Source: Escherichia phage Zappy
Strand: one strand, 5' to 3'
Sequence record: OQ870568.1
Length of the DNA stretch: 40,562 nucleotides
The position numbers were made by a program, and so were the translations under genes. Positions 1-40,562 of the stretch are shown piece by piece; position 1 is the first letter of the stretch; each line of letters opens with the position of its first letter. A model generated the notes under the pieces. The model was not told the DNA's origin. It worked only from the letters and a program-made list of their open reading frames with translations, and ran no database searches.

Positions 1-77
1 ACTACAGGCTCTGTTTTCTTCTCCCCATTAGAAGTAACAATAGGGTTGCTTCCGAGATATGCAGTTGTGAAACGGTT
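1..77. repeat. Terminal duplication, identical to 40486..40562 (overlap of a circularised contig)
   Basis: Direct comparison of the first 77 and last 77 bases: exact match. Confidence 0.9.
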
Positions 78-2489
78 ACTTGGTCCACCAAGCGCAATGA
101 CGTTATCGTGATAAGGCTTAACGTCAGCAGTCTGGAACAGATGCTCATTACCATTGTAAACTATTCGCTTTGAGTCGGTGTTATTTGCACCATAAAGCGT
201 AATCTGTGCGCCAGTCGTTGAACTAGTGCCTTCACCTCCGCAAAATATGGTGCGCTGCCCTGCCGGGTTATCAGTCGGTATAGATTTCCCGATAAACCCA
301 TATTCACCTTCCATTAAAACTTCAGAGCGAATGTTACTACTGGTGCTGGCTCTAATAGTCACATGACCTAAACCCAAATCCCCTGTAAATTCCATTGGCG
401 CAGGAACAGTGCGAATCCCATTCGTATCAAAAAACACGGGAACAGCTCTGTTAGGTACAGCACCATACCTGAAATCCCTAGAAACACGATTGTCTGGGCC
501 AATCTTCATTTTGTAGCAATACAAATCTGAGGGATGACCATCTGATTTGAATGGGTCCTTCGCTGAGTTATCTCCATAGGTCCATGGGTTAAAATGGTCC
601 TCTCCACCAAATATGTAGTAGATGTAATTATCCTTCACAACTACCGAACCAACACCTACACCTGAGTTAACTATTCCGCCCTGATAAATCTGGTCAGTGA
701 TGTTAACCCATTCAATATCATCTGCATTCCAATTGTTTACATTCAAGCGTGCATAGAAGGTGCGAGGATAAGATGCCTTGTAACGATCATCTGGTGCACC
801 TGCTTCCCATTCATTTTCTGCACGTTCCGAACCAAACATAATAAGGTCATCCCCTACTTTAGCAAAAGGCAATGTAGTATGATGAACATTATGTGGAAAT
901 CTCAGTGACTCCCAAGTCTGACCTATGTCTCTACTACGATGCAAAGAGCTACCTAGTCTATCCCCACGAGTGCCACGAGTGATAAGGTATAATACACCAT
1001 CATAGTACTTGATGCAAGGCTCTGCCGCATCTGGTTCATACTCAGATGGTATCTGACGACGAACATAATTAGATGGGCTATTGAAAGCATCAGGGAAGTA
1101 GAAAAGCCCAACTTCTCGTGGAGCTACATCACCTTGATGACAGCCCATAACAAAGCCATTGTTATCAATAGTAGCAAAGCTATGGACTTCAGTAACACGA
1201 GGGATTAAGCCAAGATCTGTTTTACGCCATGGAGACTTATGGAAGGAAGTACCCATATGCCAGTTCTTTCCAGCGTTATTCAAATCTGAAGTCTGCTGGT
1301 TTGGTGTAAGAACCGTGAAGTTGTCCTTATCTATTACGGTTGCAACAGTCATATTACCGGAGACACCTGTTACCGCAGAATTAGAGAAGTTAACAAAATC
1401 ACCCACGAATAGTCCGTGGTCTGGTACATGTATTGTTGCATATGGCTGATTTGCAGCTTTAGTGATACCACCAGTAAGATGCAGGCTACGAGACATGGGG
1501 CGATCCCACAATGCACAATTGGTTAATGCGTTCTTGGCTAAAGTACGTGTTTCAATCATGGCAAACAGACGGTTGCGACATACACCCATACTCATACAAT
1601 GATAGTTCACTGTAGGGTAATCTGGATGCAGATCAGTTAACCACTCTGGAGTAGACCATGTTTGACCATCATCACCAGACTTAACCCATGATACATGCAG
1701 ACGACTAACACCATGACGATCGCTACCCATGTAAGGTGCATATATCACATTATCATATACGAACGCTTTATCCTGAGGCCACGCATTGTAATAAGGGGTG
1801 TCCGTTATTTTGAACAACTCACCCTGAACAAATTCCTCAGAGACATAATAAAGAGGTTGTCCCGGAATGCGCTCATAAACGAAACGAGTGTTGATGAAGC
1901 GACTAATGTCAGGCAGGGATGTGACCTTATATGTCTTCCCATTGCCATTAATCTTTTGTCCAACCGGTGTGTCATTTAATACGCGCGTTAACGCTTCTGT
2001 ATCATCAGTGACACCGTCCCCTTTAGCATCCCAACCACGAAGATCAGGCCAGCGTGCCCAGAAACTCGCAACTATTCGGCGTGCTTCGTCCTCGCTATCC
2101 TTAGCGTTGCCAGCAGAGCTACCAGCAGCATCGGCATATTCCTTTGCTAAGTCAACCGTTTGGTCTCGACCTTCTTCTGCAATATGGATAGCCTGAAGCT
2201 CTGAATTGGTCAGGTCACTAGCTGTCAACACTGAGCCATTCCTGAAGTCTACCACTAAGTCAGTTCCAGTCTGACGGTGAATACGAACGATGTCGAAACC
2301 TGATTGGTCAGCCAACATCTCAATCATCGTTGGATTAAGGAATCGGTAATCTCGACCAACTTCCAGTACACGGTTCAGAGCAGGGTTAGAGCTATTCACC
2401 AGCGTAACAACAACAAACGTTCTGGCTAGGTAGTCGAACTCAATCCTGTACTGAGTGTTTCCTGACGGGAATTGTGTAATCGTGGACAT
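1..2489 (-). CDS. 17: Tail fibre/tailspike gp17, N-terminal ~830 codons; the ORF runs off the window start and continues in frame into 40053..40485
   Basis: ATG at 2489 with AAGGAGG 4 nt upstream. Hand translation [30 protein letters not shown] matches the T7 gp17 N-terminal adaptor domain. Downstream [11 protein letters not shown] (about 1995-2020) and Asp-box SGDDGQTW (about 1650-1676). No minus-strand stop reported before position 1; frame is continuous across the 77-bp duplicate. Confidence 0.85.
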
Positions 2490-2535
2490 TATGCCTCCTT
2501 TGTGATTTAAGCGGAGACCTATGGTAGCGCCTCCA

Positions 2536-2558
2536 GTTTCCTATAGTGATAGTTTAGT
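2536..2558 (-). promoter_or_regulatory. Phage RNAP promoter (phi17-like), minus-strand sequence ACTAAACTATCACTATAGGAAAC
   Basis: Matches the 23-bp motif found 11 times in this genome; sits between the gp16 stop and the tail fibre start. Confidence 0.7.
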
Positions 2559-5500
2559 CCTTGATGTGGATACCTTGCTCCTCAAACGTTCCAAGTAACA
2601 GCTTCTGGGTAATTGGGTCGTTAGGAACCAGTTCACGGAACGTATTATACATCCCGGTCATGTAGTCACGCTCGTTGACACGAGTGTCGGCCTTCAGGTA
2701 GCCAGCCAAGTTGTAAGCCGAAACTCCAACGTTAGCAGCATATCCGAAAGCTGGAACCTGCTCCAAGAAGTTACCAACAACATTCATCACAGGGTCACTT
2801 GTAGCTGCACCAAACGTGATGGCACGTTCAGGCTTCTCTGTAGGCGAACGAGGTAGGATAGACGAACGGAGCATCTTAGTGGCCTCATATCCAGCGATTC
2901 CACCTAGAATGTTAGCTACCCCAAGTGGGCCACCCAGATGTGAACTACGGGACAGAGCCGCATAACCAATCATCGTCGGGTCCAGAGCTTGCTTAAGGTA
3001 GTCACGGTCTCGACCATCCTGCATAGCATAAGCCTTGACGTGCACCTGAGCTATGTAGTTGATACCAGCCAGACCCATAGACATCACGGTCGATAATGCA
3101 GCGTCAATCGCTCGGTTGTTCTTCGTGGCGTTATAGAAGGTACGCATGGTTCGCCCATTGATGGACTTGATGACGAAGTTCTTAAACTGAAGGACAGTCT
3201 TAGCGATAGGGCCATAAGCCTTGGCGTCCATGTTGGACAGCTTGTGGGGCCGGAGTAACGTTTCGTCAGCGATGGTGTCACCCATACGCCATAGGTCCAT
3301 AGCCCTTGGGTCCTGACTGAACGCCTTCTTATCCTTGATGGTGTACTTCCCGTCTGGACCACGAGTCACTGACTCACGGATTAGGGACTTAATGCCATTC
3401 CACTGCTCGTCAGATATACCAGCGGTCTTCAGCCAGCGGTCATCGAACTTACGCTTACTACCAGTCAGGCTATGCTCCACGATGTCAGACAGGAAGCCTT
3501 GACGTCCAGCATCTAACAGGTAGTTGGTCGTACCGTTGAGGACTTTAGTGAACGGAGAGCGTACTGCAAGTTCGCCAGTGTAATACTTGGCAGTCCCCAG
3601 AGCTGTAGCTGTACCACGACCGAGGTCACTGTAAGATCGCAGACGGTCAATGACATCCTGTTTAGACGGACGGATTGAGTCATCCAGTTCCTTACCGAAG
3701 ATAACATTGTGCAGGTCCTTAATCTCTGAGGCCCCAACCTTCTTGTTACGGAAGGCTAGGTCACGGAAAATCGGGACTCCATGCAGCATTGCACGAACGT
3801 TGCCACGAGCCAGCATACCACCAATCTCCGTTAAGTTCTGAACACCCATGTAGGCATTCTTAGCGAAGAACGATAGGTCTGTCATTGTGCGCATCACGGT
3901 AGCGAAGGCTGCATCATCAGCACCATCACGTCGAGCACGACCTGTTAGAATCTTCAAGGTGTCACGTAAGGTAGATACTTCACCTTTCAACTTACCGTCA
4001 TCCCCAGCCTTGTTCATCATGGTCTCAACCAAGTCCTTCATGTCCTTCGTGGTTTTGCCTGTACCAGCCATGATAGCAATATCGCCATTAACTCGACGGT
4101 TGTAGGCCGGGACAATCTTGTCCATGTCCCACTCACGCAGGTTGTTGACACTGAAGGTCTGACCGTTAGGTAGGACGATTGACATATCGCTATCGAACAG
4201 GTTACGAGCCTCAAGGAAGCTGTTGTTCTCCAGACCAACCAGACCGTTGATGTTCTCTTCCATTACGGATGAACGTTCGAACTGCTCGGTGTGTGAGATA
4301 CCGTAAGCCTTATCGTTGGCGTACTTATCGACCGCAGCAGCAAGTCCCTCTGGAGTCAACGTAGGGTCAGACTCTAAGAGTGCCTCGTCAACGCGTTTCT
4401 TGACTTCAGGTCGAGACGCATAGCTGGTCAACCATGACTTCTTGATGGCCTCCTGCAACGCCTCTGGACTCCCAAGCTCCTTGATGTACAGCTCCTTCAT
4501 CTGTTTGCTATACACATGAGGGACGTAGGTTCCCTTGAAGCGGCTACCCGGAAAGATAGACTGAGCGTCTGGACGACCAAACATCGCCGGGTTCTCCATC
4601 ATCTCACGCTTGGCGTCAAACTGGTTCTTCAGTAGGTCATAGACTTTAAGTTCTCCCGGAGTCAGTTCAGCCTTCAGGTTCCCACTTCCGTCTTCAATAG
4701 CCATAGACACACGCTGGTAGATGTCCTGACGGAATGCGCCAGAGTCTCGCCAGAATGCTGTCTGGAAGTATGGGTCCTTTAGTGCCTCAGTAACCGCATC
4801 GTCGATGTCGTTGTAGAACCGATGGTCCACAGCACGAAGTCTCTCGAATACGTCTGACGCAGTGGTCCCGATTTTACCTGAGGCCCCTGACTGCATACCG
4901 GTTGGTGAACGCACTAAGTCAGCAGCGACTCCACGAATCTCTGGGTTCTCAGACCGAAGTAGCTTCAGACCAATCTCGGTAAGTCCACCAAGGTTCACAC
5001 CAGCAGCGGCACGTTCTGGCTCAATCACTTCGTCGAAGACTTGACGTGTCTTAGGGTTCAGAGGGTTCTCACCAATCAGGATTGAACCATCTTCTAATCG
5101 TACACTTCCCGGCTCATTAGGAACGTCAGCGAACTTAACGCCTTGATAACTAAAGGTCTGCTCACCTTCTTGAATAGGTAGACGAGACAGGTCCTGACCA
5201 TCAACGTTACGGGCTGTCTCACGAGCTTCCAGACGTGTAGCTGGGCCGGCAAACTCATTAGTGTTGCGACCTAAGGCTCTGCCTAACCCATCAGCGATGG
5301 CAGTCATACCACCACCAAAGAGAGCACCACCAAGGATAGCTTCAGCCACATGAGCATCACCACCAGCCACTGAGGTACGGGCCATCTCTGATACACCAGC
5401 AAGTGCTCCAGATTGAGCAGCCACGGTGAACATCTTGTTGACCAGCTTCGCACCTTTGCCAACCTGTCCAGCGATAGGGACGTAGGTCAGCGGGTCTACA

Positions 5501-6441
5501 CCAGCACCAATCACACCAGCTGCTAACTGAGCACCAGTCCCAGCCTTGGCCTTCTCTTGGTCCAACTTCTGGTTCTCAAGCGCTAAGTTAATAAGCTCGG
5601 TCAGGTTCTGAGGGGAGCCACCAGTAATGACCCCGTAATACTGAGGAAGAACTCCAGCGTTACGAATCTGGTCCAGCTCCTCACGAGACCACTTATGGTT
5701 GTTCCAGCGGGTAGGATTGAACACATCGCCAATGACATCAAGTGAGTCCTCGGTCTGACCAGCGCGGATAGCCACGCCGACCATAGAGTTCTTCACTTCA
5801 GCTTCTGTAGCCGAGCCGAAACCGAACCACGTAGAGCGATCCTCTCGTTCCTGCATGGTCTCGCCAGTAGACTTATAGAACATCTCACCGAACGATTCGT
5901 TGGGAGCTTCAGGTGCTTGACCCTCAATGTTTAGACCAGCAGCGGTCGGAAGGTTCTCACCCAGAGCTACTTTAGGTTTAGCCTTGAGTCCTTCCGTGAG
6001 TGCGTCAAATACGTTAGCGCTTACTGGTGGAGTCTTTGGGCTAATACCATTGAGTGCTCGTGCGACTCCATTCTGATAGACTTCAGGGTCGTACCGGGAG
6101 CCTGTCTCATGGAAGCTGATAGCTTGAGCCAGAGCAGACAGGGTGTCAGGGTTCGATAGGTCGAGACTCTGGGTAGCTGGAATACCAGTTGCAGCCACCA
6201 CTGAGTCAATATAAGCCTTAGTGTCGTTCTCGTTAGGAGGCGCCCATCGGTTGATAATCTTCTCGATGGAGTCATAACCTTGGCGACCGTAGGACAGCAG
6301 GTTTTTACCTAAAGCTCGGACGCCAGACTCTGGACTATCGAAGGTGACGAATGAGCCATCATCTCCAGTCATTCCTTCCCATTGGTCCTTACTTACCCGG
6401 ATGTTACCCGGATTGTTATTGCGAATACCACGAGTCGCCAT
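2554..6441 (-). CDS. 16: Internal virion protein D (gp16), 1295 aa; N-terminal ~130 aa unlike the T7 transglycosylase domain as I recall it
   Basis: ORF track; size and long stretches (e.g. GASGKIGTTASDVFERL, SPTGMQSGASGK) resemble T7 gp16; ATG with AAGGAG 8 nt upstream; synteny. Confidence 0.9.
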   Translation of the reverse strand: MATRGIRNNNPGNIRVSKDQWEGMTGDDGSFVTFDSPESGVRALGKNLLSYGRQGYDSIEKIINRWAPPNENDTKAYIDSVVAATGIPATQSLDLSNPDTLSALAQAISFHETGSRYDPEVYQNGVARALNGISPKTPPVSANVFDALTEGLKAKPKVALGENLPTAAGLNIEGQAPEAPNESFGEMFYKSTGETMQEREDRSTWFGFGSATEAEVKNSMVGVAIRAGQTEDSLDVIGDVFNPTRWNNHKWSREELDQIRNAGVLPQYYGVITGGSPQNLTELINLALENQKLDQEKAKAGTGAQLAAGVIGAGVDPLTYVPIAGQVGKGAKLVNKMFTVAAQSGALAGVSEMARTSVAGGDAHVAEAILGGALFGGGMTAIADGLGRALGRNTNEFAGPATRLEARETARNVDGQDLSRLPIQEGEQTFSYQGVKFADVPNEPGSVRLEDGSILIGENPLNPKTRQVFDEVIEPERAAAGVNLGGLTEIGLKLLRSENPEIRGVAADLVRSPTGMQSGASGKIGTTASDVFERLRAVDHRFYNDIDDAVTEALKDPYFQTAFWRDSGAFRQDIYQRVSMAIEDGSGNLKAELTPGELKVYDLLKNQFDAKREMMENPAMFGRPDAQSIFPGSRFKGTYVPHVYSKQMKELYIKELGSPEALQEAIKKSWLTSYASRPEVKKRVDEALLESDPTLTPEGLAAAVDKYANDKAYGISHTEQFERSSVMEENINGLVGLENNSFLEARNLFDSDMSIVLPNGQTFSVNNLREWDMDKIVPAYNRRVNGDIAIMAGTGKTTKDMKDLVETMMNKAGDDGKLKGEVSTLRDTLKILTGRARRDGADDAAFATVMRTMTDLSFFAKNAYMGVQNLTEIGGMLARGNVRAMLHGVPIFRDLAFRNKKVGASEIKDLHNVIFGKELDDSIRPSKQDVIDRLRSYSDLGRGTATALGTAKYYTGELAVRSPFTKVLNGTTNYLLDAGRQGFLSDIVEHSLTGSKRKFDDRWLKTAGISDEQWNGIKSLIRESVTRGPDGKYTIKDKKAFSQDPRAMDLWRMGDTIADETLLRPHKLSNMDAKAYGPIAKTVLQFKNFVIKSINGRTMRTFYNATKNNRAIDAALSTVMSMGLAGINYIAQVHVKAYAMQDGRDRDYLKQALDPTMIGYAALSRSSHLGGPLGVANILGGIAGYEATKMLRSSILPRSPTEKPERAITFGAATSDPVMNVVGNFLEQVPAFGYAANVGVSAYNLAGYLKADTRVNERDYMTGMYNTFRELVPNDPITQKLLLGTFEEQGIHIKD

Positions 6442-6445
6442 TATG

Positions 6446-8728
6446 TTACTCCTTACCGATTAGTACGTTTGCGATACCCTCCAATGAGACGTCATTGTAC
6501 ATCCCTCCGCGCTTCTCGATGTTGGCCTCTCGGTCAGCTCGACGTTTGTCACCGGCAGCTTTAGTCCCGACGATACGCGCTCGCTTGTTAGCGTCACGTT
6601 CTGCCTGAGCGTATGCGGCATCTTGTGCCTTCTGCTGTTGTTCGCGGTAGAGTTTACCTACAAGTTCTTTATCGTAGCGAATACGAATAGTCCCTGTAGC
6701 GTCTTGGAGGAAGATAGAGCCGTTCTGTTCAACAACGGACAACTGAGAGTTCACTACCCAAGGGTTGGCCTTAATGAGCTGCTTACGAGCGGTGTCGATA
6801 ATGTCTCGACCAACCTGCCACGACTCTGGGTTATCCCCGACCATAAGCTGGTGCTTTGACACCATGCCGATGGACTTACCGTCAGAACCTTCAGACTGGA
6901 ACGTTACGGTGTTCTCATTCAGCCAGCGTTGAGTCTGCTGCGTTGCAGCGTCAGCGTTACCTGTACGATAGTACCATGAGTCCCAGACCTTACGAGCACT
7001 TGAGTCTAGAGACGTAGGAAGACGCGAAAGGTCCTTATTCTTAGAGTCGTTCTTCAACTCCTGCCACGCCTTGTCTGACTCCATGCGCATCTCACGGCTT
7101 TGACTTGCAGCTTGCTTATCAGCTTCAATCATCGTCTGAGGGTCTAGACCCATCTTGTCCATCTGATCGAACGTAGAGAACAACTGAGCTTGGTCAGGGT
7201 ACAGAGCAGCGAAACTTGAAGGGTCCTGAGTGTAGGCACGACGAAGAGACTCGAAGCGTTTCATCTTGTCTGGGTCGTACTGTCCACGGATGACAGCAGC
7301 TTGCCACTCACCAGCAGCGTCCTGAGTAAGCGTCTGGAAGGCATTACGGAACGGACCGTTGTTAGTGTCAGCTCTTAACAATGCCACCTTCTGGGCGTCC
7401 TTAGCAGCCTCAGGGATGTCCATCTGGTCAATCTGCTGTAGCTTAGAAGACGCATAGTTGTTCATGTCTGAACGCTTGAACTCTCCTGTGGCTTCAGAGA
7501 CCGGAAGGTCCTCATAGTTGGTGGACACGTTGTCTCCAGCCAGACGTCGCTGATAAACTTGGTCAATGACCAGTTGCTTGTTCTGGGTCTGGATTAACTT
7601 CGTGTTCTCCTTCGCCTGTTCAGCAGACTTACGCTTTACCGCTTCCAGTAAGCTGGCTTCGGCATTAATAAGCATCTGACGCTGAGGTGTGAGTTCTTCA
7701 CCCGGTTGAAGCAGGTTGTTCTGCTCCTTGAGTTTCTGAATCTGGGCAAGACCGATGGTTGGGTCGTCCTGAAGAATCGCAGACTGAACTCCTAACGCTA
7801 AGTCTTCCTGATACTTAGCCACTAGCTTGTACTCAGTTCCTTGTGCCTCAACAATAGCAGCGTTGAAGACATCAGGTCCTACAATCTCTTCGACTGTAGC
7901 ATCCACGCCGTTAAGGGTGATTCGCTCGCCTCGTACTTGCTGTAGGAAGTTTGAGCCGCCTGACTTCTGGATTGCGTCACGGACCGTCTGGGTAATGACC
8001 TCCCGCGCTCGCTGGTCCGAGGGGATAGCAGCAGTAGTCAGTCCGTCACGAAGGTAAGCCATGAATGCCTTGCCAGACTCAGGTGAACGCATCAGGTCGC
8101 CATCGTTCAGGAATGAGTTCATCTCAATACGGGTGTTCAACATTGCTGTCTCTTCAGACTGCTTGCTGAAATACTTATTGAAAGACCCATAGATAGCGAT
8201 GTTGCGGTCTGTGATGTTATCGTTGAACCCACGCTGGAAGAACTCGTCTGTAGGGTTAATACCCGCCTCTTCAGCATAAGACTTAGCGGCGTCCTGAAGT
8301 CGCTGGTGGCGATACTCTTCCATGTCCTGACGCGTACGGAACTCACCGTTCTGAATCTTAACGTTAATCTCGTCGTCTACAGCAAAGGCAGCATTACGAC
8401 CAGTCTTGACTCGAAGTGCTTCCATAGCGTAAGGGTCATCCTGATACAGCAATGTGCCGTTCTGGATAGCCTCACGTCTTTGCTGAGGTGTCAGTTTACG
8501 GATAATCTCGTTAGACCGCTCGTCAGCTCTGGTCTTCTCCTCGTCCTTGAACTGCTTGTACAATCCAGTCCCAGACTCAACGAAGTTGGTTAACGCACGA
8601 GCCAGACCGGAGTCACCAGTTGGAGCCTGAACGCTGGCTGCTTGATAGTTGACGGCGATAGTTTTACCAGGCGCTCTGCCACGACCAATAGTCCGATTAG
8701 CCAGAGCTGATTCAATATTACTAGCCAT
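6446..8728 (-). CDS. 15: Internal virion protein C (gp15), 760 aa
   Basis: ORF track; size and position between gp14 and gp16 as in T7; strong RBS GAGGAGG. Confidence 0.85.
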   Translation of the reverse strand: MASNIESALANRTIGRGRAPGKTIAVNYQAASVQAPTGDSGLARALTNFVESGTGLYKQFKDEEKTRADERSNEIIRKLTPQQRREAIQNGTLLYQDDPYAMEALRVKTGRNAAFAVDDEINVKIQNGEFRTRQDMEEYRHQRLQDAAKSYAEEAGINPTDEFFQRGFNDNITDRNIAIYGSFNKYFSKQSEETAMLNTRIEMNSFLNDGDLMRSPESGKAFMAYLRDGLTTAAIPSDQRAREVITQTVRDAIQKSGGSNFLQQVRGERITLNGVDATVEEIVGPDVFNAAIVEAQGTEYKLVAKYQEDLALGVQSAILQDDPTIGLAQIQKLKEQNNLLQPGEELTPQRQMLINAEASLLEAVKRKSAEQAKENTKLIQTQNKQLVIDQVYQRRLAGDNVSTNYEDLPVSEATGEFKRSDMNNYASSKLQQIDQMDIPEAAKDAQKVALLRADTNNGPFRNAFQTLTQDAAGEWQAAVIRGQYDPDKMKRFESLRRAYTQDPSSFAALYPDQAQLFSTFDQMDKMGLDPQTMIEADKQAASQSREMRMESDKAWQELKNDSKNKDLSRLPTSLDSSARKVWDSWYYRTGNADAATQQTQRWLNENTVTFQSEGSDGKSIGMVSKHQLMVGDNPESWQVGRDIIDTARKQLIKANPWVVNSQLSVVEQNGSIFLQDATGTIRIRYDKELVGKLYREQQQKAQDAAYAQAERDANKRARIVGTKAAGDKRRADREANIEKRGGMYNDVSLEGIANVLIGKE

Positions 8729-8739
8729 TAGTCCTCCTC

Positions 8740-9327
8740 TTAGCTATGACCTGTAGGTGTGCCTTTAGCAGCACTAATTGGTGCAGCACCCCCAGAGCTT
8801 GACGCTCCAGAGATTGACTTACCAGCGGCGGAACCTTGCATCCCGGCGTTAGCAACATTAAGTGCATGAGCCAGTGGGCTGGTCTTGATGATTTTACCTT
8901 GACCACGGATAGCAGACTTGGTGTTCTCAATGTTGGCGATACGGTTCCCGAAGATAGCTGCATAGTCGCGGTTGTAACTTTCGGTAATCCCTGCTCGCTC
9001 CTTGACTGTATCTCCTGCGACCTGACGTTCAATCCTGTCCATAGAGTTACCTTCCAGACCGGACTCAGCCACCGCAGCTCGGACCATACCCTGATTGCGG
9101 ATACCGTTGAGCGTGGTCTCTGTCAGTTCAGCCATCTGCTGCTCCTTCAGGTCGCGCTCCTGCATCCTCAGGTTGGCGTCAGAGTAGTTCATCTGCTTAA
9201 CCATTTCCTGAGCCTGTCGGTTCTGAGCGTCAATTGCTGCTCCTTCAGCCTTGGCCTGTTGGGATGCGGACATAGTGGCACCAGCTACAGCCATAATACC
9301 CATGCCGATACTTACTGGCTCGCACAT
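8740..9327 (-). CDS. 14: Internal virion protein B (gp14), 195 aa
   Basis: ORF track; size (T7 gp14 is 196 aa) and synteny; RBS AAGGAGG. Confidence 0.8.
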   Translation of the reverse strand: MCEPVSIGMGIMAVAGATMSASQQAKAEGAAIDAQNRQAQEMVKQMNYSDANLRMQERDLKEQQMAELTETTLNGIRNQGMVRAAVAESGLEGNSMDRIERQVAGDTVKERAGITESYNRDYAAIFGNRIANIENTKSAIRGQGKIIKTSPLAHALNVANAGMQGSAAGKSISGASSSGGAAPISAAKGTPTGHS

Positions 9328-9782
9328 ACGTCCTCCTTAGAGATAGTGAATAGTTGAAAACGCTCACCAGTTACTGGGCTTACAGTCCAATCATCATGGA
9401 ATTTAGCCCCAAGCAACTTCAAGAATTTAATGTGAGACTTATTGTCTGACCACACGTAGTTCCAGATGGTCCCGTATTGGTCTAACATTAAGTCCCTGTA
9501 CTCAGAGATACGCTTTATGAACTCTCGCTTATCTTTAGGTCTCAGCTTATAGACAAGACTGGAAGTCAAGAACCATACGTTATCCCCTTGGTGTCCACCA
9601 TAGGCAAACACTTCGCCTACACCGTTCGTTAAAACCACAGATGACGGAGATAGGTGCTTAAGCAGTCTTTCAGAGAGGCCAACGGTTGACCCATAGTTTG
9701 CTTTGCACTCATTAACATCATCTGCTGAAAGATGCCACAGAAAGTAGTGGACATCTGGTTCCGTAGCCTTGCGAATATACAT
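9312..9782 (-). CDS. gp13-like internal virion/assembly protein, 156 aa
   Basis: ORF track; position between gp12 and gp14 with its own promoter, as for T7 gene 13; RBS AAGGAG. No sequence-level recognition. Confidence 0.5.
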   Translation of the reverse strand: MYIRKATEPDVHYFLWHLSADDVNECKANYGSTVGLSERLLKHLSPSSVVLTNGVGEVFAYGGHQGDNVWFLTSSLVYKLRPKDKREFIKRISEYRDLMLDQYGTIWNYVWSDNKSHIKFLKLLGAKFHDDWTVSPVTGERFQLFTISKEDVCASQ

Positions 9783-9811
9783 AAAGTCTCCTTATAACCT
9801 TAAGGGCCTAT

Positions 9812-9834
9812 AGTCCCTATAGTGATAGTTAAGG
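9812..9834 (-). promoter_or_regulatory. Phage RNAP promoter (phi13-like), CCTTAACTATCACTATAGGGACT
   Basis: Motif match; intergenic between gp12 stop and gp13 start. Confidence 0.7.
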
Positions 9835-9858
9835 TAAATCTATAGGCCCTTCAATAAG

Positions 9859-12216
9859 TTAGACGGAACGAGCTTTCTTAGCGTATGACGCCTCCCAGCC
9901 GCACCCAACGATGGACACTGGGGTAGGATAGTCGGACTCTAAGGTTAGACTCGTGGTTAATGCGTTACCATTCATAGCGAAGCGATACTGCCCGTCTCCA
10001 ATGTTTGTAGTCCCAATGGTTTGCTGACCAATGGTGTACCCGTTGAAGGTATTCACGAACTCCCGCTCACCGTTTCTGACAATGAGTCTCAGAGCGCCAG
10101 TGTCCTTGTAGTTGACCCAAGCCCGACGAAGCTGTAGACGACCAGTGTCTTCAGACTGAGTACCACTATCATCTTCAATCTTAATCAGGAACCGTGAGAA
10201 CTTGTAGGACATCAGATAGGGCCGCCCGATGAACACTGTACGTCCTGACCAATCGCCGTTGAGGGTAATCACAGTAGAGATACTGGTTAATTCCCCAAGG
10301 TACAAATAAGCACCCTTACTGTCAATCAGATAGTACCGACCGGTAGACGGAGCGTTACCACCATAAGCAGCACCAATGTCAACCGTAGTCTTATATGTGT
10401 CAGCATTAAACGAGCCGATTGGGATGACCATAGACACCTTGGAGTCAACGTGGAGTCTATATGGCTCTGACGGAAAGTCAGTTGCCTCCTTGATGAACTT
10501 AAGGTGCTCAATGTCTACCCCTCCTTGATGCTGCCGAACGATGAACATGGTAGAGCCAATAGAAGCAGACGCCAGAATCTTATCATCTTTAGGGAACTCC
10601 CAGTGTGACCAAGAGGCTTGAAGCTGTACGCCGTCCTTAAACAAGAACTTGTAGATGTAGATACGGTTGTATGCACCTGTAGAGTTGACGCAGATGTAGT
10701 TCTCAGTCCCTGTACCTTGAATATCAAACACCCCGTTAGGGATGTAGGACAATACGTGACCGGTTGTATCATCAGCATCCTTCACATCAGACACATCAGC
10801 TACAGCGAAGTATCGCTTAATGCTGGTGAATGACCCACGAGGCGCTGAGAAGAAGACTGAGCGTCCTACAGCGAACGGTCTGGCATTATCTCCTAAGGCA
10901 AACTCTGAGCCTACATCAAGCTGGATAGACTTCGAGGTAAGGACCCCTGAGCTTGTCATCACGAACTGCACCTCATCTGACCAAAGTAGTAGCTGCTCGC
11001 TAAACGGAACGGCATACTTAAGGATTGAGATTCTAGGGTGACTTACAGCTACATCAATAGGGTCATCATCACTCAGTGTCGCCACACTCTTAGGGAAGAA
11101 CGAAAAGTAGCTGGCTGAACGGCTCATGATTACGTTCTCACCCGACAAGAACCCAAGTCTGTTCCTGTAGAAGAACACATCATTAATCGCAGCATCCACG
11201 AAGCTAGGCATAGGGTTTGTGTCATCGTTACCAGAACCACGCTTGGACCAATCCAGAGTCTTGAACTCAAAGGAGCCATCAGATTGTCGTACCAGAGCGT
11301 GTGGCATTGTGGTGTTATCGAACCCAGTGACAACTCCCGGCTCCACTGTCTCCTTCCACGTCTTAGTGTTGGAGTCATACATCACGTAGTATTCATCGGC
11401 GCTACTGTTTGTCTCACCTTGAATCTTAATGATATACCCATTAGGAGCAGCAAGAGGTAGTTTAGAGATTGTCTGCACAGTGTCTAGGACGGGGCTTATT
11501 AGCTGGTTAGCGTAGCCATCCTCCGTCTCCACTGAGTTAATATCGGTCCCTGAAGGAGCTGTGATTAGCAGGAATCCAGACCCAAGGTCAAACGTGAAGG
11601 TAGGGTAGGCAGTAACAAGAAGGTCTCTCAGAGCTGCACCAATGGCTTGAGCGTCCACCTTAGGCGGGTCATTCTCGGCATCATTACCTGCTGGTAGCTT
11701 ATGCGAGACCTTAACGCCACCGTTTATTCCCACCTTAAGGGTTCGACCATACTGTCCACCACGTAGGTTAATTAAAGCTCGTGCTTTGCGGTTATAACCA
11801 GAGTGTGACTTCTCGCTTCCACCTTTGACGACAACCTTACGGTTAACGACGAACGTATAGTCTGCCACGGTAACGACACGGATGTCATCTCGCGGGTTGG
11901 AGGACTTAACGTAGTCTACCGAACCTGACACTGAGTATTGATTACCACTCAAGTCAACTACCTGAATGTTTGACCCATTGAACACGATGTAATACTGCTC
12001 CTGCTCATCACGGTTAATCAGGTGGAACTTAGGGTTGCTTCCAACGTCGATGCTAAGACGTCGCTTGAAGACTGTAGGTGGACGCTTCTGGAGTCCATCA
12101 CTCTCGGATGACCAGCAGTTAACCTGTGCCTCGCCTTGGTCTGAGAACCTAAGTATATCAGGCTGTTGGCTAATACCACCTTTAAGGTTCTTGATTGATT
12201 GAGTAATAAGCGGCAT
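9859..12216 (-). CDS. 12: Tail tubular protein B (gp12), 785 aa
   Basis: ORF track; size (T7 gp12 is 794 aa) and synteny; start overlaps the gp11 stop. Confidence 0.9.
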   Translation of the reverse strand: MPLITQSIKNLKGGISQQPDILRFSDQGEAQVNCWSSESDGLQKRPPTVFKRRLSIDVGSNPKFHLINRDEQEQYYIVFNGSNIQVVDLSGNQYSVSGSVDYVKSSNPRDDIRVVTVADYTFVVNRKVVVKGGSEKSHSGYNRKARALINLRGGQYGRTLKVGINGGVKVSHKLPAGNDAENDPPKVDAQAIGAALRDLLVTAYPTFTFDLGSGFLLITAPSGTDINSVETEDGYANQLISPVLDTVQTISKLPLAAPNGYIIKIQGETNSSADEYYVMYDSNTKTWKETVEPGVVTGFDNTTMPHALVRQSDGSFEFKTLDWSKRGSGNDDTNPMPSFVDAAINDVFFYRNRLGFLSGENVIMSRSASYFSFFPKSVATLSDDDPIDVAVSHPRISILKYAVPFSEQLLLWSDEVQFVMTSSGVLTSKSIQLDVGSEFALGDNARPFAVGRSVFFSAPRGSFTSIKRYFAVADVSDVKDADDTTGHVLSYIPNGVFDIQGTGTENYICVNSTGAYNRIYIYKFLFKDGVQLQASWSHWEFPKDDKILASASIGSTMFIVRQHQGGVDIEHLKFIKEATDFPSEPYRLHVDSKVSMVIPIGSFNADTYKTTVDIGAAYGGNAPSTGRYYLIDSKGAYLYLGELTSISTVITLNGDWSGRTVFIGRPYLMSYKFSRFLIKIEDDSGTQSEDTGRLQLRRAWVNYKDTGALRLIVRNGEREFVNTFNGYTIGQQTIGTTNIGDGQYRFAMNGNALTTSLTLESDYPTPVSIVGCGWEASYAKKARSV

Positions 12217-12782
12217 TAGTCCCTCCCAATGTCGGACATCATGTTGTAGCGACCAGTATCCATCTCGTATTCCATGACCTGCTGATAGAGTTCTGCTTCC
12301 TGCTCACGAAGGTACAGTTCAGACTCTGGGCTACCGAAGAACTTAGCGTTGAACTCACGGCTAGCTTTAGTGACGATGTAGTCCCTGAAGACCACAGGCA
12401 TCTCGGAGAATGGCTTCATCTCCACAAGCTCTACCGTGATAGGGTCGGTGAAAGTGGTGGACTGAGTGGATAGGTCGTACAGGTATCCACCCATGTTGCT
12501 GTAGTAGCTGGTGGCCCCAGCGGTCATTACACGAAGGTATGACGGCAAGAATCGAATCCTGTTGTCTTGGACATCAGGTGTCAGGACAGCAGCTTCATTA
12601 ATGTTAAAGTTCCATCCTTTAGCTTGGACCTGACGATTGACACGATGCAGGATACGTTGAGCGTTCGATACGTCAGCGTTCCCCTCGTCAAGCTGTAGGA
12701 CTGCCGGTTCACCGATAGCAGCTAACATATCGTTGATGGCGTCTAAGTCATCGTTAGCATTCAGTGGAATGTACTGAGCCAT
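12216..12782 (-). CDS. 11: Tail tubular protein A (gp11), 188 aa
   Basis: ORF track; N-terminus (DAINDMLAAIGEPAV, ILHRVNRQVQAKGWNFNI) resembles T7 gp11; RBS AAGGAG. Confidence 0.85.
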   Translation of the reverse strand: MAQYIPLNANDDLDAINDMLAAIGEPAVLQLDEGNADVSNAQRILHRVNRQVQAKGWNFNINEAAVLTPDVQDNRIRFLPSYLRVMTAGATSYYSNMGGYLYDLSTQSTTFTDPITVELVEMKPFSEMPVVFRDYIVTKASREFNAKFFGSPESELYLREQEAELYQQVMEYEMDTGRYNMMSDIGRD

Positions 12783-12898
12783 AGGTTTACTCCTTAATGG
12801 TCATAGGGGCTAGACGGTGAGCTGGGCAGCAGGTACGCCCAGAATAAGACGAATAGTGCTAACCCTGTGTAAATAAGGAACATAGTCCCTCCTTAAGC

Positions 12899-12940
12899 AA
12901 AAAAAAACCCCTCAAGCACCCGAAGGCACCCAAGGGGTTT
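12899..12940 (-). terminator. Tphi-like terminator for the phage RNAP
   Basis: Minus-strand AAACCCCTTGGGTGCCTTCGGGTGCTTGAGGGG followed by nine T residues; closely resembles the T7 Tphi hairpin; located between capsid and gp11 as in T7. Confidence 0.75.
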
Positions 12941-12943
12941 CAA

Positions 12944-14118
12944 TTAGTTGTTGGACTCAGCCAGTTTAGCGGCCCTGTTCGCAGCACGAGTACGCGCAGC
13001 TTTCTGTTGAGGAGTTAGAGTCTCCTCTTCAGGTGCAGCCGCTACTGTAGCGACGTTAGGTTGGCTAAAGGTGCTTACGCCGCTGCTGTGAAAACAAGTG
13101 CGCCTGCCGCTTCTGGACGCAGACCACCGTGGCCCATCGCGTACTTACCGACAATCAGATCGCCCTGAGCATCGACGTCGCGGTCACGTTCCAGCGCCAA
13201 GTCACGCAGCTTAACAGTACCCACAGCAGAGCGGTGAGAGAACAGGCCCACAACGTTGTCCAGAGCAACCTTAACGGTGGAGCTAGAGGTAGCCGGGAAG
13301 ACGTGTTTCTGACCAGACGCAATGGAGATACCATCATCACCACGAGTTTCGCCAGCACCACCCTGAGTCAGGTGTGGAACTTCAACAACCACGAAGCCCA
13401 TTACGTTACGGATGTTGCCCGTCTCAGGGTCAATCAGCGCAGCGTAGTTAGCGGCGTTCGGCATCAGAGCAGCCAGAATCGCAGAGTAGTTGTCAGGCGT
13501 GGTGTAGAAGTAACGGTCGCCAGCAGGTACGTAGTTGGAGGTAAGCTTCGCACGAGCGATGGTCAGTTGACCAATGATTGCTTCACCAAGCTTAGCCGGA
13601 GTGTTCAGGTTGGCTTTCTTACCAACTTCCAGTACGGACGCTTTGCCCAGACCAGCGATGTTCTCATCCGATGCATCCGGTAGGTTACACAGGATAGCCA
13701 TCTCAGCCAGTACAGCACCATCGGCAGCGATAGCCAGAGCTTCGCCCAACTGGTTGGAGTACTCGCCAGCCACGTCATAGTGGTTCATCGCGTCTTCAAT
13801 GTCGAAAATCATCACATCGGCAGTCAGCAGACCATCAATGGTAATCACTTTCTCGGTATGTTTGATACCTTTACGCTTATCGGACAGTCGCTCACCCGGA
13901 GCCAGATACACACCAGAGGTGCGACCCATGACCGGGAACTGAGCAGACTTACCGTTCTGAATGGTACGGACAATATGCTTGTCAGCAGTTACAGAGCGGC
14001 GAGTGAATGCTGTCAGGACTTCACCAGCAAAGACCTTCAGGAACAACGCCAGAGCGTCGGAACCAGATTTGCCTTTACCTTGATCTGTACCAACTTTCTG
14101 ACCCGTAACGTTTGCCAT
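12944..14118 (-). CDS. 10B: Minor capsid protein 10B, made by a programmed -1 frameshift near 13090-13096 (putative)
   Basis: The -1 frame is open from the 10A C-terminus for about 50 further codons (HSSGVSTFSQPNVATVAAAPEEETLTPQQKAARTRAANRAAKLAESNN) and stops just before the Tphi-like hairpin. Candidate slip site TGTTTTC sits where T7 has GGTTTTC. Confidence 0.45.
13075..14118 (-). CDS. 10A: Major capsid protein 10A, 347 aa
   Basis: ORF track; size (T7 10A is 345 aa); preceded by a phi10-like promoter and a T7-like RBS. Confidence 0.95.
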   Translation of the reverse strand: MANVTGQKVGTDQGKGKSGSDALALFLKVFAGEVLTAFTRRSVTADKHIVRTIQNGKSAQFPVMGRTSGVYLAPGERLSDKRKGIKHTEKVITIDGLLTADVMIFDIEDAMNHYDVAGEYSNQLGEALAIAADGAVLAEMAILCNLPDASDENIAGLGKASVLEVGKKANLNTPAKLGEAIIGQLTIARAKLTSNYVPAGDRYFYTTPDNYSAILAALMPNAANYAALIDPETGNIRNVMGFVVVEVPHLTQGGAGETRGDDGISIASGQKHVFPATSSSTVKVALDNVVGLFSHRSAVGTVKLRDLALERDRDVDAQGDLIVGKYAMGHGGLRPEAAGALVFTAAA

Positions 14119-14222
14119 ATGATAATTCTCCTATTCAATTGAAAGATAAAGTTTATTACTTACTGTATGCCCAATCCGTATGGACTGAAGTAATAGGGGG
14201 AAACCTTGAGTCTATCTCTTGG

Positions 14223-14245
14223 TCTCCCTATAGTGATAGTTTAGT
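14223..14245 (-). promoter_or_regulatory. Phage RNAP promoter (phi10-like), ACTAAACTATCACTATAGGGAGA
   Basis: Positions -7 to +6 identical to the T7 consensus; immediately after the scaffold stop and upstream of the capsid gene. Confidence 0.8.
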
Positions 14246-14246
14246 C

Positions 14247-15131
14247 CTACAGGCTTGAGGCAGCTACCTTAGCGCGAACTTCCATAGTGTACTTAGCGTC
14301 ACGCAGATATCGCGGGTCACTCATAGCCTTAATCATGTCAGCCTTGGAGCTGAATGCTTCGGTCTGTGGAGCCTTAGGTGCGACCACAGGTTTAGCCTGA
14401 GTGGTGATGGTACGCTGAGGTTTAACACCCACAGCTTTACCCAGAGTCTTGCCAGCCAGATTCAGCAGAGCTTTGGTAGTCGCAATGTCCTTACGAACGA
14501 TGGCAGCTTCCAATGCTTCACGAGTTGATGGGTCGTTGGACTCAAGGTGTGACAGGATGCGATTAAACTGTTCAGCACCACCAGCGTAGCGAACCACACC
14601 AGCGGCATACTGTTCAGCCAGAGCTTCCTGACCACGGACAAACGAATCTACGAAGCGCTTGGTGTAACCTGCTTCCTGTAACTTAGCGTAGGATGCGTCA
14701 GACAGCTTACCTTCCTTGGCGTATTCAGCCTTGATAGCGGTAATTTCATCAGCAGTGACCTTGCCGGCTTCTACAGCAGAAGACACCATGTCATCAAATG
14801 CAGCTTCGTTTTCATCCAGAGCGTTGACACTTTCGGTCAGCTCTTTCGGTGCATCACCAAGTTCGATGAACTCAGGCTGCTCACCATCGGTCTCAGACTC
14901 TTCATCATCAGACTCGTGGTCTTCTTCACCTTCAGTCTCTTCGACGTTTTCGTCTTCTTCGGTCGCATCTTCGTTTTCGGCTTCCAGTTGCTTGAAGGTA
15001 ATAGCGTCATCGCCATCGCGAACAGCTACGTCCTGTTCAAGCATAGACTTCTGGTGTTCGTTCAGGTCCTCAACGGAACCAGTGATTGCATTAGAGCTAA
15101 CGCCGAACTCGGCATAAACTGATTGAGACAT
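14247..15131 (-). CDS. 9: Capsid assembly scaffolding protein (gp9), 294 aa, highly acidic
   Basis: ORF track; acidic composition and position between portal and capsid genes. Confidence 0.85.
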   Translation of the reverse strand: MSQSVYAEFGVSSNAITGSVEDLNEHQKSMLEQDVAVRDGDDAITFKQLEAENEDATEEDENVEETEGEEDHESDDEESETDGEQPEFIELGDAPKELTESVNALDENEAAFDDMVSSAVEAGKVTADEITAIKAEYAKEGKLSDASYAKLQEAGYTKRFVDSFVRGQEALAEQYAAGVVRYAGGAEQFNRILSHLESNDPSTREALEAAIVRKDIATTKALLNLAGKTLGKAVGVKPQRTITTQAKPVVAPKAPQTEAFSSKADMIKAMSDPRYLRDAKYTMEVRAKVAASSL

Positions 15132-15209
15132 TGAGTCATTCTCCTTTAAGTTGATGATAGGAACCGACCGGGAGTCTCACCCGGCCTAATGCTTTGTGAA
15201 TCTTGTCTA

Positions 15210-15232
15210 AGTTCCTATAGTGATAGTTTAGG
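15210..15232 (-). promoter_or_regulatory. Phage RNAP promoter (phi9-like), CCTAAACTATCACTATAGGAACT
   Basis: Motif match; overlaps the portal stop codon, upstream of the scaffold gene. Confidence 0.7.
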
Positions 15233-16796
15233 CTTGAGCCATGTCCTCACCAGCTCCCTGACCTACAGCAGCACCCATGTTAGCACCAGCAGCAGACGCA
15301 CCGTTGACCACAGCTCCTTGAGCGGATTGTTCAGCAATACGTTGCATCTTCTCGTCCTGAGTCAGCAGAAGGCCAGCGGTGTCGATACCCAGAGCGTTCA
15401 GGAGTCGTAGCTTAAGGGTCGGCAAGTTGATGTCCGGGTCCTGAGATAGCGGCTGAAGACCAGTCATCATGTTAACCGCCTGAGTTAGCTTCTCCAAGTC
15501 CTGACCACGACCTAACGCTTCAAGACCAGTGGAGACAGTAGGCTCTACCGCTTCTTTCGGAAGGTCAGGAATCATGCCAGCAGACTGAAGTTGGTTCATC
15601 AGCACACGGACGATAGGTAACTGAAGCTCTTGTGATTGTACTGAGTACACGCCACCTAAGGTCGCCTCCAGTTCGCCAGCAACATAACGAATCTCTTCAG
15701 CAGTGACTCGCTCGGCGTTGCGCTGAACAGCACTATTAAGAAGGAAGGCCCAGCCTAAACGTTGCTCGATAGCGTCAGCCACCGACTTGGCAATCGTAAA
15801 GTCCTGACCCTTAGTCAGTTGCAGGAAGTTGATGTCCTCAACGCGACCGGCAACGAACTCACCTGTAGCCGCCTTGTTCAGACGACGAGGTTGCGTGATA
15901 CCGTTCGGGTTAACGAGGCCCACCACCTTGGAGGCTACCTTAGCCATTTTGGTGATAGCTTCTGTAATCGTCTCCAGCGAGTTCAGGTCACCCAGATACT
16001 CCTCGCAGTAAGAACGACCATAGTCTTCACCATCCAGTCGAACCATTCGTACCGGGATGTATGGACATGCAGTCAGTGGGTAGGAACCATCGGTCCCTGC
16101 TACCTCAATTCCTTCCACTTCCTCATAACGTAGATACTCGTCGTCTTGACGGTAGATGTGCGTATATACTTCCAGCTCTGTGTCAGGCTCATAGTCGTCT
16201 GCGTTGAGTTGTGACTTCACGTCTTCCGGTAGAGCACTAAACGCTACCTTGTCGAGAGTCACAATCTGCAAGATATTACCGAAAGCATCACGTTGAACAA
16301 CGTATGACACTAAGCGGTACATTCGCATAGGACTGTAAGTACCCTGTTCAGGCTCTGGAATGTAAAGCAGACAGTTACCGGAGACGATAAGCTGCTTCAG
16401 AGCTTCGAACAATGGCACACGGAAACTGTTGGTCTCCATGTAGGCCATCAACACACGCTCGACCATAGCCAGCCCTTCGTCAACACGAGCAGCTGCCTCT
16501 GAGTCCTGACTCAAGGTCTTGGCCTCATATTCGGAGACTGTCAGTCGCATCCACGGTGACTGAGGGAATAATGCCAACATCAGCTTTGCAGCCAAGTTGT
16601 TCAAACAGCGAGCACCTACAGCTTGCCACGGAGTTGTGTACTCAGTAGACGAGTTGTCGGACTCCTTAGGAAACAGTGACGGGATAGTGACAGCAGCACA
16701 GTTCTGAGCGCGTGTCTCATATGGCTGTCTACCGTTCTTCAGTCGGTCATAGACCGCTTTGGCTCCTTCAGCAGCGAACCCTTCACGTTCAGCCAT
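15228..16796 (-). CDS. 8: Head-to-tail connector (portal) protein gp8, 522 aa
   Basis: ORF track; size (T7 gp8 is 536 aa) and synteny; RBS AAGGAGGTG. Confidence 0.9.
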   Translation of the reverse strand: MAEREGFAAEGAKAVYDRLKNGRQPYETRAQNCAAVTIPSLFPKESDNSSTEYTTPWQAVGARCLNNLAAKLMLALFPQSPWMRLTVSEYEAKTLSQDSEAAARVDEGLAMVERVLMAYMETNSFRVPLFEALKQLIVSGNCLLYIPEPEQGTYSPMRMYRLVSYVVQRDAFGNILQIVTLDKVAFSALPEDVKSQLNADDYEPDTELEVYTHIYRQDDEYLRYEEVEGIEVAGTDGSYPLTACPYIPVRMVRLDGEDYGRSYCEEYLGDLNSLETITEAITKMAKVASKVVGLVNPNGITQPRRLNKAATGEFVAGRVEDINFLQLTKGQDFTIAKSVADAIEQRLGWAFLLNSAVQRNAERVTAEEIRYVAGELEATLGGVYSVQSQELQLPIVRVLMNQLQSAGMIPDLPKEAVEPTVSTGLEALGRGQDLEKLTQAVNMMTGLQPLSQDPDINLPTLKLRLLNALGIDTAGLLLTQDEKMQRIAEQSAQGAVVNGASAAGANMGAAVGQGAGEDMAQA

Positions 16797-16807
16797 TCGT
16801 CACCTCC

Positions 16808-17056
16808 TTAAATAGAAATACCGCCACCAGAGGTGCGAGAGACCTGAAGGCTACGCTTACCGGAACGCTTTACTTTCTTCTCATCAGATGCAGTCGCTTC
16901 GGTATCCACATCCTCCACTTTGTCGTTCGGTACTTCCACTGGTGCTGCTGGGGTCTTAGCCTCAACAACCTTAGGCGCGTCATCAGAGCCAAGACCAACG
17001 GTCCCTAACGTACTTTTCACCACTTTCTTGAAGGCCTTACTGATTGATTTACCCAC
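16808..17056 (-). CDS. 7.3: gp7.3-like tail/host-range protein, 82 aa (GTG start)
   Basis: ORF track; lysine-rich N-terminus and C-terminal SRTSGGGISI resemble T7 gp7.3; GTG start with AAGGAG 7 nt upstream. Confidence 0.7.
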   Translation of the reverse strand: MGKSISKAFKKVVKSTLGTVGLGSDDAPKVVEAKTPAAPVEVPNDKVEDVDTEATASDEKKVKRSGKRSLQVSRTSGGGISI

Positions 17057-17453
17057 GATTAATCTCCTTAGTTGTTACGATGTCTACCGACCCGGAAACA
17101 TGCTTGACACGAGAATACCAGCCAAGACCCCAACGCTTGCACTCTTCGTCTATGATGTGTCTGACAGTCTCAAGAACCTTGCGGGAGGACTGCGAGTCAC
17201 GACGAATAGCGACTATTGAAAGGTCAAGACCGGGAGTCGGTCGGTGCCAAGATGCGGTAGCCAGCATGTAGAGATACGCTACTGGTTGACCTGAGACATC
17301 GTAGATTGTGTACTCTTCACCATCGAACTCGTCAGCCATACGGTAAGTATGAGCCTTGAAGTCCTCTAATGACTTGAAGTTAGACTGCCCGTCTTCCCAG
17401 AGGCGACAGGCGCACATGTGGCGACCTTCGCGTGAGTTGAGATATGGTAACAT
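17049..17453 (-). CDS. gp7-like protein, 134 aa (start uncertain; alternative ATG at 17417)
   Basis: ORF track; size and position as T7 gene 7 (133 aa). No sequence-level recognition. Confidence 0.55.
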   Translation of the reverse strand: MLPYLNSREGRHMCACRLWEDGQSNFKSLEDFKAHTYRMADEFDGEEYTIYDVSGQPVAYLYMLATASWHRPTPGLDLSIVAIRRDSQSSRKVLETVRHIIDEECKRWGLGWYSRVKHVSGSVDIVTTKEINRG

Positions 17454-17457
17454 TGTC

Positions 17458-17682
17458 TTACCCCATGTTTACGCCAGAGGCTCGCATAGCGCGGCTCACT
17501 GACGATTTATCTTTAGGTGCAGACTCCTTCTTGACCTTAAGGTCTTTGATACCTTTGGTCTCGTTGGTGTCAACATCCGATTCAGCCCCGATGTCAACTG
17601 ACGCAACTTCCTCACTCAGAGGTGCTGGTTCAGGTGCTTGGACCGAAGGCTTCGGAGTGCTAATCTTTGGACTGAAACACAT
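17458..17682 (-). CDS. 6.7: gp6.7-like virion protein, 74 aa
   Basis: ORF track; N-terminus MCFSPKI..PK...APEPAPL resembles T7 gp6.7; RBS GGAGG. Confidence 0.75.
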   Translation of the reverse strand: MCFSPKISTPKPSVQAPEPAPLSEEVASVDIGAESDVDTNETKGIKDLKVKKESAPKDKSSVSRAMRASGVNMG

Positions 17683-17696
17683 AGTCCCTCCTACAG

Positions 17697-17969
17697 TTAA
17701 TCGAACTGAACGGTATCTTTCAGCTCACGACGCATAGCAATCGCAGAGTCGAGAGTGTCAGAACAATACTGGAGACCCTTGATGAACCCGGCAATGAACG
17801 CATCGCTGTAGCCTTGCTGCTTGAGGAGACTGATAACTCCCATCTTCTCAGCATAGCTTGCGTTGAACAATACGTGCAGGAACTGGATAGCAGACTGGGA
17901 GATATTAGGGACATCAAGTCTTTCTTCCTGTAACTGCTTAACAACGTTTTCAATAGCATTAAGAGCCAT
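17697..17969 (-). CDS. gp6.5-like protein, 90 aa
   Basis: ORF track; first gene downstream of a phi6.5-like promoter, size close to T7 gp6.5. Confidence 0.55.
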   Translation of the reverse strand: MALNAIENVVKQLQEERLDVPNISQSAIQFLHVLFNASYAEKMGVISLLKQQGYSDAFIAGFIKGLQYCSDTLDSAIAMRRELKDTVQFD

Positions 17970-18030
17970 CTTGAATCTCCTCTTTAAGTTAAGACTAAAG
18001 TCTATCTTATAGTCATATCTTAGGTCCTAA

Positions 18031-18053
18031 AGTCCCTATAGTGATAGTTTAGT
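18031..18053 (-). promoter_or_regulatory. Phage RNAP promoter (phi6.5-like), ACTAAACTATCACTATAGGGACT
   Basis: Motif match; intergenic between exonuclease and the gp6.5-like gene. Confidence 0.75.
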
Positions 18054-18179
18054 GTTTCACCTATGGATGACTGTTGGATTGATAGGATATGACTATCGGT
18101 TAGACTCAGTGTTTAGGGCGGTTGTTCGACCCGAACCACTTGTACATGCAGTAAAGGGCCAGAAGTCCGGCCCAGTATA

Positions 18180-19082
18180 TTACATGGATGGTGTCCACAG
18201 GATGACCTCCTTGGACTTAGGGTCATAGTCAGAGGCTCGACAAATACGAGCGACCTGAGCTTGTACCAGAAGTTCCTCCTCGGTCATTCCAGCCTTAGCA
18301 GCCAGTGTAACCATGCAGTCCCACAGCGTCATGTCTTCACGCTTCGGATACTTCTTCCACTCAGTCTTAATCTGGCCTTTGTTCTTACCAGTCTTAAGCT
18401 CGCGGCTCTCCTGCACGAAGTAATACGGTTCGTCAAGGAATTCACGAGTGGTGTCCTCACCCATCCCAGGAATACCGCCGTAGCCATCTGTAGTGTCACC
18501 CTTGATGGTCTGCTCCATGTGCCAGTAGTCTGCCTCGGAAGTCGTATGACTCAGGATTTCACCAGTGGTTAACCAGAAGAACTCACAGTTCGGGATGGTC
18601 TTGAAGTCCTTATCGCAGGACACCAGCACCGCATGGTCGCATCCGACAATCTGAGGTCTGGTCCCGATGATACCCATACAATCATCACCCTCAAGCGTTG
18701 GACGCAGGAAGCTGTTGAACCGTGGGTCAGCCATCACTTCGGCTACGAACTTCTTGTAACCTACAGGCTTGCGAGAACCATTACGGTTAGCCTTATAGGT
18801 AGGTAAAACGTCCTTACGCCAGTTGTTATCATCAGTAAAGCACATCACAATCTTAGCGTCTTTCCACGCCTTGCGCTTCTTAACGATTTCAGCGATGGTG
18901 TTCTCAAGGATACGACGAGCCTTCTCGTGGTCGCAGATAAGGGTCCAGATGTCATCACCCCAGTCTGTCTCTTCCTCGGCAGCAGCCATAGAAGAGAATA
19001 CTAGGTAATCGCCATCAAGAACAAGAGCTATCTTCTTCTCAGCACCCATCGTCCAGACCTCCTGTAGCCATAGCGACTGCAT
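18180..19082 (-). CDS. 6: 5'-3' exonuclease gp6, 300 aa (alternative start ATG 19049 has a better RBS)
   Basis: ORF track; VLDGDYLVF, DKDFKTIPNCEF, WDCMVTLAAKAGMTEEEL resemble T7 gp6; same length as T7 gp6. Confidence 0.9.
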   Translation of the reverse strand: MQSLWLQEVWTMGAEKKIALVLDGDYLVFSSMAAAEEETDWGDDIWTLICDHEKARRILENTIAEIVKKRKAWKDAKIVMCFTDDNNWRKDVLPTYKANRNGSRKPVGYKKFVAEVMADPRFNSFLRPTLEGDDCMGIIGTRPQIVGCDHAVLVSCDKDFKTIPNCEFFWLTTGEILSHTTSEADYWHMEQTIKGDTTDGYGGIPGMGEDTTREFLDEPYYFVQESRELKTGKNKGQIKTEWKKYPKREDMTLWDCMVTLAAKAGMTEEELLVQAQVARICRASDYDPKSKEVILWTPSM

Positions 19083-19494
19083 ATGGCATCAAGGGAACTT
19101 TAGGCTCCTCAATACGTTCCAGAGTCACCTCAGGCTTCAGCCATTTGTTGGCGAACTCATGTGCCATGTCGTTGTCCTCTGAGTTGAGGTGGGACATCAG
19201 GTTCCAGAAGTTTGAAGACATCTCAGTCTCCTTCTCAACCCGGCGATATACTCCCCAGTCATTTACCTCTGAACCGTAGCTGTCATTCCACATACCACTT
19301 GCTACGATGGTCAGCCCGATGAACGGACGCCACTCATAGGCCTCAGCGGGAGACTCGGTGTATGACTCAACGTCCTTCTCGGTCAGGGTGTATGACCAAG
19401 ATGCGTAGAACTCAGCGTACTTGCGGTGCTCCTTCTCGCACTCACACTCACCTATGTCAAGGACCAGCTCTTTCAGACTTTCAGGTATCTTCAT
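19039..19494 (-). CDS. Hypothetical protein, 151 aa, at the gene 5.9 position
   Basis: ORF track, trimmed to the ATG at 19494 that overlaps the gp5.7 stop as ATGA. No recognisable similarity. Confidence 0.55.
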   Translation of the reverse strand: MKIPESLKELVLDIGECECEKEHRKYAEFYASWSYTLTEKDVESYTESPAEAYEWRPFIGLTIVASGMWNDSYGSEVNDWGVYRRVEKETEMSSNFWNLMSHLNSEDNDMAHEFANKWLKPEVTLERIEEPKVPLMPYAVAMATGGLDDGC

Positions 19495-19700
19495 ATACAG
19501 CCTCCATGTTGGTTCAGGAACTTGGTGCCAGCAGCGGTAATCTCCCACGCACCGTTGTTACGCCCATCCATAGACAGGCAGCTCAGATGTCCACGACTCG
19601 CAGCCTCAGCCACAAGTGCAGCGTTGTTGCGCACATAGTTGGACTGGAAGGTCTTCGGGCAGGACTTAAGGGCCGCTAGGACCCGTAAGTATTCACTCAT
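19491..19700 (-). CDS. 5.7: gp5.7-like protein, 69 aa
   Basis: ORF track; MSEYLRVLAALKSCPKTFQSNYVRNNAALVAEAASRGH closely resembles T7 gp5.7. Confidence 0.8.
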   Translation of the reverse strand: MSEYLRVLAALKSCPKTFQSNYVRNNAALVAEAASRGHLSCLSMDGRNNGAWEITAAGTKFLNQHGGCI

Positions 19701-19987
19701 TGCTTGAACTCCACTCGGAAGTCTCCGAAGCTGGGCTTGTCAGCATAATGACTCAGGTCTTCTTTCAGACCATCAACAATACCCTTCTTAAAGACAAGCT
19801 CTACCACAGCTTCCAGACCATCTGTAACGCCGACCTCGACCATCTTACGCTCGAAGCCAGTGATCTTCTCACCATTGAGAACCTTACGGCTCAACTCACA
19901 GAGAGACTTCTTGAAGTGCTCAACTTCTTCAGTAGACAGTACAGCGCCAAGCGAGAATGAAACTCGCATACGTTTAGTAATAGCCAT
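19697..19987 (-). CDS. gp5.5-like protein, 96 aa
   Basis: ORF track; immediately upstream of gp5.7 with overlapping stop/start, size close to T7 gp5.5 (99 aa). Confidence 0.55.
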   Translation of the reverse strand: MAITKRMRVSFSLGAVLSTEEVEHFKKSLCELSRKVLNGEKITGFERKMVEVGVTDGLEAVVELVFKKGIVDGLKEDLSHYADKPSFGDFRVEFKQ

Positions 19988-20145
19988 TAGTCTTCTCCTT
20001 CTTCGTTATGTTCTTTCAGAATTTCACGAATGTCTCGACTGCACTGCCCACTGATGTTTGGACTATAACGAGACTCCTCGTGTCCACACCACCAAGCTGA
20101 CCGCATCAGGTCTTTGACCTCCTGCTCGCTATAAGTTTTAGCCAT
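19987..20145 (-). CDS. Hypothetical protein, 52 aa (MAKTYSEQEVKDLMRSAWWCGHEE...)
   Basis: Internal ATG of ORF 19987..20202 with AGGAG 8 nt upstream. Confidence 0.4.
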   Translation of the reverse strand: MAKTYSEQEVKDLMRSAWWCGHEESRYSPNISGQCSRDIREILKEHNEEGED

Positions 20146-20150
20146 TAGTG

Positions 20151-20456
20151 TTACTCCTGTTTGAATTGTCCGAACTTCTTGTCGGACGTTAAGTTTATAC
20201 ACATAGAGGTCTTAACTCTAACCTCTTCAGTGAATGGGATTAACCATAAGTTATCTTGGTACACAACCGCCAGAAGGTCGATGTCTCCCGGACTGTACGT
20301 GGGCTTCCCGCATCCTCCAAGCCTGACCTGTATACTGTTACAGTTCTTCAGCTTTGTTCCAGTCTTTACCTGAACTCTCGTTAAGGTCCCACCAATGTCC
20401 ACCACTAAGTCTGCTTTGGACTGGGTAAACGCTGGTAGGAAGACTTGGTGTCCCAT
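20151..20456 (-). CDS. Hypothetical protein, ~101 aa, start uncertain
   Basis: Downstream part of ORF 20151..20759 that does not overlap the DNA polymerase gene; first ATG after the polymerase stop; weak RBS. Confidence 0.3.
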   Translation of the reverse strand: MGHQVFLPAFTQSKADLVVDIGGTLTRVQVKTGTKLKNCNSIQVRLGGCGKPTYSPGDIDLLAVVYQDNLWLIPFTEEVRVKTSMCINLTSDKKFGQFKQE

Positions 20457-20520
20457 TGCTGTTAGTCTGTAGCTCGCATATAGCTCACTGGCTGCACCTG
20501 TAAAGTGCTGAGTCGTACCA

Positions 20521-22692
20521 TCAATGGCATTCTTTCCATGTTGGTCCAATCTTGCCCTCAGTATCAAGTACACACTTGAAGTTATAGAACTCACCCACCT
20601 TACGCATAGCAAGTTGAGCAATCTTGACGACTTCTTCGGCAATCTCCTGAGTACGGCAAGCAATCTGCAATTCGTCGTGAACCCAGGCCATGTACGCGAA
20701 GTCTCCCTCCCAGCCGTGAACATACCCTGACTCTTCAAGCATACGTTCAGTCTCGACAATCCAGTGCTTACAGACTACCGCACCATCGCCTTGAAGTAAG
20801 GCGTTCAGTGCTGAGTGCGGCGACCGGATGTGGATACGGCGACCGTCAAGTCCACGCAGCCAACGGCGTTTCCACTTAACGATGTTCTCTCCGTCCACCC
20901 ACTTAGAGTCTGAGATTAACGTACTACTCACAGCTTCCCTGAGGTCTTTGATGGCTGGTGTACCCTCAATGAATTTCTGCATGAGTGCTGAACCTTCCTT
21001 CTTCCCACCGCCTACTATCAGTCCAATCTTCGCGGCCCCTGCACCATATAGGAACGCATAGATGAACGTCTTAGCGTTGTTACGGAAAGCATCATGGTCG
21101 TGGCTGGACTTATCGCGTGGGACGTTAGGTGCTAACCCAGCGTTTACTGCGTTGGCCCAGTGGATGTCACCTTCGACCACAGTCTTCGCATAGGCACCAC
21201 CATCAAACGGAGCCGCTCGGTTCCCCAGACAACGAAGCTCAAGACCTGAAGCATCCACACCCACTTGAATCCAAGGGTCTGGCTTACCATCCGTCTTGTT
21301 CCAAGCTGCACCGAAAGCACCACGGCAAATCTCACCATACGGAGCACCGTTAGCAGGGACCTGAGCCATGTTTGGTGAACTATGAGTCGCACGTCCGGTT
21401 ACTGCCCCGCATGGGTTGATTGAACCGTGCATCCGTCCGTCTGGACCTACAAGTTTCAACCATGCGTTCTTACCTTCAGCCGCCTGACCGATGCGCTTCT
21501 GGACTACCAGATACTCACGAACTAGCTCTACGCAATCCTGAGCCTCTGCGTCTGGCAACTTAACGTGTTCTAACGTCTCGTCATCGACTACAGGTTTCCC
21601 GGTGTCAGTGAAGTCCACAGGCTCCCAGCCACGCTCCATCAGAACTTTCGCTAAGTGGTCTCCGCTTCCCGGATTAAACTCAACGTAAGTGATTGGCGTG
21701 AAGGGTGCTCCCTCCATCGTGTCTCGCGTATCGCGTTCACAGGGTTCAAGACCTAAGCGTTGAGCTTTGTTCTTCGGCTTCTTAAAGATGCCACCGACCT
21801 TAGGATACACGACTCTCGGATACTTCGGAAGGTCCTTGCCTGTCCGTGGGTGCTTGAAGAACTCCTTGCCTCCCTTTGGTGCGTACCAGCTGCCGAAAGT
21901 CGAACGCAGCTTGTCCAGCAGCTCTGCACGCTTGACGGTGAGTTCACGATATAAGCCTTCGACCATCTCGGTGTTCATCGGATAGCCGTTACGTTCCATC
22001 TTCGCACAGGTCCACGCAGCATCATGTTCCAGACGCAACGCATAAATCTGGTCGAAAGCGAACTGTTCAGACTGGAAGTAATACTTGTCAGTCAGGAACT
22101 TCTTGAACAACGCCAGTGTGACCACAACGTCTTGAACGTTATAGTCCAGCATCTCCTGAGACGGGAACAACCATTCGTCCCCAGCCTTATATTCGATACC
22201 TTCAGCCTTGCATTTGGCAACGTAATCGTGTTTGTACTCACCTTTCATCTCCCCGAGACGATAGCCCCAAGCCTCAAGAGACTGTCGTCCCATCATCTGA
22301 GGTGGCAGACGTCCAGATTTCACCGCTCCCATGTCTGAGAACTTAATGTTGGGATACATCAATCGCCCAAGCACCAAGGTATCAACAATTCGACCCTTAT
22401 TCACATTTAGGTTCTTACCGAAGTATTTCTTCTTCAGTATTTTCAAGGCTGGTATATCATAGTTCACACCATTATGCATAACCAGCATACCGTCAGTGGA
22501 TGTCATAATAGATTCTATGCGGTCTATATATTCTTTGAATCCACCTGTCAGCCCAGTCATAGGGGCAACACCATATTTCTCAGTAGCTTGAGTTCCAGCG
22601 TTAATGATAACACCACAGTGGAACTGTGACACAGTGTCTAGTAGACCGTCAGTCTCTATATCTGTGCCATAGAATGAGTTGAGATTAAACAT
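20521..22692 (-). CDS. 5: DNA polymerase gp5 (family A, with 3'-5' exonuclease), 723 aa
   Basis: ORF track; many T7 gp5-like stretches (NVQDVVVT, GSWYAPKGG, KYPRVVYPKVGGIFKKPKNKAQR, DASGLELRCL, FAYMAWVHDE). Confidence 0.95.
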   Translation of the reverse strand: MFNLNSFYGTDIETDGLLDTVSQFHCGVIINAGTQATEKYGVAPMTGLTGGFKEYIDRIESIMTSTDGMLVMHNGVNYDIPALKILKKKYFGKNLNVNKGRIVDTLVLGRLMYPNIKFSDMGAVKSGRLPPQMMGRQSLEAWGYRLGEMKGEYKHDYVAKCKAEGIEYKAGDEWLFPSQEMLDYNVQDVVVTLALFKKFLTDKYYFQSEQFAFDQIYALRLEHDAAWTCAKMERNGYPMNTEMVEGLYRELTVKRAELLDKLRSTFGSWYAPKGGKEFFKHPRTGKDLPKYPRVVYPKVGGIFKKPKNKAQRLGLEPCERDTRDTMEGAPFTPITYVEFNPGSGDHLAKVLMERGWEPVDFTDTGKPVVDDETLEHVKLPDAEAQDCVELVREYLVVQKRIGQAAEGKNAWLKLVGPDGRMHGSINPCGAVTGRATHSSPNMAQVPANGAPYGEICRGAFGAAWNKTDGKPDPWIQVGVDASGLELRCLGNRAAPFDGGAYAKTVVEGDIHWANAVNAGLAPNVPRDKSSHDHDAFRNNAKTFIYAFLYGAGAAKIGLIVGGGKKEGSALMQKFIEGTPAIKDLREAVSSTLISDSKWVDGENIVKWKRRWLRGLDGRRIHIRSPHSALNALLQGDGAVVCKHWIVETERMLEESGYVHGWEGDFAYMAWVHDELQIACRTQEIAEEVVKIAQLAMRKVGEFYNFKCVLDTEGKIGPTWKECH

Positions 22693-23116
22693 TATATTTC
22701 TCCAAGTACGTTATAGCAGCCCTAAGCACAGCTACCTTGTCACCGAACTTACCAAGTGCGCTATTACATGTACCACATAGCAATCCCCTAACACTACCTG
22801 AGTCATGGCAATGGTCAACGTGGGCTACATTATTCTTACTCTCAATAGACCCATGCTTGAAGATAATGTCTGAGCATATAGCGCATCTGCCCTTTTGACT
22901 ATCGAACATAGTGTCATATTCCTCAAGTGTGAGACCATAGGCTTTCTTAAGCCAAGACTTACGGGCAGATAGACGATGCGCCTCACCAGCCTCTGTACCT
23001 TTGTTTCGGTGATATCGCGACCTATTATCCTCACGAGCACAGGATATGCACCACCCATTTGTCTTCCTGAACTCAGTGGACTCCTTTGTGGAGCCGCATC
23101 TACTGCAAGTCCTCAT
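22685..23116 (-). CDS. Endonuclease VII-family protein (homing-endonuclease-like), 143 aa
   Basis: ORF track; motif HVDHCHDSGSVRGLLCGTCNSALGKF typical of the T4 endonuclease VII family; N-terminal Cys-rich region; RBS AAGGAG. Confidence 0.8.
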   Translation of the reverse strand: MRTCSRCGSTKESTEFRKTNGWCISCAREDNRSRYHRNKGTEAGEAHRLSARKSWLKKAYGLTLEEYDTMFDSQKGRCAICSDIIFKHGSIESKNNVAHVDHCHDSGSVRGLLCGTCNSALGKFGDKVAVLRAAITYLEKYNV

Positions 23117-23149
23117 ATTGCTTCTCCTTTAGTTATAAGTCTAGTCATA

Positions 23150-23174
23150 AAGGCCACTCGATGTGAATGACCTT
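23150..23174 (-). promoter_or_regulatory. RNase III-type processing hairpin (family member 3)
   Basis: Minus-strand AAGGTCATTCACATCGAGTGGCCTT shares conserved flanks and a covarying stem with the hairpins at 30553 and 39449. Confidence 0.45.
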
Positions 23175-23360
23175 GAGTATAGACCTAGAAGTCTGTACGC
23201 AAGAAGTGGTACATAAACTTCCGGTTAGCTTTCTTCCATGCCTTAGAGTCGAACCTTTGGTCTCCCAGAATGTTTGACAGGCAGGTTGCTTCGTCGCTCC
23301 ACCATTTGTACATGAACCGATGGTAGCGAGCTTTAAGTTTTCTTAGCAATGTACTCCTCC

Positions 23361-25064
<1,704 letters not shown>

Positions 25065-25071
25065 TCACTCC

Positions 25072-25251
25072 TTAAATACACTCATACCCTGCTGCAACGT
25101 TTGAGACATCACCAAACTTATCGGCCCACTTTGAGCCAGACTGGTCACATATTGTGAATGCGTCCTGTAATGTTGGCGCTGTTATAGGTACTTGGCTGAT
25201 AGTTTGCCCACTACCACTGATCAGCGTTAGAACTAGAATAACTGTAACCAT
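25072..25251 (-). CDS. Hypothetical small protein, 59 aa, hydrophobic N-terminus (possible signal peptide or membrane anchor)
   Basis: Hand translation MVTVILVLTLISGSGQTISQVP...; initiation region TTAAGGAGTGACCAATG is an exact 17-bp copy of the one used by gp4. Confidence 0.45.
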   Translation of the reverse strand: MVTVILVLTLISGSGQTISQVPITAPTLQDAFTICDQSGSKWADKFGDVSNVAAGYECI

Positions 25252-25301
25252 TGGTCACTCCTTAATCAATAATGCGAACAAAGGGACAGGACTAATGGTC
25301 C

Positions 25302-25324
25302 CATCCCTAAGGTGATAGTTTAGG
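25302..25324 (-). promoter_or_regulatory. Variant phage promoter, CCTAAACTATCACCTTAGGGATG (two mismatches at -4/-3)
   Basis: Motif match except -4 and -3; upstream of the small ORF and gp4. Confidence 0.45.
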
Positions 25325-25535
25325 CTTTGAAGAACTTAGCCAATTGGTCAGCTTTGGTATCAGCCTGACGAGCCTTCATGCCAGCTTCCAGTGACGCGAT
25401 GGTCAGCTTGTCAGCCAGAGCAGCAGCATCAGCCGCGCCGGTCGCAGTCTTCTTTTCTACCTTTCGTTCCAGTACCGCAGCACGACGATAACCACGCACC
25501 ACCAGACGACCAAGAAATTCGATAAGTTTAATCAT
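25320..25535 (-). CDS. Hypothetical protein, 71 aa
   Basis: ORF track; ATG with AGGAG upstream; between the lysozyme and primase genes. Confidence 0.5.
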   Translation of the reverse strand: MIKLIEFLGRLVVRGYRRAAVLERKVEKKTATGAADAAALADKLTIASLEAGMKARQADTKADQLAKFFKA

Positions 25536-25672
25536 TGGGTTGTTCTCCTAGCCATTCGATGGCTTCATTAGATGTTTTGAAAGACTTCGACGTCCTCTCG
25601 CCAAAGCGCTGCTTGTGTGCTACATAAGGCTTACCATTTCTGGATAGACCTGATGGACTAGATGGGTCGATG

Positions 25673-26140
25673 CTAAACTGATTCGCGGTCAGATGTAACC
25701 AGTTCATTCTTGGTCCACCATCGCTTCACGTCGAAACTCGGACAGGCTTTGGCTGCTACTGAATGATGGGCCATTAGCTCTGCATTAGGGTACTTACTCA
25801 TAAGCTCCTCCAGCTTGTTGCGCAGGGAGTTCATCTGGGCTGGAGTGAAGTTAGCTTCAAACTGACCCTTAGCGTCAATTCCGCCTACAAGGCAGACGCC
25901 TACTGACCGGGAGTTCCAATCCTTAACGTGTGACCCTACGACATTTACCGGGCGACCCTCTTCCACAGTACCATCACGCTTGATGATAAAGTGGTAGCCT
26001 ACATCCAGCCAGCCTTGCTGCTTGTGCCACATACGGATGGTCTCTACCCCGATGTCCATCTCTGGCTTGGTAGCCGAACAGTGAACGAAGATAGCGTCAG
26101 TCCGGGACCGTGGGTTGAATTGCACCTTACTCACCATCAT
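25673..26140 (-). CDS. 3.5: Lysozyme (N-acetylmuramoyl-L-alanine amidase, RNAP inhibitor) gp3.5, 155 aa
   Basis: ORF track; DAIFVHCSATKP, WLDVGYHFIIKRDGTVE, KACPSFDVKRWWTKNELVTSDR resemble T7 lysozyme. Confidence 0.9.
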   Translation of the reverse strand: MMVSKVQFNPRSRTDAIFVHCSATKPEMDIGVETIRMWHKQQGWLDVGYHFIIKRDGTVEEGRPVNVVGSHVKDWNSRSVGVCLVGGIDAKGQFEANFTPAQMNSLRNKLEELMSKYPNAELMAHHSVAAKACPSFDVKRWWTKNELVTSDRESV

Positions 26141-26354
26141 ATACCACCAGCTCTACAGCTACGAGGTTCAGATGACGTTGGAAGCGGTTAGCATCCGTGG
26201 TGTGCATCTGGAGTAACTTATGGTTGAAGACGTGAGAGTTACTAATCTTCACGTACACTTCACCCGGCTTACCGTGGATGATAAACGCATAGCCTACCGG
26301 GATTTTATCAATGGTCAGACGCTTACGAACGACCTTAACTTCCTGAGTCATCAC
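26127..26354 (-). CDS. Hypothetical protein, 75 aa, inserted between endonuclease I and lysozyme
   Basis: ORF track; start overlaps the endonuclease I stop and its stop overlaps the lysozyme start. No T7 counterpart that I recognise. Confidence 0.5.
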   Translation of the reverse strand: MMTQEVKVVRKRLTIDKIPVGYAFIIHGKPGEVYVKISNSHVFNHKLLQMHTTDANRFQRHLNLVAVELVVYDGE

Positions 26355-26803
26355 TTAACTCCTTTCTTCTTGGGGATGAGTATACCTGAAGGCAGACGTA
26401 CAGTCGCCTCTTTCAGCCACTCAACCGGGATAAACTTGTCGGCATACTTATAGCCGTTCTTTTCGCACCAAGCGCCATACGTGGTCGGAGACCCTTTGTA
26501 TAACTTGGAGCGGGAACTTGAGAACACGAACCGAATGTCTAACTCAGGGTGCTGTTCTCGTACCAGAAGGTGCTTCTTACGGTCATCACTATCGAAGATA
26601 CCTTTGGTCTCCACGATGATACCGTTAGGAAGGATAAAGTCTGGTGTGTACTTGTGGTCGGAAGCCGGAATCACATAGTTGATATAATGGCTTTCGTACT
26701 CCGCTTTGACGCCGTTCTGCTCCAGCCACTGCTGGTTCTTGGCTTCAAGTCCAGAGCGGTAGGCACCCACAGAGTGCCCCCGTTTTGCAGACCATTGGGC
26801 CAT
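26351..26803 (-). CDS. 3: Endonuclease I (Holliday junction resolvase) gp3, 150 aa
   Basis: ORF track; YVIPASDHKYTPDFILPNGIIVETKG, DDRKKHLLVREQHPELDIRFVFSSS resemble T7 gp3. Confidence 0.9.
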   Translation of the reverse strand: MAQWSAKRGHSVGAYRSGLEAKNQQWLEQNGVKAEYESHYINYVIPASDHKYTPDFILPNGIIVETKGIFDSDDRKKHLLVREQHPELDIRFVFSSSRSKLYKGSPTTYGAWCEKNGYKYADKFIPVEWLKEATVRLPSGILIPKKKGVK

Positions 26804-27501
26804 TAGAAGTCGTAATCGCCACCAGAGTTGGAGTCGTCACCGCCTTCGGAACCATCGTCACCGAAGTCATCAGACCCGAAGTCACCATCGGTTGACGCTT
26901 TGTAGCCAGTACCGAGGTCTTCATCATCACCCCAGCCACCATCGCCACCAGCACCATCACCTTTCCACTCCTTCAGTTCTACCAGAAGGCAGGACTCAAG
27001 CTGGAGCTTAACGCTTGCACCAGTCGCAGCGTTCCACTTGAACGGCAGGACTTTAAACTTGACCTTCAGCTTTGAGCCAGCGCCAATATTCGGGACGTCA
27101 CGGATTAACTTAGCATCGGTGTCGTAGAACCGTAATACTATAGGCTCTGACTTACCATCCTTCAGGTAAGACGCGAAGCATTTAAACTTCAGGGTAACAG
27201 TACCGTCACCATTCTCAATCCACGGCATGTCGCCTTCTCGTGGTTCAATAGGCTTCTTGCCACGCTGAACCTGAGGCGGGTTCTTCTCGTGGTCTGTGAG
27301 TGCTTTCGCATACGCATCGTCGTGAATCTTCTGTAAGACATCAATCATCTTACGGACCTTCGGGTTGCTCAGGTCGAAAGTCAGGTTAACCTTATGCTCA
27401 CCACGCTCGTTAAACTTGGTGTCTGCTTTGTTCAGCCATGCGTAAGGCTCAACGATACCAGCTACCGGAGTGGTGAAAGTCTTCAGTTGCTCTTTAGCCA
27501 T
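26803..27501 (-). CDS. 2.5: Single-stranded DNA-binding protein gp2.5, 232 aa, acidic C-terminus ending DF
   Basis: ORF track; size, acidic C-terminal tail with terminal aromatic residue, position downstream of a phi2.5-like promoter. Confidence 0.85.
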   Translation of the reverse strand: MAKEQLKTFTTPVAGIVEPYAWLNKADTKFNERGEHKVNLTFDLSNPKVRKMIDVLQKIHDDAYAKALTDHEKNPPQVQRGKKPIEPREGDMPWIENGDGTVTLKFKCFASYLKDGKSEPIVLRFYDTDAKLIRDVPNIGAGSKLKVKFKVLPFKWNAATGASVKLQLESCLLVELKEWKGDGAGGDGGWGDDEDLGTGYKASTDGDFGSDDFGDDGSEGGDDSNSGGDYDF

Positions 27502-27541
27502 CGGTGTAAATCTCCTAATTTAAAAGTTACGAACTGGACGT

Positions 27542-27564
27542 ATGTCCTACAGTGATAGTTTAGG
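27542..27564 (-). promoter_or_regulatory. Phage RNAP promoter (phi2.5-like), CCTAAACTATCACTGTAGGACAT (one mismatch at -3)
   Basis: Motif match; overlaps the gp2 stop, upstream of the SSB gene. Confidence 0.6.
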
Positions 27565-27718
27565 TCTCAGGACGAATCCGTCCGACCATAAACCCAGCGT
27601 CCTCATACTCTTGTGACTTCAGGGTAGCCTCTTCAAGAGACTTTGCGTACACCGGAACCTCGAAAGACTGGGTACGTCCCTCAAGTTCCACGATGTATTT
27701 CTTCTCTACGTCAGTCAT
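27560..27718 (-). CDS. 2: Host RNA polymerase inhibitor gp2-like, 52 aa
   Basis: Hand translation [52 protein letters not shown]; SFEVP.YA..L.EA resembles T7 gp2; RBS AAGGAG 8 nt upstream. Below the ORF-track size cut-off. Confidence 0.7.
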
Positions 27719-27796
27719 AGACCACGCTCCTTCCATAAGTTGTAGAGCTGAAGGTAATCGACGTTACCTGTCTCCTCAAATTTACGCTCGCACCAC

Positions 27797-28240
27797 TCAC
27801 TCGGCAGCATAGCACTTACCTTTATGCAGGTAGAACAGCTCCTGATAGAAGGCCGCTTTGTTTAGGTCCTTCTCCATAGTTGCTAGCTCTGACTTCTTAC
27901 CAGCCCGGAGTCGATACTTCAGGACGTTACCCATGCAGAACCCACGGAACTCACTGACAGTCATGGACCGAGCGATAATCTCAATGGACTCCACTCCGTC
28001 AAAGACCTGATAGTAAGATGGCTTACGGACGCTATCTTCCTGACCTATGGTTGTCGGCTCGGACTGCGCCTGCTTGGTAATACTTAAGGAACTAATGGAG
28101 TGAGTGAGTGGTTCAGATAAACGGGGCCACTTAACAACAGCTACATGCTCATTCTTAACCACTATCACCTTGCCACAGGAGCGTCCCATGTGGGCTCCAA
28201 CTGGTCCAACATAGTTAACTGTATCCCCCACCTTAACCAT
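27797..28240 (-). CDS. gp1.7-position protein, 147 aa (C-terminal region with F..GN..KY..R motif)
   Basis: ORF track; position between the gp1.6-like gene and gp2; RBS AAGGAGGTG. Domain assignment tentative. Confidence 0.45.
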   Translation of the reverse strand: MVKVGDTVNYVGPVGAHMGRSCGKVIVVKNEHVAVVKWPRLSEPLTHSISSLSITKQAQSEPTTIGQEDSVRKPSYYQVFDGVESIEIIARSMTVSEFRGFCMGNVLKYRLRAGKKSELATMEKDLNKAAFYQELFYLHKGKCYAAE

Positions 28241-28493
28241 TGATCACCTCCTTCACGAACTCAATAAACAGACGAACGCGAGGCCACTTGGTGTATACAA
28301 CAGATACGTCGGTCTCACGCTTCTGGCGAGCCTCTTCAGCTTTGCTGGGAGTTATCAGAGCATAGACTGTAGGTGACAGCTTAACGGCCTTCCCGAAGTA
28401 TCCCAGCTTCTCGTTGCGCTTAATGCAAGCGAACGGGTTGTGAGACAGGTGGAAGGTATCGGTATAACGGTTGAACATTAAGTTCTTAGACAT
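28233..28493 (-). CDS. gp1.6-like protein, 86 aa
   Basis: ORF track; first gene after the promoter at 28518-28540; size matches T7 gp1.6. Confidence 0.5.
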   Translation of the reverse strand: MSKNLMFNRYTDTFHLSHNPFACIKRNEKLGYFGKAVKLSPTVYALITPSKAEEARQKRETDVSVVYTKWPRVRLFIEFVKEVING

Positions 28494-28517
28494 AGAGTCT
28501 CCTTAGGTTGTTGATGG

Positions 28518-28540
28518 TTGTCCTATAGTGATAGCTTAGG
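28518..28540 (-). promoter_or_regulatory. Phage RNAP promoter (phi1.5/1.6-like), CCTAAGCTATCACTATAGGACAA
   Basis: Motif match with one change at -12. Confidence 0.65.
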
Positions 28541-28573
28541 GTCTAGCTGGTGGCCCAGACGATAGCTTGCTAG

Positions 28574-28614
28574 CACAAAGCAAAGAAACCCAGCAGTCCT
28601 AAGACCGCTGGGTT
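28574..28614 (-). terminator. Rho-independent terminator, TE-like (early terminator for host RNAP)
   Basis: Minus-strand AACCCAGCGGTCTTAGGACTGCTGGGTT (8-bp GC-rich stem plus inner pairs) followed by TCTTTGCTTTG; directly after the HNH gene that follows ligase. T7 TE lies after gene 1.3. Confidence 0.5.
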
Positions 28615-28618
28615 GACG

Positions 28619-29080
28619 TTATAATAAATCTCTTAAGGCTACTGCCTCGGCTATGGTATCGAACGTACCGTATGACTTACGCTTTATCCGCAGTTGCCAG
28701 CGACCAGTTGATTTCTGGTATTGAACGTATTTCTCTCCAGATTGGCAGTGACTACGGGTTGGAACGTTAGTTAGGTTCACCGCCTGAGTCACACACCTGA
28801 GGTTCTCAATCCTGTTATCCGAAGGGTCCCGGTTGATATGGTCAATCACCATCCCTTCTGGTATAGGACCGTTGGTTAGTTCCCAAACTACTCGGTGGGC
28901 CAACTGCTGGCCCTTTGTCGTACTTAGAATCCAGTACCCATCCTTTCGTCTATAGCCAAGATGTCTACCGTTTAGGTTGGAGACCCCAGAGTGAGCCGCC
29001 CTGTCTGCTTTAAATCTTGACCGTAGGGTCGTCCTCAGTTCCACGCCACTGGTCGAACGAGGGATGCCGTAGTAAGCCAC
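28619..29080 (-). CDS. HNH homing endonuclease (HNH-A), 153 aa, GTG start
   Basis: ORF track; [39 protein letters not shown] is a typical HNH motif; GTG with GGAGGAG 7 nt upstream; paralogous to the ORF at 38505..38945. Confidence 0.8.
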   Translation of the reverse strand: MAYYGIPRSTSGVELRTTLRSRFKADRAAHSGVSNLNGRHLGYRRKDGYWILSTTKGQQLAHRVVWELTNGPIPEGMVIDHINRDPSDNRIENLRCVTQAVNLTNVPTRSHCQSGEKYVQYQKSTGRWQLRIKRKSYGTFDTIAEAVALRDLL

Positions 29081-30065
29081 TTGGTGTCTCCTCCATGTAG
29101 GTAATCTGGCAGGCCCAGCCTTTATAATAATCAGGGTCGGACTTAACGTTTTCGGTGAACTCGGACATTAGGGCGCGACTAATGTTAGTTGCGGAGACCT
29201 CCATCCCGTTCTCAAGCATAACGTCAAAGCCGATGACCATACCTTCGTTGGCTAGACCTTCTGTTCCCCATATAGGCCGTACAACGTGACCGTCTGCCTC
29301 TTCGCTTGGTTTCATCTTGAACATACCTGACTTCTTGCCACGCTTCCAGCGTCCCAGTGGGTCTTTAACTACCAGACCCTCATGGCCCTCTTCTCTCTTC
29401 TTCTCATACAAGTCAGTAAGCTCGTCTAAGCTAAACACTGTATGACTCTCAGATAGCACCCAGTCGATTTCCGGGAAGTATTTCTGGAGGAGAGGGACGA
29501 CAGCTTCGGCCTTCAGTCGCGTTACGCTGTGGATAGGCCCTTCAGCTTTTGGGTCGAGGATGACGTTAAGGTCAATAATCCCGTATACAACCACTTGGAT
29601 GTGCTCGGCTGCCAGTAGGAACGGAAGTTTAGACTTAGCGCCTGTAGACTTACGAGGCATCTCGTCAAACTTTACGTCATTGAACTTTAGGTTATCAGGC
29701 TTCAGCCACTTCGTGCGAATAAGTCCTGAGGATGTGTTGAAGTCTACACCCTTTACCATCACCTCGCCGTCAATCATCAGGCCAGTACCTTCGTATCCAG
29801 CCTGTTTAAGGAACCATCGCCAGTCGCTAGCCTTGGCAGCACCGATGTCGTCACCGGATGTGCCCAGCCAGCTTAGGGCCGGAAGCTCTTTAGACTCACG
29901 GCTCAACCATTGAGTCTCACCAGTAGGGAAGACCGGGAGATTCAGGCGCACACCGTCGTACTTCACTTCAGCTTCCAGAGACCCGGCTGCTTCCAGTGCC
30001 TTCTTAACGCCAGACTCAGAGTAATCTACAGCGCGGTGCGGGTTAGTCTTAATAGTCGTAGTCAT
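29010..30065 (-). CDS. 1.3: ATP-dependent DNA ligase gp1.3, ~351 aa (start moved to ATG 30065)
   Basis: ORF track 29010..30080; IKTNP, EVKYDGVR, EGHEGLVVKDP, WACQITYMEETPSGLLRHPSF resemble T7 ligase; the ATG at 30065 has a GGAG RBS and matches the T7 N-terminus. Confidence 0.9.
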   Translation of the reverse strand: MTTTIKTNPHRAVDYSESGVKKALEAAGSLEAEVKYDGVRLNLPVFPTGETQWLSRESKELPALSWLGTSGDDIGAAKASDWRWFLKQAGYEGTGLMIDGEVMVKGVDFNTSSGLIRTKWLKPDNLKFNDVKFDEMPRKSTGAKSKLPFLLAAEHIQVVVYGIIDLNVILDPKAEGPIHSVTRLKAEAVVPLLQKYFPEIDWVLSESHTVFSLDELTDLYEKKREEGHEGLVVKDPLGRWKRGKKSGMFKMKPSEEADGHVVRPIWGTEGLANEGMVIGFDVMLENGMEVSATNISRALMSEFTENVKSDPDYYKGWACQITYMEETPSGLLRHPSFDQWRGTEDDPTVKI

Positions 30066-30328
30066 TATGATTTGCTCCATGTGTCGAGATGGTCAGCGAG
30101 ACCGTTGAGGTAGTCGGTTGCAGTGTTATACAGCACGTCTTCATCGTAGCGTGCGAAGGTTACAAGCGCGAAGATGTTACCAGCTCGGTCCTCAACCCTG
30201 AGTCTCATACACTCTTGGCGTGACGCAAGGTCTTGAAACTCCTGAGTTATGACAGCGAAGTCTAACTGATAGAGCCTGTTACACGCTGCTTTGAAAGCGT
30301 TTAGGTTGCCACTATAAAGTCGGCCCAT
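30065..30328 (-). CDS. 1.2: gp1.2-like protein (dGTPase inhibitor homologue), 87 aa
   Basis: ORF track; MGRLYSGNLNAFKAACNRLYQLDFAVI closely resembles the T7 gp1.2 N-terminus. Confidence 0.8.
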   Translation of the reverse strand: MGRLYSGNLNAFKAACNRLYQLDFAVITQEFQDLASRQECMRLRVEDRAGNIFALVTFARYDEDVLYNTATDYLNGLADHLDTWSKS

Positions 30329-30332
30329 AGCG

Positions 30333-30512
30333 TTATGCTCCTACGAAATACTTCTCTTGGTTGACCATAGAGTCTTTGCCCTCAGCGTTACGAAAAGCAC
30401 CCTTGACACCACCACCACGCTTGGTCTTGTTCAGCTTGCGGCCCTTCGTAATGTAATCTTCAGTCTGCTGACGTTCACGGATGCGCTCGAAGTTGATAGT
30501 GTTCTGATACAT
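30333..30512 (-). CDS. 1.1: gp1.1-like protein, 59 aa
   Basis: Hand translation MYQNTINFERIRERQQTEDYITKGRKLNKTKRGGGVKGAF...; TKGRKLNKTKR matches T7 gp1.1; RBS GGAG. Below the ORF-track size cut-off. Confidence 0.7.
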   Translation of the reverse strand: MYQNTINFERIRERQQTEDYITKGRKLNKTKRGGGVKGAFRNAEGKDSMVNQEKYFVGA

Positions 30513-30552
30513 TGTTGTAGCTCCAGTTGTTTAGGTTATAGGGTTAATCATG

Positions 30553-30579
30553 AAGGCCACGACTCTGAGTCATGACCTT
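30553..30579 (-). promoter_or_regulatory. RNase III-type processing hairpin (R1.1-like)
   Basis: Minus-strand AAGGTCATGACTCAGAGTCGTGGCCTT; stem pairs with G-U wobbles, so it is an RNA-level structure; same position as T7 R1.1 (between gene 1 and gene 1.1). Confidence 0.5.
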
Positions 30580-30584
30580 GAGTC

Positions 30585-30607
30585 TAATCCTATAGTGATA
30601 GTTTAGG
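30585..30607 (-). promoter_or_regulatory. Phage RNAP promoter (phi1.1-like), CCTAAACTATCACTATAGGATTA
   Basis: Motif match; first promoter downstream of the RNAP gene, as for T7 phi1.1A. Confidence 0.75.
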
Positions 30608-30685
30608 TTAACCTCTTCTGAGTTGGATTAAAGTGAATACTGCGAGTGCTCCCAGCCACAAGGCCAGTAACTGTAGGTATGTCAT
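30608..30685 (-). CDS. Possible 25-aa hydrophobic peptide (MTYLQLLALWLGALAVFTLIQLRRG)
   Basis: ATG overlaps the stop of the upstream 66-aa ORF as ATGA (translational coupling); entirely hydrophobic. Confidence 0.3.
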   Translation of the reverse strand: MTYLQLLALWLGALAVFTLIQLRRG

Positions 30686-30882
30686 TTGGTTGCCTCTTCC
30701 CGTAGGGCCTTCTCGTGTGACCACTGGATTACCTGAATCAGCTCCTTCTGGCTGATACCCTTGGCCTTAGCCGTTCCAGTCGGGACCATAGTAACCTTGA
30801 CCAGACCCTTGCCAGCCACAGTGGTTACGGTTACTACCTTGTTGCCGCCAGATACGTTGGATACACGGTGTGCGAACTGCAT
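30682..30882 (-). CDS. Hypothetical protein, 66 aa, directly downstream of the RNAP gene
   Basis: ORF track; no recognised similarity. Confidence 0.5.
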   Translation of the reverse strand: MQFAHRVSNVSGGNKVVTVTTVAGKGLVKVTMVPTGTAKAKGISQKELIQVIQWSHEKALREEATK

Positions 30883-30900
30883 GTTGTCTCTCCTATGTTA

Positions 30901-33582
30901 TTAAGCGAATGCAAAGTCTGAAGACAAGATGTCTTCGATATTCAGTTTACCTTTCTTCGGAAGCTCAGGCAACTTATCGCGCTGGCTCTCGTGAAGCTGG
31001 TATTCAAACTGCTCGTAGAAGTCAAGCAGCACATCGTTGTCGCGGTAGGTCTCGACCATCGTCTCACGGACGCCACGGAACAGATACTCAGCGTCAGCCG
31101 GGATGGTCCCGAAGCTATCGTGAATCACTGCGAATGACATCACGCCATACTTGCGGTGCGTGTGGACTACAGTCTTGCGTAGGTGGCTACCATCTTGTGA
31201 GTGGACGAAGTTCGGGCTAATGCCTGACTCCTGCTTGTGCTTGTCCAGCTCTTTCTTAGTACCTTTGTTGACTGTAGGCTGAAGGTTAAATGACCCTAAG
31301 AACATCAGGTTCAAACGTGTGGTATCCTTCTTGCGGTATTCCTGCCAGACCGGGAAACCATCAGGTGTTACCCAGTGTACAGGAAGGCAAGGCTTCAGGA
31401 TTTCACCAGTCTTCTTGTCCTTCACTTCAGCAGCCAGCAACTTGGCAGCGCCTTGAAGCCACTTCATCGCGTCAACCGCAGCAACTACTGTCACACTCAC
31501 AGCTTCCCAAATCATCTTAGCCATGAAGCGAGACGCTTGGCTCGGCTCGGTGAACATAGCGCCAGACCCTGAGTCAATCGCTGGCATCACGATGTCCTCG
31601 TAAACTTGGTCTGCGAAGCCGTACTCTTTCGACCCGTATGCCAGAGTCATGACTGAACGCTTAGTGACCTTGCGTGACATCCCGTAGGTCAGCCACTGAC
31701 GGGCCAGCTCTCGTGTCCCCAGCTTGATACGTTCGGTAATCTCACCAGTTTTCTTGTCCTCGTGAGTGACCATCTCGTTGTCAGTACCGTTAATCAGCAG
31801 GACTTTAAGCTCCTCATCAATGCGGTCAGACACGATGCGGTAGATGTCTTGGACCTTACCGGATGGCGTCAGATTTACTGCATGTCCACCAATGTGGTCA
31901 CGAAGCATCGCGCTGAAGTGCTGAATACCAGAGCAGGACCCATCGAACGCTATCGGCAGTGAGCAGGAGTAAGACAATCCGTGGTGCATTACACCAGCAT
32001 ACTCGAAGCAGAACGCAAGGAAGCAGAACGGAGAGTCTAACTTGCCCCACCACTCAATACTATCCATCGGTGCCTTAGCAGCAGCCATGATGTTTTCGTG
32101 GTTGTCTTCCACCCACTTGATGCGCTCCTCGAAGGTGACTTTATCAACACCCGCGCAGTTTGCACCATGGACCTTCAGCCATTTGAAACCGTCAGCACCA
32201 ATAGGCTTACCGACTGCCAGAGTCAGGAGACCCTTCTGCATGTCGTTACCCTGAGGGTTGAACATCGGCACAGCGTAGACTCGACCGCGCCAGTCCATGT
32301 TGTATGGAAACCAGATGGCCTTGAACTGAGAGAACTTATTCGCTTGGTTGACGATAAAGCTCAGTGATAATCTGCGTGACTGTCGGGCCTTCTCGCGGCG
32401 ATAGATACCAGCAGCAGCCTTCTTCCATGCCTTGAGTTCCTCCTCGGTCTCACCCGCATAGTCCTCAGGCTTCAGTGGTTCCATCTGAGGGATGTCATCG
32501 ATAGGCGTGTTGTTCAACTTCTCGACCATGTTCACCACGTCCAATACCTTCTTGTTTACTTTCCAAGGTGTATTTTGAATGATGTTCACAGCGTCATAGA
32601 CTTCAGGCATGTACACGTCTTCATAACGTGCTACCGCAGACTTAGACCCTAAGCGAATCAATGGTAACGGTCTGCGACCTTTGGCCCAGTACCCACCGCC
32701 TACTACACCAGTCCACGGCTTAGGTGGAACGACGCAAGGCTGGTAGACTGGAGCGATACCCGCAAGGCTGAATCCTCGTTGTGCCATCTTCTTGACCCAG
32801 AAGTCTGACAGGTGGACCATCTCAACGTCAGCCGCCGCATTGCCAGCACCATAACGCTTAAGCTCGACCAGTTGTGTGGACTGGATGACAATCTCTAGCA
32901 TCTTGATGCCAACGTGTACCGCTTCGGTCGGACTCCAAGTACCCCACGCATCTTCCAGTTGACCTTGCTCCAGCATGGAGGTCTCAACTGCTTGCATGTA
33001 GGCTTTCTTGTAGGATGCCCCGGACCGCTTATTCAGGTTATCAGCTATCGCCTTCTTGAAATGCTCTTTCTCCTTGTCACGGATGCGACCGAATCGGATT
33101 TCATCCTCAAGTGTGCGACCTATCGCGGAGGCCATTGGTGTAATCGGTATCCCTTCAGGCTTTACCAGCTTGGAGAGGATGACCTTCAGTATGATAACCG
33201 CAGCAGACTCACAGGAGATGCGCATCGAGCGGTCTTTAACGCCCTTCTCTTCAGTGCTCAACATGGTGAACGCTACGCTAGGACGTGAGGTTGACAGCTT
33301 CCCGTCTTGTCCTTCATGCCACTCCTTGACGGCTTGCGCAATCTTAGGTACCAGAGTCTGCATCAAAGGCTTGGCGACCTGATTGTCTGCCAGTTCCCCG
33401 CGCTCGGTCTGGCGCTCAAGGTTCTTGATGAAACGTCGCTCACCTTCTGTGTATGCCTCATGCTCAAGCTGAAGCTGTTTGACTGCAAGGTCTTGCCCGT
33501 AGTGGTCGGCCAGCAGGTTAAACGGCTCAATGGCGTTCGACACATCAGAGAAGTCGTGTTTGTCAATAGAGATGACGCTCAT
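30901..33582 (-). CDS. 1: Single-subunit DNA-directed RNA polymerase gp1, 893 aa
   Basis: ORF track; long near-identical stretches to T7 RNAP (PFCFLAFCFEYAGV, FDGSCSGIQHFSAMLRD, AIWFPYNMDWRGRVYAV, SFGTIPADA, C-terminal FAFA). Confidence 0.97.
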   Translation of the reverse strand: MSVISIDKHDFSDVSNAIEPFNLLADHYGQDLAVKQLQLEHEAYTEGERRFIKNLERQTERGELADNQVAKPLMQTLVPKIAQAVKEWHEGQDGKLSTSRPSVAFTMLSTEEKGVKDRSMRISCESAAVIILKVILSKLVKPEGIPITPMASAIGRTLEDEIRFGRIRDKEKEHFKKAIADNLNKRSGASYKKAYMQAVETSMLEQGQLEDAWGTWSPTEAVHVGIKMLEIVIQSTQLVELKRYGAGNAAADVEMVHLSDFWVKKMAQRGFSLAGIAPVYQPCVVPPKPWTGVVGGGYWAKGRRPLPLIRLGSKSAVARYEDVYMPEVYDAVNIIQNTPWKVNKKVLDVVNMVEKLNNTPIDDIPQMEPLKPEDYAGETEEELKAWKKAAAGIYRREKARQSRRLSLSFIVNQANKFSQFKAIWFPYNMDWRGRVYAVPMFNPQGNDMQKGLLTLAVGKPIGADGFKWLKVHGANCAGVDKVTFEERIKWVEDNHENIMAAAKAPMDSIEWWGKLDSPFCFLAFCFEYAGVMHHGLSYSCSLPIAFDGSCSGIQHFSAMLRDHIGGHAVNLTPSGKVQDIYRIVSDRIDEELKVLLINGTDNEMVTHEDKKTGEITERIKLGTRELARQWLTYGMSRKVTKRSVMTLAYGSKEYGFADQVYEDIVMPAIDSGSGAMFTEPSQASRFMAKMIWEAVSVTVVAAVDAMKWLQGAAKLLAAEVKDKKTGEILKPCLPVHWVTPDGFPVWQEYRKKDTTRLNLMFLGSFNLQPTVNKGTKKELDKHKQESGISPNFVHSQDGSHLRKTVVHTHRKYGVMSFAVIHDSFGTIPADAEYLFRGVRETMVETYRDNDVLLDFYEQFEYQLHESQRDKLPELPKKGKLNIEDILSSDFAFA

Positions 33583-33602
33583 ACTTAAAGTCCTTGTTAT
33601 TA

Positions 33603-33642
33603 GTCTTTCACTTAGAGTCTCTTTGGTCTTTCACTTGGAGTC
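33603..33642. repeat. 17-bp direct repeat x2 (gtctttcactt[a/g]gagtc) in the RNAP leader
   Basis: Two copies 23 bp apart between the promoter at 33652-33674 and the RNAP start codon. Confidence 0.6.
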
Positions 33643-33651
33643 TTAGACCTT

Positions 33652-33674
33652 GAGTCCTATAGTGATAGTTAAGT
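33652..33674 (-). promoter_or_regulatory. Phage RNAP promoter located 75 bp upstream of the RNAP gene itself, ACTTAACTATCACTATAGGACTC
   Basis: Motif match; lies between the stop of the 86-aa early ORF (33680) and the RNAP ATG (33582). Confidence 0.7.
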
Positions 33675-33679
33675 CATAA

Positions 33680-33940
33680 TTACTTGCATATCAGTGGGTT
33701 AGCGTGAAGATGACTGAAGTCACCGTGAGTCGTGTGCTTGATGGTCGACCGTTGGTCTATCGCCTTCCAGCCTGAGACTAAAAGTTTACCATCGTCAGTG
33801 ATCGGTCGTCCACCAAACGCCAGACTCATCAGTTCGTACTTATTGCCCTCAGCCCTCATGCGGCGATGTAAGAACACGTCACGCTCTATTTGCTCTACAC
33901 GGCTACGGATAGATGGTTTGTTAATGTATACGGTTTTCAT
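33680..33940 (-). CDS. Early hypothetical protein, 86 aa
   Basis: ORF track; start overlaps the upstream stop as TAATG; occupies the T7 0.4-0.7 region. No similarity recognised. Confidence 0.55.
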   Translation of the reverse strand: MKTVYINKPSIRSRVEQIERDVFLHRRMRAEGNKYELMSLAFGGRPITDDGKLLVSGWKAIDQRSTIKHTTHGDFSHLHANPLICK

Positions 33941-34137
33941 TACAGTTTGCTCCCAATAGTTGCTATATCCCAGACGTTCGCTAAGTTGCGCATGAATCGT
34001 CCGTTAGGTTGATGTACAGTCCAGCGGACCATACGTACATAGTTGAATTTATAGACTTTACGCGCTTTGTTGATGTCTCTCATCAGCACGTAGGCGATAA
34101 GTCCATAGCCTATGGCTATCAATAATGAAGATATCAT
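33940..34137 (-). CDS. Early small membrane protein, 65 aa (N-terminal transmembrane segment)
   Basis: ORF track; MISSLLIAIGYGLIAYVLM hydrophobic helix; coupled by ATGA overlap to the upstream 29-aa ORF. Confidence 0.5.
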   Translation of the reverse strand: MISSLLIAIGYGLIAYVLMRDINKARKVYKFNYVRMVRWTVHQPNGRFMRNLANVWDIATIGSKL

Positions 34138-34223
34138 AGTGATTTCCGTTTAATACAATCGTATACCCCATAACCTATCATCAAGATAACTGGCGCTAGA
34201 CATACCCAGTAACCGATGTTCAT
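34134..34223 (-). CDS. Possible early 29-aa membrane peptide (MNIGYWVCLAPVILMIGYGVYDCIKRKSL)
   Basis: ATG with AGGAG 6 nt upstream; stop overlaps the next start as ATGA. Confidence 0.35.
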   Translation of the reverse strand: MNIGYWVCLAPVILMIGYGVYDCIKRKSL

Positions 34224-34437
34224 AATTAACTCCTATCAATTTAAGTGATAATCTTTGAGGCCACCTATCAGTCGTGACCTCTCGTCTATCACTCAGTGTG
34301 TAAGCTGTCGTGCATACGTTTGCGGCGCTTATAGACCACCTTCAGGAGACGCATAGACTCCTCGTGGTTTAATCGCCCGGTCTTGACCATAAGCCGGGCG
34401 GTGGTGACGTGGTACTGGCAGAGACCATAAGTTACCA

Positions 34438-34770
34438 TCACTCGCAGTCCTCTTCAGCCTCGTACCAGACCACCTCAGAGCTATTAGACACATCGTTATA
34501 CAGTGCCTCATAGATGCGAGCTTGTAGTATACGCGTTACGTCCTTGGTCTCAGGCATCAGCCCAGAGTCTTCGAACTCATTGTCAATACCATCAGCAGCC
34601 ATCACCGTGTAAATCTCGTGGTAATAATGCGGAACATTACCGTCTACGACCTCATGCAGCGCATCGCTGTAGTCATCGCCTTCAGCTATTTCGTCGCACT
34701 GAATACGCTCATTGAACAGCTCAACGGTTGCAGCCAGCAGCTCATAGTATGCGTTAGCGTTACGTTCCAT
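34438..34770 (-). CDS. ocr: Ocr (gp0.3) DNA-mimic anti-restriction protein, 110 aa
   Basis: ORF track; VPHYY, EFEDSGLMPETKDVTRILQARIYE and the acidic C-terminus resemble T7 Ocr; first gene after the early promoters. Confidence 0.85.
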   Translation of the reverse strand: MERNANAYYELLAATVELFNERIQCDEIAEGDDYSDALHEVVDGNVPHYYHEIYTVMAADGIDNEFEDSGLMPETKDVTRILQARIYEALYNDVSNSSEVVWYEAEEDCE

Positions 34771-34804
34771 AGTTATATCCTCTCAGTTGTTAGTGACTAT
34801 CAGT

Positions 34805-34836
34805 CAGGGCCTTCAGATGTAGATTCAAAGGCCCTG
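34805..34836 (-). promoter_or_regulatory. Stable hairpin in the ocr leader (R0.3-like RNase III site candidate)
   Basis: Perfect 9-bp inverted repeat CAGGGCCTT...AAGGCCCTG with a 14-nt loop, 35 nt upstream of the ocr ATG. Confidence 0.5.
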
Positions 34837-34876
34837 TAGTTAGTCGCTATCGGCGCACATTAAGAGTTTATCCAGA

Positions 34877-34889
34877 TTGTTAAAGAGCA
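34877..34889 (-). promoter_or_regulatory. boxA-like element TGCTCTTTAACAA in the early leader
   Basis: Exact match to the E. coli rrn boxA core on the transcribed strand, downstream of the early promoter. Confidence 0.5.
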
Positions 34890-34959
34890 TTCCCTTCAGT
34901 CAGAGGACTTCAGGTAGACCATTTCAGTGTTGGTCATCACCGTTGTTTCGATGTGGTAC

Positions 34960-34989
34960 ATCTTACATCTTATCGTTACATCTTGTCAA
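34960..34989 (-). promoter_or_regulatory. Host sigma70 early promoter (T7 A2/A3-like): TTGACA - 18 bp - TAAGAT
   Basis: Minus-strand GTTGACAAGATGTAACGATAAGATGTAAGATGTACCACAT; -35 perfect, -10 TAAGAT as in T7 A2; downstream GTACCACAT as in T7 A3. Confidence 0.65.
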
Positions 34990-35101
34990 CTACTTTCTGT
35001 CATCTGCCTGTTGTTCGTATGACTGATCAGGCTGTCTACTTAACCGGGATGGTCCGGCGTCTTCACTATCCGGTTGTTGCCGTGTCGTGTTGACGGAAGC
35101 T

Positions 35102-35130
35102 ATTAGGCCATATCCTTGACCTATAGTCAA
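35102..35130 (-). promoter_or_regulatory. Possible second sigma70 early promoter (A1-like): TTGACT - 17 bp - CCTAAT, with AT-rich upstream tract
   Basis: Good -35 and UP-like AT-rich region, but poor -10. Confidence 0.3.
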
Positions 35131-35280
35131 TAGGTAATTTGAAATAATATTGATTAAGTTATCGTCGGCCCCATGGTGTAAGAGGATATAGTCTTTGACT
35201 AACATGTCTTTGACCTTAAGTCTATAGCTCTGTGTCTAGTAACTGTAGGTCTCTGACTGTAGGCGTTGGTGTCTTATGGT

Positions 35281-35373
35281 TGAGACTGTAGGTTAGTGAG
35301 ACTGTAGGTTAGTGAGACTGTAGGTTAGTGAGACTGTAGGTTAGTGAGACTGTAGGTTAGTGAGACTGTAGGT
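35281..35373. repeat. Tandem array of a 16-bp unit (tgagactgtaggttag), 5 perfect copies plus a partial one
   Basis: Read directly; the core CTGTAGG also recurs at 35243, 35256, 35651 and 35668. Confidence 0.9.
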
Positions 35374-35848
35374 GTAGGACGTAATGTTATACTATAACAC
35401 TATACAGATAGAGACTCAAAGAAGACCTATAGCCCCTACCTATCGTCCTTCCCTAAGCCATAGCCTAGACCTATCGTTGACCTGAAGTCTTTACCATCGG
35501 TCCAACCTTATGATAGACTGGCTGTGACTGCAAGGAGCAGTAACGGGTAGGGCCTTTGGTCTGGACTTAAAGAGGGCCTATGGGGAGACTTGAGGTTCTT
35601 GAACTGTGAGATGTGGTCTCAAACTTTTGGTCCAAAACTCATCGTCACTACTGTAGGCCACAGCCACTGTAGGCCAAGGACCGTAGGTCAGGCGACACTA
35701 GGATAGACCAATAAGTAGGATGACCCTAAGTGAGCTTCTCTTAAGGTGTTACCTAAAGTCCTTGACTGCAGTAGCTAAGGTCAGTAGAGTAGCGTCAGCT
35801 ATGAACTGACCTTAGGTCTTCCGCTCATGAATCGTTACCATGATTGCG

Positions 35849-36007
35849 TTAATTACACTGAGAGACCAGAGAGCATACGAGAGTCTCGACCCACCCGACC
35901 CACTGACTTCCAGCAGTAACGCCAGCAGCAAGTAGAACAGCAGCAAGAAACCTGTATGTAGCTCGATTGGTCGCCAGAGCTTTAAGTACAGCTTTGGTCT
36001 TTGCCAT
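35849..36007 (-). CDS. Possible small membrane protein, 52 aa, at the gene 19.5 position
   Basis: Hand translation MAKTKAVLKALATNRATYRFLAAVLLAAGVTAGSQWVGWVETLVCSLVSQCN; AGGAGG 8 nt upstream of the ATG. Confidence 0.4.
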   Translation of the reverse strand: MAKTKAVLKALATNRATYRFLAAVLLAAGVTAGSQWVGWVETLVCSLVSQCN

Positions 36008-36153
36008 ATGCTACATACCTCCTGTATCTATGGTCGGTGACTATCTGTATTTGAGGGATTATGATTAATATCACCCTCCTCTATAGGGAGACTTAGAGTC
36101 TTATCTATATGCTAACTTTTAGTCGGCATACTATAAGGTCCCCCTAGGTCCCC

Positions 36154-36176
36154 CATCCCTATAGTGATAGTTAAGT
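36154..36176 (-). promoter_or_regulatory. Phage RNAP promoter (phiOR-like), ACTTAACTATCACTATAGGGATG
   Basis: Motif match; last promoter before the probable right genome end. Confidence 0.7.
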
Positions 36177-36189
36177 TAACCTATTGAAT

Positions 36190-36732
36190 TTACTTGTGGT
36201 TTCTCTTGGCCCTATCACGCTTAGGGGACCGTAGGGAAACAGCGTACTCCTTGTGCTTCTCTTCACGTAGTGCTGTCAGCCATGCTTCAAGTTCTATCAC
36301 AGAGTCGGAAGTCTTTGTGTAGCACTTACCCTTAAGTCGCAACTGAGCGCGATACTTTCCGGTAGGCTTGAAGAAGCTGATACCCTTAGGGAGACCATTA
36401 GTCTCGCCACCTCCTGAGTTCCATCTGTTCTCCAATGCTGTTACTAACCTGTAGTTATCCGGCCTGTCATCAAGCCTATCACCATTGATATGGTCAACCA
36501 TCATGCCAGAAGGTATTCGACCAACGGCTAGGCTGTAGATGATTCTGGCACGTCTATAGCGACTACCAAGGACCTTCACGATTGCGTACCCAGACGGATG
36601 GACTGAATGTCCCATGACCTCGCCTGGCTTCTTGTTAGAGCCTTTATAGGACTTCTTGCACACCAACTCACCATCTACATAAGCATAGTGATTAAAGAGG
36701 GCCACCCTGTCGATGGCCTTCTGTTTACTCAT
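36190..36732 (-). CDS. HNH homing endonuclease (HNH-B), 180 aa, immediately downstream of the large terminase gene
   Basis: ORF track; GRIPSGMMVDHINGDRLDDRPDNYRLVT HNH motif; RBS AGGAGG. Confidence 0.8.
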   Translation of the reverse strand: MSKQKAIDRVALFNHYAYVDGELVCKKSYKGSNKKPGEVMGHSVHPSGYAIVKVLGSRYRRARIIYSLAVGRIPSGMMVDHINGDRLDDRPDNYRLVTALENRWNSGGGETNGLPKGISFFKPTGKYRAQLRLKGKCYTKTSDSVIELEAWLTALREEKHKEYAVSLRSPKRDRAKRNHK

Positions 36733-36745
36733 ATTTCTCCTCCTA

Positions 36746-38512
36746 TTAGTGGAACGTAACGTATGACCCTAGTCCCAGCTCGTCGTCCGTATCGTGAGTT
36801 ACCCGGACCCCATTGTCCCAGAACTCAGTGTGGATGGACTCGAAGCCTTTCCGTGGGTTCTCCATCTGTTCCTCCAGCCACTCCTCAGTGACTTCACGTT
36901 CGCCTTTGTTGGCATCCTTAGCCATCGACTCAACGAAGAACTGTACACCGATAGCCAGCGCATCAAGTCGGTCATCGTGTGCCAAGGCTCCACGCTCACG
37001 AGAGATACGGGTCATCTGGTAGAAGAGAGAGTAGATAGGGTTACGAACACCATCCTTATCAGAGGCTGACTGGTAGTCTTGGACGATAGCAGCAGCGTTG
37101 ACGATAAGTCTGTGAGACCCCATGATAGGCTCCAGAACGTCACAGATTCGGAGTTCCTTCTGACCCTTACTCTTCACTTCAGTTACAGCAGCGGGATGAA
37201 TACGGGCAGCTACAGGCTTGAATAACTCAAGGTACATACCATCACCGAAGTTACCCTCAATGACGTATTCGTTTACCTTCCACTTACGACCAATCTTAGC
37301 CAAGGCTTCCAGCGTAGAGTCTTCATAACCACCGCGCATACCACCAACTTCCATAGCGAAGATGTAGCCGTTTAGCTGATATAGTACCGCATAACCAGTT
37401 TCATCCTTACCGCGACCACTAGGGTCAATGACCAGAATCTTCTGGGTGTATGAGCTGAAGGCAGAACCTACAGTCTGATACGTGTGGTACGAGTCACCCA
37501 TGAGGCCAACGTTAGGAACGTCCTCACGCTTGTTCTGAGGGTTAGGAAGCCATTGGTAGACCATTGGGCTGGACTCTGGGTCCAAGTCTGCTACGATAAG
37601 GTCACGGAGCTTCAGAGGGTACTTCTCGGCATCACTCAGGTTAGGGTTAAGCATGAACTGTAGAGCGAAGCCAGCTTTACCATAGGACAGCTCACGTTCC
37701 TTCAGGTCCGTATCATCGAATCGTACTTCATCGGTAGGACGCCAGTAGAAGGACTCAGGGTCCTCTTCAAGCTCTGCCTGAAGCATAGGAGCCAGACGGT
37801 CGCCGTAAGACTGCCAGTCCTTCTTATCGCGTGGGTAGCGAGCGGGCCAGATGGTAGTGGTATATCCACGACCTTCCAGCTCACGATACAAGGTCATCTC
37901 GTTCTGAGGAGTACCCAGATAGATGATTGTACCTCCCGGCTTCAGGATAGCGTCGAACTCTTTCACAAGCTCTGACAGACGGTCTCGTGCAGCCTGAGTC
38001 GCTGAGTTGTTCGGAACCTCCACGTCATCGGCAATCAGGATGTCAGCACGACTACCAGTCAACTGACCAGTGATACCAACGGACTTAACTGAAGGTGAGT
38101 GGTCTGGCTTGGCTGGTCCAACGTCGAAGCTGATAACCGCATCTCGCTGCCCCTGCTTAGGTTTAAGTTCCTGAAGCTGAGGCATGAGGTCGATGATTCG
38201 CTTGATGAAGATGGAGTTCGCATCGGCTCGTTCCTTTGAGGCCGACACAATCATGAACTTCAAGTCTGGGTTGTTCCATAGTTTCCAGACCACGAAACCA
38301 CAGGTCAGAAACGACTTGCCAATACCACGGAACGCCTGAAGGATGAAGCGGCGATTATCCCCAGCAGCCAGCTTCTTACACATATCTATCTGGCAGCGGG
38401 TTGGAACCGGAAGGCTAAGAGCTTTCCAGAGAACGAAGATGAAGAACACGAAGTCGTCCCTCATCCTTTGGGTCATTTCTGCCTGTCTTTCAACAGGTGT
38501 TTTCTTAGACAT
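36746..38512 (-). CDS. 19: Terminase large subunit (DNA maturase B) gp19, 588 aa
   Basis: ORF track; near-identical stretches to T7 gp19 ([74 protein letters not shown]). Confidence 0.95.
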
Positions 38513-38945
38513 AGAGTCCCTCCAGCATTAGGTCCCGGACAGAGATAGCCTCCTCTAAAGTAGGACGTGTTGTTCGAATACGGACTCCCTTACGCATGAC
38601 CTCGATAGCGTAGCCATTCTGATGGAACGATATGTTCTTAACTCCAGTCTTTGAGTCAGAATGTCCTGAGGTGTTGCAGGAGTTCTCGCTGGAAGTAACT
38701 AGCCGGAGGTTGTCCAGCCTGTTGTTAGTCCGGCAGCGGTCGATATGGTCAATCTCCATCCCTTCTGGTATAGGACCGTGGATTAGCTCCCAGACGACTC
38801 TATGGGCCAGCAGGAGTCCATGACGTCGAGTTCCTACCTGATAATACCCGTGGTTTCCCACACACCCCACATCCTTACCAGAACGCAGGGACTTCAGGCC
38901 AGACTTACTGGACTCATCATAGACATACGAATCACTGAGCATCAT
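38505..38945 (-). CDS. HNH homing endonuclease (HNH-C), 146 aa, immediately upstream of the large terminase gene
   Basis: ORF track; [25 protein letters not shown] nearly identical in its core to HNH-A; start overlaps the gp18.5 stop as ATGA, stop overlaps the gp19 start. Confidence 0.8.
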
Positions 38946-39385
38946 TTCTCCTTATCTTGCTGCAAGGCTCTCACAGTGTCCTGAAGAGCCTTAATCCACT
39001 TGTCTCCTTTCACTCCTATGGCGATAAGACGTTTAGCATCTCGTTCGTCAAGTTCGGCGTAACCATCAATGACGCATCGACCGTCACTTTGCGTGGTTCC
39101 ACTCGTTGGCTTGACTCGGATGCGCAGCCGCTTATTGTCAGACTGAAGGTCAGCAATAATCCTATCAGTGCTGCCTTCCAGCGAGGACATTTCGTCCTGA
39201 AACCGTTTGGACACTTTGTTGACTTCAGCTTGGACAGCAAGCCTTGTATCTTCCGATGCCTTAAGATTCGAGGTGTATTCTTCATTGACCTTAGCCTCCC
39301 ACTTATTGTTAGCGGTGTGGTAGCCACCAGCAAACATCACTGCTGCAAGTAACCACGGAGCCGCTCTCTTTAAAAATTCGAGCAT
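38942..39385 (-). CDS. 18.5: Rz-like i-spanin gp18.5, 147 aa
   Basis: ORF track; MLEFLKR, EGSTDRIIADLQSDNKRLRIRVK, DERDAKRLIA, WIKALQDTVRALQ resemble T7 gp18.5. Confidence 0.8.
   Translation of the reverse strand: MLEFLKRAAPWLLAAVMFAGGYHTANNKWEAKVNEEYTSNLKASEDTRLAVQAEVNKVSKRFQDEMSSLEGSTDRIIADLQSDNKRLRIRVKPTSGTTQSDGRCVIDGYAELDERDAKRLIAIGVKGDKWIKALQDTVRALQQDKEK
39016..39285 (-). CDS. 18.7: Rz1-like o-spanin gp18.7, embedded in the +1 frame of gp18.5 (~89 aa from the internal ATG)
   Basis: ORF track 39016..39333 (TTG-initiated); PRWKAALIGLLLTFSLTISGCASE lipobox and C-terminal SLMVTPNLTNEMLNV resemble T7 gp18.7. Confidence 0.6.
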   Translation of the reverse strand: MKNTPRILRHRKIQGLLSKLKSTKCPNGFRTKCPRWKAALIGLLLTFSLTISGCASESSQRVEPRKVTVDASLMVTPNLTNEMLNVLSP

Positions 39386-39448
39386 AGTTGCCCTCCCGGT
39401 TTATCAGATTTCACGTAGAGTCGCCTCCACTAGTTAGTGTTAACCATA

Positions 39449-39475
39449 AAGGCCACTACATATAGTAATGACCTT
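39449..39475 (-). promoter_or_regulatory. RNase III-type processing hairpin (R18.5-like)
   Basis: Minus-strand AAGGTCATTACTATATGTAGTGGCCTT; same conserved flanks and covarying stem as the hairpins at 30553 and 23150; between gp18 and gp18.5. Confidence 0.45.
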
Positions 39476-39486
39476 GAGTCTAACAC

Positions 39487-39750
39487 TTATTGAACACCAT
39501 ACCCGGTGTCATTATCTTCCGTAGCGGAGAGCACCTTATCGTACTCTGCGTTCAGGGCCTCCATATCAGCGAGCGTCTTCTCGTCAACAGACAACTTGCT
39601 TAGCACGAAGTTGTGACGAGCCAGTAGCTTCTCAATGGCGTTGTAAAGCTGAGGTGAACGCTTAGAGTCATCCCGCAGGTCTTGCAGCATGAGTCGAGCA
39701 CGTTCAGTATCCAGCATCAAGAGGAACTTCTCTAAGTCCATCTGCGTCAT
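39487..39750 (-). CDS. 18: Terminase small subunit (DNA maturase A) gp18, 87 aa
   Basis: ORF track; FLLMLDTERARLMLQDLRDDSKRSPQLYNAIEKLLARHNF resembles T7 gp18; RBS AAGGAGGTG. Confidence 0.8.
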   Translation of the reverse strand: MTQMDLEKFLLMLDTERARLMLQDLRDDSKRSPQLYNAIEKLLARHNFVLSKLSVDEKTLADMEALNAEYDKVLSATEDNDTGYGVQ

Positions 39751-39941
39751 GTTTTACCACCTCCTTTAATCGTTTTGTAGACCAGCACACCAATCTGGAC
39801 AACGGTGTACGCGATAGCTGCAACGTAGAACCATTCGTTAAGTGTTAGTCCGAAGAAGAACCGACTGGCACCATCAGCCGCAGCGGTCCCGACGATAGGA
39901 GAGGCTTTAAGGACCTCATTCTTGAAGTCTAACTCAATCAT
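39747..39941 (-). CDS. 17.5: Holin gp17.5, 64 aa (start at internal ATG; the track ORF begins at an upstream TTG)
   Basis: ORF track 39747..39977; from the ATG, MIELDFKNEVLKASPIVGT...LNEWFYVAAIAYTVVQIG resembles the T7 class II holin. Confidence 0.75.
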   Translation of the reverse strand: MIELDFKNEVLKASPIVGTAAADGASRFFFGLTLNEWFYVAAIAYTVVQIGVLVYKTIKGGGKT

Positions 39942-40052
39942 AAACCTCCAGTTTAAAGCGGGTCGTCCGTGACCCAAAGTTGTTACCTTATGTTGTTTAG
40001 CGTGTAGTTAGCCTCTACCTCCACAACTTAATGGCAAAAGGGTTTTTGTTTA

Positions 40053-40562
40053 TTACTTCTGTTCAAGAGCAGAAAGTCTGGCTTCGATTCTTTCCAGTTT
40101 TCTTCTCTGATAGGCGGCTTCAGCAAAGAAAATTCCGTCAGGCCGAACACCCCACTCCTCACCCCCTTCATGGATAACCACCTCAGTGAATACAGGTTCT
40201 TCCGTAGTAGTGACATTACCCTCCTCGTCAGTGTGTTCAATGATTTCATTGTGCGAAAATACCGTATCGGTCATCCGTGGATACTTGTCATAGCACAGAA
40301 CGGCATAACGACAATTCGTACTGTTTTCATCCATCAGACCGTGTGCAATGAATACATCACGAATTTGCTGAGCAATAACCCCGAAGTGAATACGAGCATC
40401 ATTGCCTTTCAGCTGAACAGCATCTAACCATTGATACATGATGTAGTGAACGTCACCCCAGGCATCTAGGAAAGCATCATCAAAAACTACAGGCTCTGTT
40501 TTCTTCTCCCCATTAGAAGTAACAATAGGGTTGCTTCCGAGATATGCAGTTGTGAAACGGTT
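40053..40562 (-). CDS. 17: Tail fibre/tailspike gp17, C-terminal part (same gene as 1..2489; 40486..40562 duplicates 1..77)
   Basis: ORF track 40053..40439; frame stays open upstream to the window end and is the same frame as the ORF at the window start; ends in a predicted coiled-coil (RRKLERIEARLSALEQK). Confidence 0.8.
   Translation of the reverse strand, partial: NRFTTAYLGSNPIVTSNGEKKTEPVVFDDAFLDAWGDVHYIMYQWLDAVQLKGNDARIHFGVIAQQIRDVFIAHGLMDENSTNCRYAVLCYDKYPRMTDTVFSHNEIIEHTDEEGNVTTTEEPVFTEVVIHEGGEEWGVRPDGIFFAEAAYQRRKLERIEARLSALEQK
40486..40562. repeat. Terminal duplication, identical to 1..77
   Basis: Exact match to the window start. Confidence 0.9.

What the first reader, a model, noticed from the sequence alone, without database searches (positions are those of the whole stretch)
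34877..34889. Exact rrn-type boxA sequence in the early leader upstream of ocr
TGCTCTTTAACAA on the transcribed strand matches the E. coli boxA core exactly. It sits between the strong sigma70 promoter at 34960-34989 and the ocr leader hairpin, where a host-type antitermination or processive-elongation signal for early transcription would be placed. I recall a near-identical element in the T7 early leader, which argues it is conserved and functional.
Basis: partly seen in the sequence, partly recalled or inferred. Interest (0 to 1): 0.5.

Follow-up and report, generated by a model that had tools for sequence, protein, structure and literature searches.

The report
Host-type boxA in phage early leader
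This K1F/T7-like phage carries, just after its early host-type promoter, the same short RNA signal (boxA) that E. coli uses on its ribosomal RNA operons to make RNA polymerase resist termination; the equivalent T7 element is already known and genetically shown to work, so this is a correct but ordinary finding.

Summary
TGCTCTTTAACAA lies at 34889..34877 on the minus strand, which is the transcribed strand. It is the only match in the window, and it equals the MG1655 rrnH/B/D boxA over 14 nt.

It sits at about +64 from a TTGACA-18-TAAGAT promoter (34989-34960). It is 39 nt before an R0.3-type hairpin (34849-34791) and 107 nt before the ocr start codon.

T7 has CGCTCTTTAACAATCTGG at +63 from A3. 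The 12-mer core is also exact in T3, K1F, KP32, gh-1, SP6 and K1E.

Among 69 loci picked only by RNA polymerase homology, 59 have the exact core upstream on the sense strand. There are no exact hits in 1.37 Mb of other sequence.

Published T7 genetics (Savalia 2010, cited in PMC3709561 and PMC3778932) shows that boxA mutations make Gp2 dispensable, which implies antiterminated host RNA polymerase.

Verdict: this is a real, functional element that is already known.

Two further results came from related sequences:
- An upstream hairpin with an invariant ACACUGAAA loop is supported by covariation.
- In SP6/K1E-like relatives, repeated boxA copies each sit next to the 5' arm of a long-range helix that brackets early genes, as in rrn operons.

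The parts
34960..34989 (-). Sigma-70 early promoter (A2/A3-type), TTGACA-18-TAAGAT. The transcription start is inferred at 34952 by alignment with the T7 A3 start at 750.
   Evidence: 10 of 12 matches. (GTACCACAT shared with T7 A3). (16-mer GTAAGATGTACCACAT shared with T3 595-610, which covers the annotated T3 A2 -10).
34913..34941 (-). Conserved RNA hairpin upstream of boxA (GUGA, then stem GACCA/UGGUC, with the invariant loop ACACUGAAA). It is boxB-like in position; its function is unknown.
   Evidence: fold. (25 distinct leaders: GTGA and ACACTGAAA invariant or nearly so; 4 core pairs carry 6-10 compensatory changes each; 84.7% of cells paired against 19-34% when the partner is slid; 0 of 500 shuffles reach the observed value).
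34877..34889 (-). boxA (UGCUCUUUAACAA), at +64 to +76 of the early transcript. This is the element in the finding.
   Evidence: unique exact match. (identical to rrn boxA). (conserved in relatives, sense strand only).
34871..34876 (-). Conserved 3' extension of boxA (UCUGGA; family pattern U-N-U-G-G-W). It differs from rrn (UUUAUC) and its role is unknown.
   Evidence: the extension 6-mers are TATGGA 33, TCTGGA 16, TCTGGT 5, TTTGGA 2, TTTGGT 2, TACGGA 1.
34791..34849 (-). R0.3-type stem-loop (a probable RNase III processing site) in the ocr leader.
   Evidence: -24.7 kcal/mol; whole-leader z-score -4.56. T3 annotates 'RNase III recognition site R0.3' 41 nt after its boxA start, the same spacing as here (39 nt).
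34438..34770 (-). ocr (gene 0.3) anti-restriction DNA mimic, the first early gene.
   Evidence: PF08684, E = 3.9e-31..
30901..33582 (-). Phage single-subunit RNA polymerase (gene 1), the main product of the boxA-modified early transcription unit.
   Evidence: 893 aa; up to 99% identical to IMG/VR relatives.
28587..28614 (-). Terminator-like hairpin with a T run (12 bp stem). It is the candidate early terminator (TE equivalent) after the ligase and HNH genes.
   Evidence: The ligase homolog is at 30056-29013 (50% identity to T7 gp1.3, E = 2e-105).
27560..27736 (-). Gp2 homolog (58 aa). Gp2 is the host-RNA-polymerase inhibitor whose essentiality in T7 depends on boxA.
   Evidence: 42% identity over 52 aa to T7 Gp2, E = 1e-5. 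(the ORF).

Best explanation
The 13-mer is a functional boxA RNA element and the ortholog of the T7 early-leader boxA.

Proposed mechanism. Host RNA polymerase starts at the early promoter(s) and transcribes boxA at about +64. The nascent single-stranded boxA is bound by host NusB-NusE(S10). Together with NusA, NusG and SuhB this assembles an rrn-type, host-factor-only antitermination complex on the elongating polymerase. The modified polymerase resists Rho and is more processive. It therefore crosses the untranslated leader and the roughly 6.3 kb early operon (ocr, small early genes, phage RNA polymerase, ligase), and part of it reads past the early terminator. That read-through is why the phage also needs Gp2 to shut host polymerase off later.

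What is shown here: the sequence, its strand, its position, and its conservation.

What is shown in the literature, for T7 only: boxA mutations make Gp2 dispensable, and the host polymerase is described as antiterminated.

What is inferred: Nus factor binding, Rho resistance, and transfer of the T7 result to this phage.
For: - Sequence: unique exact match, 14 of 14 identical to the MG1655 rrnH/B/D boxA.
- Position: on the transcribed strand, +64 from a 10-of-12 sigma-70 promoter. T7 has the same element at +63 from A3.
- Conservation, unbiased sample: of 69 loci chosen only by RNA polymerase homology (58-99% identity) that have at least 2400 nt upstream, 59 have the exact 12-mer on the sense strand upstream, 5 have one mismatch, and 5 have none. 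There are 0 exact hits in 1.37 Mb of antisense plus downstream sequence.
- Conservation, ocr-selected sample: 33 of 40 loci have it exactly, upstream of ocr.
- Named phages: T3 781, K1F 669, KP32 659, gh-1 728, SP6 656/926, K1E 894/1663/1975.
- Island of conservation: it is among the longest exact words the window's pre-polymerase region shares with T7, T3, SP6, K1E and KP32, while the flanks diverge.
- Accessibility: boxA is predicted to be less paired than its surroundings in 82% of 95 distinct leader contexts.
- rrn precedent: boxA alone is necessary and sufficient for rrnTAC formation (PMC10250234).
- System context in the window: a Gp2 homolog and a TE-like terminator are present.
Against: - There is no experiment on this phage. 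Savalia 2010 itself could not be read, so its content is known only through papers that cite it.
- rrn boxC is absent: the best match has 4 of 10 mismatches.
- An RNase III-type hairpin starts only 39 nt after the start of boxA. Cleavage there would cut boxA off the growing transcript, and how the modification would then persist is unexplained (inference).
- 5 of 69 relatives lack boxA, and some carry a degenerate copy (GTTCATTAACAA). T7 boxA mutants are viable. The element is therefore not essential.
- In the window's minimum-energy fold, 7 nt of boxA pair with the upstream UGAAGGG. This pairing is specific to this lineage.
Confidence: 0.85

Rival explanations
1. RNA-processing chaperone. In this reading boxA mainly tethers the 5' leader to the polymerase through NusB-NusE, so that the nearby RNase III helices fold and are cut correctly. 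This is the model proposed for the rrn leader-trailer helix. Termination resistance would be secondary. This reading can coexist with the best explanation.
For: In every lineage boxA is followed closely by an RNase III-type helix: T3 R0.3 (annotated), gh-1 R1, and the window at 34849-34791.

In SP6/K1E-like phages and in cassette-bearing relatives, the 40 nt right after one boxA form the best duplex in the whole locus with the 50 nt right before the next boxA. This holds in 22 of 26 intervals, at -26 to -53 kcal/mol against a background of about -16. That is the rrn arrangement of boxA followed by the leader strand (PMC10250234).
Against: In the window and in T7 the helix is a local hairpin, which needs no tether. 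The window's post-boxA segment has no strong long-range partner. The T7 phenotype reported for boxA concerns read-through and Gp2 dependence, not processing.
Confidence: 0.15
2. suhB-type repression. In this reading the Nus complex bound at boxA blocks translation initiation of the downstream gene and so promotes Rho termination, down-regulating ocr and the early genes.
For: A boxA in an mRNA 5' UTR acts this way at E. coli and Salmonella suhB (PMC5725501). In SP6/K1E the boxA copies lie only about 55-100 nt before start codons.
Against: Here boxA is 107 nt from the ocr start codon, with a probable RNase III site in between. The T7 genetics points to more read-through with boxA, not less.
Confidence: 0.04
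3. DNA-level role. In this reading the conserved word serves mainly as a short homology 'linker' for recombinational exchange of early-gene cassettes, or as a protein-binding DNA site, and not as an RNA signal.
For: Gene cassettes sit between two boxA copies. L006, a K1F-like phage with a polymerase 98% identical to the window's, has a 52-aa gene between copies at 1105 and 1360. The same cassette start (ATGACTAACGCACAACGTAAACGCTATGA) appears in K1E and in a KP32-like contig.
Against: The orientation is strictly on the sense strand. The sequence is identical to the host NusB-NusE ligand. T7 genetics is available. A 12-17 nt word is short for homologous exchange. At best this is a by-product of the repeats.
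Confidence: 0.03
4. A chance match with no function.
For: In a single genome the degenerate consensus occurs at least once in 12 of 100 shuffles.
Against: About 0.0012 exact 13-mers are expected. 59 of 69 independent relatives keep the core in the same place and on the same strand, with none elsewhere in 1.37 Mb.
Confidence: 0.01

Closest known systems
Phage T7 early-leader boxA (T7 nt 812-824; Savalia et al. 2010, J Mol Biol 402:118, as cited in PMC3709561 and PMC3778932)
   Same: The core GCTCTTTAACAA plus TCTGG is the same. So is the distance from the last early promoter start (+63 against +64), the upstream GUGA-stem-ACACUGAAA hairpin, the downstream R0.3-type hairpin followed by gene 0.3/ocr, and the presence of Gp2 in the genome.
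   Different: The first base is T here and C in T7. This phage has one clear A2/A3-type promoter plus a doubtful A1-like one, where T7 has three. It has no gene 0.7 kinase. There are no experimental data for this phage.
E. coli rrn operon leader boxB-boxA-boxC and the rrnTAC complex (NusA, NusB, NusE, NusG, SuhB, S4)
   Same: The boxA is identical over 14 nt. The order hairpin, then boxA, then RNase III helix is the same. The element lies just after a strong promoter. No phage-encoded factor is needed (inference). boxA alone suffices for complex formation in rrn (PMC10250234).
   Different: There is no boxC. The helix is a local hairpin, not a leader-trailer helix. The operon codes for proteins. 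The 3' extension is UCUGGA, not UUUAUC. The upstream hairpin resembles the rrnD/H boxB only in T7 (CGACAGTGAG...CTGAAAG, p about 0.003-0.007), and not significantly in this window.
Lambda nutL/nutR (boxA followed by a boxB that binds N)
   Same: It is an RNA signal in an early leader that uses the host Nus factors, with the boxA core GCUCUU.
   Different: Lambda boxA is the weaker CGCUCUUA (from general knowledge). In lambda the order is boxA then boxB, and the phage N protein is required. Here the hairpin comes before boxA, and no N-like gene is evident among the early ORFs (not searched exhaustively).
suhB 5'-UTR boxA (Baniulyte et al. 2017, PMC5725501)
   Same: It is a boxA that matches GYTCTTTAANA in an mRNA leader outside the rrn operons.
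   Different: At suhB the element represses the downstream gene through a translation block and Rho. Here, as in T7, the reported effect is antitermination, and the element is separated from the start codon by a processing hairpin.

Membership tests
rrn-type boxA (NusB-NusE binding RNA element) | The sequence matches the boxA consensus (GYTCTTTAANA; E. coli rrn TGCTCTTTAACAA). | tested here: met
   (unique exact match). (14 of 14 identical to rrnH/B/D). The consensus comes from PMC5725501.
rrn-type boxA (NusB-NusE binding RNA element) | It lies on the transcribed strand, downstream of a host-polymerase promoter, so that it is present in the nascent RNA. | tested here: met
   It is at +64 from the inferred start, and the strand is that of ocr and the RNA polymerase gene.
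rrn-type boxA (NusB-NusE binding RNA element) | It is conserved at the same place in relatives, beyond the conservation of its flanks. | tested here: met
   (59 of 69 exact, sense strand only). (T7, T3, K1F, KP32, gh-1, SP6, K1E). (flanks diverge).
rrn-type boxA (NusB-NusE binding RNA element) | It binds the NusB-NusE heterodimer. | not testable with these tools
   This needs EMSA, ITC or ChIP. The sequence identity to the rrn ligand makes binding very likely, but that is inference.
rrn-type boxA (NusB-NusE binding RNA element) | It confers resistance to termination or Rho on downstream transcription. | not testable with these tools
   The only evidence is by homology: T7 boxA mutations make Gp2 dispensable, and the host polymerase is described as antiterminated (PMC3709561; PMC3778932).
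Complete rrn nut-like leader (boxB-boxA-boxC) | A stem-loop lies upstream of boxA (the boxB position). | tested here: inconclusive
   A hairpin supported by covariation is present. Homology to rrn boxB is only suggestive, and only for T7 (p 0.003-0.007 for T7, 0.3 for the window). KP32-type leaders lack the hairpin.
Complete rrn nut-like leader (boxB-boxA-boxC) | boxC (UCUGUGUGGG) lies 18-19 nt after boxA, within the 5' strand of a leader-trailer helix. | tested here: not met
   the best match within 70 nt has 4 mismatches, while the rrnH control has 0; there is no long-range partner in the window.
Lambda-type nut site | boxA is followed by a boxB hairpin that is bound by a phage N-type protein. 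| tested here: not met
   The conserved hairpin precedes boxA. The downstream hairpin is R0.3-type. The early ORFs have no Pfam match other than ocr. An N-like protein was not searched for exhaustively.

The most novel reading that the evidence does not exclude
The early leaders of T7-group and SP6-group phages are full functional mimics of the host rrn leader, and may be captured copies of it: a boxB-like hairpin, then boxA, then an RNase III helix. In this reading boxA works there as a co-transcriptional RNA tether as much as an antiterminator.

In SP6/K1E-like phages every early gene block is a 'mini-16S', with the order boxA, 5' arm, gene(s), 3' arm, next boxA. The Nus complex would be reloaded after each processing helix. 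The same boxA-flanked modules would also be the units in which early genes are swapped between phages.

The window's single boxA plus local R0.3 hairpin would be the reduced form of this design. The invariant ACACUGAAA hairpin loop would be a binding site for a factor that has not been identified.
Probability: 0.2. Interest if true: 0.6.

Novelty: already known. Interest (0 to 1): 0.28.

Why it matters
For this window it matters little. It confirms that a K1F-like phage keeps the known T7 boxA, so its early transcription by host polymerase is probably Nus-modified, and that explains why the phage also keeps Gp2.

The comparative by-products could matter more.
- boxA is close to universal and strictly placed in the early leaders of Studiervirinae and Molineuxvirinae that infect enterobacteria, and in Pseudomonas putida phage gh-1.
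- It has a conserved extension that is not found in rrn.
- It has a covarying upstream hairpin with an invariant loop.
- In SP6-like phages it is repeated next to helices that bracket genes, just as in rrn operons.

Together these make T7-like phages a compact, genetically tractable system for separating the antitermination role of the Nus complex from its RNA-tethering role. They are also relevant to engineering phage early regions.

Tried and rejected
- Rfam scan of 33000-36500 at E up to 10: only a chance snoRNA hit, so no family covers the leader.
- boxC search: not present.
- Long-range partner for the post-boxA segment in the window: none comparable to the SP6-type helices (the inverted-repeat scan found only a 12-nt chance-level pair).
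- Homology of the upstream hairpin to the rrnD/H boxB: significant only for T7, not for the window, so it is not claimed for the window.
- Occlusion of boxA by the upstream UGAAGGG in the minimum-energy fold: specific to this lineage and not conserved, so it is rejected as a regulatory feature.
- Reading Savalia 2010 directly: not held under its PMC id or its DOI.
- Literature searches for boxA in T7-like, SP6 or Autographiviridae genome papers found nothing beyond PMC3709561.
- phiKMV and Vibrio phage VP4 as further carriers: no boxA in their early regions.
- The pattern scan of IMG/VR was too unspecific to measure the distribution among T7-like phages, because many hits are other kinds of phage.

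Full report
**Observation.** Read on the minus strand, the region runs in this order:
- a promoter, TTGACA-18-TAAGAT, at 34989-34960;
- GTACCACAT, which contains the inferred transcription start;
- about 60 nt of leader;
- TGCTCTTTAACAA at 34889-34877;
- TCTGGATAAACTC and onward;
- a long hairpin;
- a Shine-Dalgarno sequence and the start codon at 34770.

The 13-mer is the only exact copy in the window. It is also the only match to the published boxA consensus GYTCTTTAANA (the consensus is from PMC5725501). The promoter scores 10 of 12. The downstream gene is ocr (PF08684, E = 3.9e-31). The MG1655 rrnH, rrnB and rrnD leaders all read TGCTCTTTAACAAT, so the identity with the host rrn boxA is 14 of 14.

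**What the window is.** The leader is 96.9% identical to Escherichia phage phiYIO1-1, and 583 phage records match some part of it. The K1F leader around boxA is identical over the stretch compared. The window is therefore a K1F-like (Kayfunavirus) T7-group genome in reverse orientation.

The early unit on the minus strand is laid out as follows:
- promoter at 34989;
- ocr at 34770-34438;
- three small ORFs;
- phage RNA polymerase at 33582-30901;
- ligase at 30056-29013;
- an HNH endonuclease ORF at 29080-28619;
- a terminator-like hairpin at 28614-28587;
- further on, a Gp2 homolog at 27736-27560.

**Comparison with T7.** T7 reads CGCTCTTTAACAATCTGG at 812-829. This lies between the annotated A3 start (750) and gene 0.3 (925). 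Aligning GTACCACAT puts the window's start at 34952, so boxA begins at +64 here and at +63 in T7.

**Conservation.** Two samples were drawn without reference to boxA.
- Forty IMG/VR loci were chosen by ocr homology. Thirty-three have the exact 12-mer GCTCTTTAACAA upstream of ocr.
- Seventy-nine loci were chosen by homology to the window's RNA polymerase (58-99% identity). Of the 69 with at least 2400 nt of upstream sequence, 59 have the exact 12-mer upstream on the sense strand, 5 have one mismatch and 5 have none. There is no exact hit in the remaining 1.37 Mb, which is all antisense sequence plus the sense strand downstream.

Named phages agree. The core is at T3 781, which is 41 nt before T3's annotated 'RNase III recognition site R0.3'. 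It is at K1F 669, KP32 659 and gh-1 728, the last lying between the annotated A3 promoter and the R1 RNase III site. SP6 has exact copies at 656 and 926 and a one-mismatch copy at 1536. K1E has copies at 894, 1663 and 1975. phiKMV and Vibrio phage VP4 have none.

The flanks differ completely between lineages. boxA is among the longest exact words that the window's pre-polymerase region shares with T7, T3, SP6, K1E and KP32.

The base before the G varies (C in 36 loci, T in 20, A in 3), so the 13th matching base is not a conserved feature. The six bases after the core are conserved as U-N-U-G-G-W, which is not the rrn continuation.

For T7 the element is already in the literature as functional:
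[quoted passage not shown] The primary paper could not be read.

The best explanation for the window is therefore an orthologous boxA that uses host factors only. It would load NusB-NusE and the other Nus factors onto host polymerase early in the leader. The early transcription unit would become resistant to Rho and more processive, with leak-through at the early terminator that Gp2 later has to stop. The window contains the matching context, a TE-like hairpin and a Gp2 homolog.

Nus binding and Rho resistance are inferred, not shown. There are four caveats:
- boxC is absent;
- the R0.3-type site lies directly downstream and would sever the tether;
- some relatives lack boxA;
- T7 boxA mutants are viable, so the element is not essential.

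**The surrounding RNA.** Upstream of boxA, 25 distinct T7-, T3- and K1F-type leaders share an invariant GUGA, a 5-6 bp stem and an invariant loop ACACUGAAA. The four core pairs carry 6-10 double (compensatory) changes each. Overall 84.7% of cells are paired, against 19-34% when the partner is slid by 1-3 columns, and no shuffle out of 500 reaches the observed covariation. In the window the hairpin is at 34941-34913. It occupies the boxB position of an rrn leader.

T7, but not the window, shows a suggestive similarity to the rrnD/H boxB region: CGACAGTGAG, an 8-nt gap, then CTGAAAG, with p about 0.003-0.007. KP32-type leaders lack the hairpin, so it cannot be required for boxA function.

Downstream, the 34849-34791 hairpin (-24.7 kcal/mol) corresponds in position to the annotated R0.3 of T3.

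boxA itself tends to be unpaired. Its mean pair probability is 0.42 against 0.55 for the surrounding leader, and it is lower than the leader average in 82% of 95 contexts.

**A pattern in relatives that bears on mechanism.** Where a phage has several boxA copies, the sequence right after one copy is complementary to the sequence right before the next.
- SP6: 940-969 pairs with 1491-1520 (30 nt, 97%), bracketing gp2-gp4. 660-689 pairs with 905-934, bracketing gp1.
- K1E: 1678-1702 pairs with 1948-1972, and 1990-2014 pairs with 2211-2235.

Over 26 distinct intervals in the fetched loci, this pairing is the best duplex in the entire locus in 22 cases, at -26 to -53 kcal/mol against a background near -16.

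A K1F-like relative, L006, has a polymerase 98% identical to the window's. It carries a 52-aa gene inserted between two boxA copies, with a 35-nt bracket helix.

This is the rrn design, in which boxA is followed by the leader strand of an RNase III helix that closes around the product (PMC10250234). It motivates the rival and novel reading that the Nus complex also acts as an RNA tether for processing in these phages. The window has only the local hairpin and no long-range partner, so this reading is weak for the window itself.

**Novelty and score.** The element is real, conserved and almost certainly functional. But its T7 ortholog is a described and genetically tested boxA, and the window's leader is the same as that of the sequenced phage K1F. 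I rate the finding 'already known', with interest 0.28. That score is slightly above routine only because of two comparative results I could not find described in the searchable literature: the covarying hairpin with an invariant loop, and the repeated units of boxA plus bracket helix.

Noticed in passing
window 34913-34941 (- strand); T7 (L001) about 760-785: There is a conserved hairpin upstream of boxA, with an invariant GUGA 5' flank, an invariant ACACUGAAA loop, and stems that change by compensatory substitutions across T7-, T3- and K1F-type leaders. It has no Rfam family. It is absent from KP32-type leaders. T7's version resembles the rrnD/H boxB region.
   Followed up: partly
L245 (SP6) 656-1536; L246 (K1E) 894-2236; L016, L018, L019, L032, L033, L125, L126, L191, L202, L232: SP6/K1E-like phages carry 3 or more boxA copies in the early region. 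The 40 nt after each copy pair with the 50 nt before the next copy. This is the best duplex in the locus in 22 of 26 intervals, so early genes are bracketed by long-range helices in an rrn-like way.
   Followed up: yes
L006 1105-1371 (a K1F-like IMG/VR contig whose RNA polymerase is 98% identical to the window's): A 52-aa gene cassette is inserted at the boxA site. It is flanked by two boxA copies and a 35-nt bracket helix. A similar cassette start occurs in K1E and in a KP32-like contig (L034). This suggests that boxA-flanked modules move between phages.
   Followed up: partly
L127, L131, L148, L163, L164, L166, L170, L172, L184, L188, L192 (IMG/VR, mostly derived from bacterial genomes): Contigs that do not look T7-like share AAAAAAGCGCCCTACAGGACGCTT (a hairpin) immediately followed by GCTCTTTAACAATCTGG. 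This looks like an rrn-type boxA, with the same extension, used by another and probably temperate group of phages.
   Followed up: no
window 35026-35042 (- strand): The 17-mer TAAGTAGACAGCCTGAT is shared exactly with T7 (551) and T3 (534). In those phages it lies between the A1 and A2 promoters. It is a conserved non-coding word of unknown role.
   Followed up: no
window 35102-35130 (- strand): An A1-like promoter keeps the -35 TTGACT, but its -10 is a poor CCTAAT (17-nt spacer). The consensus scan did not call it. The window seems to have one strong A2/A3-type promoter where T7 has three.
   Followed up: no
window 28619-29080 (- strand): An HNH endonuclease ORF (PF13392, E = 1.2e-22) lies between the ligase gene and the terminator-like hairpin. 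It is probably a homing-endonuclease insertion at the end of the early region.
   Followed up: no
window about 35280-35370 (- strand): There is a tandem array of the 16-nt unit CCTACAGTCTCACTAA near the left end of the genome, upstream of the early promoters.
   Followed up: no
window 33656-33671 (- strand): TAACTATCACTATAGG, a T7-type phage-polymerase promoter core, lies just upstream of the RNA polymerase gene and is shared exactly with KP32 (position 377).
   Followed up: no
window 34990-35205 (- strand): A 71-aa ORF spans the region between the A1-like promoter and the strong promoter. It is annotated as a hypothetical protein in phiYIO1-1 and is also open in L006. Whether it is a real gene or an artefact of conserved promoter sequence is unclear.
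   Followed up: no

Follow-up and report, generated by a model that had tools for sequence, protein, structure and literature searches.

HEG-islands are phage genome regions in which homing endonuclease genes (HEGs) bracket essential genes, including terL and the DNA polymerase gene, and in which one HEG can stand in for another at a cognate position (Barth, Dunham & Seed 2023, PMC10448857). One of the two insertion sites described below, the junction of genes 18.5 and 19, is also already in print, together with speculation on a role in packaging, for Hafnia phage Ca, in which genomes with a 397-bp deletion in the cognate HEG dominate small plaques (PMC8861465). Cognate HEGs with the same overlaps with Rz and gene 19 occupy this site in CR8 ('3.8A'), vB_EcoP-101120B2 ('HNH homing endonuclease') and Hafnia phage Ca (ORF48).

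The window analysed here is the whole 40,562-nucleotide stretch from Escherichia phage Zappy (OQ870568.1). The genome is K1F-like (Kayfunavirus), a T7-family podovirus, and its closest GenBank relative is SR04 (96-98.6% identity). Its large terminase gene, gene 19, is flanked on both sides by intact HNH_3 genes, HNH-C at the start and HNH-B past the stop; compared with the site in CR8, 101120B2 and Hafnia phage Ca, the window adds HNH-B across gene 19, as SR04 does. The arrangement is like that of the HEG-islands in that essential genes are flanked at both ends (the terminase by HNH-C and HNH-B, the DNA polymerase by an Endo VII gene and a PD-(D/E)XK gene), and in that cognate positions are filled by HEGs that may be homologous, unrelated in sequence or of a different class (C, C' and the pO91 type). 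The HNH genes flanking the terminase are in all likelihood ordinary selfish cassettes, and the pattern is real, ordinary and already known. HNH-B and HNH-C are very probably two independent free-standing HEGs, each inserted at one end of an essential gene, with the terminase acting as landing pad and hitch-hiking cargo, not as a functional partner.

Organisation of the terminase locus

The genes of the locus, and the third HNH_3 gene of the window, are as follows.

36190..36732, minus strand: HNH-B, gene of a free-standing homing endonuclease of the HNH_3 family, 180 aa, lying downstream of gene 19 (PF13392 E 1.6e-14, phrog_99 E 1e-39)
36746..38512, minus strand: gene 19, large terminase, 588 aa (PF22530 E 6e-38, Terminase_6N E 2e-4)
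38505..38945, minus strand: HNH-C, gene of a free-standing homing endonuclease of the HNH_3 family, 146 aa, with Rz (gene 18.5) on one side and gene 19 on the other (PF13392 E 2.8e-21)
28619..29080, minus strand: HNH-A, HNH_3 gene after DNA ligase (PF13392 E 1.2e-22)

All of the ORFs listed in the original prediction were present at their coordinates on the minus strand, and the bracketing of the terminase by HNH genes was confirmed; both HNH-B and HNH-C match PF13392. The gp19 stop codon occupies 36746-36748, and HNH-B, which has its own Shine-Dalgarno (SD) sequence (TAGGAGGAGAAATATG), starts 13 nt beyond it. At the other end, the TAA stop of HNH-C overlaps the gp19 ATG by 8 nt (ATGTCTAA), while the HNH-C ATG overlaps the stop of Rz/gp18.5 (ATGA).

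PF22530 is the RNaseH-like domain of the T7 terminase, and gp19 is a T7-type enzyme with its own nuclease domain. Terminase_1 gave no Pfam match in gp19, and the match to Terminase_6N was weak. Across Kayfunavirus relatives gp19 is 92-99% identical, whatever their HEG content.

Fold and catalytic core of the HNH proteins

I-HmuI is an intron-encoded HNH homing endonuclease of the Bacillus phage SPO1, whose C-terminal DNA-binding part consists of helical and helix-turn-helix domains. HNH-A, HNH-B and HNH-C all match PF13392 (HNH_3; E 1.6e-14 to 1.2e-22) and phrog_99. In the homologue alignments, H67 and N79 of HNH-C (41 homologues) and H81 and N93 of HNH-B (27 homologues) were invariant, and D66/D80, N88/N102 and N91/N105 (HNH-C/HNH-B) were conserved in at least 90% of the same sets. 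By sequence, HNH-C matched I-HmuI (1U3E) with E 0.002, and its core aligned to D74-H75 of that enzyme in the pattern DH...NN...N; the PDB sequence search with HNH-B returned only a spurious RNA-binding match (E 0.14).

The predicted structures supported the homing-endonuclease-like identity that had been proposed for these genes. The AF2 models (pLDDT 91 for HNH-C and 82 for HNH-B) both had I-HmuI as their top PDB fold match in Foldseek, with E 9.6e-5 and 9.4e-4, respectively. 1U3E ranked first with probability 1.00 for both models, and no other PDB match reached E<=1e-3. HNH-B and HNH-C share with I-HmuI the N-terminal beta region and the DH...N...N core, at a sequence identity of just 16-24%, but they are free-standing and intergenic, and their C-terminal part differs from that of I-HmuI. 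In the models this module is a three-strand sheet plus a helix, for which AP2 fold matches were weak (7ET4, probability 0.91; 3IGM, probability 0.6). Pfam AP2 was detected in neither the full window proteins nor, even at E<=10, the C-terminal fragments of HNH-A, HNH-B and HNH-C; it was found in homologues P0004 and P0019, and with E 0.004-0.005 in the proteins at the same site in pO91 and phiYIO1-1. As the fragments themselves gave no Pfam AP2 match, the AP2-like assignment derives from the models and the homologues. HNH-B and HNH-C are therefore modelled as I-HmuI-like HNH_3 homing enzymes with a putative AP2-like C-terminal module of DNA-binding type.

The HNH-C cassette

HNH-C is part of a larger unit that extends into the terminase gene.

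38467..38944, minus strand: mobile cassette made up of HNH-C, the new SD and ATG that gene 19 uses, and nt 1-46 of gene 19 (limits from the ectopic NS1 copy)
38450..38512, minus strand: first ~20 gene-19 codons in their HEG-linked form (empty alleles have MSKDLVARQELMTARMKAD instead)

With its ~480 bp, the cassette provides gene 19 with its first ~15-20 codons and a new ribosome-binding site. In phage NS1, a 478-bp block that is 90% identical sits ectopically between genes 17 and 17.5, includes 46-53 nt of the gene-19 5' end and is flanked by an imperfect duplication of 81-97 bp. Against empty alleles, the edges of the cassette lie just after AAGGAG on the left and at gene-19 nt ~50-63 on the right. 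HNH-C is 97-99% identical in 101120B2, PRF-SP1, SR04 and CR8, a figure that for 101120B2 and CR8 refers to the amino acid sequence, and its dN/dS of 0.07 against the NS1 copy indicates purifying selection. Three HNH lineages were observed at this one site, namely C, C' (64% aa) and the pO91 type (~37%). The Hafnia phage Ca gene is a C' allele that is 64% identical to HNH-C and shares with it the 3' end as well as the 5' end of gene 19.

The gene-19 5' variant was present in 7/7 carriers of HNH-C or C' and in 0/9 empty loci of the 19-locus sample. Outside this sample, the Kayfunavirus phage Emlis has no HEG yet carries the variant, with a GTG start. This weakens a reading of the variant as made by the HEG or diagnostic of it, and the variant is therefore better described as a naturally occurring allele that travels along with the cassette and does not necessarily confer immunity.

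The presence of the cassette also rearranges the translation signals. Where the junction is empty, the AAGGAGG that closes Rz lies ahead of a TTG start for gene 19; where it is occupied, this AAGGAG lies ahead of the HNH-C ATG, and gene 19 relies on a GGAGGG located within the 3' end of the HEG. HNH-C may for this reason be selfish but hard to lose, which is compatible with the best explanation and which we regard as possible though unlikely: as the cassette took the gene-19 SD and now supplies the SD, start and first codons, an imprecise loss would lower terminase expression and fitness. The correlation of the 397-bp internal deletion with small plaques in Hafnia phage Ca is in line with this, and it implies that the cassette may not be phenotypically neutral; the correlation comes, however, from a single study without reconstruction or complementation. 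Emlis, moreover, shows that a HEG-less phage can be viable when its gene 19 begins with a GTG and has this same 5' end, and empty genomes are the majority. A wider version, equally tentative, is that HNH-C captured the ancestral gene-19 ribosome-binding site, sets terminase dosage and is costly to lose, and that with HNH-B it might shuttle terminase segments across Kayfunavirus and Caroctavirus. If true, such entrenchment would explain the plaque-size dimorphism that accompanies the cognate deletion in Hafnia phage Ca.

The HNH-B block

HNH-B also belongs to a larger segment, which takes in a promoter.

36081..36746, minus strand: HNH-B-linked replacement block, with its own SD, HNH-B, a phiOR-type promoter and ~75 nt of altered leader (from alignment)
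36156..36174, minus strand: phage RNA-polymerase promoter, phiOR equivalent, conserved within the HNH-B block (exact match to TTAACTATCACTATAGGGA)

Homology to 101120B2 ends at 36080 and restarts at 36747, and the block stands in place of ~225 bp found in HNH-B-less genomes. The promoter sequence TTAACTATCACTATAGGGA occurs at 9 sites against 0.03 expected by chance, and T7 likewise has its phiOR at this position, in the gap between genes 19 and 19.5. The segment downstream of phiOR is common only to HNH-B carriers, at 87-100% identity. Within the last 60 nt of gene 19, no HNH-B-linked change was found other than TAA versus TAG, and the TAA was rejected as an HNH-B-linked 3' change because some empty genomes have TAA too.

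HNH-B has a dN/dS of 0.07-0.14 against JSS1, pO91, phiYIO1-1 and CHRF_30001, again indicating purifying selection, and at an amino acid identity of at least 80% it was found in 14 GenBank records. Its alleles are 77-89% identical at the nucleotide level, whereas the flanking terminase is 95-98% identical. That the alleles are far more diverged than the terminase beside them points to old lineages and not to a recent sweep.

Occupancy among relatives and lateral movement

The original prediction was open to the objection that relatives might have the same genes at the same positions and no empty sites; empty sites proved to be common. Among relatives with a terminase that is 89-99% identical, all occupancy states were seen. 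Neither gene is present at seven loci (L007, L008, L009, L010, L012, L022 and L023). JSS1 and CHRF_30001 have HNH-B only, 101120B2 and PRF-SP1 have HNH-C only, SR04 has both, and pO91 and phiYIO1-1 have HNH-B plus an unrelated HNH gene upstream of gene 19. Among GenBank phages, the 18.5/19 junction was empty in 139 records, counted with an L007-type 109-mer, and occupied in 57. The HEG-less Kayfunavirus phages with this empty junction include vB_EcoP_F, LM33_P1 and EFA-1, whose terminase is ~98% identical.

CR8, which belongs to another genus (Caroctavirus), has an HNH-C that is 99% identical at the nucleotide level. Identity in its gene 19 is 95% over nt 1-60 and 92% over nt 61-300, and then falls to 80% and 78%; the upstream half of Rz is 69% identical. 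Together with the ectopic copy in NS1, this gradient is evidence that HNH-C has moved laterally with co-conversion of its flanks.

An alternative is that HNH-C and HNH-B work jointly as a two-ended HEG-island, which would carry the entire terminase gene from phage to phage as its cargo. In the window, SR04, pO91 and phiYIO1-1, a HEG does sit at each end of gene 19, and the concept has been published with terL among its examples (PMC10448857). In an HEG-island, however, the whole island is >90% identical in nucleotides between otherwise dissimilar phages, whereas in CR8 an identity of at least 92% is confined to the HEG and to ~300 nt of gene 19, the remaining terL being at 78-80%. HNH-B and HNH-C also occur independently of each other, and HNH-B alleles are 11-23% apart in nucleotides where terL is 2-5% apart. 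We therefore consider joint mobilisation improbable.

Other functional interpretations

That the HNH genes are inactive, decaying remnants is very improbable: a possible remnant ORF does lie at the gene 3.8 position (25528..25707), but the HNH ORFs are full length with intact catalytic D-H/N/N columns, their dN/dS is 0.07-0.14, and HNH-C is near-identical across genera and has an ectopic copy.

A role in packaging, which the original prediction had thought conceivable, is not borne out and is the least probable reading of all. One or both HNH proteins would here help the terminase to cut concatemers, in the way that HK97 gp74 helps Terminase_1-type enzymes in long-tailed phages of the cos type. 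The gp74-type factors are likewise HNH-motif proteins encoded beside terminase genes, HNH-C overlaps the terminase gene translationally, and the hypothesis was raised for Hafnia phage Ca, whose small-plaque genomes lack 397 bp of the cognate HEG (PMC8861465). The HK97-type dependence on an HNH protein is, however, described as restricted to the Terminase_1 family in the summary of Kala et al. (2014) given in PMC8861465. The terminase of the window is T7-type (PF22530 E 6e-38) and not Terminase_1, and T7 itself packages with no gene separating 18.5 from 19, or 19 from phiOR. HNH-B and HNH-C differ from gp74-type factors in HNH subfamily and architecture; an I-HmuI-like HNH_3 core joined to a putative site-recognition module is the architecture of a homing enzyme. 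Both genes are also dispensable in near-identical relatives, given the 139 GenBank records that are empty upstream and the terminases, 97-99% identical, that occur without HNH-B, HNH-C or both. In NS1, finally, the HNH-C ORF is at a non-terminase location and is under purifying selection there.

Proposed mechanism of homing

Under the favoured explanation, selfish homing, HNH-B and HNH-C would be late genes, reached by read-through transcription along with genes 17-19, and neither has a phage promoter of its own. Translation of HNH-C appears to be coupled to that of Rz through the ATGA overlap, the overlap and the SD both being readable in the sequence, and HNH-C would use the SD that serves gene 19 in empty genomes. 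During co-infection with a HEG-less relative, the enzyme would nick or cut the rival genome near the empty site. Going by allele linkage, HNH-C most likely targets the junction of 18.5 and 19 or a site within the initial ~60 nt of gene 19, and the target of HNH-B most likely lies between the gene-19 stop and the phiOR leader. Phage recombination would then repair the break from the HEG-bearing genome, copying the cassette together with its flanks and so producing a gradient of the kind observed in CR8. The HEG-bearing genome would be protected because its own copy of the target differs. The Endo VII and PD-(D/E)XK genes on either side of the DNA polymerase would follow the same logic, as would HNH-A behind the ligase.

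For annotation, these results mean that the genes should be labelled homing endonucleases and not packaging factors; SR04 lists them as 'hypothetical proteins'. As a clean natural system, the locus further lends itself to work on intron-less homing in T7-family phages. Every occupancy state (empty, C only, B only, both, ectopic, and empty with the HEG-linked flank) is represented among the many sequenced phages that are near-isogenic, and crosses could therefore measure target sites, co-conversion tracts and any effect on terminase expression directly. For phage-therapy genomics the lesson is one of caution, as differences among Kayfunavirus isolates around the terminase and the polymerase are largely HEG traffic.

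Nuclease genes elsewhere in the window

Two further nuclease genes lie around the DNA polymerase gene.

22685..23116, minus strand: Endo VII-family gene upstream of DNA polymerase (PF02945, Endonuclease_7, E 1.6e-24)
20151..20549, minus strand: PD-(D/E)XK endonuclease gene (PDDEXK_5, I-Ssp6803I-type), directly after DNA polymerase, at the T7 gene 5.3 position (PF11645 E 9.2e-10)

The Endo VII-family gene overlaps the DNA polymerase start, as had been predicted, by 8 nt. Its insert block spans 22663..23137, where SR04 and 101120B2 have only 47-48 bp, and at an identity of at least 95% the gene was found in only 4 GenBank records. The first ~20 codons of the DNA polymerase diverge in the Endo VII-occupied allele.

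The earlier list of endonucleases was sound for the genes that it named. Its total of four was an undercount, as the PD-(D/E)XK gene is a fifth, and the bracketing of the polymerase had been missed: with this gene after the polymerase and the Endo VII gene before it, the DNA polymerase is bracketed too. The PD-(D/E)XK gene scores 39.1 bits against the PF11645 cutoff of 26.1, also matches phrog_5018, and has a probable TTG start. It is absent from SR04 and 101120B2, which have a clean junction there. Its product is a 52% match to Kvp1 gene 5.3, and T7 gp5.3 matches the same Pfam family.

HNH-A overlaps the ligase 3' end by 71 nt and has a GTG start behind GGAGGAG. It is 64% identical to phiYeO3-12 gene 1.45 ('HNH endonuclease'), which holds the same position; only 12 GenBank records match it at an identity of at least 80%, and it is absent from 101120B2. 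HNH-A had been called a close paralogue of HNH-C, a relationship that does not hold at just 37.9% identity over 140 aa. The motif that had been quoted as common to both is the conserved HNH_3 core, which places them in the same family.

A scan of ~20 small unassigned ORFs for more HEG families yielded none beyond the five genes reported. The 59-aa ORF at 25528..25707 was rejected as a HEG remnant, having no Pfam or PHROG match and no BLAST similarity to HNH-A, HNH-B or HNH-C. It occupies the gene 3.8 position as a small insert that SR04 lacks.

The density of endonuclease genes had been considered high for a T7-like genome. This claim fails because T7 itself (39.9 kb) carries four such genes by the same Pfam test, namely gp2.8, gp3.8 and gp7.7 (HNH_3) and gp5.3 (PDDEXK_5). 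The T7 genes and phiYeO3-12 1.45 belong to the same Pfam families as those of the window, to which they are 36-64% identical, and they are likewise small free-standing genes between essential genes; unlike the window, T7 has none beside gene 19. Four HNH_3-like places were also observed in the Klebsiella phage p9676.

Nuclease genes flanking the terminase

Gene order in the window was T7-like, with every gene on the minus strand. ORF calls bore out the originally predicted positions of gene 19 (gp19, the large terminase) and of the nuclease ORFs, including:

36190..36732 (-), HNH-B, 180 aa; begins 13 nt past the gene 19 stop, with a strong Shine-Dalgarno sequence upstream
38505..38945 (-), HNH-C, 146 aa; ATGA start overlap with the Rz (gp18.5) stop
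22685..23116 (-), Endonuclease_7 ORF (Pfam, E 1.6e-24)

The end of HNH-C overlaps the gene 19 start (ATGTCTAA). HNH-A, located after the ligase gene, HNH-B and HNH-C all matched Pfam HNH_3 (PF13392; E 1.6e-14 to 1.2e-22) and all fell in phrog_99, 'HNH endonuclease'. HNH-A is the counterpart of phiYeO3-12 gene 1.45; it had been taken for a close paralogue of HNH-C, to which it is only 37.9% identical.

Taken together, the terminase-flanking HNH genes are very probably selfish, mobile, free-standing homing endonuclease gene (HEG) cassettes whose families and sites are both known, a real but ordinary finding. The HEG at the 18.5/19 site is already annotated in many records (CR8 '3.8A', 101120B2 'HNH homing endonuclease') and has been discussed for Hafnia phage Ca (PMC8861465), while HNH-B counterparts are annotated as HNH endonucleases in JSS1, phiYIO1-1 and CHRF_30001.

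Occupied and empty sites among relatives

The comparison sample comprised 80 IMG/VR loci around terminase relatives (L numbers) and fifteen GenBank phage record stretches. Genomes with a terminase 89-99% identical to that of the window showed all occupancy states.

Occupancy of the two terminase-flanking sites (C' is an HNH-C allele)
Without HNH-B and HNH-C: L007, L008, L009, L010, L012, L022, L023
HNH-C alone: 101120B2, PRF-SP1
C' (64% identical) at the HNH-C site: L005, L006, Hafnia phage Ca
HNH-B alone: JSS1, CHRF_30001
HNH-B and HNH-C: window, SR04
HNH-B and an unrelated (~37% identical) upstream HNH_3-AP2 gene: pO91, phiYIO1-1

A lack of empty sites in relatives, named beforehand as evidence against mobility, was looked for, and the opposite was clearly observed: a search of GenBank phages with diagnostic 109-nt junction queries found the 18.5/19 junction empty in 139 records and occupied in 57. 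HNH-B was present at >=80% amino-acid identity in 14 records. L012 (IMGVR_UViG_3300045988_000139), otherwise empty, carries a ~170-bp insert between Rz and gene 19 (2831..3001) that did not resemble HNH-A, B or C.

Anatomy and movement of the HNH-C cassette

In empty genomes, an AAGGAGG from the Rz 3' end serves gene 19, which has a TTG start. In occupied genomes, the same AAGGAG sits before the HNH-C ATG, and the gene 19 ATG is preceded by GGAGGG within the HEG 3' end. That the cassette has become entrenched through this take-over of the terminase translation-initiation region seems rather unlikely. The empty type (MSKDLVARQELMTARMKAD) and the occupied type diverge strongly over the first ~20 codons of gene 19; beyond ~nt 64 the empty locus L007 matches the window, at 100% over nt 61-300. 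Across 19 loci, the occupied-type 5' variant was present in 7/7 HNH-C or C' carriers and in 0/9 empty loci, and the pO91-type HEG was accompanied by a third variant.

Citrobacter phage CR8 belongs to another genus (Caroctavirus), yet its HNH-C is 99% identical in nucleotides. Its gene 19 is 95% identical to that of the window over nt 1-60 and 92% over nt 61-300, then 80% and 78%, and the Rz 3' half directly upstream of HNH-C is at 69%. The left edge is abrupt, and the co-conversion tract on the right decays. The cassettes would spread by nick-and-repair, with HEG targets proposed to lie near the empty sites.

Citrobacter phage NS1 (L088, MN715150.2) has an empty native 18.5/19 site and an ectopic HNH-C copy between genes 17 and 17.5 (locus 3590..4065, 478 bp, 90% nucleotide identity). 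The insert consists of HNH-C and the gene 19 5' end (nt 1-46; 46-53 nt) and is flanked by an imperfect direct duplication of the target of 81-97 bp; its TAA stop has been lost, giving a longer ORF. From this copy, the mobile unit corresponds to window 38467..38944. The native NS1 gene 19 5' end is yet another distinct variant.

Kayfunavirus sp. EcoIv1_Emlis (L093, OX460933.1; ~1480..1570) combines a HEG-less junction with the 'HEG-type' gene 19 5' end and a GTG start, which marks this variant as a natural allele hitch-hiking with the cassette. The Emlis junction is the ancestral donor allele or else the outcome of precise HEG loss. Although overall identity between C' (L005, L006 and L094, Hafnia phage Ca) and HNH-C is 64%, their last ~45 nt are essentially identical, and C' carriers share the gene 19 5' end of HNH-C carriers; this implies recombination inside the HEGs themselves.

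The HNH-B block

Homology to HNH-B-less genomes stops at the gene 19 stop and picks up again at 36080. The block between is 666 bp and holds HNH-B, a conserved phiOR-type promoter (36156..36174; the window has nine sites of this kind, 0.03 expected by chance) and ~75 nt of altered leader, where empty genomes carry ~225 bp. The altered leader, on the downstream side of the promoter (36081..36155), is common only to HNH-B carriers, and two unrelated versions of this leader track HNH-B presence or absence. HNH-B alleles are 11-23% apart in nucleotides where the terminases are 2-5% apart, with dS up to 1.5, which indicates old HEG lineages moving among similar backgrounds.

Protein architecture and the packaging question

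HNH-C matched the HNH homing endonuclease I-HmuI (1U3E; E 0.002), with the core catalytic Asp-His and Asn aligned. In confident AlphaFold models built from homologue alignments (pLDDT 91 for HNH-C, 82 for HNH-B), I-HmuI was the sole PDB fold match at E<=1e-3 for both proteins. Both models end in a three-strand sheet and a helix weakly matching AP2 DNA-binding domains, and Pfam places AP2 beside HNH_3 in remote homologues and in the pO91 and phiYIO1-1 site-mates. An AP2 domain in the window proteins is only tentatively proposed, because Pfam detected none in them. Pairwise dN/dS was 0.07-0.14 for HNH-B and, when HNH-C was compared with its most divergent full copy (NS1), 0.07, which argues that both encode proteins under selection; these low values led us to reject the idea that they are relics.

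The suggestion that terminase-adjacent HNH genes take part in packaging, as HK97-type factors do, did not hold up and is highly improbable. Gene 19 encodes a T7-type terminase with its own nuclease domain (match to the T7 terminase RNaseH-like domain, E 6e-38, Pfam), and the need for HK97-type HNH factors is said, in the part of PMC8861465 summarising Kala et al. 2014, to be specific to Terminase_1-family enzymes of long-tailed phages. T7 has no HNH neighbours at gene 19, most relatives lack HNH-B and HNH-C, both proteins have homing-enzyme architecture, and HNH-C is under purifying selection at the non-terminase location in NS1. The only contrary observation is that small plaques of Hafnia phage Ca are dominated by genomes with a 397-bp deletion within the cognate HEG (PMC8861465), which could speak for such a role. 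The simpler explanation, also weighed by those authors (PMC8861465), would be that the deletion alters expression of terminase or spanin in cis, because the gene 19 ribosome-binding site and start lie within the HEG 3' end and HNH-C translation appears to be coupled to Rz.

Other nuclease genes

The original prediction counted four endonuclease genes; a fifth lies directly past the polymerase stop, in a ~360-bp insert missing in SR04 and 101120B2:

20151..20549 (-), PD-(D/E)XK endonuclease (PF11645, 39.1 bits, E 9e-10), at the T7 gene 5.3 position

No in-frame ATG was found near its 5' end; its likely start is a TTG at ~20549 that overlaps the polymerase 3' end and has GAGGG upstream. The Endo VII insert before the polymerase measures 475 bp (22663..23137) where SR04 and 101120B2 have only 47-48 bp, and the polymerase is therefore bracketed by two nuclease genes, as the terminase is. 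The parallel with HNH-C and gene 19 extends to the first ~20 polymerase codons, including the DIETDG exonuclease motif region, where the occupied allele is highly divergent (MFNLNSFYGTDIETDG vs MFDLKSIWGSDIETNG; 22620..23137 region).

In 'HEG-islands', several HEGs bracket essential genes (terL and DNA polymerase, for example), and HEGs at cognate positions are interchangeable (PMC10448857); here, the entire cargo was not conserved between otherwise dissimilar phages, as a strict HEG-island would have it. Nor are five free-standing nuclease genes exceptional, contrary to the high density first supposed: T7, put through the same Pfam test, has four (gp2.8, gp3.8 and gp7.7, HNH_3; gp5.3, PDDEXK_5), phiYIO1-1 carries three in the region of genes 18-19 alone, and HNH_3 places number three or four in other ~40-kb T7-family genomes.

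A 59-aa ORF (25528..25707 (-); MNWLHLTANQFSIDPSSPSGLSRNG...) occupies the T7 gene 3.8 position, within a ~120-bp segment missing in SR04. By eye it resembles an HNH-AP2 protein reduced to its two ends, N- and C-terminal, and lacking the nuclease core; Pfam, PHROG and BLAST gave no support for such a remnant.

Genome setting

Positions 35500-39500 were 98.6% identical to Escherichia phage SR04 and 88-96% identical to numerous genomes of Kayfunavirus (K1F-like, Autographiviridae), and SR04 was also the best match over 20 kb of core (96% identity, 92% coverage). These identities make the window a new isolate-level variant within a well-sampled genus. One further gene, present in SR04 and missing in 101120B2, is thus a presence/absence accessory gene:

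19039..19494 (-), 151-aa ORF between gene 5.7 and the exonuclease gene; phrog_4382, function unassigned, Cys-rich N-terminus

Circular permutation places the break of the window within gene 17 (tail spike; 1..2556 and 40053..40562), the point at which the GenBank SR04 record is also opened; the natural ends and terminal repeat should lie at ~35000-35800, in the stretch from gene 19.5 to the ocr gene.
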